Source of the DNA: Eledone cirrhosa
Taxonomy: Eukaryota
NCBI GenBank assembly: GCA_964016885.1
Contig: OZ024743.1
Coordinates: forward strand, 54,808,001 to 54,872,000
DNA: 64,000 nt
Direction: 5' to 3'
The notes beneath the pieces were generated by a model. It did not search any database. It was not told the origin of the DNA and saw only the letters and a program-made list of their open reading frames with translations. This document shows positions 1 through 64,000 of the stretch, one piece after another. Both the position numbers and the translations under genes were made by a program. How positions within the stretch are numbered: the stretch's first letter is position 1; each line of letters begins with the position of its first letter.

Positions 1-449
1 ATATATATATATATATATATATATAAACATTTATATTTGTTGAATTACCAACAAATTAAATATCCCATTTGCTTATATATAATATATATATAGTGTAATA
101 AATGAACAGAGAACAAAAAACAGAGGCAGTACAAATGATATTGTTTTTAGTTTCACGCTTGAGAGTGGAGGGTGGGGGACGACGTTTTGGGCATAAGCCC
201 TTCACCAGGAGAACGGTGGGTAGGAGGAGAGCTCCGAGGGTGTGTGGGGGAGTGGTGCACAGACATTTTTTTAAAAAAAGGGGTGAGAGAAAAGGGAAGG
301 AAAACAATTTTTTTAGAGAGTAAAGAAATGTTTTTAAAGTACAAATAAAAATAAAAATAAAAATAAAAATAAAAATAAAAATAAAAATAAAAATAAAAAT
401 AAAAAATATTTATACATATATATTCTACTTCACCCACTTATTTCTGAGA

Positions 450-700
450 GGAATGGTTTTGGTTTTGCCTGTAAATCTTGTCCAGCGATTTTTCTGAGAC
501 ATTCTAACCACATGCCTATAGTATCGGAGCTGTGATCTCTCAATTCAGAAAAGTAGCGGCTCTACCTGGAGTGATTCTCATATCTCAGAGCTACACACTC
601 TATGGAGTAATGTTACTCTAAAGGCTCCTAGGAGGAACCCCAATTTGGCCGTTTGCATTCTAGATCGTATTCTTTCGGTCATTACCCAAGTCTCAGGACC
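450..700 (-). pseudogene. RTE-clade LINE C-terminal fragment
   Basis: Reverse complement matches 54470-54700, whose translation (LLLFRIQRSHLRYNGHMVRM...) resembles the RTE/Expander-Rex3 C-terminus. Confidence 0.65.
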
Positions 701-920
701 AGTCGTGGACTGGGTAAAAAATTATTGGTTGCCAGGAGATGAAGGGGGCCTACCTACATCTAGAATGCTCTCAATTTAATTTTTATAATGAATACATAAC
801 ATTTTCAAAAAATACATAAGTGCAAACAAAAGAGTGCAATCATATTTTTGCAGAAAAATATCCTACATTCTCCAATAAAAAATATTATGTATTTTGCGAA
901 ATCCAGAGACTTTTAATAAT

Positions 921-1111
921 TATTTCTACTTTTGGCACAAGGCCAGCAATTATCCCAGTGCAGTACTGGTACTTTATTTCATCGACCCCGTAAGGATGAA
1001 AGGCAAAGTTAACCTCGGCGGGATTTGAACTCAGACCATAAAGGGCGTTAACTCTTTGCTGCAAAGCATGGCGTCCGACCCTCTACTGATACTGCCAATC
1101 AACCGCCATTG
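921..1111 (-). mobile_element. Full-length tRNA-derived SINE with 16-bp TSD
   Basis: A-box-like TGGCAGTATCAGTAG, B box GAGTTCAAATCCC, central GCCTTTCATCCTTACGGGGTCGAT (Meta-domain-like). TSD AGAGACTTTTAATAAT at 905-920 and 1112-1127. Confidence 0.85.
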
Positions 1112-1127
1112 AGAGACTTTTAATAAT

Positions 1128-1567
1128 GACCAGAGGTTGACCCTAAATATTACTAATAACTCTAGGAAAACCATGAACGATACAACACCTTTTTAACTTA
1201 TCTTGAAAGTAGGTTTATAATTATCAATTTTCATCATACCTTTGTAACTGTCTCAGTGGCCTAGTTGGAGGAATCATAGACAGTGGTGGTCTTGGTCTAA
1301 AGTTCGATCCTAGTCCGGAGTAAGCTCCTCGGTAAACAGTTTCAGTTCTTTTTCTATTGGTTGTAAAATAAAAACTGAAAAAGTAACTCTTGACCAGGAT
1401 TGAACCGAAGGGCAAGATCTCCACCGTCTCTAGTACCTACCCCACAGAGACAACTACGGAATTTTATGAAAATTCATACTTATAAACCTACTTTCAAAAT
1501 GTTGTGGTGTCGCTCATGTCTTTCTTAATGTTATTGCTTCTACTTAAGGTCGACTTCTAAATCATTT
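1128..1567. repeat. Degenerate foldback/MITE-like inverted repeat
   Basis: TTGAAAGTAGGTTTATAA (~1203-1220) is the reverse complement of TTATAAACCTACTTTCAA (~1480-1498); weaker complementarity extends outward. Confidence 0.45.
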
Positions 1568-1797
1568 GGGTGTTCCATAATCTACATTCTCGTTTTGTTT
1601 CATATCTATCTATACTACAATTTAACCTGTAATCCATGTTTCATTTCTGTTCCACCTCACTCCCCCCGCCCCCTTCTCTCTATGATATTTGAATCTACTA
1701 TGATTTGGGCTTACTTTATTCATATATATTTTTTTTTTCATGTCAGATTCAAACTTACAACGATTGGCAATATATATATATATATATATACATATAT

Positions 1798-1973
1798 TTC
1801 GTTTCTGAATTTGTTTAGCAAGATTCTTTATCTGAAAACGTGTGTTGAAACCGATATTGTTATACTTTGGCAGGGTCAGGTTGCCAATAAAAAACACACG
1901 CACCAGTTGCTTTCAATCCAATTTATTATAAATTAAATTATAAATTTAAAAAATTTATATATTTCCGGTTGGT
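1798..1973 (-). mobile_element. PLE pseudo-LTR tail fragment
   Basis: Similar to 50772-50895 and 55697-55820; the 50772 copy is attached to a hammerhead and a GIY-YIG remnant. Confidence 0.6.
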
Positions 1974-2381
<408 letters not shown>

Positions 2382-2559
2382 AATACTATTTATAGTTATG
2401 TATATGCTATAGACAACTATAAACAGGAAAGGTCAGTAATTTTCTACTACCTTATTACCAGTAAGAGAAATAGCTCAATGTAAGAACATCAGTTGTTTTA
2501 CAGAGCAGGAAAATAAATAAATTAGACAATTATCAAAGTTGTGTTCAAATCATTTAATA

Positions 2560-2604
2560 GCTGACAATCGTTTCTTCCAAACTCACGTTTGGAGTCATCG
2601 GAGC
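2560..2604 (-). ncRNA. Type I hammerhead ribozyme (U4>C) in a PLE remnant spanning ~2515-3540
   Basis: gct-CCGATGA-c-tccaaac gtga gtttgga-a-GAAAC gatt GTC-agc. An inverted copy of the downstream tail at ~3490-3540 starts in helix III. Confidence 0.7.
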
Positions 2605-3535
2605 ATCATCAATGTTTGCACATATAATTAACCTCCTATTCAACTGAACAATAATATAGATACATATATATTGATGTTGCGAGCAACAGTTTCATATTTA
2701 CAGGGTGGAATGGATGTGACATATATTTTACGAGAATTGTACAATAATTGTACAAAAATTTAAATTCAAATTCAAATTAAAATCAAAAGCACGGAGTGGA
2801 ATACATGCAACAGATAAAACAATCATTAAAGAGGCATTGAGAAAGTACATTAACAATACATATGCAGGCGTGTGAAGAGTGCAACTGCGTCAGTCATATA
2901 CATGAGAAGGAAACAAGCAAAGTTATTATGCATATATAGATGAATAAATACTGCACTTTAAGCAAATATGTTAATGTATTAGAATCTATGGTGGATGCTG
3001 TATGTTGATAGTGTTCCAATTTGTGTGTGTTGAGAAACATACAGTTTTTGCAGACTTTTCCATTACATATGTTGAATTAAATTTTAGTTAATGTTTATAT
3101 TGAATGTTTTAAGTTAGTTAGAGCAATGGATTGTAAATTAGTCTTAATGTATTCATATTCATAGACTATATTTGATCAACCGTTAAATTTTCCAATCGTT
3201 AATTTCCGGAAGTGAATAAGGGGAGCTAATGCGTAAGGGGAGGTAACTAGCTAATTAAGTTCAATTCAGTTATTAAAATTTGTTTATATATCTATTTTGA
3301 CATATTAACAGCTATACAATTCTTCATAACATATACCTTGTCCAGTAATGAATAGATAGCAATCTAAAGAGACCTTTAATGTATGATAGTAAAATACACT
3401 GTATTTCAAATCAGGTATAAATATACAGCATTATGTAATAGAGATTCAATGGTATCACATTATAATGTGTATTAGAGCAAAGAATTTTAATTGTCAGCTA
3501 TTAAATGATTTGAACACAACTTTGATAATGGTCTA

Positions 3536-3586
<51 letters not shown>

Positions 3587-4183
3587 GTGTGAGTGAGTGT
3601 GTGTGTGTATGTAAAAGTTAAACAGAAATAACAACACAATCGGTACAGTATATGGAAGGTATATATTAGGTTAACGCTTGATATAGCAGGAAGAGGGTCT
3701 TAACGTTTCGGACGCTAATCCTTCATCAAGAATATATCTCTTGGCAATGCTCCCACAATTTCTTGATGACGTGTCGCTGCGTGAGTATTTTGTTGGGGCG
3801 CATTGTTCAACAGCTAGCTTGGCCTCGATAATCTTTCTATAATTTTATTCTATATTTCGACTGCGTAATGTAAAATTTAATATATATTAAAGACCTCTAG
3901 AGACATTAATAATATGCATATTAGTACATTTTTTCGTGATTATTACGAAATTCACAATGCTTTATAATGTCACTAATTACATATTTCATTGAGATTGCTT
4001 TCATGTACATAATCTCTGACGAGATAACTTCAATTATCGTCAGAAATCAATTTAAAATAATATGGTATGTTTATGTCTATATATCCAACATGTACACATT
4101 TAAGTAGTCTCTGTTAAATTCTTTACTATGTATGTACAGATATGAATTTATCGTACACTTTAATCGCTTAGTGCACAATTTAA

Positions 4184-4218
<35 letters not shown>

Positions 4219-4786
4219 AGGGAGAATGTACCTGTATGTAGCAATGCCTCTAATTTCCAGTGTTCATGCGTTATATTTTGTTCTCTGTATCTCATTTATT
4301 GCTTAAGATTAATTAGAATTAAGATTAATAAGAATTTGTTCATATTTACTGAGCCCTCTACTAATAATATGCTTTGCACGAATTTTCATTATACTTGCAA
4401 GATATTGTGACTAAAATTATACATACACACACACATAATTACACATACACACGTATATATGTTTATATATATAGAGAGAGAATCGCGACTGCTCATATAT
4501 ACGCGATACTTTCTGAGTCACGAAACTACAGAAGTATCAGAAATACATTGTCCACCACCTGCTTATGACTTCAAAAGGATTCGTTGGCGAGTGAGTCAGA
4601 TGTCAGATCGGTCGTCAACAAACGGAAAACTTAGAAAAGAAAACTAGCAGTGGAAACGGCAAGAGCTTAGCCGTCGGGTCCCGACTCTTTATAATATAAC
4701 GATATTCTATTACTCCAAGTATCGAATACTTTGTTGTGTAATGGTCTAACCAGTTTAAAACTGATTCCAACCTTATATATAGAGAG

Positions 4787-4848
<62 letters not shown>

Positions 4849-4976
4849 GTGTATCCCGGGTTCAATCGGTGGTAACTACAGTAAGTAAGGTACTCAATAC
4901 ATGCAGAGTATAAATATTTGATATAGAAATGGCTTCTACAGGACTAGAACTGCTTAATTCGAAAGAAATCATCAGA

Positions 4977-5025
4977 AAGCTCTGATGATTTCCTTCGAAT
5001 GAAACAGTTCTCGTCCTGTAGAAGT
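4977..5025 (+). ncRNA. Type I hammerhead in palindromic insert 4853-5036
   Basis: CTGATGA t ttc cttc gaa t GAAACAG ttctcgtc CTGTA gaag. A mirror copy with mutated GAAA lies on the minus strand at ~4931-4980. Relatives at 37573-37755 and 55110-55235. Confidence 0.7.
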
Positions 5026-5062
5026 CATTTCTATATGTGATATATATATATATATATATATG

Positions 5063-5146
<84 letters not shown>

Positions 5147-5541
5147 AAATGTGTGTAATCCTTGGTACAGTTAGGTATATTAAGACAGAGGGGAAGAAAA
5201 AAATGGCTTCACTTGTGCTTTCAACAAATTTATTTTCTTCACAAAATCCAAAAAGAATTTATTTCCGGATTAAAAAAAAAAAAAAAAAAATTTGTTTTTC
5301 TTTAAATTGAGTCGTTGGTTAAACCACTACTGAACACGAAAAAATGAATTAACACTCGGAGGTAAAATTCCATTTCACTAACCGCCCCCCCCCCCTCTTC
5401 TTATGTGTACACATGAATATATGTATGTATATGTATATATATATATATATGTATGTATATGTATGTATATGTATGTGTATGTATGTATGTGTGTATGTAT
5501 GTGTTTGTATGTGTATGTGTATGTGTGTATATATATATATA

Positions 5542-6030
5542 TACGGCCTCGATATGAATACCCCCTCCGCCTCCGTAGTATTTTCTTCGTGGTTATAAGA
5601 GGCTTAGCTCTGTTTCTCGACCGTTATATCGCGTGACTATCTCCCCCTCCGCCTTTTGGGATTCTTTCTCACGTCGTGTAGACGCGTTCTTGAGACTAGT
5701 AAAATGAGGTATCCTCTTGATAAGTTGGCAGACCTCGCAAGGACTCTATATCTTTGATATATTGTTTTTGTTTATGCCACGAAACTACGTAGTCGAGGAA
5801 TTTAGGAGCAGTTTAGATATGATACATTTTATTACTAATTATATCTAAATGTTTCTTCTCTCTTCATAATGTATTTTTAACTCTGATACTGGTTCAGTCT
5901 GGTTCAAACTGAATTGGTCTGTCCCAGTCATTCATTGAGCAACATCGGTGAAGTTGGCACCCTTAACTCACAGTTGGGTGCGGATGCATTCATGTATATA
6001 TGTGTGTGTCCGCATGTATCTGTGTGTTTC

Positions 6031-6035
<5 letters not shown>
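5542..6035 (+). mobile_element. Retrozyme-like family A, partial monomer
   Basis: Near-identical to 20394-21137 and 41604-42327; flanked by (TA)n; no credible ORF. Confidence 0.8.
5713..5798 (+). ncRNA. Type I hammerhead, U3-A8 core variant (family A)
   Basis: cctc-TTGATAA-gt(t)ggca...tgccac-GAAAC tacgta GTC-gagg. Predicted cleavage after 5794. Confidence 0.8.
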
Positions 6036-6084
<49 letters not shown>

Positions 6085-6143
6085 TATATATAAATATATA
6101 TATATGTGTATATATATGTATATGTGTGTATGTGTCTGTATGT

Positions 6144-6207
<64 letters not shown>

Positions 6208-6210
6208 ATG

Positions 6211-6257
<47 letters not shown>

Positions 6258-6310
6258 ATGTGTGTGTGTGTATGCATGTATGTGTGAACGGATGTATATA
6301 TACGGACATA

Positions 6311-6343
<33 letters not shown>

Positions 6344-7224
6344 ACACGTGTGTGTGTGTGTGTGTATGTGTGTGTGTATGTGTATATATGTATATTTAGT
6401 TATGTATCTTTATGTGTGTATATATATGTATATGTATGTATATATATATATATATATATACCCATGTGGAGGTATGAGTACGTATTCGTGTGTGTACGTA
6501 TGTGTATATGTGTTTTTATATGTATCTTTATATGTTTTTATGTATGTATGTGGATGTATATGTACATGGGTGTGTGATTGATGGTGTATGCCTATATATT
6601 CCTACATATGCCCGTGTGTGTATGTACGTGTATACGCACATATGTGTGTGTTGAACAAAGGACTAATTTTGGGATGGACGTAGAAAAATTCTTCAGAAAA
6701 AAATAATTGTTTACAAGCTTGGCAGGTGCGGTTTGCCTATGACTATTTTCGATACAAAGGAATACTAAAAGCTTTTTCCCCTGAATAAAGGAATTTTTCG
6801 AGAATGACCGGGGCAGGCCGCGCTTGCTATATTTCTCCCCACCCAACCCTACTCACTGTCTCAACTCATTACTGCTATTAACATTTTTTCAACACACCTA
6901 CACCCCTACACTTATTAAAGGGGGAGAAAAAACCCCCACCGTACCACAAACATGTTAAAACCTTATATATAGAACAACACACCACATACACATCAGTTTG
7001 ACATACGCACCTCAGCGTGAAAGGTCTTTCTAAAAACGAAACAATACCTCCTACGTTAACCAAGAACTCCTAAGACCTAACCAATAACCAACGACTCAAT
7101 TTATTAAAAAAAAATTTTTATTTTTTTATTTTTTCTAATCCGGAAAAAAATTCTTTTTGGATTTTGTGAAGAAAATAAATTTGTTAAAAGCACAAGTGAA
7201 GCCATTTTTTTCTTCCCCCCTGTC

Positions 7225-7322
<98 letters not shown>

Positions 7323-7829
7323 CAAGTCATATTTTAACACTTACGTCCATACATACATAAGCAAATAACACCAGTGTAGGTATGAAATTAAAAAAAAACA
7401 CATACTGATACATTTATGCAGTCATATCCATATCTGCATGCAGATATACATAATTGTCTTGTCAATGACTAATCCAATGAAAGAGCCTTGTGTGTGTGTG
7501 TGTGAGAGAGAGATAGAGAGGGGGAGGGAGAGAGAGAGGGAGAGTGTGTGAGTCTGGTTTCCAAAAAGCAACAGTTTCCTACCCCACAGCTTATTTCGGC
7601 TTCCACAATTATTCCACCCCTCACTTATTCGAATCCCACTATTATTTGGGACCAGAGAGTACTTCTAATGACTAGACTAAACCTGACTTGACCAGATCAA
7701 ACGCAGTAACGATCAACAGATGAGAATTTAAATGCAGCTTGTTAGCTTGGATAATGAAAATGTTAGCCATAGTCTTATATTTTGGTGGAGTCGGTTTGTG
7801 TCCAAAAAGGTCATTACATGGCAATCCAT

Positions 7830-7970
7830 GAGATTTAGCTAAAGACTAGCAATAGAAAAGAGTGTAGAGATTGGCCCTCGATCAAATCTTCAATGAGGAA
7901 CAGGAAATCTGCATTATCAGAACCAAGGCACGTGCTCTGAGACACGAAAGGACGAAAGCCGTCAAATGGT
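7830..7970 (+). pseudogene. Short Tx1 ORF2 remnant
   Basis: CGTGCTCTGAGACACGAAAGGACGAAAGCCGTCAAATGG matches ~28110-28148. Confidence 0.6.
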
Positions 7971-8919
7971 GCTTTTCCTCTTTCCGGGGTTGTTAACATA
8001 AAGTACCAGCTTAGTGTCGATTAAATCGATCCCCCCCCCCCCCCCTCACCTAATATTGCTAACATTGTACCTTACGGGGTCGATAAAATAAAGTACCAGT
8101 AATGCACTGGGTAATTGCTGGCCTTGTGCCTAAAGTAGAAACAATTATTACGTCCACAACCACAAACTGCATCACTCTAATCAGAAGTACAACCAACGCC
8201 ATCATCACCCCACTACTTCCAACGAGAGAGTCTTCGCGCAGTTGCTCCACCTGCTACAAATAGCAGTTAAATCTGAAATCGTCTGAAGAAAATGAAGGAC
8301 ATATTAGAAATGATGTTATTGTGACTGGATGATGATGAAATTAGTGTAGGTTTTTCGATGTGTTGAAAGGGTTTAAACATCAACAGCACCAGCATAAACC
8401 CCCCAAACAACACCCGATATCTCTACTATCATGTCTATCAACACACCACCACACAACAACAAAACTCAAAACATCAGCTCCATAACCATCATCATCATCA
8501 ACATCACAATCCTTACAGTCTACCTCACCATCCTCACGTTCATCACCGTCATCCTCACCATTATAACAAATATTTTCATCATCAGCATCATCATCACCAC
8601 AGTCATCGGCATCATCATTAACACTTTTATCCTCGTCATCGTCACTTGGCTGTCTATTAATAAGTATTCTGGTCGCCATTTTCCTTCCCCACGATTCCTC
8701 CTTTCCTCACAATACCGTTATGAATATACCCCGCTAAAGTCTTTTTCCGTTGTTTCCCTTTATTTCTCACCCCACCCCACACACACACACAAAACTCACA
8801 CACCTATCTCCCTTCCTCACCCTTCTCCTCATCCACTATTTTTTGTCCTCCCCCATCAGCTTCTCCTCCTCATACTTACATAAACTATGCATTTCTCTCC
8901 CTCAATCCTTCCTCGCCAT

Positions 8920-8958
<39 letters not shown>

Positions 8959-9303
8959 CTTTCTCCTCATTCTCTACCTCTATCTCCCCCTCATCCTCTT
9001 CTACCTCTTTCTTCCTCTCCCTCTCTACTACTCTCTCCCCTGGCTCCTATACCTCTTTCTCCTCATCTCTACAAAGACTATCCATTTATATACCCTATAA
9101 TCGATCTTCTTAACGATTTGGTAAAGCTCAGTGTAGACGTGTGTGCTTGTGAGCGTGTGTAAGTGTGTAAGTGTGCCTGTGTTCAGGCCCAAGCGTGTGT
9201 TTACGTGTGAGGGAGGAATTTACCTAACGCATGTGTGTGACTATTTATGTGGAGGTGTGCTTACGGATTTCAGTTTCTATCTTATTAAATGAGTGTATGT
9301 ATG

Positions 9304-9388
<85 letters not shown>

Positions 9389-9478
9389 ATGCATCTATGT
9401 ATATATATATATATACATGATATGTATATATATATATATATATATACATGTATATGTATGTATATCCATATATATATA

Positions 9479-9541
<63 letters not shown>

Positions 9542-10096
9542 AGAGAGAGAGAGAGATTTTCCGTGTGTGTGTGTGTTTATATTATATATATATACATACA
9601 TACATACATACTTACATATATATATATATATAAAGGTTCACGCTTGTTTGTGTCTATAGATATACAGGGAGTGTGGCAATAGGTGAGGGCGCGTGTGTAT
9701 TTGTCAGTGTGTGTAAAGAGACGCTGTTTCACTATCGCCAATGATTGCCTATAAAGTATTACCAGGGAAAAATAAAAATAAAGTCAAGAACAAATACAAA
9801 ACCGAAACCAATATGAAGAGAAGGGAAGGGAGAATGTCGTGCAGATATGATAGATTAGTTAGGCCTTAGTAGAGAAGAGAGGAACAATTTGATAGTGTGT
9901 AATGTCAGAGAGAGATAGAGGTGGGGATATGTATATACACACGTATATATATATATATACACACATACATACATATATATATATATATATATGTGTGTAT
10001 ATATATACATATATATATATATATATGTGTGTGTGTGTATATATATATATGTATGTTTGTATATCTATATATATTTATGTATGTAATGTATGTATG

Positions 10097-10190
<94 letters not shown>

Positions 10191-10229
10191 CATAGATACA
10201 TAAATACATATATATGTATGTATGTAATG

Positions 10230-10278
<49 letters not shown>

Positions 10279-10365
10279 ACGTACGGTCGACTCTAGCTAA
10301 AGCAATATTGCTTCTAAACCTATATACAACGTGACAACATATACATAAATATATACATATGCATA

Positions 10366-10440
<75 letters not shown>

Positions 10441-10763
10441 GAATGCTTATATATAACATTGTTATAGTCTTCTAAACATATGCACAAGGCGACAGCTACC
10501 TACCAACATCAATCTTTTGCATATATTTTCCATAATATTATGTTTATCGACTTAAAAACATCTTAATGTTCTCCTGCCGTGTTTCACTCTATGTTTCAAT
10601 AACAATTGTTATGACTAGCGATACTGGAGCTGAGCAGAGGGCAAGACCGGGTTGTGGCCCATACATCTTTTCAAATTTCTCATTATTATCGGACATGATG
10701 GTGATGTGTATGCGTGTCTTGTGTGTGTTAAGCCGCGTGAAAGTATGTTTTACACACACACAC

Positions 10764-11001
<238 letters not shown>

Positions 11002-11036
11002 TATGTATATTATGTTTTATTATTATAATTGCATAT

Positions 11037-11252
11037 GGTGCGGTGGATTGGCAGTATCGGTAGAGGGTCTGAAGCCATCCTTTGCAGCATAGAGTTACGG
11101 CCCTTTATGATCTGAGTTCAAATCCCGCTGAGGGTAACTTTGCCTTTCATTATTCAGGGGTCGATTAAATAAAATACCAGTCACGCATTGGGGTCAATTT
11201 AATCGACTCCCCGCCCGCCAATATTGCTGGCCTTGTGCGTATATAAGAAACA
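11037..11252 (+). mobile_element. Full-length tRNA-derived SINE
   Basis: Same family as 921-1111; TSD ATTATTATAATTG(C/T)ATAT. Further copies or fragments at ~8070-8145, 11474-11580, 19240-19350, 51434-51485, 52487-52643 and 52777-52910. Confidence 0.85.
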
Positions 11253-12437
11253 ATTATTATAATTGTATATATATATACGTTTTGGCAGTGTCTTATTCTT
11301 AATGATGGTGCAGTAATAATTAAAGAGTTTATATCTAGTTGTATGATTTTGTCGGTGTTCTTTTTTGGGGTCTTAGAGTATAAAGTTTTATACAACCAAA
11401 TCCACAAACCATACTGGTTAAAATTACACATTAATATACGGCACGTAAAACACATACCCAACACCATAAACAACCGTAAGGATGAAAGGCAAAGCTAACC
11501 TCGGCGGGATTTGAACTCGGAACATAAAAGGCCATAACTCTATGCTGCAAAGCATGGCGTCCGACCTTCTACCAATACTGATTTCTGTAGATAAACGCAT
11601 ACATAATGATAAATAATCTGATACCCGTGACTAGACACCACTTTTTACAGCCATTTCCTTGCAATAGCTAACGAAATAACACATACAGCCAAATGTATAA
11701 AACTTACATGAAATGGCCATAATGAAATAAGAACTCATTCCGTCTGAAGTACGTATTCTTCCTAGATAAATGTGTTTTTTGTGTGTGAACAAAATACTGT
11801 CTTCTCAGAAGATATATGGCATTTTCTCTTTCTCTATATAGACATATATCTATAAATTTGAATAATTGATTATCTGGACAAATGTGCATTGATCTTTTCG
11901 TCTGAGAAGCACAAATATCATACATAATTGATATGTTTTGATATTTTAAATTTGTATATAACAGCTCCAAATTCTTTATTTGTTGAGCAGCTGTGACTAA
12001 TATTTCGCACCTCTTTCTAAATGACGTCCAGTTTTGTTTGTATCTGTAGCCTTGGGTGCCACGCTGCATTGCGTGTTGGGATAGCCCTGGAACCCTGGCA
12101 GATATAGACAGGTATTTTGTACTATATATTTTATTGCAACTATATTTAATTGACGTAATATCTCTGATTGATTGATTCGCGTCTCCCATAACTTGACCAA
12201 AATTGATTTTCAGCGATCGATGATCGATTGCTTAGATAGAGTCTAAGTTATGGTTCTCCTTGAATCATGAACTGACCATAAGAAAATAGGAATTTTTTCC
12301 ATCTGAAGTCCGTATTCGTCCTAGATATATGTGTTTTTCATGTGTGTACAAAATACTGTGTTCTCAGAAGATATATGGCATTTCTATACATATATCTATA
12401 TTATATATATATATACACACAAACACACACACACATA

Positions 12438-12505
<68 letters not shown>

Positions 12506-12988
12506 CATACACATACACACACATACATGATGGCTGCCCCCTCGTTATCGAGTATGGCCATTGCACGAGGAGATTAAAAAAAAAAAATTAATAAATAAAT
12601 AAAAAATAAAATAAAAATAAAAAAAGAAATATATATATATATATATATATACATATACACACATACACAAACATATATACACACACACACATATACACAC
12701 ACATATACATTAATAACAATAATAATAATGATTTCATTTATTGGCCACAAGGGCCGACATATAGGGGACAACACAATAGACAGGGACAGTGGGGGTTTAC
12801 ATAGAGATCGAGTAAGTATAAATAACAAAAAAACAAAAACAAAATAACAATAAAAATACAACAATGAAAGTTCCCCAATAAGAGGGATCACCACCCAGGG
12901 TTGACTCAAGCACCCCACCAGTCCTGAGCCACCCGACGCTCCTAGGGCACCCGGGAAGGGCACACCTCTCCTTCTCGAATTCACCAGC

Positions 12989-15900
12989 CTACAGGCGCAT
13001 GATCAGAGTAGGCCCACTCACGCGGGCCATTCTCGCCACATTCACCCACCTTTCAGTAAATGTACTGGGGGGCAGCACTTCTCTCTCCACCCTCACCTTC
13101 CTTTCCAAGTGAAACTTGAAGAAGTTGATGAGGGATTGGCCGAAGAGAAAAGTGTCTGTCTTCAGTCCTTTCAACCTGGTCCACCATGCAACCTCTTTCG
13201 CTACTGCCACCAGGCAGAGGAAAATTGCCTGCCCTTCCTGACCAAAAGAAGGCGGCGGGTCAATCTTCACTATGGACTCGGACGATAGCCGGATCCGTTC
13301 TACACGCGACAATAGCTGTTCGACATAACCCCACAAGTCAGCAATGCACGGACACTGGACGAGTGCGTGCAGAACGGTTTCGTCGCTCTGCGCGCATCTC
13401 GGGCAGGTTCGTCTGACAGCACTTCCGTGCCAGTAGAGTTTATCCCGAACCGGCAGCGACCCCCGGTAGCACTGCCAAGCGAGGGATTTCTGGAAGTTAT
13501 CCATCGTCCCCGGCTCGAAAGTCCTCCGGAACATACTGGTCAGTTCTACTTCGTTGACGCCTAGAGCCTCTCCTAGTACGTCATCGTACTTGCCCTCCAC
13601 TAATCCTCTATAGAAATCTTGAGTAGAAGTTCCACTGACCGCATTGCCCACCTTGCAGAGTGCAGTGAGCGCCTGGCAACATTCCAGATGCCAGTCGCCC
13701 AGTCTCGGTCTCTTCTTGACCCAGGACTGCAGCTCAGTCAAAGAGATGAGCTGCGGAAAGGCCCGTCTAACAAACGGCGACCACACCTGTTCACCGTTTA
13801 GGCAAAATATCTGGGGATGTCGCAGCCTCAGCGCATGTCTGCGCATCATTAGCCACGACATGCCCAGCCCTCCACGAAGAGTGTGCTGGCAGCAGATGGA
13901 CCGCCTCACCAACGGGACCCGTCCCCTCCACAAAAATTTGAAAAGGAGCCGTTCCAAATTGGCGAGGCGTGGACGGGGGCAAGGCACGACGGTCAGGCGG
14001 TAGTAGATGACGGACGCGATGTACGCGTTCGCCACCTCCGCCCGCCCTTTCAGTGATAGCTTTCTCTCAGCCCATTTCTGGGTGAGGTTGGCTATCCTGC
14101 TCGTCACCTCGTCCCAATTCTTATCCACCTGGAGGTCTGGTCCGAACCAAACCCCGAGCAACTTTACCGGTCCGTCTGTCCAGCGCCCAACGACGCTGTT
14201 GGACGGCATGGACTTGCCTCTCCAGGTGCCGAGCTGCAAGCCCACCGACTTTTCCGGGTTAAGTTTTGCTCCCGTCAACCTTTCATATTCCTCCAAATGG
14301 GTGCGGATCACCTCGATTTCCGAGGTGTCCGACACCATCACGGTGATGTCGTCTGCATAAGCGGACGCAGCCTTTCTACGTCCCGGTTCGAGCGGGATGC
14401 CCTGCAACAACTCCAGCTTCCGCAGTAGAGGCTCAAGAGTCAATACGTACAGAAGTGAGGAGAGAGGGCACCATTGACGGACCGATCGAGAGATCTGAAA
14501 CGGTTCCGAGAGGTGGCCATTAACTTTGACCACCGAGCAGATGCCGCTGTACATTGCAGCGATCCAGCTTCTGAAGACGGGGCCGAAGCCAGCCGCCTCG
14601 AGGACAGCCTCCAAGTACCGATGGTCGACCCTATCGAATGCTTTCGATTGATCTAAATTGATCAGAGCCCCACCGAAGCCAGGTTTGCACCCAACCCTCT
14701 CTATGATGTATCGCATGAGGTGGAGGTTGTCGTGTATGGACCTGGTCGGGATTGCGCAAGTTTGCGCCTCTCCAACCAAATCTTTGACGACAAGCGCCAA
14801 CCTTTTCGCTAACACCTTGGCCAAAATCTTAAACTCTGTGTTGAGCAGGGTTATGGGCCAGAAATTATCTAGTGTGTCCCTCTTGTTCTCGTCTTTCCTT
14901 ATCAGCGTCACTACGCCACGGCTCACAGAACTGGGAATGCTCCCGTTCTGCTGCCAGTTGCAGTAGAGCGCTTCGAGGAGATCGGAGAACAAGTCTGGCA
15001 TATTTACGTAAAGCTCGTAGGGCAGACCATCCAAACCGGGTGACTTGCGACTCGAGCAGCCGACAAGGGCGTCCTGAATTTCGACTGATGTTATCGGCTC
15101 TTCGCAGCGCTCAGCGTCGGCCGTCGAGAGGCGTGGCAAGCCGTCGAGGTAGGGACTGAAGTCCGCAGCCGTCTCCGACTCACCCATCCTCCCGAACAAT
15201 CGAGCAAAGTGCTGGCGAAAGGCCTCACACATCTGCTTGGAATCGCTCAGTTCGTGTCCATCTCGATCCGTCAAAGACCGAATTGTGGTTTTATTTCCAC
15301 GCTGCGTCTCTGCAAAGCGAGCCCATCGGGCAGCTTTGGTTCCCTCGTTCCTCAGAGCACGCGCCTTAGCTCTGACAATGCAACCTTCGTGTTTCGCATT
15401 GAAGAAATGGTCTAGTGCCATTCTCGCCGCTAGCACGTCTGTTGCAATGCCACTACAACTAGCCTCGTCTAACTGAGCTATCAGCCCCTCCTCCTTTCTA
15501 TTTTTCTCTATTGCTACTTCTTTGCTAAATCCTATCGAGGTTGCTCTAATCTCTCTTTTGAGAGCCCCCCACCACCTGTTGTTGACAACCCCCCCTGTCA
15601 ACTTTTGCTTAACTAAGTTGTTGACCCGGTCCCTGTAAGCTTTACGTGCCGGAAACGACATGTTTAGCTTCCAGTAGCAAGGTCCTAACCTACGTGTCTT
15701 ATCTAGGTCGACCATACAGATCACAAGCTTGTGATCTGAATAGGCAACCGTTTTAAAATGTGGACATCCTACACTATTTCTATCTCTTTTCCTAAAGAAA
15801 ATCCTATCTATGTACGATCTAGATGACCCTATGCGATTGGTCCAGGTCCATACTGGCGCATTAGGGAAATCTAGTCGGTACCTGTCAGACAGTTGAAACT

Positions 15901-16408
15901 GGCTGATCAGGTACTTGAGGCTTTTGCACCCCCCGCTCCTATCAGATACTCCCACACAATCCCAGCGTGCTTCTAAGATGCCATTCCAATCCCCTATTAA
16001 CAGTAAAGGGCGAGACGTAAGCAGAAAGTTTTCCAGGCGCCTAAAGAAGTCCGGCCGACCGGCCCCAGTAGGGGCGTAGACGGCCACCAGTCTAAAGGCA
16101 CCACCTTCGCTATTGCTCACGTCCAGGACCACCAACTTGCCGTCAGGATCCCGGAAGATTGACCTTACCTCGAGATCCAGACATTTCCTAAACAGCACAG
16201 CCACTCCACCTCCCATTCCCGGCCGACTAACAGATGCAAAGATCTGATAATCGTCGAAAATCGGCGCCAGTGCGCGTGTGTCGGAAATTCTGGTCTCGCT
16301 GATGGCAATTACATCCATTCCTAGTGACCTGAGGTCGTTGAGCAAGTGACCTTGCTTCCAGGGCGACCCCAGGCCACGAACATTTAAACTTCCTACTCTT
16401 ATGGCCAT
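12989..16408 (-). CDS. LINE ORF2: AP endonuclease + reverse transcriptase + C-terminal Cys/His motif (1139 aa)
   Basis: SLNVRGL, GDWN and SDH (endonuclease); PGLDG, LDQSKAFDRV and AYADD (RT); CPRC...ETVLHALVQC. Confidence 0.95.
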   Translation of the reverse strand: MAIRVGSLNVRGLGSPWKQGHLLNDLRSLGMDVIAISETRISDTRALAPIFDDYQIFASVSRPGMGGGVAVLFRKCLDLEVRSIFRDPDGKLVVLDVSNSEGGAFRLVAVYAPTGAGRPDFFRRLENFLLTSRPLLLIGDWNGILEARWDCVGVSDRSGGCKSLKYLISQFQLSDRYRLDFPNAPVWTWTNRIGSSRSYIDRIFFRKRDRNSVGCPHFKTVAYSDHKLVICMVDLDKTRRLGPCYWKLNMSFPARKAYRDRVNNLVKQKLTGGVVNNRWWGALKREIRATSIGFSKEVAIEKNRKEEGLIAQLDEASCSGIATDVLAARMALDHFFNAKHEGCIVRAKARALRNEGTKAARWARFAETQRGNKTTIRSLTDRDGHELSDSKQMCEAFRQHFARLFGRMGESETAADFSPYLDGLPRLSTADAERCEEPITSVEIQDALVGCSSRKSPGLDGLPYELYVNMPDLFSDLLEALYCNWQQNGSIPSSVSRGVVTLIRKDENKRDTLDNFWPITLLNTEFKILAKVLAKRLALVVKDLVGEAQTCAIPTRSIHDNLHLMRYIIERVGCKPGFGGALINLDQSKAFDRVDHRYLEAVLEAAGFGPVFRSWIAAMYSGICSVVKVNGHLSEPFQISRSVRQWCPLSSLLYVLTLEPLLRKLELLQGIPLEPGRRKAASAYADDITVMVSDTSEIEVIRTHLEEYERLTGAKLNPEKSVGLQLGTWRGKSMPSNSVVGRWTDGPVKLLGVWFGPDLQVDKNWDEVTSRIANLTQKWAERKLSLKGRAEVANAYIASVIYYRLTVVPCPRPRLANLERLLFKFLWRGRVPLVRRSICCQHTLRGGLGMSWLMMRRHALRLRHPQIFCLNGEQVWSPFVRRAFPQLISLTELQSWVKKRPRLGDWHLECCQALTALCKVGNAVSGTSTQDFYRGLVEGKYDDVLGEALGVNEVELTSMFRRTFEPGTMDNFQKSLAWQCYRGSLPVRDKLYWHGSAVRRTCPRCAQSDETVLHALVQCPCIADLWGYVEQLLSRVERIRLSSESIVKIDPPPSFGQEGQAIFLCLVAVAKEVAWWTRLKGLKTDTFLFGQSLINFFKFHLERKVRVEREVLPPSTFTERWVNVARMARVSGPTLIMRL

Positions 16409-16440
16409 GCTGGCAGGATGAATGGGAGAGGAAAGGTTTA

Positions 16441-18351
16441 CTAACCTTCCGGGGTCTTGTGAAGGTCGGGTGGTTCGACCTCCATGGTTTGTGGGGTTTC
16501 TTTTGGGAACCCCTTTAATAGTCTTGAAGTGGGTTTTACGTTCGGGGTTCCCACATCCCGAGGAAAGCTCTTTCGAATTTCTTTGTATGAAGCGAGCGAC
16601 ATTCGCATCAGAAGCAAATTATCTGGTACGCGAAATGTGCTCGCTTCAAATGTTTCCCCCTCTTTTTCGATGTTTGTGCTTCGTGCTACATGGGCCATCA
16701 ATTCCTTGTTGGCCCTTCTGGCAAGCACGAAGTTTTTAATGTTTTGTTGCTCAGGTTTTATTTGTTCGTGTGATTGTGGTGGTGATAGCTTTGTTAGTGT
16801 TGTTTCTATTGTGTCTGCGTTTGTTGTGGGTGGGGTGTCTGTAGTTTCTGATGTTTGTGTGTCTATTTGTTCTTGTGTCTGTTTAGCTTGTTTGCGTTTG
16901 GGGGATTTTGGTGGTTGTGTTGGTGATGCTGTGGGGAAAATGTTTGTGTGGGTGGTGTGTGTATTTTTTTTTGTGGGGGTGTTTGTGCTTTGCGGATTTC
17001 TTTTTTTTTTGTGTTTTGTTTTTTGTATTTTGGGGGACTTTGGTTTTCCCTCATCTTCACTGCTGGAGGATGAGGGGTCTGTGGCTGTGAGCGTGTTTGT
17101 GTCTGAGTGAGTGTTTATGTTCTTGTTCTTGTGTGTATTTGGGGGGGGGGGAGGGGGAATGGGAGAGCTTTCCTCGTTTCCCCCCTGGGTGTGCAATTTT
17201 GGTGGTTCCATTGTTGACGGTGTTGCTGGTGGTCCTTGTCCCGGCGTCGCCAGCAGTAGAATCTTTCGACCCCTTGCGCTTTTCGGCAGTTGAGGGCAGA
17301 AGGCTCGCAAGTGTGTCGTTTCCCCACAAAGGAAACAATGCGGCCTTTTGCCCTCAGTCATTATATGCAACACCCTCCCGTTTTGGAGGCGGATGTGGTC
17401 CGGGATTGCTTTTACGTTTTCGGGTCTGATTTGGAGCAGTATCTCCAGATCAACCCCGGACCAGTCGTCCCTGGCAGTTCTCGTTGCCTCTACCGGGACT
17501 GTATCCGTTCCTTCCACGATTACGCAACCCAGGAGCCACCACATATCAAGTCCTGGTGGAATCCTGGGAATGCGCACACGTGCTATTCGTTTTCCCATGT
17601 GGGAGGGGTACATTATGACCTTGCTGGTTTTGCAAGGGGTCATTGAATGCTTCACAGCGAGGGCTTCAGACTTGAACAGCACCGAAACGGTGCCGTATTG
17701 CCTGCCCCTCTCTATGAAGTCTGTGTCCTCTCTGATGTATTTCAGTGCGGCTTCTATATCAGCTTGGGTTATTATCGCTGCCCTCTTTGTCTCTACTGAG
17801 ATGCATCTGAAATGCACCGTTCTTTTTTCCACTGCCTCAATGGCTTCTGCCGGGACAGTTAAGTTTGCCCAGGTCTGCTCTTGATTTATGATTTTCCAGG
17901 CCTGGGCCAACTTTTCCTCTCTGTTGGTTAAGTCGATGCTGTAGCATGGTCTCCTTTTAGCCGCTGCCACAGCAGCGAAGGTGTTCTTGTTGGTGTTGTC
18001 ACTGTTTTTGTTCTTGTTGGTGTTGCTGCTGCTATTGCTGTTGTTGTTCTCCCCTGTGTCGTGGTTACCCTCTGTGCTGTTGGCCTTGTTGGTGCTGCTG
18101 CTGTCGCTACTATTACTCTCTGTGCTGTTCGTTTTGTTGGTGCTCTCGCTATTACCACCTTCTGCGCTGTTCGGCTTGTTGGTGTTGGTGTTGTCGCTGT
18201 TACCACCTTCCGCGCCGCTCGGCCCGTTGGTGCTGGCACTGTCGCTGCTCACACTCGTGCTGGTGGCGCTCCTCGCCCCACCTCTCCTCTCAACGCTCAA
18301 GTCGCCGTTGCACGACAGCAGACCCGCCTCTAGGGGGCGTGGCTCCGCCAT
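16441..18351 (-). CDS. LINE ORF1 (gag-like, CCHC zinc knuckle, 636 aa)
   Basis: CFLCGETTHLRAFC fits CX2CX4HX4C; Ser/Asn-rich N-terminus; ends 32 bp upstream of ORF2. Confidence 0.9.
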   Translation of the reverse strand: MAEPRPLEAGLLSCNGDLSVERRGGARSATSTSVSSDSASTNGPSGAEGGNSDNTNTNKPNSAEGGNSESTNKTNSTESNSSDSSSTNKANSTEGNHDTGENNNSNSSSNTNKNKNSDNTNKNTFAAVAAAKRRPCYSIDLTNREEKLAQAWKIINQEQTWANLTVPAEAIEAVEKRTVHFRCISVETKRAAIITQADIEAALKYIREDTDFIERGRQYGTVSVLFKSEALAVKHSMTPCKTSKVIMYPSHMGKRIARVRIPRIPPGLDMWWLLGCVIVEGTDTVPVEATRTARDDWSGVDLEILLQIRPENVKAIPDHIRLQNGRVLHIMTEGKRPHCFLCGETTHLRAFCPQLPKSARGRKILLLATPGQGPPATPSTMEPPKLHTQGGNEESSPIPPPPPPNTHKNKNINTHSDTNTLTATDPSSSSSEDEGKPKSPKIQKTKHKKKRNPQSTNTPTKKNTHTTHTNIFPTASPTQPPKSPKRKQAKQTQEQIDTQTSETTDTPPTTNADTIETTLTKLSPPQSHEQIKPEQQNIKNFVLARRANKELMAHVARSTNIEKEGETFEASTFRVPDNLLLMRMSLASYKEIRKSFPRDVGTPNVKPTSRLLKGFPKETPQTMEVEPPDLHKTPEG

Positions 18352-18877
18352 GTTTTTTTGAGAAAAAAAATTATTATTTTTCCAAAATAAAGTTCAAATA
18401 TTTGGGCCAAAAGGCCCAAATATTATGAGTTATTCCTTCACAGGATACAAATGAATGTCTTATAATGCTTCAGCGGTACAAAAAAATAAACAATTCTCCA
18501 CAATTAATCCTCAAAAAATTGCTTACTCACGGAGCTTCAAAAAACGTACATCCACTCTCGTCAATAATAATAATAATAATAATAATAACAACAATAATAA
18601 TAACGACAACAACAATAATAATATACATATACATATATATATGCACATACACGCACACACATAAAGATATCTATACACACACACACACACGATACCAACT
18701 AACAGCGCTGCGATCGAATGTGGCTTTTTAGCCAAGCCAATGATCTAAAATGTCTTGCACAGAGTCGGCAACCAAAACATTCACTGGGAATAGTCGGCTG
18801 TGGTTGGAGTTCGTGTACTTTTGCATGTCGTGGTAATTTCGTGGTAATTTCTATGTAGGTTATACTTGGAGTAATAA

Positions 18878-19394
18878 TAGTTAAAGAAAGAAGAGTAACA
18901 TGGTTGGCTGTACAATAAGGGCTTTATTTAAAGTACTGACAATTGTTTCGTTGATCAGGTGTGTCTAGAGTTTACTAATCACTTGAGGTTGCGTCAATCG
19001 ATCTCCAATACATTGTTTACCACTGGTCAACACATCAGAGCACGTAGTTATGAAAATAGTTCACTCGGGGCAAGACTTATATAGAAAAATAGTTTAACAC
19101 CAAAACAATAACATCAACAATAAAATAGTGTATATTTAAAACAATAACATCAATAGTAAAACATGTATGGTAAATAGATAGAGAAGTTACAGATGTAAAA
19201 AAGTAAAATATAAGATAGGGTACATTAACAAATAATAATAATTGTTTCTACTTTAGGCACAAGGCCAGCAATTAACCAGTACATTACTGGTACTTTATTT
19301 TATCGATCCCGTAAGGATGAAAGGCAAAGTTAACCTCGGCGGGATTTGAATTAAAAAATAATAATAAGAAGAAAATGAGGAAATGGAGAATACA

Positions 19395-19461
<67 letters not shown>

Positions 19462-20352
19462 CTGAGAGAGTGTACGTAGAATTAGATTTTAGTAGTTTTT
19501 GAGGAAGTGTTTTTTGGTGCTAACATGAGAAACCAGATTTGAGATGTAGATAAATTTGTGTGGAGGGTCCGATAAAAGAAAAGACAATAAATTAGAGATT
19601 AATTGATGTATACTATTTATGGGCTGACAGGGCGTTTGATAAACGTTTGTTGTAGATGTTTTGCTGGTTGTTCTATCTTAATGAGGTTGATGGAGAGAGG
19701 GTGGAAGAAGTGTACATAGATTTATGGTCCAGTGATCAGTTGGCTGTTTGATAGCTAATAGTGGTGCGATAGTGTATATTCTATATGTTAAAATCTAGGT
19801 GGTTCAGTACTAATTTTGGGATAGCTGGTTCAAATCATGGTGGTTTGAAGTTCGTAAATCTAGTAGCTATTTTATGCCTACAGAAAATCGATCTTTCTAT
19901 TTTGCTGTTAAGCAGCATCCTATCGTGCCTTAAAATATGTAGCAGTTCTAAATTACAGAGCCCGCAGTGGAACGTACCGTTGGTGTCAATAATTTCGACG
20001 AGCTAATCTTATATTCTAGGTTTTTGTCCTTAAGCTGCCAGATTTTATTGGCGAGCGTTGTAGAGTTCTCCAGTGCGCTGTTCCTCGTGGAGTGTCTGTG
20101 GACGTACCACCTTTTCTTAAACTCCCCAGCTGTGGAATCTATGTAGTGCCAAGTAGAGTTGCCTGAATTCACAATACACAGGTATACCATGCTCGAGTCC
20201 AGGCCTCTATTCTGTAGTGGGCACTTATCTGGTAGGTGGCAATTACAATTTAAGGTTTTATTTTGTGCAGGTTCGTCGTGATCAACGAAACAATTGACAG
20301 TGCTTTAAATAAAGCCCTTATTGTACAGCCAACCATGTTACTTTTCTTTCTT

Positions 20353-20358
<6 letters not shown>
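18878..20358 (-). mobile_element. 5'-truncated PLE with inverted terminal arm
   Basis: Degenerate GIY-YIG (CNCHLPDKCPLQ...MVYLC...YIDST...KRWYVH) at ~19870-20255; 20280-20358 is an inverted copy of 18878-18956. Confidence 0.85.
18933..19043 (-). ncRNA. Type I hammerhead (A9>U, probably decayed)
   Basis: gtgct-CTGATGT-gttgacc...gatcaac-GAAAC aatt GTC-agtac. Confidence 0.7.
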
Positions 20359-20393
<35 letters not shown>

Positions 20394-20395
<2 letters not shown>

Positions 20396-21132
20396 CAATA
20401 TATTTAGAAACACACAGATACATGCGGACACACACATATATACATGAATGCATCCGCACCCAACTGTGGGTTAAGGGTGCCAACTTCACCGATGTTGCTC
20501 AATGAATGACCGGGACAGACCAATTCAGTTGAACTAGACTGAACCAGTATCAGAGTTAAAAATACATTATGAAGAGAGAAGAAACATTTAGATATAATTA
20601 GTAATAAAATGTATCATACCTAAACTGCTCCTAAATTCCTCGACTACGTAGTTTCGTGGCATAAACAAAAACAATATATCATAAAGATATAGAGTCCCTG
20701 CGAGGTCTGCCGACTTATCAAGAGGATACCTCATTTTACTAGTCTCAAGAACGCGTCTACACGACGTGAGAAAGAATCCCAAAAGGCGGAGGGGGAGATA
20801 GTCACGCGATATAACGGTCGAGAAACAGAGCTAAGCCTCTTATAACCCCGAAGAAAATACCACAGAGGCGGAGGGGGTATTCATATCGAGGCCGCAGAAG
20901 AGGTGGTGAAGAAGGCTAGAAGTATGAGTAATGGAAGCTTTCCAGTTGTCCCCACACTTCAAAGATTGCTCGACCAGAGGGAGTTATTAACAATATATTT
21001 AGAAACACACAGATACATGCGGACACACACATATATACATGAATGCATCCGCGTAGTCGAGGAATTTAGGAGCAGTTTAGGTATGATACATTTTATTACT
21101 AATTATATCTAAATGTTTCTTCTCTCTTCATA

Positions 21133-21137
<5 letters not shown>
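20394..21137 (-). mobile_element. Retrozyme-like family A, ~1.1 monomer plus inverted arm
   Basis: CAATATATTTAGAAAC recurs at 20396 and 20991 (period 595); strand switch at ~21052; hammerhead at 20638-20725 (-). Confidence 0.85.
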
Positions 21138-21209
<72 letters not shown>

Positions 21210-21380
21210 AGTTAATATAAATTAATATATATGATAAACACTAATACAATCATATAAGTGTTTGTATTGTAAATGACCAAGTTAGCTAAATTGAAAAATA
21301 CTAATTAGATTAATACAGTTTGCCTGTCTCGATTTAAAATAATAAATCAATAAAAACAAACCCATATTGGCAATAGCTGT

Positions 21381-21510
21381 GGTACTTGGACAAATTTAAA
21401 TTTCAAAATACAAACCTGTTCCGTAGATAAGTTTAAACTTCAAAACCCAAATAAGTTTCGATAATTGAAAAAGTGAAACATTCCATCTTCTGTTCTCATC
21501 AGCAAGTACC
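21381..21510 (-). ncRNA. Type I hammerhead with long stem III (family B)
   Basis: ggtacttg-CTGATGA-ga...tc-GAAAC...(~60 nt)...GTC-caagtacc; perfect 8-bp helix I. Confidence 0.75.
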
Positions 21511-22074
21511 CAGAAAATTGGTATGTTTCACCTCAGAATATTTAAGAGGACTGATCGACGCACATGGTTTTTCAGCGTCTAGCTACCCCATACTCGTGCT
21601 GCTAGAAATAACAGACGTTTATATGGGACTAAAATTAGCTCAACAATAGAGTAATAAACTCAAACAGTCTTTTACAATTAAATAGCTCAAAGAAAGAAGT
21701 ATTTCTGAGCCGTGAAATACAAGTTAATATGAATTAATATATATGATAAACACTAATACAATCATATGTGTTTGTATTGTAAATGACCAAGTTAGCTAGA
21801 TTGAAAAATACTAATTTGATTAATACAGTTTGCCTGTCTCGATTTAAAATAATAATTATTATTTTAAACTTATCTACGGAACAGGTTTGGATTTTGAAAT
21901 TTAAATTTGTCCAAGTACCACGGCTATTGCCAATATGGGTTTGTTTTTATTGATTTATTATTTTAAATCGAGACAGGCAAACTGTATTAATCTAATTAGT
22001 ATTTTTCAATCTAGCTAACTTGGTCATTTACAATACAAACACTTATATGATTGTATTAGTGTTTATCATATATA

Positions 22075-22167
22075 GGTTGACTTTGCCTTTCATCCTTACG
22101 GGGTCGATTAAATAAAGTACCAGTAATGCACTGGGTAATTGCTGGCCTTGTGCCTAATGTAGAAACA
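22075..22167 (+). mobile_element. 5'-truncated SINE nested in family B
   Basis: 20-bp TSD ATTAGTGTTTATCATATATA at 22055-22074 and 22168-22187. Confidence 0.85.
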
Positions 22168-22286
22168 ATTAGTGTTTATCATATATATTAATTTATATTA
22201 ACTTGTATTTCACGGCTCAGAAATACTTCTTTCTTCGAGCTATTTAATTGTAAAAGACTGTTTGAGTTTATAACTCTATATATATA

Positions 22287-22356
<70 letters not shown>

Positions 22357-22381
22357 CATATATATATATATATGTATACTT

Positions 22382-22582
22382 ATGAAAAGATTCAGGACCT
22401 CGACGACTGAGCGCCGGCCATTTCGACAGGTAAATCCGAACGGATCTCGCTGTCGAAACGGCCGGAGGTCAGCCGTCGGGGTGGTGAATCTTTTTACATT
22501 ACCCACTCTACAACTCCAAGTATTGAGTACACTGGTGCGTTATGGTCCACCTGGTATCTTAGCACACTCTCTTTGCTGCTTA
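22382..22582. mobile_element. Two-armed insert carrying hammerhead 3' halves
   Basis: gtc-GAAAC ggc cggaggtca gcc GTC-gggg on the plus strand with a mirror copy on the minus strand. Relatives at ~4645-4775, 40195-40300 and 54850-55045. Confidence 0.6.
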
Positions 22583-22590
22583 TACATATA

Positions 22591-22660
<70 letters not shown>

Positions 22661-22814
22661 CATGTATCATCATCATCATCATCATCATCATCATTTTACG
22701 TCCGCTTTTACCTGCATGCATATATATGTATATATATATGTATATATATATGTGTATGTATATATACATACACTTATATATATATATATATATATATACA
22801 TATGTACCGACATA

Positions 22815-22846
<32 letters not shown>

Positions 22847-22917
22847 CAGTGTATATATATACGTATACATATATATATACACATACACACACGCACGCAC
22901 ACACACACACACACGCG

Positions 22918-22979
<62 letters not shown>

Positions 22980-23522
22980 CATGCATGCATATATATGTAT
23001 ATATGTATATAGATATATACATATATGCATACGTCTATAAGCATTTTCCAAACACATACATATACAAACATATAAGAAGGTTCGAGGCCATATGTATTAC
23101 AGTGTTCAACATGAAATTATCATAAAAGCAACAAGAAAAGCAATGACGCAGTGAGAAGAGAAAAAGAAACGATTTGTAATACTGGGAGGGTAGGGTGGAC
23201 AAAACAATGCGTGATGTTAAAACATGGGTGGCGGGTAGATTTAGTAGAGGCTGCTATTTATCTTGTAAGGTTAAGCCTTGCCTCACAGCAGCGACATATT
23301 ACGCAAATACTTCATCAAATTGAGAACTTATACAAGAACGAACGCCATTTTCTGGATGATAAATGCATCGTTATATATGCATAATGCCATCGGACGGATA
23401 ATAGATAGACAGTGGGGAGTGTAGCTTTTGTATAGAATAACATGGAATTGATATATATATGTATATATATATATATATATACATATATATCTCTATATAT
23501 ATATTTACACACACACGCACAC

Positions 23523-23633
<111 letters not shown>

Positions 23634-23735
23634 ATTTAAAAAGAAATGTGTAACGTATCTGTATGTGTGTATGCAAGACCTCACATTATATATATATGTG
23701 TGTATATATATATATGTGTATATATATATATATAT

Positions 23736-23810
<75 letters not shown>

Positions 23811-23839
23811 CATATATATATATATATATATATGCATAC

Positions 23840-23904
<65 letters not shown>

Positions 23905-24632
23905 TGCATATGTATATAATATATGTAATATATTGGTGGATATGTATATATGTATGCGTACATATATAAATGCATCTACATGAAAAAATCTACGCATTCA
24001 GAGATAAATATATACATTTAATCATACATGTATGCGTGTGTGTTCATATACCAATATTTATCTATATCTCTGTCTACAGAACTTCTTCTCGCTAACAGCA
24101 AAACATTATCACGAATAAGAAGATTTTCAAATTTTATATGTATACCCTTATATTGTGTTAGAGAGCCTTCGCCGTTTCCGCCATATTTCGTGAGAGAGTT
24201 GAGAATATTTTGCACAATCAACTTGGAATGAGGAAGGTTTCTGCTTGGTGGGTGCCACGTATTCTGACACCTGACCAAAACCGCACCAGACTGATCACAA
24301 CAGGGGAAAATCTGACGTTTTGAGGCATATCAAGCTGGTTTTCTTGAACAGTTCCTAATCCAGGATGAGTTTTGGTTTCATCACTTTGGGCCAAAAACAA
24401 AGAGACAATTCATGCAGAGGAAACTCCCCTCCTCATCTGCTCCAATGAAGGCAAAGTCATTTGATTTGCAGGGAATATGGTGGCCTCAGATTTTTAGATT
24501 ATAATTATTTAATGTGATCAAGAAGTAAATTGCTAGGTTTTGTCTAATAATTTGGCGTGGGTGAGAGTGGAACACGTAGTGAAAAACACAGACTTTATAT
24601 TTTTCTCAGTGTAGTCAAATCAAGGAGTATCA

Positions 24633-24671
<39 letters not shown>

Positions 24672-24886
24672 GAATGCTATGGTTGACGGAGGCTCGGCTC
24701 TGTCAGGTATTGTAAATTTTGACCGCTATAACAATTGTAAATTGTTTAAAACTTTAACCAACTTGTAGACAAAAAAACCCTCCTCCTCGTGAGAGGGGTC
24801 TTTCTGCCCGTTATTTGGCCCTTCGGGGTTAAATAACCGCTTATTGGGGTTTTGTGCCCAATGTTTATTTTAAACAAAAAAAAAAC

Positions 24887-27024
24887 ATGGCTATGAAAAA
24901 GAATTTTCATAGGTCACTCCCACTCATTCCGTCTTCTACTTCCCCCAATCGTCACTACAGCAGAGAGAAGATTGTCTCTCTCCCTTCCTTCTCTAAATGT
25001 GTCTCTCTCCCTCCCTTCTCTTTCGCAAGCGACGCCAGGAAAGAAAAATCACGTGCAAAGCGTGCAAGATTTCTCCACGACGACGACGACAAAGACGAAA
25101 AAGGTGTGCGGGAAATACGAAAACCCATTTCATTCGTCTGACGTCAGGAATAATAGCAGTAGCAGCCGTAATAACAGCAGCAGCAGCAACAGTGACAAGG
25201 AAAACAACAGTAGCAGCCGCAACAGCATCAGCAGTAGCATAAACAACAACAGCATTAGCAGCAACAGCAACAACAACAGCAGCAGCAGCAACAACAACAA
25301 CAACCACAGCAACAGCGGCAGCGGCAGTAGTCGTAGTACCTGCAGCAACAACAAAAGTAACAGCAGCTCTGACGACAACAACAACAACAGCAAAGCAAAA
25401 CAAATTTCGTTTGCAGGTATCGCAAAGAACCTGGAAGCCATCCTCATAACAAATGAGGAATTAGAGGAAGCGAAGAAGATGGTGACGAAAACCGGACACC
25501 GAGCAATCTGCAAGGCAGCCGAAAAAATTTTCGAAACCCAACAGCACTGTACGGTCACGTACCGTACAGTAAGCACAAAATCCCGTAGGGTTGAAAGAGC
25601 CACAGAGGCTCAAATACAAAAAGCCTTAGGGTCTGAGTGGCAGCGGAAAACGCACATCACCCGAGGCAAGAAATATGCCACCGTAGACGTGCTTTTTGCC
25701 ACACCCCAGGAGGCAAAGGTTCAATCCTTAGTGACCCTAAGGAGCGAGGAAATGGTGTTGGTGCCCTCCTACTGCGGGCAAAAAATTGTGAGGGTCAAAC
25801 TGACCCCCCCCCCCCCTCGGGATGGCCCATTCTTGGCTGGCCGCGTCTGTCCTCGTCGGAATCGAGGACAAAACAACTGTACTGCAAGTACAGAAAAAAG
25901 TAAGAGAAGATTGGGTCGGCACCTCCATTGAGATGTTAATCCAAACCAACCAGGAGTGCATCGAAGCTATCCCGGATATGATAGACTTCGATAACGGCAC
26001 TCAACTGCCCATAAGTGTTGCGGGCAAACACCCGAAATGCTTTCGCTGTGGATCGAAGACTCACCTCAGGGTCTTCTGCAACGAGAAGACCCTGAGAAAG
26101 GAGAAAACCCCCCTCCTTCCGAAACAGGCTCCACGGCTACCAGCAATAGGACAAGCGGCAACCAGGAACGATAGGTCCGTGGCACCCATACCCACGCCAC
26201 GGAAATCAAGAACAGCAGCAGCAGTGGGAGTATTAACAACAACAACAGTAATACCAAATGCAGCTGCAACAAAGACTCCACTGCAAACATCACCAACAAT
26301 AACAAGTGAAAGAGTGGAGTTGGTACCCCTCCCCGACCTCACAGAATCATACATGGAGTGTGAGGTGGGAGAGGGATGGCAAAAGGTCGTAAGAAGGCAC
26401 AAACGCAGAAGCAGCGCATCGTCGCCTTCGAAAAGGGAAGAAAGAAATGAAAAAAGGGTAAAGGCTACTGCAAAGAGACTCACAGCAGCAACACCACCAA
26501 CACCCTCACCACCCACACTAGCACCACCATCACCACCGGCGACAACCCCACCGCCAACAACAACAACACCTTCAACACCACCACCACAAGCACCAATATC
26601 GCAAACACAACAACAAAACACACACACCCAGCAACAACAACAAGAAAATAGCAGAACCACACCCCACCCGCAGAAAAACAAATGCACGGCAATAAATACA
26701 CACAATAAGAAACAAATGACTTACATAATTGAACACACAGACATTTCACAGCACGACTACATAATACTAACACCAATCAAAAGGCCAACGAACATAAGAC
26801 TGCTAAAAATAGCACAGAAACAATACACAAACATTAAAACGAAATTCCCCAACTCAGTTGGTGATTTCAGAGACCTAAGAGGGACTCTCAACCGAAGAGT
26901 ATATTCGGACATACTCATAGAAGAGCCGACGACCAGCCGAAGGGACGATTCAACGGTCCCTTCACCAGACGATCAAGTGAAAATGGATGGACAAACCATC
27001 CTTCCTCTACGAAAAGTACGGTAA
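24887..27024 (+). pseudogene. LINE ORF1, frameshifted
   Basis: ATG after an A-run as in element 1; spread over three frames (one shift at the poly-C near 25805); CFRCGSKTHLRVFC zinc knuckle. Confidence 0.8.
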
Positions 27025-27059
27025 GTGGTCTTTCCCATCTTTTCCACTCTATTTTAAAC

Positions 27060-30000
27060 ATGACCTCACTCAGAATAGGCAGCATAAATGCGCGTGGCTT
27101 GGGGTCGTCATGGAAGCAGGGTCACCTGCTCAACGACCTCAGGTCACTAAACATAAATGTAGTGGCCATCAGCGAGACCAGAATCTCCGAAGCACGGGCC
27201 TTCGCACCGATCTTCGGCGGCTACGATGTGTACGCATCTCCCAGCCGTCCTGGATCGGGGGGAGGAGTTGCTGTGCTTTTTCGGAGAGGTTTGGATCTCG
27301 CCATACGGGCCATCTTCCTGGACCCAGAGGGTAAGTTGGTGGTGCTGGACGTGACCAGCGGAGACGGGCAAGCTTTCAGGCTAGTGGCCGTCTGTGCCCC
27401 GACAGGAGCAGGGCGGCCTGATTTCTTCCGGCTTCTGGAGACCTTTCTTGGAACGTCCCGCTCTTTAGTGTTAGTGGGCGACTGGAACGGGATCTTAGAT
27501 GCACGTTGTGACTGTGTGGGATTAGCGGATAGGGGTGGAGGGTGCAAGAGCCTCACCAACCTGCTCAGGCGTTTTGAACTGTCTGACAGGTACTGATTGG
27601 ATTTCCCGAATGTGCCAATGTGGACTTGGACAAATCGGAGAGGGTCATCCAGATCATATCTACATAGAGTATTTTGTAGGGAAATAGATAGGTCTAGCAT
27701 AGGCTGTCCACAATTCAAGATAGTCAGCTACACGGACCACAAATTCGTGATCTGTGTGCTTGACTTAGATAGGATTCATAGACGAGGACCCGGCTACTGG
27801 AAGCTAAACGCGTCCTTACCAGCGCGCAAGGCCTACAGAGACCGGATTAGCGAACTAGTTAAGCGGGCGTTGACGGGGCCCATCGTCAACAACAAGTGGT
27901 GGTTTGCTCTGAAAAGAGCGATTAGAATAGAATCCATTAGATTTAGTAAGGCTTTACCAATAGAGAAAAATAGAGCAGAGGGAGAACTAGTTAGAAAATT
28001 AGACGAGGCGCTTAGCAAAGGCATTGCGACCGACTTGCTTGCGGCGAAATTGGCCCTTGGCCAATTCTTCAATGCAAAGCACGAAGGCTGCGTTGTCAGA
28101 GCTAGGGTGCGTGCTCTCAGACACGAGGAGACGAAAGCCGTTCAATGGGCCCGAGTGGCAGAGGCGCATCGTGGCAACAAAGCCACGATCCGGTCTTTGG
28201 TGGACCACGACGGGCGCATGCTACTAGATCCCGGGAAAATGTGTGAAGCTTTTCAGCGACACTTCGCTCAGCTGTTCGGGGGCAGTGGTGGGTCGGGTCG
28301 AGGGATGGACTTTAGTGTCTACCTCGACGGACAGCCGCGGCTATCGGTCACTGAGGCGGAGTTTTGCGAAAAGCCGATAACAACCGCTGAAGTACGGGAG
28401 GCAATGACTGGCTGCACAAGGAGTAAATCGCCTGGTTTGGATGGTCTGCCCTATGAACTTTACGTACAGATGCCAGACTTGTTCGGAGGCCTCTTGGCGG
28501 ACGTCTACTGCAACTGGCAACAGAACGGGAGAATTCCCAGTTCTGTGAGCCGAGGAGCGGTGGCGCTGCTGAGAAAGGATCCGAACAAGGGGGATAACAT
28601 AGACAATTTTAGGCCCATAACTCTGCTAAACACAGAGTTCAAGATTTTGGCCAAGGTGCTAGCAAAGAGGTTGGCGCTTGTCGTTGGTGGTCTGGTGGGA
28701 GAGGCGCAGACATGCGCCATTCCCGAGAGATCCATCCACGACAACCTCCACCTCATGCAATACATCGTAGAGAGGGTAGCTAGGGAACCTGGAACGGGTG
28801 GGTCCTTGATCAATTTAGATCAGTCGAAAACTTTCGATAGGGTCGACCATCGTTACCTAGCGGCAGTCCTGAGGCGGCTGGCTTTGGGCCCGTCTTCAGA
28901 GGCTGGATCGCTGCCATGCACAGCGACATCTGCTCTGTGGTGAGAGTGAACGGTCACCTTTCGGAACCGTTCAACATCATGCGCTCGGTCCGCCAAGGAT
29001 GTCCCCTCTCGTCCCTCTTGTACGTATTGACTCTCGAGCCATTACTGCACAAACTGGAAACGTTGAGAGGCGTCCCGCGCGAACTAGGATGCGGAAGATC
29101 CACGTCAGCATATGCGGACGATGTCACCGTAGTGGTGTCGAACGCCAAACACATCGAGGCGATCGGCACTACACTAAGAGAATACGAAGCGGTGACAGGA
29201 GCAATGATCAACCAGGAAAAGTCAGTGGGCCTGCAGCCCGGCACCTGAAGAGGCAGGTCCATGCCGTCCAACAGCGTCGTCGGACGCTGGACAGACGGAC
29301 CGGTTAAATTGCTAGGGGTCTGGTTCGGTCCGGACCTCCAGACGGACAAAAACTTGTACGAGGTGACGAGCAGGGTGGCTTCTCTCACCCAGAAATGGGC
29401 GGAGAGAAAGCTATCCCTGAAAGGTCGAGCGCAGGTGGCTAACGCGTACATCGCGTCTGTCATCTGCTACCGCCTGACCGTCGTACCTTGTTCTAAGCCC
29501 CGCCTGACTGCGCTGGAGCGTTTGCTCTTTCGCTTTTTGTGGAAGGGACGCGCTCCGATGGTCAGGAGGTCCATCTGCTGTCAACACCCGCTACGTGGAG
29601 GGCTGGGCATGCCGTGGCTGATGATGCGCAGACACGCGCTCAGGCTACGACATCTCCACCTCTTCCTCGGCGGTGATCAGGTGTGGTCGCCGTTTGCTAG
29701 AGACGTATTTCCCCAGCTTGTTTCCTTGACGGAGCTGCAGTCCTGGGTCAAGCGAAGACCGAGAGGGAGCGCCTGGAGTCTGGAATGTCTTTAGGCGCTC
29801 ACAGCCCTCGACCAATCGGGTAATGTGATCGGTGGAAACTCCACCTCGGCGTTCTATAGAGGATTAGTGGAGAGGAAGAGCGACGACGTACTTGGGGAAA
29901 CTCTAGGCTTCGACTAAAATCAACTAGCCAATCTCTTCGGAAGAACTTTCGGGCCGGGACCTATGGACAACTTCCAGAAATCTCTGGCCTGGCAGTGCTA

Positions 30001-30479
30001 CTGAAGAGCCTTGCCAGTTCGGGATAAACTCTACAGGCGGTGCCGTCAGCCGGGCATGTCCGAGATGCGCGCAGGGCGACGAAACCGTCCTGCATGCACT
30101 CATCCAATGTCCGAAAATTGCTGACTTGTGGGTTTATGTCGAACACCTGCTGTCGCGTGTAGGACGGATCCGGCTATCATCTGAGTCCATCGTGAGGATT
30201 GCCCCGCCCTCTTCCTTTAGCCGGGAAGGGCAGGCAGTTTTTATCTGTCTGGTGGCCATGGCGAAAGAGATAGTATGGTGGACACGTTTGAAAGGGCTGA
30301 AGACGAGCACTTACCTCTTCGGTGATGCCCTGATTAACTTTTTCAAATTTCATTTGAAAAGGAAAATCAGGGTAGAGAGGGAAGTGCTCTCTTCCCAGCA
30401 TTTTGTTGAAAGATGGGTGAGAGAAGCAAGAATGACCCGAGTGAATGGGGCCTACTCTGAGTACGTATCTGTAAATTAA
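27060..30479 (+). pseudogene. LINE ORF2 with stops and frameshifts
   Basis: Segments 27060-27596, 27597-28943, 28916-29248, 29261-29794 and 30126-30479 are collinear with the intact ORF2; QGCPLS and YADD present. Confidence 0.93.
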
Positions 30480-30799
30480 AGGTTGAAAACTGGGAGAAGG
30501 CACTTACCTTGGTGGTCAGGGTCACTGTGGCCTTTTACTGGGCTTTCTCCGCAAATGTTCGTCCGAAGTCACCCCCCCCCCCCTATTGGGGAATTTTTCA
30601 TTGTTATTTTTTTGTTACATCCTCTGTTTTTGTTTTTTACACGCAGAAATGCCCATTTGTACCGTCCTGTATTGTCCTGCACTGTCCTTAATGTCCACTT
30701 TATGTAAACCCTTATGGTTAATAAAGAAATCATTCTTCTTCTTCTTCTTCTTCTTCTTCTTCTTCTTCTTCTTCTTCTTCTTCTTCTTCTTCTACTTCT

Positions 30800-31075
30800 T
30801 CCAATTATTCCTGAGAGAGTCGTGGAAGCAGAATCCTCAAACCTCCATCCAGCAGGTCCTGTCAGAAGCAAGGGTCTCCAACTGATCCAGCTAGATCCGC
30901 AAGCGAAACCAGCCAAACTCAAGGATTTTATCCAAACAACTTGCTGAGTGTTTATCCAAGGGTCTCCTGACCGGTGGCTTTGACCGTACAGTCTGTCCAG
31001 CAATTCTTTCCTCAGACATTCTAACCACATACCCATCGTATCAGAGATGAGATAGGCTTGACAATTTTCCAAACT
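30800..31075 (-). pseudogene. RTE-clade LINE 3' fragment, probably owning the (GAA)n tail at 30735-30800
   Basis: Shares GACATTCTAACCACAT with ~498-513 and is similar to 54600-54830. Confidence 0.6.
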
Positions 31076-31182
31076 ATAATTTCAAATATTTTTTTCCGGA
31101 GAATAAGATGTAGGCATGAGTGAAGGTGCCGTATATTGTAAGGGTTCTCTAGAGTGCTAAATAATCAGGCGCTGCAACTGGT

Positions 31183-31248
31183 AGCAGGAGGCTAGCACTG
31201 ATGGCAGTAGGCCAGCACTGGTGGCAGGAGGCTAGCACTGGTGGCAAG
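31183..31248 (+). repeat. 19-bp minisatellite, ~3.5 copies
   Basis: GCAGGAGGCTAGCACTGGT-like unit repeated in tandem. Confidence 0.75.
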
Positions 31249-31541
31249 ATGGAAAAGGAAGAAAATCCCATACGGAATCAATACGATCAAAATAATTATG
31301 GATTGTTTATGGAGATATATGTTGAAACATCATGATTATATAATTGCATTAAGTTAACATTGTATAAATCTCTATAGTAACTGTTCCATCGTATATTCAA
31401 TAGTCTCGTTGTTTATGTGTTTATGTTGATCTATCTATGCCGTAAATCATAATTATATGATCATTAGCAATGCCAAAATAGGTCTAGTATTTTATTCAAT
31501 GTAACTACACACGGTCACGTTATATAAAATATTGTGTACAA

Positions 31542-31578
<37 letters not shown>

Positions 31579-31593
31579 ATATATATACATATA

Positions 31594-31633
<40 letters not shown>

Positions 31634-31727
31634 TGTGTATATATATATTTATATATATGTGTATATATATTTATATGTATGTATGTATATATATATATAT
31701 GTATATATATATTTATATGTATGTATG

Positions 31728-31808
<81 letters not shown>

Positions 31809-32476
31809 CACCCATACACACACGCACAACTCTCTCCCCCATTTCTACTAATATAATCACCCCCCCCCCACACACACACACACAAGCACACAAATAAACA
31901 TACATATCTCTACTTTCTTTATTTCAATAGAAAGTCTGAATTCTGACACCGTAGCGAACCGGCCATATTCACTGAACCAGAACAATTCTCCCCATCCCAT
32001 TTCTCCTAACCATTATCTTTTGTTTGGCACAACATTCTCTAAAAGGCTACAAAATAAATTCCCAAATACGCGCGCAAAATTTAATGAACTTGTTCACGTG
32101 ACAGTCATAATTTCATTTATACTCAATCAAATTAAATTTTTTTAAAAATACCTTCGTGAGCCACTTTTTTAAAGTAAAAAGAAATTCAAACACAAACTGG
32201 CGCGAAAGCTGATGTGCTTATTCACGTGACTGCATCAACCAACCAATCTTCATTCATATATGAAAAAACAACCTGAGCCCACCCCCACCCCCACCTCCTT
32301 GTTTGAAGAACTTTGTAATGCGAACTGGCGCGAAATGTATTATACCTATTCACCAACCAATCAGATTACTTCTCCTAAAACCTGGCATTTCGAGCCACTT
32401 TTTTCCATATAAAACAAGTAACATTCAAAGAGCAACCAGATGTGAGAAAAACCACAGACCCTCCATCTCAACTCTA

Positions 32477-32511
32477 CTTTTGAAAAGCAGAAGAACTGGA
32501 AACCGGTAAAG
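32477..32511 (+). ncRNA. Minimal hammerhead, U3-A8 variant
   Basis: ctt-TTGAAAA-gcag aagaa ctg-GAAAC cg GTA-aag; lies in a repeat (~32447-32645) shared with 61633-61950. Confidence 0.65.
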
Positions 32512-32659
32512 GAACCAAATAAATATATATACCTTTTTAAAAAAGACTCCAGTTGCATTTTCGATTTCATCTTTTTTCCTTATACTTTCACTCGTGTAGG
32601 ACACCTCGGTTATTTTTCATTTTGTAAAAAAACCCTCACTTTCTAATATATATATATAT

Positions 32660-32701
<42 letters not shown>

Positions 32702-32722
32702 TATATACATATATACATACAT

Positions 32723-32807
<85 letters not shown>

Positions 32808-32815
32808 TGTGCATG

Positions 32816-32847
<32 letters not shown>

Positions 32848-33096
32848 TATATATATATATGCGTGTGCATGTATATATATATATATAGCTTTTCCTCCTA
32901 TGTTGTTTACTTGTCTCACTCGCTTTACGCGTTTCACTTGTCCCAATAGCTTATTTTAGTTATTGCTCGCACAAACCTGAGGTATATGATTTTTAATGCG
33001 ATGAAATACCAATGATCGTTGGCAAATCACTGATGAGGGACTAATTTTATAATATGTAATCCATGTGCAACCATGAAGTATTCTTCTCCCCATGTT

Positions 33097-33191
<95 letters not shown>

Positions 33192-33263
33192 CATATATAT
33201 ACATGCATACATAAATACAGACATACTTACAGTAGTCTCTTACAATTAAGTTTTTCCGAGCCG

Positions 33264-33715
33264 TGTAATATAATTGAATAAACAAGAGAGATGAACATTA
33301 ATATAAACATACATGTGTTCGAATCGTGAGGCTATTTTTAGCGGCATGGGATTTCAAGACAAGCTGGATTCCGGATACACGTGCGCTATTTCATATCGCC
33401 CCCAATTCAGTCTTCTAATATCTTTAGAAGTAGAAGGATCACTAATTTCTCAACAACTACTGAGGAGCAGAGAAACGTGTTGACTTTACTTAATAAGATG
33501 TTGCGGAACAGTTTTCAAAACTGTGTAGTTGTTACCAGGCTATTGCCCGATATAGGTCTATTATTTTTCTTAATTTACTACTTAAAATTAAGTCTGACAA
33601 ACCATACTTCTGTAGTTAGTATTTTTTCACCCTAGCTAACCTAGTCCTTTCGATTCGAACACATGTATGTTTATATTAGTGTTCATCTCTCTTGTTTATT
33701 CAATTATATATTACA
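33264..33715. mobile_element. Two-armed insert with degenerate hammerhead (33452-33533, +)
   Basis: ~60-bp terminal inverted arms; aacaacta-CTGAGGA-gcag...ttgc-GGAAC agttttcaaaact GTG-tagttgtt. Confidence 0.65.
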
Positions 33716-34229
33716 TACTTACATATATATACATATATATATATACATACGTATATATAGATACATATGATGGGTGCCACTCGATTTCCAGTCATGGTAT
33801 TATTTGATACTTAAGCATGAGCATCACGAACGTCACCTTTTAGTCCTGCCTATCGGACTTGCCTATATCCAGCCATGCATATATCAAGCGATGCTCGTGC
33901 TTGAAACTTTTTTAAGTGAGGAAAGGCTTTGCACGGGGTCAATCCCACTCTTTGAACATCAAATGCATTTACCCCAAAAGAACTTGTCTACATCATTCGA
34001 TGCAAAGGAAATCGCATGTTTTATGACATTTTTCTAGAAAGAAATATCTTAATGAAGACTAGGAATCTCTCGGTCCACAAAAACCAATTTTATTCGATAG
34101 CCGTTGACTCTTATGAGTTTTCCCGCCCGTTGACGGGTTTTGCTTTTCATCCCGCAGGGTGTCCAGAATTTGTGGGTTTTCCGGTTTAGTCACCGACGAG
34201 CCGACCAGGCACAGGTTGTTCTAGGTTAC

Positions 34230-34418
34230 ATTTTACCAGTTGTGCCCAGTAGGTGCCAATATACTATGTATAGGTATGTTAGTAACTGCCTCAATACAAA
34301 TCTTGAGAAGCTGGGCTTCAGAGAAACAGAAAGAACACGACTAGTTAGGAAATTACAAGTACAATCCATTAATGGAACAGTAAAAATATGTAAAATATTC
34401 CAAACATTCTGCATCTAA
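34230..34418 (+). pseudogene. R4/Dong-like (RLE) retrotransposon C-terminal fragment
   Basis: YVSNCLNTNLEKLGF...RKLQVQSINGTVKICK resembles the region after the RLE domain (recognised from memory, not searched). Confidence 0.55.
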
Positions 34419-35726
34419 TAATTGCATATACACATGTACAGATACAAAGCATATGTACATGCCACATATAACTCAAAACATCCACATCCACACATGCAAT
34501 AACATCCATACCTGCACAAATATGCATGCATGCAGAGATACATATCTACCTAGTTGATGTTGTGTAAATTCGAAAGAGAGAGTCTTGTATCTATGTTAGA
34601 AACCGACTCTCTCTCTATTGGCAAAAATTTGTGAAATTATAAAACCAGAAGAACATACATACATAAATATGTGTGTGTTTAATGATATATACATATGTGT
34701 GTATATATGTTTGTGTGTGTGTAATGAAATGCTGTAGTTTGTTTGAAGCCTTGTATATAATTTATAATGAGGAAAGTGATATATGCAAAATTGGCGACAA
34801 GATGAAGGCAACGAAAAAGTTAGTTACCTAGTAATCTTTTATTTTTGGTTTTCTCGTCCTAATACTTCTGGATTTAAAATTCCCTTCGTCACTGTATAGG
34901 GAACTATCAGAGGAAATAACGTTCCGGTCTATTCGCTTTGAAATTAGATTTAAATTTATAATTCCTATACCACTTTCAAGAGTCGTTTGACGCTTGCTGT
35001 AGTATTCACGAGTAGCATGAAGATGGCGTCATTTGCCGTATGTATTATCTCATGGAATCAAATTACTTGAGTAAATTGATTTGTTTAAGATGCGTGGGTT
35101 CTCGTGTAGGTATGTTCTTTTATGTCAAGTATTGTGGATATTGGCTACCTGTTTGACTTCAGTACATCCATGTAGTGTGCGGTGTGAGTGATCTGGTCCT
35201 CTATCTTGCTGCATTTATTCCTCCTTTAACATCTGCCTCATGAAAGTACCACACTTCATAGAAAACATAACCACAGATATCCGCAAGAAAGAACTGGACT
35301 CACAATTAGCTCACTCCGGCCCTTCACTACGTGGATACCTATCTAAAAACGATCCAGAGACAACAACAACCTATGCACGCTCACTAATTTCCCTATCCAC
35401 GAAACAGGTATGAGTCAGCTGACATGTGATATACCAGATTGACTACTCCACACAGGCATTAAAGAACACCTCCACACACATGCATCCTCATTCAAAAATT
35501 ACATAGACAGATGCAGAAACAAACATATAACAGTCAATATTTTTACGTATATTTTTACAATATATATTTATGTTTCTATACATATAATGACGACGACTCG
35601 TTAGGGCGTTGACTACAAACCTTTGCGGTAATTTTCCCTGGTATCAGACATTTACTTCCAAATCCCAATAAAATTTGACGTCAACTTGATCTTTCATTGT
35701 TTTGGGATCATTAAATTACGCACATA

Positions 35727-35797
<71 letters not shown>

Positions 35798-35828
35798 ATC
35801 TCTCCATCGCTCTCTTTCTCTTTCTTTT

Positions 35829-35892
<64 letters not shown>

Positions 35893-36894
35893 TAATATAA
35901 ACCATTGGAGGTCATTTCTTATTCTATCCGTGAATCACACAATCATGACTGCGAGGCGCAGCTGAGGTATTCAGCCCAGCCAAGAGTCAGCTACTAGTGT
36001 AGAGTTTGTTCGCCTCCACCCCTTCTTCCATTTAAAAGGTTCTTCGCGGTTTCAACCACCTTTTCTCTATTTTCAATCTTCCAGTTTGCAGGTATACATA
36101 ACTGAATGCAATTTTGACTGAATAACATGTATAAATTATTACATAAATCATTTTCCTGTGAATAACCAATCGGCGGATTGTGGATTATCGCTGGTAAAAG
36201 TTAATCCGTCATCACTGTAAAAACTGCTTTTGACGATAGGGAATTTCTGTCTAAATTCACTCACTTAGCCTAATATGATTGATCACTTCAGCTGAATCAT
36301 TTGCACCCATACTCACAACAACAGTTGTTCCAGATCCAAAGTGATTTATCAAAGTTGATCACCGTTTTTGTAACCTACAACATATTATCAAACTAGATCT
36401 CAACTATTTGTATTTGTTCTAGAAACCGATGACTTGATACTCGTAGCGCTATAGATACACTGTAAATTTAATGCGCAAATGGTTTAGCATTTCACAGATA
36501 AGGGTACCCATAACGTAGTTCTCAGGATCAATCAACGTTATAGAGCGGGTGACATTGCCAGAATTTTGAATCAGAGATAGAACACTAAGTTTCCCAGCCG
36601 ATTTGAGTAGATCAACGGGAAAAAAAGTTTTTTTCGGAAGGATTTAATGATGTGCCACTGGAAATCAAATTCTTGATCTAACGTTTGTGAACTAAACAAC
36701 CTTAAGGACTACGCCACACGCCTTCACATTAAATTTCTATACACTGTTAAGAACGAGGTTATAATTTATCAAGCGGTTTCTGGGTGTAATATCAAAGATC
36801 AGAAAGAAATCAGACGATTTCCACCTCCAACATTAAATCAAAGAAATATCAGTTCAGAAGAATGTTCAGAAACTGCCTATTCAAAGTAGTTAAA

Positions 36895-36995
36895 AGCGCG
36901 TAGCCTAGTGGTTAGGGCTTTGCACTCAGGAATGTGGGTTCGATTCCAGGACCATCAGACGCGTTGTGTTATTAAGTAAGTCGCTTCATTTCACG
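36895..36995 (+). mobile_element. Old tRNA-derived CORE-like SINE
   Basis: TAGCCTAGTGGTTAG A box and GGTTCGATTCC B box, then GTTGTGTT...CTTCATTTCACG. Similar relics at ~43098-43215 (+) and ~36650-36727 (-). Confidence 0.6.
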
Positions 36996-37851
36996 TAGAT
37001 TTTCGTGGTAGCACTGGGAACCGTATAATTAAAACACTCGAGAAACGTGAGATACAACCTCATATGAGGCCAGTTGAACCTGAAATTTTTTTATTTTTGT
37101 ATTTCATTCTAATCAGTTACATGTGTTTCTTATAGCCCCGGGCAATATAATAAACAAGCAAGTAGTGTTACACACGTAACTCACAGACAAGGAAATTGCA
37201 AATCATAAAAAAAGACAAAAACACTATACTGAAATTAAATATTCTCTCTAAATAAGAAGGAAGCTAAGAAAATGGGCATTGAAATTAGTTACATATACTG
37301 TTGCTTGTAATCTCTGCCAATACAATAAACAGGCCGAGTCACACTCACAAATCCAAAGTACTCTTCTGAAAGCGGATATATTACACCACTAATATCATTT
37401 AACGCTAATCTGACACATTCACTCAGCAAAAGGAACACACCCACCGCATGTGTTGAATTTAATTTTGTTTTTTCTAATGTGTGTGTGTGAGTATATATAT
37501 AATATATATAATATATACATATATGTGTGCGTGTGTGTGTGTGTGTGTGGGGGGGGGGGGTTAGGGTGATTGTGGCTTCTACAGGACTAGAACTGTTTTA
37601 TTCGTATAAGCTCATCAGGTAGGCTTGTTAATTTCAGACAAATGAAACAGTTCTAGTCCCGTAGAAGCCATTTCTATACTTAAAAAGGATGTTTACACTC
37701 TACTAATGTATTGAGTACTTTATTTACTGTGGTTACCCCCCGATTTAACTCGGGATATATATATATATATATATATATACATAAAAATAAGGTGTACATG
37801 TGTGTGTATGTGTGTATTTACATATACATTAGATGTTCATATCTCTATATA

Positions 37852-38040
37852 TAATTGTTTCTACTTTTGGCACAATGCCAGCAATTACCCAGTGCATTAC
37901 TGGTACTTTATTTTATCGACCCCGTAAGGATGAAAGGCAAAGTCAACCTCGACGAGATGTGAACTCAGATCATAAAGGGACGTAACTATACTGGAAAGCA
38001 TGGCGTCCGACCCTCTACCGATACTGCCAATCCACCGCCT
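37852..38040 (-). mobile_element. Full-length tRNA-derived SINE
   Basis: Same family as 921-1111. Confidence 0.85.
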
Positions 38041-38739
38041 AATGTAATGTAGTTCGACTATTTGTCTCATATGCACTTAAAAAACCAGTAAACCAATCAA
38101 CTTCAAATGTGGCATGAGAGTTCCTTACACCCACGAATATGTTTTCCTCACACTTGTAGTTATATTCATTTGTTTATAAGCTTGTTTGTCAGTTTGTCAA
38201 TCTGTTGTCATGGTGGTCGTTGTGACTTATCGTCTTTACTACGACGGGAATTTACGGAAAATAGAGTGAATGAAGAATTGAGGATTGGAGAGAAAGTCTG
38301 TATACATGGAATTAAATAGAGTACTGTAAGCTAAAGATGGAACTAAGCTAGTAAGTTAACAATGTTTAAACGAGAAGAGAAAGAAACAGAAATAAAGAAA
38401 ACGAGAAAAGGAGTGACACGTGGTCAACATAGTAGCCGACATTATGAGAACTAGAGGTGGGCATATGCCTTGCCAAGGGAGGCGTGAGATGGACACACAA
38501 TGGAGGCCTATCTTGAGACCACAAAGAAGATCCAGAAGAGGGCAATTGGTAGATGGAACGTTACAAGCCTGATAGATAAGGAGCAGGAATGAAGGAGAAG
38601 GTCTGACGCTACCGGCTAGATATAGTCGGGGTTTCTTCAATAAAGTTCCAGGGCTCCGATACTGTTTTAGATAGAGGATGGAAACCCCATCATGTGTGGT
38701 GCTAGAAATGACTGCATGGACCGGATTGGGGATATTCAA

Positions 38740-39450
38740 AAGCCCCCGTTTGTCGAAGTGTGTTATAGACTGGATTACAATGACAGGGCTGATCTTAGGC
38801 TGGAAACAAAGATCCCCGTGGATAGTGTAAGTTTATGCACCAGAGAATTCAAACCTTGATGAAGTCACCGGAGCGATAGATATAGTAAGGACTGAGTCAT
38901 ATATCCTAATGGGAGACTTCAGTGCACATGTTCTAGCAATGGACGCTCTGCCATGAACACCCTCTTCCATAATTGCACATGGCATGATGGAAATCGGGGA
39001 CAAATTTCAATAATTGATTTTATTAGTGTGATGGCGAGTGTCAAAGTACCCCTTGGTTCAATCAGGAAGTTAAATTTGTTATCCGAGCAAAGAAGGAAGC
39101 TTACATAGCTTGGCATAGAAATAAGTCCTCCTTTTTGCACTTATGGTACAAGGAGGCGGGAAACGTGGCAGCAGCAACAGTAAAGGCCTCCAAAATTAAG
39201 TCATGGGAGGACTTTGAAGTTAAACCGGAATCTGACGTTAGATCAGCATATAAAATATTCTGGTAGATCATCCGCCGAATTCGTAAAAAGTCCCACTTTA
39301 CGTCTGGTATAAGGAATGCGACTGGTGCTCTTCTCTCTTCGGAGAGAGGCATCGTCGCGAGGTTGAGAAAATACTTTGCTGATCTCCTAAACCTGGTCAC
39401 AACATCTTCTAAGATACATGAGGTGCATCTAGGAGCGAGGGCAGGACACA
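38740..39450 (+). pseudogene. Degenerate RTE-clade endonuclease region
   Basis: VYAP, ILMGDFSAHV, IIDFI and IVARLRKYFADLLN motifs in broken frames. Confidence 0.6.
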
Positions 39451-39543
39451 AGAGCAATTAAGTAGCTCAATATATATGTATATATACACACACACACACA
39501 CATACGCACACACGCACACAGACTTATATATATATATATATAA

Positions 39544-39635
<92 letters not shown>

Positions 39636-39835
39636 GCACACATATATACGCATACATAAATACCCACACACAGATTATATATACATATATATATATCCAT
39701 TGGAAGTCCCTAGGCATCTCCAATCTTTTATGAAGTGAAACCGTCGGTAAAAGCAATTGGTATAGGTAAATATTTAAATTATATTTTTTTATTTATTTTA
39801 AAAAATTGTTTGAATCTTGCTTGCTCCGCTTATCT

Positions 39836-39895
<60 letters not shown>

Positions 39896-39933
39896 TAATA
39901 TAAAATCAAAAGATGGTTAAAAGAGTTTCATGT

Positions 39934-40002
39934 ATTTTATTATGCGCATTTCAAAAACAAATATCATCATGGGATGATATTTGCGTTCTCATCAGATAAA
40001 AT
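39934..40002 (-). ncRNA. Intact type I hammerhead in PLE pLTR-derived insert 39893-40170
   Basis: attttat-CTGATGA-gaac gcaaatatcatc ccat gatgatatttgt tttt-GAAAT gcgc ATA-ataaaat. Confidence 0.85.
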
Positions 40003-40457
40003 AGGGAGACATGATATGAAGCTTAAAAAACACTTGCGAGCAGTGAAGTTTTAAATCAACATATGAAAAATAAAATAAGATGAATATATGAGATTGGGAA
40101 AAAGGAAACGAAGGTGGGGGGGGGGGGGGGGGGAATTGTGCTACAATAAAACTCACCTCCTACATTAACATTATTTATACAGTATATAGATATAACGAAG
40201 GAAGTATGGTAAGGAACCAGATGCACCATAACGCACCAGAGTACTCAATACTTAGGGTAATAGTCGGTAATAGGAAAATGTTTAACCCCGACGGCAGAGC
40301 TCAAGCCATTTCGACGGCTATTTCTGGACGCGTCCAGATGAGTATTGACGTACATGTACGTCAATACTTATCTTTTTCCATTTCTCCGAGGGTTCTTAAC
40401 CCCACTATCAGGCTAAATAATTTTCTTAAGTCAAAATACGGCGATAGCTCACATTTA

Positions 40458-40499
<42 letters not shown>

Positions 40500-40504
40500 T
40501 ACAT

Positions 40505-40583
<79 letters not shown>

Positions 40584-41364
40584 CACGAGAGAGAACGAGT
40601 ATATATTTTGTGTATTTGTGCGCGTGTGGGTTAGTGTTTATAAGCTCGGGTATACTTGTGAGCAGTAATCAATTTACGTTTAGTCAAAATTAAATTTTTC
40701 TGACAATCTGCCTATCTGTCTTATCTGCCTGTCTGTTCGGCTGTCTGTCTGTTCGGCTGTCTGTCTGTTTTATCTATCTGTCAATCCTTAGTTCATTTTC
40801 TATGTCTATCTGTCTTAATTCTATATTTCAGTCAGTCTTTATGTCTGCCTCAAATTCTATGCGAATCTGTTTATATGTATATATCAAGTTCTCTATGTCA
40901 GTTTATCAGTCTATCAGTGTATCTGTCAATCATTCGTTCTGTTTATCTGTCAGTCAAAATGTCAGTTTTACTGTCAATCTGTCAACGTGTGTGTCAATTA
41001 AGTCAAGTAGTAAGTAGTTAGTTGTCCGTAGTTGCTGTGTGACTGTGTATACATACAAAAATAGTGTGTGTATATGAGTAGCCTTGCCAACCTGCTACGT
41101 ACGCCTTTCAGTCTGCCTGCTTGACTAACTAACCGCCATGCTCTCGCGACGTCAGCAGACTGTTTGCCATTTCACCATTCCCTTTCATTCGTCTTTGTAC
41201 CAAAATGTGGAACTTGATACAACAGGCTTTTACATAATATATGTATTATACATAATATATACATATATGCAGGAATAGAATCCAATGCAAACACCTAACA
41301 CTATCAAAAATGAATTAGTGCAAAAATTGCTTGGTATATAAATTTAATGCTTCGTTTTCGTATT

Positions 41365-41475
<111 letters not shown>

Positions 41476-41549
41476 TGAGAGAGAGAGAGAAAGAGAAAGA
41501 GAGAAGGAGAGAGAGATACGCCATTATATATAATGTATATATATATATG

Positions 41550-41603
<54 letters not shown>

Positions 41604-41608
<5 letters not shown>

Positions 41609-42327
41609 TTAGAAACACACAGATACATGCGGACACACACATATATACATGAATGCATCCGCACCCAACTGTGAGTTAAGTATGATACATTTTATTACTA
41701 ATTATATCTAAATGTTTCTTCTCTCTTCATAATGTATTTTTAACTCTGATACTGGTTCAGTCTGGTTCAAACTGAATTGGTCTGTCCCAGTCATTCATTG
41801 AGCAACATCGGTGAAGTTGGCACCCTTAACTCACAGTTGGGTGCGGATGCATTCATGTATATATGTGTGTGTCCGCATGTATCTGTGTGTTTCTAAATGT
41901 ATTAATAACTCCCTCTGGTCGAGCAATCTTTGAAGTGTGGGGACAACTGGAAAGCTTCCATTACTCATACTTCTCGCCTTCTTCACTACCTCTTCTACGG
42001 CCTCGATATGAATACCCCCTCCGCCTCCGTGGTATTTTTTTCGTGGTTATAAGAGGCTTAGCTCTGTTTCTCGACCGTTATATCGCGTGACTATCTCCCC
42101 CTCCGCCTTTTGGGATTCTTTCTCACGTCGTGTAGACGCGTTCTTGAGACTAGTAAAATGAGGTATCCTCTTGATAAGTCGGCAGACCTCGCAAGGACTC
42201 TATATCTTTGATATATTGTTTTTGTTTATGCCACGAAACTACGTAGTCGAGGAATTTAGGAACAGTTTAGGTATGATACATTTTATTACTAATTATATCT
42301 AAATGTTTCTTCTCTCTTCATAATGTA
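41604..42327 (+). mobile_element. Retrozyme-like family A, ~1.1 monomer plus inverted arm
   Basis: TATGATACATTTT recurs at 41681 and 42272 (period 591); 41604-41680 is inverted; hammerhead at 42167-42252. Confidence 0.85.
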
Positions 42328-42791
42328 TATATATATATATATATATATGCACATACAAATAAATACACTCGCGTAATGAATCAATGAATGAATCCCACTC
42401 TTGTGGCTGATCTTCCTTGGTTTTAGTCACAACCACCTCCGGACCACACGTTTTATCTTCATGCTCTCTTCGGGAAGAATAGGGTCAGTGGGCCCCAAGT
42501 TCTCTTCAGACCCGATTTACTGTTAGGTATGATTTCTTTAGCCTTAGTCTCGACACTAGCTCTCACAGGCAATGGAGGTTTATGCTCGGTGGTGTCGTTC
42601 TTCTAATCTGGCTGTCTTTCTAGGCTGCTTAGTCCAGATCAATCGTTATACGCGATAGGGACCTTAGTGTCAGACGTGCTGTTAAACAACTGGGTATGTG
42701 GCAACACTCAGCTTCTGTTAAAGCTTGTCTGTGTATATTGGAGTACCGTTCCTTTAAATCATCCCCACCACACACATGTGTGTGTGCGTGC

Positions 42792-42854
<63 letters not shown>

Positions 42855-42884
42855 TGTGTGTGTGTGTGTGTGTGTGCGTGTGTG

Positions 42885-42930
<46 letters not shown>

Positions 42931-43369
42931 TGTGTGTGCGCGCGTGTGTGTAATGCACTGAGTATGGAAGGTTAAATTAAATACAATCAAGCCACCGAGG
43001 AAAATAAATTAAAAATTTAATGAATATTTTAATCATTTCTGCAAATAATGTGAGAGACGCTGACTAGTCGAATTGTGTTATAGTAATAGGAATAAGACAC
43101 GTGGCTTAGTGAATAGGAATGTTTACTCATTTTCATAAGGTCATGAGTTCGGAACCCAGCGGAGCGTTGTGTTGTCGACTAAGGCATTATTTCACTTTGC
43201 TTGAAACAACTCAGCTAAAGTATATATGTGTTGTAACTGTAATTCAAACGGTCAGCCATATCATATTCCGTATCACGCTGAATCTTCCTGTGAACTACAT
43301 TGCTCATACGTTGCACGAGCACACATTCATACATCCATACATCCATATATATACATGGTTACATACATT

Positions 43370-43403
<34 letters not shown>

Positions 43404-44009
43404 GACACACACACGTGTGTGTGTGTGTTCGTGTGCGAGCGCTTCTCTGTATATATGCATGTACACTTACTACATACACACAAACACACACATATATACA
43501 TACATTCATACAACTCAGACGCAGCGAAATTTAACTCTGCAGCACTATCAGACCTCTAAACTTCAGTGTCAAAGAACCCCTCAACACAAACGTATCCGCC
43601 TTCGTGAAACATATAGATATTTGCAAGAACGAAATAAAGATTACTATCCACATCCACACCAAAGATAGGAATACCGGCATTCTCAGAATCAAATCTGAAG
43701 TCTGTCTCAAGTCAGAAATCTCGTTAGGCCGGTCTTTATCCCGAATTCGTTGTGTGAAGCGATTGTGAGTACAATAATCTTCCCTGGAGAGGATACCTGT
43801 CCAGCACAGGGTTAAACACCCAGCTACTGCTGGTACTGATTTTGAGAGGAGTATGCTTGACATTTCCTAACCTCTTCCACTCTCGATACGATGAAGTCCC
43901 TATCTTTCCATTTTACACAAGCGTTAGTCAAATACCAGCTTTTGTATTACAGTCGGCGTTTGTTGTCCCTGTGGCACACATTTTCCAGCTGATGGAGTGG
44001 AGCAATGTG

Positions 44010-44450
44010 AAAGGCAAATAGATAGAGAGATAGGCAAAGAGATAGAGAGATAGAGAAAGAGACAGAGAGAGAGGCAACTAGATAGAGAGATAGGCAAATA
44101 GATAGAGAGATAGGTAAAGTGATAGAGAGGTAGGTAAAGAGATAGAGAGATAGGTAAAGAGATAGAGAGGTAGGTAAAGAGATAGAGAGATAGGGAAAGA
44201 GATAGAGAGGTAGGTAAAGAGATAGAGAGAGAGGAAAATAGAAAGCGAGAGAGATAAAGAGACAGAGAGAGAGGTAAAGAGACAGAGAGATAGTTAAAAC
44301 GAGAGAGATAGTTAAAGAGACAGAGAGATAGTTAAAGCGAGAGAGATAGTTAAAGAGATAGAGAGATAGTTAAAACGAGAGAGATAGTTAAAGAGATAGA
44401 GAGATAGTTAAAGCGAGGGAGATAGGGAAACAGATAGCGAAATATAGGCA
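44010..44450. repeat. Degenerate (GA)-rich minisatellite
   Basis: ~20-bp GATAGAGAGATAGGTAAAGA-like units. Confidence 0.8.
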
Positions 44451-44480
44451 TCAGACAGAAAAACAGACAGAGACAGACAA

Positions 44481-47400
44481 ATTTCTGTTTATTTGCCACG
44501 AGGGCACAAAAGAAAGGGACACATCCATGGGGGGGGGGGGGGTTACATAGAAATCGAGTAAAAAAATGTAATAACAAATAAAATTATAACAAAAAGGTCC
44601 TCAATAGGGAGGGATCGTTTTGGGGTCACACAGACCGCCGAAAAAAAATGTGCAACCCTTCTCCACGGGAGCACAAAGAGAGGGTGCTCCCTTCTTCCTT
44701 CATCCTTTTCCACCTACAGGCTGAGGTAGAGAGAAGGCCCATTGACACGGGCCATTCTCGCAACTTTCACTCACCTTTCATAAAACTGGCTGGGGTGGAG
44801 CACCTCTCTCTCCATCCTGATCCTTCTTCCGAAATGGTATCGGAAGAAAAGGACGAGTTGTTGGCCGGAAAGAAAGGTGTCCGACCTCAGCCCTTTTAGA
44901 CGCGACCACCATACAACCTCTTTTACCATGGCTATTACACAGAGGAAGACCGCCTCTCCTTCATTTTTGAAGGGGGAGGCGGCTTGATCGTTACAATGGA
45001 CTCGGTGGTCAACCTAATTAGTCCCACCCGTGACAGCAGTTGTTCGACAGCCCCACAGATCGGCAATGCCCGGATAGTGTACCAATGCGTGCGCGACGGT
45101 TTCCTCGTCGCGCACGCATCTGGGACAGATCTTTTTCGAGGGGTCCCTACCCTGGCGCCCGTGTCTGTAGAGCTTATCCCGAACGGGCAGAGCCCCTCGG
45201 TAGCACTGCCAGGCCAAGGACTTCAGGAAGTGGTCCATAGGTCCCGGGCCGAAAGTCCTACCGAATAGGCTGGCCAGTTCGTCCTCCTCCATGCCTAGGG
45301 TTTCTCCGAGGGCGTCGTCGCACCTGCTAACCACCAACCCTCTATAGAATGACGAAGTGGAGTCTCCACCGACAGCCGGGTCCGCCTGCCAGAGAGCCGT
45401 AAGCGCCTAGGCACACTCGGTGTGCCAGTCGCCCAGTTTTCTCGGTCTTTGCTTCACCCAGGACTACAGCTCGGTGAGCGAGACGAGCCTCGGGAAGGCT
45501 CGCCTCACAAACGGGGCCCACACCGGTTGACCGGTGAGGAATACCTGGAGGTATCGTAGCCTCAATGCGTGTTTACGCATTTTTAGCCACGGCATCCCCA
45601 GCCCTCCTTTCAAAGGGTGTTGACAGCAGATAGATCTCCTCACCAGAGGAGACCTCTTCTTCCAAAGGAAATGAAAGAGAGCGCGCTCCATTTTGGCGAG
45701 GATCTCACCCGGGCAAGGCACGACAGTCAAGCGGTAATAGATGACGGACGCTATGTAAGCGTTCGCCACCTCCGCCCGACCTTTCAGGGATAGTTTGCAC
45801 TCGGCCCACTTCTGGGTCAGTGCAAACACCCTATTCGTCACCTCAACCCAATTTTTCTCCACCTGGAGGTCCGGTCCGAACCAGACCCCAATCAACTTCA
45901 CCGGGCCCTCCGTCCACCGTCCGACGATACCGTCGGACGACATCGGTTTTCCCCTCCACTCGCCGAGTTGCAATGCGACTGACTTGTCCCGGTTCAACTT
46001 AGCCCCTGTCAAATTTTCGTACTCCTCCAGTAAGGTGCCGATTGCCACGATTTCCGCGGTGGTCGACACCATTACTGTTACGTCATCGGCGTAGGCCGAC
46101 ACCGCTTTGCGCAATCCCAGTTCCAAAGGGATGCCCTGCAACAACTCCAACTTCCGGACTAGTGGCTCGAGAGCCAATACATACAGAAGGGAGGAGAGAG
46201 GGCACCCCTGTCGGATGGAACGGGTGATTTCGAACGGCTCCGAGAGGTAGCCGTTCACCTTGACTCTAGAGCAGAAGCGGCTGCTATGCATGGCAGTGAT
46301 CCAGCCCCTGAAAACGGGTCCGAAACCAGCCGCCGCTAGCACCGCATCCAGGTAACCATGGTCCACCCTATCGAAAGCTTTAGACTGATCTAAATTTATC
46401 AGGGCCCCACCAAAGCCGCGTTCGTTCCCAACCCTCTCTATGATGTATCGCATGAGGTGGAGGTTGTCGTGGATGGACCTGGACGGGATAGCGTATGTCT
46501 GCGCATCTCCCCCCCCCCACGACAAGCGCCAGCCTTTTCGCTAACACCCTGGCCAAAATCTTTAACTCTGCATTTAGCAGAGTTATGGGCCTAAAATTAT
46601 TAAAATTACTAATGTTCTCGTCCTTCTCCACTAGCGAGACTACGCCCTTGGTCACAGAACAGGGAATTCTCCCGTTCTGTTGCCAGTTGCAGTAGACCGC
46701 CTCGAGGAGATCGGGGAACAAGTCCGGCATATTAATATATAGTTCGTAGGGCAGCCATCGTGGCCTGGAGATTTGCGTTTGCCGCATAGGTTTAGCACGT
46801 CCCCTATTTCAGCAGCTGAGATCGTCCTGTTGCAGGACCTCGTCTCCTCGTCCGAAAGACGCGGCAGGCCGTCGAGGTATGGACCGAAATCCCCCCCCCC
46901 CCCGCCCCATCGGACAAAGTGCCTTTGAAAGGCCTCGCACATCTGCTTAGGTTCAAGGATCACCCATCCATCCTGGTCTCGCAAAGACCGGATAGTGGAT
47001 CTAATCCCACTTTTGGCTTCTGTCACGCGAGCCCAGTTAACAGCTTTGGTCCCCTCGTTTCCCAGAGCACGTATTTTGCTTCGGACAACGCAGCCTTCGT
47101 GTTTCGCGTCGAAGAACTGGCTCAAGGCCGTTCTCGACGCTTGCACTCTGGCCACGTTGCCGCTTCTAATTGCCTCTTCAACATTCACTACCAACTCCCT
47201 TTCCTTCCTATTTCTATCTGAGGCTAACTCCTTAGTAACTCCTATTGAAACTACTCTAATCTCTCTTTTCAACCGCTCCTTAACTAAGGTTCTAATCCGG
47301 TGCCTGTAAGCTCTACTTGACGGTAAGGACAAGTTGAGCTTCCAGTAACCGGGTCCCTGCCTATGCGTTCTATTGTTACACCCCCCTCTATCGGGACATG

Positions 47401-47570
47401 CCCCTATATAGTCCCAACGTGCATCTAGGATACCATTCCAGTCCCCCACTAAAAGCAAGACGGGGGACGTCCCTAGAAAAGTCTCCAGACGATGGAAGAA
47501 GTCCAGCCGCATTGCCCCAAAAGGGGCGTAAACGGCGACCAGCCTAAAAGCTTCGCCTTCACCACTGCCA
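44481..47570 (-). mobile_element. 5'-truncated, decayed Tx1-clade LINE (ORF2 and 3' UTR)
   Basis: Broken ORF2 with GDWN, LDQSKAFDRV, QGCPLS and YADD; 3' end CCCTCGTGGCAAATAAACAGAAAT. Confidence 0.9.
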
Positions 47571-47871
47571 TGCAAACAACCTAAATATCTTTCGAGTATT
47601 CTACGTAAGTAGTATATGCTATATAGTAGGCAATAGTGGACAACCAACTAGTGTGTCTAAACGAAAGCAGGTGAAGGAATCTAATGGAATCTCTAGAATA
47701 TGATGGATATGAAGAGGCAATAGGCACGGAAGATGTCTCTTTACACAGTTAAATAGCAAAATACAAGTTAGTTTGGCGGTTGATGAATTACTAAGAGTTG
47801 CTTGTTACTCTTGTTAGTGTAGTTATCATTGTTATGGCGTTTGAGCAGAGGGAAAAAAGGGGAAAAGACAA

Positions 47872-47998
47872 ACAGTATGTGTGTGTCTACATGTATGTGT
47901 GTGAGTGTGTGTATATGTATGTGTGTGTGTGTGAGTGTATGTTGGTGTGTGAGTGAGTGTATATGTTTGTGTGTGTGTGAGTGTATGTTGGTGTGTGA

Positions 47999-48031
<33 letters not shown>

Positions 48032-49351
48032 AGTGTATGTTGGTATGTGAGTGTGTGTATATGTATGTGTGTGTGTGAATGTATGTTGGTGTATGAGTGT
48101 ATATGTGTGTGTGAGTGTATGTTGGTATGTGAGTGTGTGTATATGTATGTGTGTGTGTGAGTGTATGTTGGTCTGTGAGTGTGTGTATATGTATGAGTGT
48201 GTATATGTATGTGTGTGTGTGAGTGTCTGTTGGTTGTGAGTGTATGTGTATGTGTATGTTGGTGTGTGAGTGTATATGTATGTGTGTACATGTATCTGTG
48301 TGTGTACCTGCATGTGTGTGTATGAGTGTATATGTATGTGTGTACATGTGTGTGTGTGTGTGTAATGTTTATGTGTGTACATGTATGTGTGTGTACTTGT
48401 GTGTGTGTGTACATGTATGTGTGTATGAGTGTATATGTATGTGTGTACATGTATCTGTGTGTACCTGTGTGCGTGTATCTATGTATGTACATGTATGTGT
48501 GTGTACTTGTGTGCGAGTGTATATGTAATGTGTGTGTGTATATGTATGTGTGTACATGTATGTGTGTGTGTATATGTATGTGTGTACATGTATGTGTGTG
48601 TATATGTATGTGTGTACATGTGTGTACCTGTGTGTATATATGTATGTGTACATGTATGTGTGTGTACTTGTGTGTGTGTGTATGTATTGTGTACATGTAT
48701 GCGTGTACTTGTGTGTGTGTATGTATATATGTATGTGTGTACATATGTGTGTGTGTACTTGTGCGTGTGTATGTATATGTATGTGTGTACATATATGTGT
48801 GTGTGTGTACTTGTGTGTGTATGTATATGTATGTGCGTATATGTATCTCTGTGTACTTGTGTGTGTATGTATGTGTGTACATGTATGTGTGCGTGTGAGT
48901 GGATAGGTACGTGTGTACATGTGTGTACCTGTGTGTGTATATATGTATGTGTGTACATGTATGTGTGAGTGTGCATATGTATACGTGTACATGTGTGTGC
49001 GTGCACCTGTGTGTGTATGTATATGTATGTGTGTACCTGTTTGTGTGTGACTTGTTTGTGTATGTATATGTATGTGTGTACCTGTTTGTGTGTGACTTGT
49101 TTGTGTATGTATATGTATGTGTGTACATGTTTATGTGTGTACTTGTGTGTGTATGCATATGTATGTGTGTACATGTTTGTGTGTGTACTTGTGTGTGTAT
49201 GTATATGTATGTGTGTATATGTTTGTGTGTGTACTTGTGTGTGTATGTATATGTATGTGTGTACATGTTTGTGTGTGTACTTGTGTGTTTGTGTGTATAT
49301 GTATGTGTGTGTATATGTATGTGTGTGTGTGTGTGTATGTATGCGTCTGCA

Positions 49352-49383
<32 letters not shown>

Positions 49384-49530
49384 CACGTATGCCTGTGTGC
49401 TTGAGTGTGTGTGTGTAGTTGTGTGTGTACATGTATGTGTGTGTAGTTGTGTATGTGTGTATATTTGTGTACATCTGTGTAGGTGTGTGTATATATGAAT
49501 CTGTAAATGTATGTGTATATATGTATATAT
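47872..49530. repeat. Complex (TG/TA) satellite, ~1.65 kb
   Basis: Recurring TGTGTACATGTATG and GAGTGTATGTTGG sub-units; source of many spurious ORFs. Confidence 0.9.
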
Positions 49531-49692
49531 AATTGGTGTGGCATGCTTAAAGCGTCCGTAAGAGGTAGGCCGTTTGAGCACTCGATGCTCGAGCAGAGTA
49601 TAATATCAGATAAGAAACGGAGAATCAGTGGTGCGACTAATAAATTGTATTCGTCGCACTACTGATTCTCCGTTTCTTATGTGATATATATA

Positions 49693-50503
49693 CAGGGTGC
49701 GGAGGATATTTGTTCGCAAGGTTGCTGTCTAGGAAAAAATAACACAGTATTTTTATTTTTTAAGATATATTTATCAAACTTGGGTCAGTTTGTCTTCATG
49801 ACTTGGTCTTTCGATCCCACTCGATAAACTTGCCATGGGCTTTGATGACGGCCTCAAGGTGGCCTCGGAACCGACTACAGGTCTTCGTCACTGTCCCCCG
49901 ATTAGGCCCATAAAGGCACTTGTGATCCTGGCCTTCAGATCGTCTTTCGTGTTGCAGCTAGATCTGTTGGTGTCTCGTTCCACTGCACCCCACACAAAGA
50001 AGTCGAGGGGGTTGCAGTCGGGCGAGCTGGGAGGCCAGATGTCAGGTGAAGTGTGGTCGACGAAGTTCTCTGACAGCCAGGCTTGGGTCTTTCGGCTGGT
50101 ATGGCAGGGCGCTGAGTCTTGCAGCCACACGTACGGCCTACCTGCAGCTACATGGTCGATCCAGGGCTTTACTACCTCGCTCAGAACGCGGATGTAGCCA
50201 TTGGTGTTCAGCTTGAGGCCCTCAGGGAAGAAGTGAGGTGGGCACGTCTTTGGATGAGACACCATTCTCCTGCTGACGCTGAGAAAGTCTGAAATTTCCA
50301 TATTTGTCCTCCCGGTGCGGATTCCAAGAACTCCGTGTCTCTTCCAGAAATTTGGAGGTTCAAAATTATTCATAATCAATTATTCTGAAAATAAATAATG
50401 TAAATATAGTCACTGTTTTTATGAAGACAAGAGTGATAACGGAAGTAAAAAAAATTTGCATAAAATTAGCAGTTGGAAATTGCGAACAAATATCGTCCTC
50501 ACC

Positions 50504-50506
<3 letters not shown>
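49693..50506 (-). mobile_element. Internally deleted Tc1/mariner DD37D (maT/mori-type) transposon
   Basis: ~27-bp TIRs CAGGGTG.GGA.GATATTTGTTCGCAA with TA flanks; QDSAPCH...WPPSSPDCNPLD has 37 residues between the second and third catalytic Asp. Confidence 0.9.
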
Positions 50507-50573
<67 letters not shown>

Positions 50574-50630
50574 AGAAGTTATATTTAATTTATCTTTCTT
50601 CTTTCGTTTTTTCCTATTCCTTTTCCTTTT

Positions 50631-50685
<55 letters not shown>

Positions 50686-50742
50686 AGAAGTTATATTTAA
50701 TTTATCTTTCTTCTTTCGTTTTTTCCTATTCCTTTTCCTTTT

Positions 50743-50771
<29 letters not shown>

Positions 50772-50779
<8 letters not shown>

Positions 50780-51392
50780 ATATTTTGGGAGGGTCATGTT
50801 GCCAATAAGAAACACACGCACGAATTGCTTTCAGTTCAAATTATTATAAATTTTATAAATCTTATAAATATAAATTTTATAAATTTCCGGTTGGTTGGTT
50901 GGTTCTACAACCGGATGATTGTTTATATATTGTCAAAGTTCTTTCGTCACACACTCTGTGACCTCTTCAGTGACTGGGGATTCTTTTCTTTGTTTTGTGC
51001 CTCTCCTTTGTTCTGTCCTACGCCTTCTTGTTTTTGTGTGTGTTGTGTGCTTGGTTTGCGCATGTGTTACATCCGGGTGTCTGTGTGTGTTTTTATTTGT
51101 TTATTTACATGTTACTAATTAGTTGTTTGTTCTATCTGTGTGTGTTTTCATTTGTCCTTAATTATAAGTGATGTTGCTATTCCTTCATGTTTTCTATTTA
51201 ATTTTGGTTGGAGTTATTTATGTTTATTGCCTCTGTGATTTGTCTAAGCATTGCGTCTTTTCTGTGTGTAGATTCTATTTTTATCTCTATGTTCTCTAAT
51301 TTGGCCTTATTGTCTATTTAAGCATGTTGGTGGAGTATTGATGAGTCTTTTCTATCTTGAAGCTCTCGCCAGTGTTCATTTAATCGTTCTCC
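50772..51392 (-). mobile_element. PLE 3' fragment: GIY-YIG C-terminal half, hammerhead and tail
   Basis: ERLNEHWRELQDRKDSSILHQH...MLRQITEAINI at ~51390-51200; hammerhead gtca-CTGAAGA-g-gtcac agagtgt gtgac-GAAAG aa CTT-tgac at 50932-50974. Confidence 0.8.
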
Positions 51393-51602
51393 TATAGTAC
51401 GAGCTGTCTCACCTATGTACATTATATATAATGTACCAGTAATGCACTGGGTAATTGCTGGCCTTGTGCCTAAAGTAGAAACAATTATATATAATGTACA
51501 TAGGTGAGACAGCTCGTAGAGACAGTGAGAGAGATAGAGAGAGAGAGGTGGCGATAGAGAGAGAGAGAGATTGTGTACCTGTTTGTGCGTGAGAGAGAGA
51601 GG

Positions 51603-51653
<51 letters not shown>

Positions 51654-52936
51654 CTGAGAGAGAGCGTGGGTGTGGGTGAGAGAGAGAGGGGGGGGGGGGG
51701 GCGAAGAGATGTTGTAGATGTAGAATCGACCATTAAAATGCTACTTTATCGAATCGACTTTGAAAGGATAAAAGGTAAAGTTGACCTCGTCAACCAACAT
51801 ATCACAATATCTTTGTATATAAAAGTTAAACACAAACAATATGAAAAGAAACAATGGCTGCCGAGTATGAAAGGGGCAATGACTGCAATGAACACTTTGA
51901 TCATGGTGAACAACTGGTAGGAGTTGATTGGCAGTGGGAGGAGGGGGAGTAGGATATATTATTGTGACCAGACCAAGTGTTGAGTAACAGTGGGAAAATG
52001 AAACGGATGTGATGAAATAGGAAGTAGGAGGGAGAGGAAGATTGGGGATGATGGAAGAAGAGGTGGAAGGGGAAGAAAATAATGAGGTGGAAGCGGAAGA
52101 AAAGGAAGAGGAGGAGGAAGTGGAAGTGGTGGTGGACGAGGGGAGAAAGAAGAAGAGGTGGAGGAGGACGAGGAGAAAGAGGTGGTGGAAGATTGAGGAT
52201 GAAGGGGAGCCAGAAGAGGTGGGCATGGGCGGAAGATGAGGAGGAAGAGAAAGGGAAGAAGGGGAGTTAGAAGAGGGGGAAGAAGAAGTAGAAGAGGAAA
52301 AATGGAGGAGGAAGAAAGGGATGAGGAAGAGAGGAGGATGTATAAGAGGAGGAGGAACGATAGAAGATGGTGACAAACTATTAGGACAGTACAAGGTGAC
52401 ATGGTAGAACAACTGTTGAATTACAGTGAGAAGTGATAGAACTGTTAGGAGTTGAGTAAGAGTTGGAGGAAGAGAACTTAATTCATAATTGTTTCTACTT
52501 TTGGCACAAGGCCATCAAATACCCAGTACATTACTGGTACTTTATTTTATCGACCCCATAAGGATGAAAGGCAAAGTTAACCTCGGCGGGATATGAACTC
52601 AGACCGTAAAGGGACGTAACTATGCTGGAAAGCATGGCGTCCGTAATTCATAATAGCAATTTAAGATAACCTTGTCTGTTTCTACTTCGTCGTCTTCATA
52701 TTTATATTCATCAACTATTTCTTTGTCTTTTATTTCTATTTCTCCCTATTAATATTATTATTATTTTCACTATCAAATGAGTTCAAATCCCGCCGAGGTT
52801 AACTTTGCCTTTCATCCTTACGGGGTCGATAAAATAAAGCACCAGTAACGTACTGGGTCGATTTAATCGATTTTCCCCTCCCCCAACATTGCCTATATAA
52901 GAAACCATTATTTTCACTGTCAACAATATTATTACT

Positions 52937-53316
52937 AATTGGTGTGGGATGCTTAAAGCGTCCGTATGCGGTAGGCCGTTTGAGCACTCGATGTTGTTAC
53001 AGAGCAGATTATGATATCACATAAGAAACGGAGGATCAGTGTTGCGAAGAATAAAATTTATTAGACATATTACAATCGTTTCTCTGGCGACCAGCTTGAG
53101 GCACGATCGATATAATGATCGAACCTGACTCTGAAATCACAAGGTCCTCAGATACGTCTCGATACGCTACGAAGCAGAGTTTCCAAAAATGTCTAATAAA
53201 TGTTATTCGTCGCAACACTGATCCTCCGTTCCTTATGTGATATCATACTCTGCTCTGTAAGAGCATCGAGTGCTCAAACGGCCTACCGCTTACGGACGCT
53301 TTAAGCATCCCACACC

Positions 53317-53320
<4 letters not shown>
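52937..53320. mobile_element. Two-armed insert with hammerhead at 53064-53158 (-)
   Basis: ~130-bp inverted arms; gacgtat-CTGAGGA...GAAAC gatt GTA-atatgtc. Relatives at 49531-49688 and 55252-55650. Confidence 0.8.
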
Positions 53321-53364
<44 letters not shown>

Positions 53365-54259
53365 TTTTTTTTTCAGAAGTTTCCTTTAATATAATAAATA
53401 AATTTAGCGGAAATGTAAAAAAAAACAACACTGAAAAATTAAAGATAAATACAACAACAAAAACAACGACAAATAAAAAGCCAACTGCAGTCTTATAAAA
53501 AAGAATCAACAACAATAACAACAGCAGCAAATATATGAACAACAATAACGGAAATATTAGCAGCAACATCAGTAAAAACTACAGACTCAGTAACAATAAC
53601 ACAATAGTATAAACAACAGCAACAACATCACAACAATAACAATGATAGTAACAAAACACAATAGTAACCACAAGAATCTGTATAAACCTACAACAACTAT
53701 AACAACAATAATATTGTTTATTCGCTGTATAAGAAAGAAAGAAAGAAAGAGAAAATAGAAAATAGAAAAGAAAAAAACGAAAGAAAAAGATTTAAAAAAA
53801 AAACAGAACAAAAGGAAAAAAGACGGAAATGAAAAAGAAGGATGATGATGATGATGATGGTGATGGTGATAATTATGGTGATGATGATGATGATGATGGT
53901 GAGCGATTATGATTATGACGACGATGATGATGATGATGATGATGATGACGATGATGATGATGATGATACATCGATGGGCGGCGACGAGGCGAAACTATCA
54001 GAAATGGCGCGAAAATATAAGCTGTCGGTGATAAATGAGCTATGGGATATAATAACGACATGTAGGCTGAGGTAGAATAGGGTGAGGGTATATATATATA
54101 TATATACGGAGAGAGAGATAGAGAGAAACACACTCACACATATATTCACATACAAACACCAATTAGATATATATAGATACATGAAAAATGAATACATATT
54201 TATGTAAACATGGACTGTCCAATACTTTCATAAAAGTGTGAAGATATATAACGCATACA

Positions 54260-54840
54260 GGCATCTGAAGCATGTGGAGAATTTCAAGTATCTTGGGGAC
54301 GTGTTCGCAAGGAATAGATGGCAGGGGGTTGAATTAAATGCAAGAATTGCAAGAGTTGTTGCTGTAATCTACTAGGTTCAGAATTCGGTAATCGGAAGAA
54401 ATGAGGTAGGTTTAAAAGCCAAACTCTCTATCTTCAAATCGGTATTCCTGCCAAACCTTATCTAGGGAAGTGACCGAAACAGCACGATCGCGAATACAAG
54501 TGGCCGATATGGAACTCCTCCTAAGGGTATTTGGAGCAACGTTACTCGATAGAGTGCGTACCTCAGAGATCAGAGTGTCACTCCAGGTAGAGCTGCTACT
54601 CTTCCGAATTCAGAGATCACATCTACGATATAACGGGCATATGGTTCGAATGTCTCAGGAAGGAACCGGTAGACAGATTTTACGGGCAAAACCAATAGGT
54701 TGGAGATTCAGGAGTAGACACCGAGCAAGATGGTTGGATAACATCCATGAGCTTGGTTGGTCTCGCTTTTGAATCCAGCCAGACCAGTTGGAGATGGAAG
54801 CGTCTGACAGGAAGCCACTGAAATGAGTATTTAAGGACTC
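54260..54840 (+). pseudogene. RTE-clade (Expander/Rex3-like) LINE 3' fragment
   Basis: VENFKYLG, KAKLSIFKSVFLP and RSRIQVADMELL...LRYNGHMVRM...RWLDNI. Confidence 0.8.
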
Positions 54841-55251
54841 TACAAGGAAGTAGATAAAGAAAGCCAGTATTAAACTAGTTAGACCATTATTCAAGCGTAC
54901 TCGATATTTGGGATAGTAGAGTGTGGATATATTAGAAAGAGTCGGACTCCGACGGCTGATCTCTTGTCATTTCAACAGCTTATTCTAGTCTGGAACTAGC
55001 TGTTGAAAGGCCAAGAGCTCAGCCGTCGGACCCGCTTCTTCCTTTTATATATATAGATGTATATCTATATCTATATAAATATATATATGTGTGTGTGCGT
55101 GTTTGTGTGAATCCCGGGTTCAATCGGGGGTAACCACAGTTAGTAAGAAACTCAAAACATTAGTAAAGTGTAAACACCATGATTAATATAGAAATGACTT
55201 CTCCAGGGACTGTTTTATTCAAATGAAATCATCATATATATATATATATAT

Positions 55252-55650
55252 AGAATAGAAAACGAAAAATCAGTGATGCATCTGGACTCAATTTAGTGTG
55301 TGTTACAATTGTTTCGCCGGCGGACATCTCGAGACGCCATCATTGTGTGGATCTGTCTGATTCTGTTCGACGGACACGTCTAATGATTTCGGACCATATT
55401 CTCTCACAACGAGAGAATATGTTCCGAAATCATTAGACGTGTCCGTCGAACCTGCGGGTCTAGAATCAGACAGATCCACACAATGATCGCGTCTCGAGTT
55501 GTCCGCAGGCGAAACAATTGTAACACACAATAAATTGAGTTCAGATGCATCACTGATTTTTCGTTTTCTATTCTATCATACTCTGCTCTGTAAGAGCATA
55601 GAGTGCTCAACCGGCATACCGCCTATGGAAGCATCTTAGCTACCATCAGA
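55252..55650. mobile_element. Palindromic insert with variant hammerhead (55439-55526, +)
   Basis: Inverted arms centred near 55408; gtgt-CCGTCGA-a cctgcgg...ccgcagg c-GAAAC aatt GTA-acac. Confidence 0.65.
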
Positions 55651-55696
55651 CACACACACACATATATATAGATAGATATAGATATAGATATATATA

Positions 55697-55940
55697 TTTG
55701 TTTTGCGAGGTTTTTGATATGATATCGTGTGTCGAAACAAATATTGTTATACTTGGGGAGGGTCATATTGTTGTAATAATATTGCCAGAAATAATAACAG
55801 AACACACTCACTGTTTGGTCGGTTTATATATATGGAGATATAAAAGATACAGAAACGAAAACCTACCAAATAGTGAGTGTGTTCTGTTACTATTTCTGGC
55901 AATATTATTACAACAATATGACCCTCCCCAAGTATAACTA
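55697..55940. mobile_element. Two-armed PLE tail insert
   Basis: ~55746-55820 is inverted at ~55865-55938; same family as 1798-1973. Confidence 0.7.
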
Positions 55941-55995
55941 TATATATATATATGAGGGTGTTAAAGTTTGCTTGAAGCATTGTGAAATGTGTAAA

Positions 55996-56336
<341 letters not shown>

Positions 56337-56524
56337 CACAAACCATGCAACCATCTTCCAACAAACCAACATCTATAGAATAACTCTTTAACGAACAAAC
56401 ACACATATTTCTACCAACCAAACAACCAGCATGTATATAATATCACTTTAACAAAGACATACACACTCTGACAAATACAAATACACGCGTGCATGACATC
56501 AGGACACGTATATATAAAAATAAA

Positions 56525-56602
<78 letters not shown>

Positions 56603-57559
56603 GATATTAAATAAATGGAAACTATATTTATAAAACCATATTTATTTCATTATATATATTTCAGGGATATCATATTAACAATATGCTATGCCTTCCTCAG
56701 ACAAAATACAATATAAGCAGTTTTATAGATAAATAGATTTGACATACCGTACAACATCGACTTGTATTTGAAAAGTTGAATTGGCAGTGAAAAAATTGTA
56801 AACAGAAAGCAAGAAAGAGAGAAAAAAAAGGAAAGAAAGACAGAAAACGAAGAAAAAGAAAAAAAAGAAGAAATGCATGGAACAAAATAGAGAGATGGAA
56901 AGATAGATAAAGAGAAGAACTTCATGTAAAGAAACAGAGAGAGATATATAGAGAGAGAGGAAATAGATAGAGATAGATATATATATAGAAAAATATGTAG
57001 TTGGACATCCGTTGAGTAAACGTATCAATGATACATTTATTTATTTATTTATTTATTTAGCTCTAGTATTAATGTAAGGGAGATATATGTGGTTAGGAGA
57101 GAAACCAGCTGTTATATAGAGAGAAAAATGAAAAGTAACCAGACATAGGCGAGGCATAAAAACCCTATGTTTTAATGTAGAAGTATTAATATGTATAAAA
57201 ACCAGGCATTATATTGAAAATATCAGTATTCCTGAATGAGACACGTATCCATAATGTGTGAAAAGTAATGATCTTATGTTTAGTTTTAAAAAATTCATAT
57301 GTTTATATGATAACTACAAACATCAATGTGAATTTACATGATCAACTCTGCAAACCCTAAGTCACACGGAAAACATTCTCAATTGTGCTATAAAAATTTA
57401 AGTATACACATATGTGTATATATATACACATATATATATAGAGTCTATATTACTACTATTCTTGTCTTTACTCTACAAGATTATCTATCAAGCAGAAATA
57501 GAGAGCAGATTTCAATATATTAATAAAAAATATATCAGAAACAAAAACCAAAAAACAAC

Positions 57560-57592
<33 letters not shown>

Positions 57593-58054
57593 ATAATAAA
57601 ATAGAAAACTAAAAAATATTACGAAAAAAATATTACATATTAAAAATATTACATATTAAAAATAAAAATAAAAATATTAGAAAATACTACAATAATAAAA
57701 ATAAACCACAAAGATCAACCCTTCAAAATTAATTGACAATATATTGCCAAGTTCATTATAAGCATCAGAGTCGAAAACAGATAAAGCTAAAAATTATTTA
57801 TCAAATCGCATCTAGCAAAAATCATTTCAAAAAGTTTAGGATGCCCATTTGGTCTACATGTGTTCTTATATTTAATATAGAAGTTTATCTAGTGTAACGT
57901 TTATTCAAAATATTTGGAGCATCAACTTTTAGGGTAGTTTAATTTTTCATGAAGAATGTTTAAATAAAAATAAAAATAAAAAGAAGAATAAGAAGAAGAA
58001 ATCGAAAGATTTATCGGCTAGTTTCCCAAATAATTATAAATCAAACTAAATATA

Positions 58055-58570
58055 CTACATTTTAAATTTAAATTTATATTTAAAAGTTGAGTTTAATCTA
58101 TGTTTGCAGCAACTGAATAAATTTGTCCGTAGATTAAGGGAATTTTTAGATTTTAGTATAAAGAATATCTCCTCTGCGCAGAGGTCACATGTCTCAGAGG
58201 ATGAATTAAAAGGAATCCCTCTTGAGACTATATTCCAAGCCGTCGAATATCTAACGTTATCTAGCTTAAGTTGCCAGAGTACACCTGATAGTGCCGTTGA
58301 AGATTTTTTGCTTGGATCTGTGAAAGAATTCTTGTGGTTATTATAGCGAAGTTTAAATTCCGTCGATGTGAAACCGACGTAGTTAAAAGAATTAGAATCA
58401 GTTTTAACATTACAATTGTATACTATATTTTTAACTAAGCAGTTGTTATTTAACGGACATTTAGATCTATCTCTACAGTTACATTTGTTAACTTGTATAT
58501 TATTTATGCTATTATCACTAGGTTTTAAGTTCCTATTATTTATTCTATTAAACTTCGCTATAATAACCAC
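58055..58570 (-). CDS. Stand-alone GIY-YIG endonuclease domain of PLE type
   Basis: CNCRDRSKCPLNNNC, IVY...YVG, KLRYNNH, CDLCAEE and LNLRTNLFSCCKHR; open frame, but only a GTG start. Confidence 0.75.
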   Translation of the reverse strand: MVIIAKFNRINNRNLKPSDNSINNIQVNKCNCRDRSKCPLNNNCLVKNIVYNCNVKTDSNSFNYVGFTSTEFKLRYNNHKNSFTDPSKKSSTALSGVLWQLKLDNVRYSTAWNIVSRGIPFNSSSETCDLCAEEIFFILKSKNSLNLRTNLFSCCKHRLNSTFKYKFKFKM

Positions 58571-58676
58571 AAGAATTAATGCCCTTTAAAGTAAGGTGGG
58601 AAGATGGGTATATTTTAAAGAGGTGTATGTATATGTGCCTTTGAGAAAAGATTCTAAATTGATAAAGAATTGAATA

Positions 58677-61136
58677 TTAACTGTATACTTTGTGAAAAGT
58701 CCTATGGAATTTATGGAGGCAGATAGAAAATAAATCTGTACGTCTATTTATTATAGAATCTAGGTTAGAGATAATGGTAAATTTTTCATTTAGGCAGAGA
58801 TTACAGATTTTAGATAGAGAGCTGTTCAAGTATGAGGATGCAGAAGAAACCTTCTTCCAAAAGATGGTATATTTAATGTTTTTGTCTTTTAAGGACCATA
58901 TGAGTTCTGAGAGAGCAGTGTTGGTTCTTTTAAGTTTGTATTTGAAAGATGAATGATGATTATAGAGACGAGCTTTAAAAGAGGTGGAAGTGGAGCCAAA
59001 ATAGGTGAAGGAATTGGTGCTAGTTATAATTTTACATTCATAAATTAAGTTTTTATCGAGACAATGGTTGTTGAGAGGACATTTATTTTTAATGCGGCAG
59101 TTGCAATTAGAGAGATTATTAATGAGTGACCTAGTGTTATCTATAGAAGGAATTAGATTGGAGAAGTTGTTTGCGATAGGAATAATAGGAATAATAGTTT
59201 CTTGATTTAGAGTTGGATTATGAACATTTAGCGAAGTTGTGTTTGACGTTGTATTTGTGTTTACAGAAGTTAGCCTAGGGTTTACAATGACGTCGGGAGT
59301 ACTATTACTGTTATGAAATTCAATGTTGGAAGGAAGAGATTTAGTATTTAGTATTTTATTGTTGTGTTTAGAGATGATGTTGGAAATATTGGAGGATGTA
59401 GAATAAGAAAATTTGATGGTGTGTTTGTTAAATATTTTACTATAGATATGTGAGGGAGGGAAGCATTTATTTAAGGCACTAAAAAATAATTTAGGAATAT
59501 TGTTATTAATAGAGATGGAGAAAGGAGCATTATACCAGATTATGTTTTTGTATCTAGGTCTTTTATTAAAATTATTGGAATGATCATGATTAATTATTCT
59601 ACTGTAAGTTTTTCTAGAATTTGTTTCTTTACTATATTTGATTTTATCTGGATAGCCGGCTTTAGAAAGTGCGTTATTATAGTAATTGGCGTTAGCATCA
59701 AAGATGTTTTTATTAGAGGATATGTTAGATATTCTTTTTCCAATATTACTAACTATAGCATTCTTGATATTGGTAGGATGGTTAGATTTAAAGTTAACAT
59801 AATTTAGGTTCTCATTGTTTTTATGGTAAGGGTAATATAGGCCAGTGTCAAGATTAAGAGATACATCCAAGAAATTAGCTAGTTTGATACTATTATCAAA
59901 TTCAATTTTTAGGTTATGTTGGTTAAAGAGATTACGTATATTGTTCTTAATAATATTAAGGTTAACTATATTGCAATTTAAGATAGTAAAGAGTCCATCG
60001 TCACGATAAATTCCACCGCGAAGTTGAGGAATTTTCCGACTCAAAGAGTTCAAAATGAAGATACCAATTAAATCAGTCAATTGGGATGAATCGGATGCTC
60101 CCATTGTGATATCGAAGTTGTTAGAGGTATCGGCTCTGGTCCAATATTCGTTGTTGAACTCTAGGATGGTTTTACGTGCGGTGAGGATGATGTGAAGTTC
60201 ATCTGTGGTGATGTCAGAATATTTAAGTGCGAAAGATAGAGCATTATTGAGAAGTGAAGGCGAAATGGAGGAATAGTAGCTGGCAATATCAAATTGAATA
60301 AATTTTAGTTTGTTTTTATTATCCAATTTGTTGAACCAGCCAATCACCTCAGAAGTACCAAACCATAAATTTAGGTTCAAAGAAGAGCAATTAGAACTAA
60401 CCTGTGGGATAATTCTATCCAAGATGGCTTTACTAACAACCCCCAGATCAGATTTAGAGGGGGCGATTAATCTAACAGGTAGTTCAGTGCGAAAATTGTT
60501 TTTGTGATCCTTGAGATTTATCCTCGGAGTTCTTGGGAGGAATGGTTCGGTCTTTTTTTCAATGCCAAGTTTTGACATAATCTCAGAGGCTTCAAGGTTT
60601 ATGTATTCTAAATTTTCATGGTTGGTTTTACGATACTTTTTCCTAAGTTCCTTTAGGATAAGGTTGTTATAATTATCCTTGGAAATACCATATAAGTTAT
60701 TGGTTTTGTCAGAGTGGACTAAAACATTTTTTGAGGAATTTAGGTTAGAGATTGTGTTCTTGAGATTTACAAGGTGCTCTTGTCCTTTGTAAGGGTATCT
60801 CTTGAATTTAAGATTTTTTATTATTTTAGTTAATTTTTCCTCGAATTGTACTAGATTTTTGTTGGAAGGAGGATTTCGTCTAGAATTAAAAAGATGATCG
60901 AGGAAGTTATGTTCTTTGGTATGGAAGTTCTCTTTAAGGCGCTGGTCATAGAAATAGGCTGTCCATCTAAGTCTTCCTACGAAGGAGTCAGTTTTTTCAA
61001 TAAGAAGTTTGGTGAATTCAGATTTACCAGGTATAGGAATGTCTTTAGTTGAATTGGTTATGTTGTAATAATCCATGTTGTAGAAGAAGAGGTGAAGGAC
61101 CATCAAAAGGTATCCAATATGAGAGTAAGCGCTCAA
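58677..61136 (-). CDS. Penelope-like element polyprotein: RT + Cys-rich linker + GIY-YIG (819 aa; true start may be MDYYN)
   Basis: SDKTN, KDHK, PVRLI, FDIASYYSSI, MGASDS and IYRDD (RT); FLDV, YHK and SNHP; CNCRIKNKCPL, LIY...YFG, RLYNH and CNLCLNEK. Confidence 0.93.
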   Translation of the reverse strand: MSAYSHIGYLLMVLHLFFYNMDYYNITNSTKDIPIPGKSEFTKLLIEKTDSFVGRLRWTAYFYDQRLKENFHTKEHNFLDHLFNSRRNPPSNKNLVQFEEKLTKIIKNLKFKRYPYKGQEHLVNLKNTISNLNSSKNVLVHSDKTNNLYGISKDNYNNLILKELRKKYRKTNHENLEYINLEASEIMSKLGIEKKTEPFLPRTPRINLKDHKNNFRTELPVRLIAPSKSDLGVVSKAILDRIIPQVSSNCSSLNLNLWFGTSEVIGWFNKLDNKNKLKFIQFDIASYYSSISPSLLNNALSFALKYSDITTDELHIILTARKTILEFNNEYWTRADTSNNFDITMGASDSSQLTDLIGIFILNSLSRKIPQLRGGIYRDDGLFTILNCNIVNLNIIKNNIRNLFNQHNLKIEFDNSIKLANFLDVSLNLDTGLYYPYHKNNENLNYVNFKSNHPTNIKNAIVSNIGKRISNISSNKNIFDANANYYNNALSKAGYPDKIKYSKETNSRKTYSRIINHDHSNNFNKRPRYKNIIWYNAPFSISINNNIPKLFFSALNKCFPPSHIYSKIFNKHTIKFSYSTSSNISNIISKHNNKILNTKSLPSNIEFHNSNSTPDVIVNPRLTSVNTNTTSNTTSLNVHNPTLNQETIIPIIPIANNFSNLIPSIDNTRSLINNLSNCNCRIKNKCPLNNHCLDKNLIYECKIITSTNSFTYFGSTSTSFKARLYNHHSSFKYKLKRTNTALSELIWSLKDKNIKYTIFWKKVSSASSYLNSSLSKICNLCLNEKFTIISNLDSIINRRTDLFSICLHKFHRTFHKVYS

Positions 61137-61152
61137 CCGTTAAGGAGCAAGT

Positions 61153-61283
61153 TAAAATACATGGAACTCCTTTAACCATCTTTTGATCTTATATTATGTA
61201 TACTCCAGTCCTACAAACTGTAGAGTGCTTCTTATCCGATATCTGCATTGCTTTATTGTACTACAATAAAACTCACCTCCTAC

Positions 61284-61287
<4 letters not shown>
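61153..61287 (+). mobile_element. Inverted pLTR arm at the 5' end of the PLE
   Basis: Matches the sequence directly downstream of the hammerhead cleavage site in 39893-39940 (-) and also 40141-40167 (+). Confidence 0.7.
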
Positions 61288-61324
<37 letters not shown>

Positions 61325-61451
61325 ATGTATGCTTTTGTGTTTTTGTGTGTGTGTTTGCATGTGTAGTTTTATTTTATTTTTCCTTTCCTTCTTCCTTCTC
61401 CAGCCTTACTTGTTTTTAAAATCCAAATTCAATAAAAAGACCAGGATTTTT

Positions 61452-61510
61452 TTCATTCTGAGGATTGAAAGCAAAATCTTTTGCTTTTAAGAAACCAGTG
61501 GTAAATAGAA
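61452..61510 (+). ncRNA. Intact type I hammerhead
   Basis: att-CTGAGGA-ttgaaagcaaaa tc ttttgcttttaa-GAAAC cagtg GTA-aat. Confidence 0.75.
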
Positions 61511-61632
61511 TAATTGCCTTATGTTGTTTATTACATAACTATTAAGCTCTGTTACCTACATAGAGCACTCTTTTTTCCTGGACTTTTCCGACGGAATTAC
61601 TTCATTTACACACATATATATATATATATATA

Positions 61633-61950
61633 TAAGAAAAAAAAGATCAAATCGAAAATGCAACTGGAGTCTTTTTTTTTAAATATATTTATTTCGTTCC
61701 TTTACCGGTTTCGCAGTTCTTGTGCTTTTCAAAAGTAGAATTAAGATGGAGGTTTTAAAAACCACAAACCCTGCATCTCAATTCTACCTTTGAAAAGCAC
61801 AAGAACTGCGAAACTGGTAAAGGAACCAAATAGATATATTTAAAAAAAAAGACTCCTGTTGCATTTTCGATTTCATCTTTTTCCCTTATACTTTCACTCG
61901 TGTAGGACACCCTCGTTTTTTTTTCATTTTGTAAAAAAACCTCACTTTCT
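61633..61950. mobile_element. Two-armed insert with two minimal U3-A8 hammerheads (61700-61735 -, 61787-61822 +)
   Basis: ctt-TTGAAAA-gca caagaac tgc-GAAAC cg GTA-aag on the minus arm and a near-identical copy on the plus arm. Confidence 0.8.
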
Positions 61951-62327
61951 ACGATATCCTGAACTTCAGCGACGAACTCGGGCGTTCTGCAGGCGTCAGA
62001 TCGTCGATCATGTGTTTTCCTCTCTGATGTTGCTTCGTAGTCGAATCCTGAATCTTCCAATTCCTTTCTGACCTTTTCCACCATTCTCCTGCTGACGCTG
62101 AGAAAGTCTGAAATTTCCTTATTTGTCCTCCCGGCGCGGATTCCAAGAAGAACTCCGTGTCCCTTCCATAAATTTGGAGGTTCAACATTATTCATAATCA
62201 ATTATTCTGAAAATAAATAATGGAATATAGTCACTGTTTTTATGAAGAAAAGAGTGACAACGGAAGTAAAAAAAATTTGCATAAAATTAGCAGTTGAAAA
62301 TTGCGAACAAATATCGTCCACACCCTG
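61946..62327 (-). mobile_element. 5' portion of the DD37D transposon (TIR and N-terminal region)
   Basis: Near-identical to ~50260-50506 and supplies N-terminal sequence deleted in that copy. Confidence 0.85.
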
Positions 62328-62365
62328 TATATATATATATATATATATATAATATAATACTGACT

Positions 62366-62527
<162 letters not shown>

Positions 62528-63029
62528 AGTCAGGCATGTAACGAACAATCAACCAAAAAATCTATATTGTATCTCTAACACATGGAGAGATAAATACATT
62601 CACACAAACACATACATAAACAGGAATCCAGCCCACATATACATTAACAAACACCCATGTAACCATTCAACCTGCCAGCCAGCCAACCAAAAAGATATCT
62701 AAAACAAACTAAAGTAAATAAACATTAAAGTGGTGCTCTGTACTTTTTATGTATTGTCGACGTGATTGATAGTAATCAATGATTGATTATAGGCAGAAGC
62801 GTTTTGTTAATAAGTTGGTTTCCTCTATTTTAATATATTTGTCTTGAAATATGTGAAAATATCGCAATATATATCTCGCTCCGCATCACACACTGTCTCT
62901 TTGTGCCGTGTAATATCTCAGACCATCATTCTTAGTTTTCATCAATATTCGACAAGTAAATAACCAACGAATCGCTAATGCTTAGACACTCAACCGACCT
63001 TTCAATTGTTCACACACACACACATATAC

Positions 63030-63118
<89 letters not shown>

Positions 63119-63165
63119 AATAAATAGATAGTTAAGTATATATATACACACACACACTCACACAG

Positions 63166-63617
<452 letters not shown>

Positions 63618-63866
63618 ATATACATTTATAAACACATACACACATACATATATATATATACTTTTATATACCCATACTTATAGATATTAATATGAATATT
63701 TATACATTCGCGTGTCTGAGTGTGAGTATGTACACCTTATAAATACTATAACGAGTCTATCTATGTTTTAAGTCTTTCATTTATATACTAAATTTCTTTG
63801 GTTACGTAAAGGGATTCTTCTCTAAGATACATTTTTAACTATTGCATCTCTTTCTCACACTCTCGC

Positions 63867-63926
<60 letters not shown>

Positions 63927-63929
<3 letters not shown>

Positions 63930-64000
63930 TTGTCCCCCGGTTTTCGTTGGGGTAACGTTCCTGGAGCACCCGCGAAAAGTGAAAAACAGTGAATAATGGA
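63927..64000 (+). mobile_element. Left end of a Tigger/pogo-like DNA transposon or MITE
   Basis: TA-CAGTTGTCCCCCGG...GGGGTAACGTTCC...CCCGCGAAAA resembles Tigger-type TIRs; the other end is outside the window. Confidence 0.55.

Follow-up and report, generated by a model that had tools for sequence, protein, structure and literature searches.

Penelope-like elements (PLEs) are described as leaving a characteristic set of traces at their insertion sites, namely a partial tandem, an adjacent inverted 5'-truncated copy and a tail of 30-40 bp (PMC8557442). The Hydra clade combines (TA)n targets with 3' hammerheads, and the Naiad elements share the (TA)n preference (PMC8557442). In File S2 of that report, all 26 Hydra rows have a stem III of 3-4 bp with loops of 1-3 nt. 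An anole PLE, PAc, is reported to nick and extend both strands of AT-rich DNA, with two internal starts on the RNA that bound the tail; its hammerhead cuts only with the protein, and cutting is unnecessary for insertion in vitro (PMC11167929). The PLEs of fungi and protists are reported to carry type I hammerheads with a large helix III, and the Serpula motif cleaves as a single ribozyme (PMC4209133).

The non-LTR retrozymes are described as non-coding tandem units with type I hammerheads and have been proposed to be PLE derivatives (PMC7229834; 10.64898/2026.07.22.740005). In a 2026 survey, the retrozyme consensus sequences range from 51 to 972 bp, solo monomers are common, and eight of the nine predicted Xenopus retrozymes tested did not cleave (10.64898/2026.07.22.740005). 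For most motifs of invertebrate retrozymes, cleavage is said to be monomeric (PMC7761336). The role of the hammerhead in PLEs and the nature of the insertion template, an uncut multimer or a circle, are open questions in the reports cited (PMC8557442, PMC11167929). In a literature search that covered few subscription journals we found no description of the family reported here, or of an animal PLE hammerhead with such a stem III; the figures and supplements of the 2014, 2020 and 2026 reports may show similar motifs.

The element analyzed here (hereafter element B) spans positions 21209-22279 of a window of 64,000 nucleotides of Eledone cirrhosa DNA, which is the whole stretch that was analyzed. 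It is flanked on both sides by (TA)n tracts, the left one (21136-21209) being common to element B and an adjoining copy of another family (family A), and the right one lying at 22288-22353. A complete 512-bp unit (21209-21720), the sense strand of which is the minus strand and the 3' end of which is at 21209, is followed by a second, 5'-truncated unit of 135 bp (21721-21855, minus strand). This partial tandem repeats the first unit at a period of 512 with 95.7% identity, giving about 1.26 units in total. The inverted arm on the plus strand consists of two parts, 21863-22074, which matches 21437-21226 at 98.6%, and 22168-22279, which matches 21757-21646 at 97.3%. The former begins within stem III of the hammerhead described below, and has the GUC (21909-21911) and the 3' strand of helix I without the 5' core. 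The latter crosses the unit junction and has at its outer end a copy of the 75-nt tail segment (21646-21720, minus strand), which lies just beyond the junction. The direct and inverted portions meet at a 26-nt perfect palindrome (21843-21868), a fold-back that would reflect a snap-back followed by a short AT-rich microhomology. The first-pass annotation of this DNA had described about 1.25 direct units, an inverted arm and (TA)n flanks, and this architecture was borne out; the fold-back, the repeat inside the arm, the weak stem II and the two relatives described below were absent from it.

The two parts of the arm are separated by an unrelated dispersed repeat of 93 bp (22075-22167), bordered by a 20-bp direct repeat (22055-22074 and 22168-22187), its target duplication. 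Further matches to it are found near 0.9, 8.1, 11.1, 19.3, 37.9, 51.4, 52.5 and 52.8 kb of the window. Because of the flanking duplication and these eight other sites, we regard it as a later insertion; it resembles a common octopus SINE-like repeat. Each of the three copies of the 3' part in element B has private changes, which fits divergence after insertion. Site 21410 in the first unit differs from its counterpart 21890 in the arm, and the site is also polymorphic in family B. This difference weakly hints at different template units for the two cDNAs; the alternative is slippage in a run of T.

The unit has a GC content of 30% and its longest Met-ORF is 27 aa, so that it is non-coding; a GC content below 50% together with a type I hammerhead is a retrozyme trait. 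No ORF for the reverse transcriptase (RT) and GIY-YIG protein of an autonomous PLE lies inside the 512-bp unit. The head-to-tail junction 21720->21209, also typical of retrozymes, is present. The partial tandem with an adjacent inverted 5'-truncated copy is a feature of PLE insertions, as is a tail at one end only (75 nt in element B and 32 nt in its relative B2, which likewise shows the tandem and inverted copy). Insertion into (TA)n is expected of a Hydra-clade dependant but is non-diagnostic, since Naiad shares the preference. The locus has one complete hammerhead and a 3' half on the opposite strand, not the two complete ribozymes by which retrozymes are recognized.

Element B was compared with several other sequences. 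The first-pass annotation had called it unrelated to family A, and our comparison agrees: no similarity was detected, with a local score of 21 against a shuffle mean of 21.7 (74 of 100 shuffles scored as high). Homology to the hammerhead-bearing element at 39995 was tested and none was found. A 20-nt pattern from element B had no loci in metagenome contigs; its one match in a prokaryote genome was set aside as a 21-nt chance match without further similarity. No tRNA genes were found in the 64-kb window.

The hammerhead of element B lies on the minus strand. The 5' strand of helix I (21510-21503; three more pairs are possible past a bulged A) is followed by the CUGAUGA core (21502-21496), a stem II region of 36 nt (21495-21460), the GAAAC core (21459-21455; G12 A13 A14 A15.1 C15.2), a stem III insert of 63 nt (21454-21392), the GUC cleavage triplet (21391-21389) and the 3' strand of helix I (21388-21381), the predicted cut being between 21389 and 21388. 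Helix I consists of 8 Watson-Crick pairs. The canonical type I core (CUGANGA...GAAA...NUH, G10.1-C11.1, A15.1-U16.1) is present, and the layout is that of type I, with helix I open and helices II and III closed. Helix II, however, closes by only 2 bp (G10.1-C11.1 and one more pair), beyond which lie an internal loop and an apical hairpin. The motif descriptor matched none of 20,000 dinucleotide shuffles of the unit when helix I was required to have at least 5 bp, and none of 100 block-shuffled windows when at least 8 bp were required. Judged from its core and layout, the motif is a genuine type I hammerhead, and the minus-strand hammerhead with a canonical core and a perfect 8-bp helix I that had been annotated before is upheld.

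The stem III insert forms a long, in-register AU/GU-rich hairpin of 27 pairs, including the two closing pairs and many G.U pairs. Its predicted energy is -16.7 kcal/mol, against -2.4 on the opposite strand, and only 4 of 1000 shuffles fold equally well. It is non-palindromic: the short palindromic stem III of dimer-type PLE hammerheads is not found in element B, while it is found in B2 and in family A. The 63 nt measured agree with the roughly 60 nt between GAAAC and GUC noted previously. The stem had also been called unusual. It is so with respect to the 26 Hydra rows of 3-4 bp; it is not so with respect to fungal and protist PLEs, where a large helix III is described (PMC4209133). Within the stem, 21436-21429 repeats 8 nt around the core GAAAC (21458-21451), and a GGAAC is found in the apical loop at 21423-21419; speculatively, the long stem III may stem from an internal duplication.

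The folding analysis gave a mixed picture. The hammerhead region folds better than chance (z = -4.2). The minimum-energy fold of this copy, however, pairs the core with the 3' strand of stem II, and the active two-dimensional fold is predicted to cost 6.9 kcal/mol, compared with 2.2-7.6 for the other four hammerhead-like motifs in the window (secondary structure of the RNA alone). The predicted probability of the active fold in the isolated hammerhead is about 1e-5. When the whole unit is folded, helix I is not formed (P about 0.01) and is displaced by a long alternative hairpin; its pairing is already lost when the 5' flank extends to 21540. The whole unit is strongly self-paired (z -5.8), and as a circle it is predicted to be 66% paired with the ribozyme blocked. 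This copy itself may thus be a poor ribozyme. The weak stem II and the core-trapping fold of this subfamily would predict slow or protein-assisted cleavage. Rfam gave no match at gathering score in the window and 15 sub-threshold matches in 20500-22300, no ribozyme among them; an E-value search likewise gave no hammerhead for element B, and the neighbouring family A motif was missed too.

Two relatives of element B were found in the window. B2 (33222-33723, plus strand) has an inverted arm with a 32-nt tail and a 10-bp flanking direct repeat; 269 of 371 aligned columns are identical to element B (about 73%), and its arm crosses the homologous unit junction. Its hammerhead (33452-33533, plus strand) has an 8-bp palindromic stem III. 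In a core-anchored comparison of helix I between the two elements, 6 of 8 pairs are changed on both sides, 2 are identical and none is broken. The B2 core deviates twice (GGAAC and GUG) and, by the established requirements of the hammerhead core, its ribozyme is probably inactive. The GGAAC of B2 could also be aligned opposite the GGAAC in the apical loop of stem III of element B, which would make B2 a deletion derivative. We prefer this alignment less, as the 8-bp palindrome of B2 is perfect and a contig of organism B has the same UUGC ahead of GAAAC. B3 (1973-2265), a fold-back, is built of two 3' parts, and each of its arms ends about where the cleavage site would be. A 3'-terminal hairpin (21263-21236, minus strand) is kept in element B, B2 and both arms of B3; it has 11 consensus pairs, 2 of them double-changed, among four sequences of which two are the arms of one element. 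It is a candidate recognition signal for the RT. Element B belongs, as one branch, to a wider family whose members have a stem III that is short and palindromic or one that is long and hairpin-like. The proposal in the first-pass annotation of a second retrozyme-like lineage holds insofar as the sequence is apart from family A, non-coding and multi-copy; as an independent, isolated element it does not, since B2 and B3 lie in the same window.

Other copies were sought in public sequencing runs, where X1, X4, X6 and X8 (4 of the 10 listed, none of which is an RNA run; X2, X3, X5, X7, X9 and X10 were left out) were matched to the unit at 80% likeness. Organism A gave matches in 1311 contigs of X1 and 3160 reads of X8, and organisms B and D gave matches in 3 contigs of X4 and 10 contigs of X6. 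Family B is high-copy. The joint 21720->21209, which goes back 512, recurs in X1 (4 contigs) and in X8, and this recurrence shows that 512 bp is the unit of the family. Stem III is covered by about 350-430 reads in X8 and is bridged without gaps by single records in organism B (21391-21460) and organism D (21398-21478). It is found under three organism labels; the long stem III is genuinely family-wide.

The variants were taken from 40 of 167 variant rows, 14 of them in 21375-21493, each checked pair by pair. Among these rows, all four stem III variants keep or create pairs: G.U becomes A-U at 21441 (312 of 413 X8 reads) and at 21446 (378 of 386), U.U becomes A-U beside the core at 21454 (318 of 366), and U.U becomes U.G at 21410 (38 of 72). 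In helix I and its extension, the three paired sites among these rows remain paired as wobbles, and one variant is unpaired. A stem II variant at 21462 (53 of 71 reads) gains an extra pair and breaks the trap; of the other stem II variants among these rows, three leave their sites unpaired, another is in a loop, and that at 21482 breaks a pair. Double changes of the kind that had been asked of the helices are seen in helix I between element B and B2. The pair-keeping variants are mostly transitions at or towards G.U, where chance alone would often keep pairs, and they are supportive, not decisive. The majority alleles pair better than this copy.

No variant at a core base was found among the 40 rows of 167. 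In X8, however, depth falls to about 15 reads over the 5' core and to about 14-18 over the ribozyme's 5' half (21479-21514), so that CUGAUGA and the 5' strand of helix I are scarcely sampled. At 21461, where coverage drops, 270 X8 reads depart from the reference, from which it follows that most copies have a different stem II. Among the loose ends in X8 and X6, GUC is retained before differing helix I strands, and GUC and GAAAC are kept beside replaced neighbours in other subfamilies and in organism B. Record 7 of X1 has 3 differences over 21447-21539, and this suggests a weak stem II that characterizes the subfamily and is not private decay. Peaks of read starts and ends in X8 were not taken as evidence of cleavage, as they are probably restriction sites of a RAD library.

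We consider it likely that element B is a non-autonomous PLE derivative of the non-LTR retrozyme type with a 512-nt unit, mobilized in trans by the GIY-YIG/RT protein of a (TA)n-targeting PLE. The insertion could be explained as follows. A tandem source locus would be transcribed into an RNA exceeding unit length, and the PLE protein would nick both strands of the (TA)n tract. Two cDNAs would then be primed at separate sites within the RNA: the usual 3' end (21209) for one, and for the other the end of the tail, 75 nt further 3' (21646). Both would extend 5'-ward past an intact GUC; that from 21209 would cross the unit junction and halt after 1.26 units, and that from 21646 would cross the junction and end within stem III. 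A snap-back and a short microhomology would join the two cDNAs into a direct unit, a partial unit and an inverted arm, into which the SINE-like repeat was inserted afterwards.

Since both cDNAs traverse an intact GUC, the template would have been uncut, as a linear multimer, or religated, as a circle. A back-junction at the GUC, which had been suggested as a check, would be uninformative: once the cut ends are ligated, the sequence is again that of the genome. The ends of the inverted arms differ: the arm of element B starts 48 nt upstream of the cut, that of B2 far downstream, and those of family A about 6 nt upstream and about 20 nt downstream. Two of the six cases end at about the cleavage site, namely B3 and 61142-61202, which belongs to another family. 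Arms of this kind give a weak hint of cutting in vivo, although the arm of element B itself does not end there.

The mobilizing PLE was most likely of the Hydra clade. An ORF of this type lies in the window at 58677-61139 (minus strand; 820 aa from stop to stop), with DKT, the RT core, CxCX5C and, at the C terminus, a domain resembling GIY-YIG. Its Atlas neighbours score 0.95-0.98, with GIY-YIG and RT clusters among them; Pfam gave no useful match for this ORF. A Naiad identity was rejected, the C-terminal endonuclease, DKT and CxCX5C being Hydra features, and by eye the ORF resembles an octopus Hydra protein. We propose that it represents the kind of helper on which element B would depend. 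No DNA similarity was found between element B and the flanks of the ORF (scores of 24-32, with 5 to 64 of 100 shuffles as high), and no terminal sequence common to element B and the autonomous Hydra family was seen in the one in-window Hydra copy compared.

Several other elements were observed in the window. A second endonuclease fragment, 47% identical, lies beyond the Hydra ORF at 58055-58585 (minus strand), and the 3' region past the ORF has, about 45 nt ahead of (TA)n, a type I hammerhead with its core at 56700 and a palindromic stem III; 56600-61300 (minus strand) probably consists of nested Hydra copies. At 39889-40195 (minus strand) there is another 3' end with a hammerhead, whose core is at 39995 and which has an 8-bp helix I and a palindromic stem III. 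Upstream of the Hydra ORF, an inverted arm from that family (61142-61202, plus strand) stops no more than about 1 nt from the predicted cut, and the ORF is probably the one to which the family belongs. Family A copies are found at 20357-21138, 5544-6080 and 41562-42365, one of them sharing its (TA)n tract with element B; the family's hammerhead combines a core variant, U3-A8, with a stem II of 59 nt and a stem III that is palindromic. Three related two-ORF LINEs with 71-76% mutual identity lie at 12989-18393 (minus strand), 24897-30479 (plus strand) and 44713-47647, the first with an APE endonuclease, RT and zf-RVT. Two transposase-like fragments (49888-50536 and 62079-62356) are 95% identical over 280 bp and resemble those of Tc1/mariner elements. 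Further fold-back elements adjoin (TA)n tracts at 55250-56227, 61640-61882, 4909-5048 and 1132-1558, with a perfect 232-bp palindrome at 55996-56227; these may be other inverted insertions of the PLE type.

With regard to cleavage, the long stem III appears to remove the usual structural need for a dimer, so that we lean slightly towards cleavage in cis as a monomer in this family. One could go further and suppose a full non-LTR retrozyme, in which RNA multimers from tandem loci would self-cleave in monomeric fashion and the products would be ligated into 512-nt circles, the templates of rolling-circle target-primed reverse transcription. A circular template would then have left its traces in the 1.26 units and in the arm that crosses the junction. 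An intact GUC and the unit junction are traversed by both cDNA segments, the unit is as highly self-paired as noted above, the arms of B3 and of 61142-61202 end near the cleavage site as cut RNA ends would, and a circle model is published for retrozymes (PMC7229834). An uncut linear multimer, however, accounts for the same DNA. Only two of six arms stop there, two complete hammerheads were seen together at no locus, and 512 nt exceeds the 170-400 nt of the animal circles described as tested (PMC7229834). We regard the full retrozyme cycle as possible, but as less probable than its absence. A strand-swapping route, in which two stems III exchange strands or a half-ribozyme of the inverted arm or of a second transcript acts as the substrate, seems improbable. 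For a homoduplex of two stems III the predicted energy is -36.3 kcal/mol, compared with -29.8 for the pair of hairpins, but the same would be true of any long hairpin. The palindromic stem III of B2 would also suit such a route. By established folding kinetics, an intramolecular hairpin so stable should form first during transcription, and the half-ribozyme of the arm at this locus is on the opposite strand.

The hammerhead might instead be a relic decaying in a PLE pseudo-LTR, with movement on uncut RNA and stem III as a harmless neutral hairpin insertion. The weak stem II and trapped core of this subfamily, the deviant core of B2 and the strong variation of the stem II/core region among copies (the drop in coverage and the loose ends at 21461) are in line with such decay, as is the report that hammerhead cleavage of a PLE is dispensable for insertion in vitro (PMC11167929). 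A decaying motif would hardly be expected to show compensated changes in 6 of 8 pairs of helix I, GUC and GAAAC kept beside replaced neighbours, and majority alleles that pair better than this copy, and we consider this explanation unlikely. Far less probable still is a satellite-type repeat, or a 512-bp 3' end belonging to a longer autonomous element, with a likeness to a hammerhead that is coincidental. The sequence is AT-rich and Rfam has no hammerhead match, but Rfam also missed the family A motif; neither the empty result of the 20,000 shuffles nor the covariation of helix I would be expected by coincidence, and the unit junction is common to the arms of element B and B2 and many other copies. 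Our preferred reading remains the non-autonomous PLE derivative. A bolder extension of it, which we hold to be rather doubtful, is that within one animal Penelope-dependent family stem III switched between the dimer-type palindrome of B2 and a monomer-type hairpin of about 25 pairs, now found across several related species. Single dispersed copies would thereby be freed from a tandem partner, and the alternative fold would silence the ribozyme in the finished 512-nt circle, as in viroids.

The pair of element B and B2, with stem III of the monomer and dimer type, offers a direct natural test of whether dimer dependence matters. The insertion also preserves, for a non-autonomous element, a clear trace of priming from two starts and on two strands, and its ribozyme represents a class of genomic hammerhead missed by Rfam models. 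Among known systems, the PLE-associated hammerheads described from fungi and protists (Cervera and de la Pena 2014) are, like that of element B, of type I, with a large helix III and no recognizable contact between loops 1 and 2. Those PLEs lack the endonuclease, are telomere-associated and autonomous, whereas element B is of the animal type, (TA)n-targeted and non-autonomous. In the account of the Anolis Poseidon PLE PAc (Frangieh et al. 2024), two-strand nicking, a two-start tail and a protein-assisted hammerhead fit the anatomy and the trapped fold seen here; PAc, however, is autonomous and of another clade, and element B may use other signals.

The non-LTR retrozymes (Cervera and de la Pena 2020; Li et al.), as reported, share with element B a single type I hammerhead in each unit, units joined head to tail, co-occurrence with PLEs and solo monomers, and 512 bp falls inside the range of the 2026 survey. 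Element B differs from them in its one complete ribozyme at the locus, a unit longer than the tested circles, the inverted arm and the tail; its stem III, at 63 nt, and its stem II, at 36 nt, also set it apart. The Hydra-clade PLEs (Craig et al. 2021) resemble it in the (TA)n target, the hammerhead near the 3' end and the partial tandem, inverted copy and tail, and an ORF of this clade lies in the same window. In contrast to them, element B lacks an ORF, and its DNA shows no detectable similarity to the Hydra copy in the window. Its stem III of 63 nt is far outside the Hydra set of File S2, and its tail of 75 nt exceeds the 30-40 described as usual for PLEs (PMC8557442). Element B is a variation on a known animal mobile RNA and no new kind of element.

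Follow-up and report, generated by a model that had tools for sequence, protein, structure and literature searches.

A 591-nt retrozyme-like repeat of Eledone cirrhosa with the insertion footprint of coding Hydra-clade PLEs

The non-LTR retrozymes of metazoans are dispersed, non-coding tandem units with a GC content below 50% and one type I hammerhead each, and they co-occur with intact PLEs (Cervera and de la Pena 2020, PMC7229834; Li, Clavereau and Pollet 2026, bioRxiv 10.64898/2026.07.22.740005). The endonuclease-bearing PLEs of the Hydra clade insert in (TA)n, carry a hammerhead near the 3' end and show 5' truncation and a tandem and inverted structure, with a tail on a single end and inverted 5' copies (Craig et al. 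2021, PMC8557442). In the case of PAc, the Poseidon PLE of Anolis carolinensis, the protein starts reverse transcription at two internal sites which define the tail, the target is AT-rich, both strands are cut and a dimer model has been put forward (Frangieh et al. 2024, PMC11167929). The repeat described in our study was found in a 64,000-nt stretch of the Eledone cirrhosa genome, hereafter the window, and it resembles all three systems in the above features, the hammerhead being a prediction and the two internal starts, the cutting of both strands and the dimer being proposals in its case. Circles of retrozymes have been shown in coral, mussel and axolotl (PMC7229834) and a PLE origin of retrozymes is argued in bioRxiv 10.64898/2026.07.22.740005, while the mobilisation of animal retrozymes by PLEs has so far been proposed from co-occurrence and pLTR likeness.

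The repeat is also different from each of these systems. Its 591-nt unit is longer than the 170-400 nt retrozymes of PMC7229834 and lies inside the 51-972 bp of bioRxiv 10.64898/2026.07.22.740005, whereas a U3-A8 core and a long loop II set it apart from the retrozymes of both papers. Inverted two-arm insertions with two fixed ends, which are found in the repeat, are not described for retrozymes in the accessible parts of these two sources; on the other hand, expression, cleavage and circles were shown there, whereas the repeat is known here from sequence alone. In comparison to the Hydra-clade PLEs, the repeat lacks an ORF and shows no extended similarity in sequence to the four intact Hydra families of the same genome, and its tail of 165 nt is about twice that of these families (77-83 nt) and exceeds the 30-40 bp given in PMC8557442. 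The same four families share with it the paired-end rule and, mostly, an RCUC...GAGY motif. PAc differs in being autonomous, in having adjacent starts inside the ORF and in its C3-G8 hammerhead, which is protein-assisted and which insertion in vitro does not require (PMC11167929). Neither the kind of element nor its U3-A8 core nor its unit length is new; the first-pass annotation of this DNA had presented the length and the core as unusual, but both are published (PMC4209133, PMC3088659, bioRxiv 10.64898/2026.07.22.740005). In our literature search, neither this family nor a strict pairing of ends in retrozymes was found to have been described; Repbase, Dfam and the supplements of the 2026 preprint lay outside the search and may hold this family or one related to it.

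The unit has no protein gene and a GC content of 41.6%, and its position 1 was set at window 41680. On the circular map the longest ATG-started frame has 75 codons and the longest stop-to-stop frame 86, which bears out the earlier claim that no credible ORF is present. The linear unit folds better than its shuffles (z -4.9). The window holds three copies with 97-99% identity, all of them in (TA)n, and the annotation was right on these points as well as on the periods of 595 and 591 in two copies; a complete hammerhead-like motif with a U3-A8 core is predicted in each copy, in agreement with the single type I hammerhead claimed. One copy (41603-42328) consists of a 649-nt forward arm at 41680..42328 (+), i.e. 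one 591-nt unit plus 58 nt, and a short inverted arm of 78 nt at 41603..41680 (-), which covers unit positions 146-223. The 3' end of the former is a fixed site, E1, and that of the latter a second fixed site, E2, both being followed by (TA)n. The second copy is a single 5'-truncated arm at 5542..6035 (+), running from unit position 317 to E2. The third (20397-21138) has a long arm at 20397..21052 (-), which starts at unit position 164 and goes once round to E2 with the period of 595, and a short arm of 87 nt at 21052..21138 (+), from unit position 563 to E1. Two of the three copies are thus pairs of opposite-strand arms joined at their 5' ends and not single units. Neither are the copies freely permuted, as had been proposed; what looked like circular permutation reflects truncation at the 5' side of arms that begin at two fixed starts, because the 3' ends are fixed and only the 5' ends vary. 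Internal copies of both end sites lie in the forward arm, E1 at 41728..41737 (+, unit position 58; the site serves as the actual end at 42328) and E2 at 41893..41902 (+, unit position 223), and these are the putative reverse-transcription starts 1 and 2.

The same anatomy was observed well beyond the window. We pooled 100 loci (17 from the best unit matches, 53 from a 55-Mb scan, and 10 and 20 from two further sets), of which 99 hold the element, with 155 complete arms. E1 (unit position 50-64) or E2 (213-232) forms the end of 147 of the 155 arms, and 141 of these 147 pass directly into TA; the spacing of 165 nt between the two sites makes up the one-sided tail. The pairing of the ends is near-obligate. 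All 45 classifiable pairs of inverted insertions join E1 with E2, four more pairs having an unclassifiable end. Among 60 rows from older strata, obtained with queries ending at E2, 29 pair rows are again E1 with E2 (two of them repeat pooled loci), and a single locus (L197/L207) departs from the rule with E2 at both ends. The 5' ends are scattered over the whole unit and are not enriched where the cut is predicted; the loci were picked by motifs in or upstream of the hammerhead, and the crossing of the cut site is partly due to this selection. Inner arm junctions share 1-5 bases in 17 of 20 cases. Arms longer than one unit are frequent (77/155) and some exceed two units (18/155), and all are unit sequence end to end, with no LTR arrangement around a unique interior. 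Dispersed copies with fixed 3' ends and scattered 5' ends are a retrotransposition footprint.

In the 3.0-Gb genome we counted the helix III 14-mer 8,149 times and its reversed control 7 times, so that about 8,000 hammerhead copies are present, far beyond chance. This 14-mer count was used for the copy number because the motif scan of 55 Mb had a high control count (1,912). That scan, of the first 55 Mb of one contig, gave 53 motif loci, about one per Mb, one of them, L085, being a chance match to a 13-mer that was dropped from the family. When the genome was searched with the unit, 619 candidate regions were obtained, and the 40 best of these contained 187 matches, many of them 100% identical and in exact tandem; exact 591-nt tandem arrays are present and multimers are common. 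Ten loci with variant cores were all found to be family members. The annotation had called the family young, and this does not cover its whole age, since older strata at about 80% and at 71-77% BLAST identity are also present, in which the ends are unchanged and the unit length is still about 590-600 nt. In one older copy (L110:4021-4416), loop II of the hammerhead is split by a SINE-like insertion of roughly 390 bp with a short duplication.

The tandem arrays may call to mind a satellite-like DNA repeat that was amplified at the DNA level, by unequal exchange or rolling-circle DNA, after one old PLE insertion. Local amplification has been proposed for some retrozymes (bioRxiv 10.64898/2026.07.22.740005), and one local duplication of a whole insertion is seen here (L065). 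However, the 53 loci in 55 Mb are dispersed, and each has its own 5' truncation, a fixed 3' end and a TA target; a satellite origin is therefore highly improbable and already largely refuted. The family is abundant and was active recently, it is rather to be read as a non-autonomous passenger of PLEs and a kind of retrozyme, and by its sequence it falls within the definition of metazoan non-LTR retrozymes.

Coding PLEs with the same footprint exist in the same genome. An intact Hydra-clade PLE ORF of 820 codons lies in the window at 58677..61139 (-); it is not part of the repeat, at least 55 copies of it are found at 97-100% identity among the matches listed, and it is an example of the likely helper class, as a candidate only. 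A search with a distant relative led to further intact Hydra families of 714/715, 719 and 784 aa, making four in all. No Pfam family was matched by the window ORF or two relatives, and the Hydra label therefore rests on the motifs of PMC8557442 (R-W-K/R/T, DKT, YRDD and CxCx5C), which are present in all four proteins; the GIY-YIG core pattern had no match in any of them. In each family there are two 3' ends, which are 77-83 nt apart and both run into TA. Outward pairs were mixed in 8 of 8 cases for the 821-aa family, and nearest outward pairs in 28 of 28 for the 784-aa family, for which a looser all-against-all count also gives some same-end pairs; for the remaining two families just 2 and 4 pairs were available, of which one had the same end on both sides. 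The repeat hence gives insertion-level evidence for a PLE link, as its paired ends and target are the same as those of coding Hydra PLEs within one genome.

A few observations on these coding elements may be added. The window PLE (58677-61290, -) is young, its 3' region is cut by another Hydra-like fragment (58055-58585) and its inverted 5' arm is short; the hammerhead of its family is of the canonical C3-G8 type and has a palindromic helix III. Directly upstream of this 821-aa element, an inverted end piece of the 714-aa family was found at 61340-61620 (-), and PLE-type insertions accumulate in the same TA tracts. The 784-aa family has thousands of copies (11,926 matches for the pattern that it shares with the repeat) and forms full-length tandem arrays of period 3,531. 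It carries a U3-A8 hammerhead with a helix I/II context similar to that of the repeat, which is hence not alone in having this core; helix III of the 784-aa hammerhead is long and monomer-stable (L174:1182-1270, L214-L233).

The unit itself is no autonomous PLE, as a single ORF with reverse transcriptase plus a GIY-YIG endonuclease at the C-terminus is absent from it. Arms continuing into an ORF were found in none of the about 160 loci read, out of several thousand, and because no sampled copy joins an ORF we prefer to regard the repeat as a non-LTR retrozyme which travels as a non-autonomous passenger of PLEs. Together with the insertion footprint, which equals that of the coding Hydra-clade PLEs, this supports, more strongly than the annotation was able to, the earlier proposal of a non-autonomous hammerhead retrozyme moved by a PLE enzyme. 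The competing explanation is that the unit is the pseudo-LTR of a coding PLE located elsewhere in the genome and that the copies are its truncated remnants. Retrozymes do often match PLE pLTRs, and 24 of 57 Xenopus families matched TEs, nearly all of them PLEs (bioRxiv 10.64898/2026.07.22.740005); short motifs which are shared after E1 with the 719-aa family and at the hammerhead with the 784-aa family suggest descent from a Hydra PLE, and with about 160 of several thousand loci read the parent could be rare or extinct. Against this, the arms are pure unit from end to end in 99 loci and in the 60 older-strata rows, Hydra ORF fragments near the repeat lie outside the arms (three read by eye), and past E2, at which point the ORF would begin in a PLE, the sequence is in every case that of the unit. 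Exact 591-nt multimers, as noted, are common. The lone apparent link to a parent, L059, was rejected, being a separate nested fragment that is missing from 44 other matches. In a BLAST comparison of the unit with the untranslated regions of the 821-, 714/715-, 719- and 784-aa families, no extended match was found and the matches were microsatellite-like only. We consider the pLTR origin improbable and retain the passenger reading.

The end sites of the repeat and of the coding PLEs have a further feature in common. An RCUC...GAGY motif lies 5 nt 3' of E1 (41743..41803, +) and again 5 nt 3' of E2 (41908..41924, +), and each may form a hairpin recognised by the enzyme. In five families, which are related and in which the motif was defined after looking, it begins 3-9 nt after 8 of 10 end sites, as compared with 0.013 per random position; in the 714- and 719-aa families the motif after E2 is imperfect. 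The predicted hairpin pairing is at least 0.8 in 6 of 12 cases and weak in the other six. For the E2-side motif it is 0.24-0.5, whereas the E1-side motif has a predicted pairing of 0.99-1.0 in the older subfamilies and 0.02 in the young window copy. The motif is a candidate recognition signal for the PLE enzyme, putatively common to the repeat and the coding PLEs, and candidate cis-signals for retrozyme mobilisation can thereby be named.

The predicted hammerhead occupies 42166..42253 (+) and has the core residues and the three helices in type I order. Helix I has 5 bp (42166-42170/42249-42253) and is followed by the core U3-U-G-A-U-A8-A9 (42171-42177), a long-looped helix II that contains a bulged C (42178-42184/42229-42234), GAAA (42235-42238) and a fully palindromic helix III of 10 nt (42238-42247), with a predicted cut after C 42248. 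The motif is present in each unit of the tandem arrays. In 191 matches, which were selected by the motif, the U3-U-G-A-U-A8-A9 core occurs in 187 and the GAAA...UC stem III 14-mer in 171. Across 65 aligned rows, chosen by the motif with 5 mismatches allowed per half, 96.3% of cells are paired as against 28-54% in slid controls. One helix I pair varies (U-A in 32, U-G in 13 and C-G in 19 of the 65), which as the sole covarying base pair probably represents one evolutionary event, and the other 13 pairs are without two-sided change. The predicted fold is conserved with age; in older-strata representatives of 84% and 79% overall identity, 44/45 and 43/45 positions of core and stems are identical, and the hammerhead is the best conserved part of the unit across strata.

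U3-A8 has been found in natural hammerheads and is active in vitro (Perreault et al. 2011, PMC3088659), and it occurs in a PLE hammerhead of Schistosoma (PMC4209133). The repeat is similar to the hammerheads of the Schistosoma Cercyon PLE (PMC4209133), of PMC3088659 and of D. virilis Penelope in the U3-A8 covariation, the palindromic helix III and the helix II bulge. It differs from them in a longer loop II of about 45 nt and in lacking a match to an Rfam hammerhead model at E 10. Rfam models gave no match at gathering score in the window and no hammerhead at E 10 over 41600-42400, which is probably explained by the long loop II and the variant core. The helix III palindrome forms no stable hairpin alone, and a duplex of -12.9 kcal/mol is predicted between two copies; its layout is as described for PLE hammerheads that act as dimers (PMC4209133). 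In the predicted fold of the circle, helices I and III have a pairing probability of 0.0 and the active fold costs 8 kcal/mol, and the hammerhead region alone folds no better than its shuffles (z -0.08).

The annotation derived a circular or multimeric template from the differing start points and the over-unit length of the copies. For a circle this is insufficient on its own, because 5'-truncated cDNA made on a linear tandem transcript looks alike. The same PLE passenger might accordingly be copied from linear, uncleaved tandem transcripts, its hammerhead being inherited, protein-assisted or rarely used and a circle being unneeded. Fixed 3' ends, scattered 5' ends and arms over one unit are also predicted by such a template, the active fold is disfavoured in the predicted structure, and the Anolis PLE mainly used RNA that was uncleaved in vitro (PMC11167929). 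A 621-nt contig from one run of unknown kind goes back on itself by 591, but it was not counted in favour of a circle because tandem DNA yields the same. A cleaved linear monomer was rejected as the main template, since a start at the cut site is seen in 1 of 155 arms, and positions 555-575 contain 7 arm starts as against 5.5 expected.

The sequence variants of individual insertions give better, though still indirect, support for a circle. In 65 of 90 young insertions some position is read at least twice. Variants found in several insertions were carried by every pass in 172 cases and by a part of the passes in 46, the latter being partly gap-placement artefacts and one local duplication, and common variants lie on both arms in 79 of 89 cases. 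Among variants found in a single insertion, 81 are on some passes only, as expected for later mutation, and 34, in 21 of the 65 multi-pass insertions, are on every pass; in L094 several such variants are on 7/7 or 8/8 passes across both arms. A new variant that is fixed in all units points to a one-unit template and then re-expansion, for which a circle is the simplest form; the template was thus probably one unit and circular, on the evidence of these variants. Linear copying would need repeated one-unit passage for the 34 cases and the up to 8/8 passes of L094. It would also have to account for 77 of 155 arms over one unit and 18 over two, though 5' truncation would shorten the arrays at each round, and for the hammerhead as the best conserved part across the strata. 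A few unit-specific variants (unit positions 166, 526, 533, 545, 560 and 563) are shared by two unrelated insertions and could be heterogeneity inherited from a linear array, and precise template re-entry or homogeneous source arrays may be other sources of unit homogeneity. On balance we regard the linear template as rather unlikely, though much less so than a pLTR origin.

With moderate confidence we propose that the protein-free 591-nt repeat is pasted into (TA)n by a Hydra-clade PLE, whose reverse transcriptase-endonuclease would copy it from a circular one-unit RNA that is predicted to be released by the hammerhead. A tandem copy would be transcribed by read-through and the RNA cut after window base 42248, probably by two hammerheads that pair through the 10-nt palindromic helix III, whereupon a host ligase would close it to a circle. 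The PLE protein, probably as a dimer, would bind beside E1 and E2 via the RCUC...GAGY motifs; both strands of the TA tract would be cut and each site would prime one cDNA. Rolling synthesis of up to about five units would stop at random, and the two truncated cDNAs would join through 0-5 nt of microhomology, single-arm copies arising when only one cDNA is captured. The two-start model is patterned on the Anolis PLE, which inserted in vitro without the need for hammerhead cleavage and for which reads ending at the cut site were absent (PMC11167929); in Xenopus, 8 of 9 retrozyme dimers were without cleavage in vitro (bioRxiv 10.64898/2026.07.22.740005).

A more specific set of Hydra-type rules can be suggested tentatively, and we hold it to be possible but somewhat doubtful. 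A dimer would bind two RCUC...GAGY hairpins on one RNA, each protomer would prime one strand of the TA tract from its own fixed start, and both would roll for several units on the hammerhead-made circle. If these rules are true, a retrozyme would need just two hairpin signals and a hammerhead for its mobilisation, the signals being common to the coding elements of the same genome. Many identical young copies lie beside intact candidate helpers, and hence the PLE link and the circular-template step are testable in vitro. The repeat may in this way serve as a test system for the choice of two start sites by PLEs and for the copying of circles.

Other elements were also noted in the window. Further hammerhead-like motifs belong to other repeat families at 56610-56710 (-), 39995 (-) and 21330-21510 (-); the motif at 21502 is within a separate tandem and inverted repeat (21209-22279), which adjoins the third copy of the 591-nt repeat across a TA tract. 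A near-perfect 228-bp palindromic element adjoins a TA tract at 55741-56227. Remnants at 49888-50506 and 61755-62327 resemble, by translation, what we take to be mariner/Tc1-type transposase. Diverged LINE copies (70-77%) with AP endonuclease, RT and zf-RVT are located at 12989-16618 (-), 27072-30460 (+) and 44713-47569 (-), the first of which has an open frame of 1,209 codons and an upstream ORF1 at 16441-18393.
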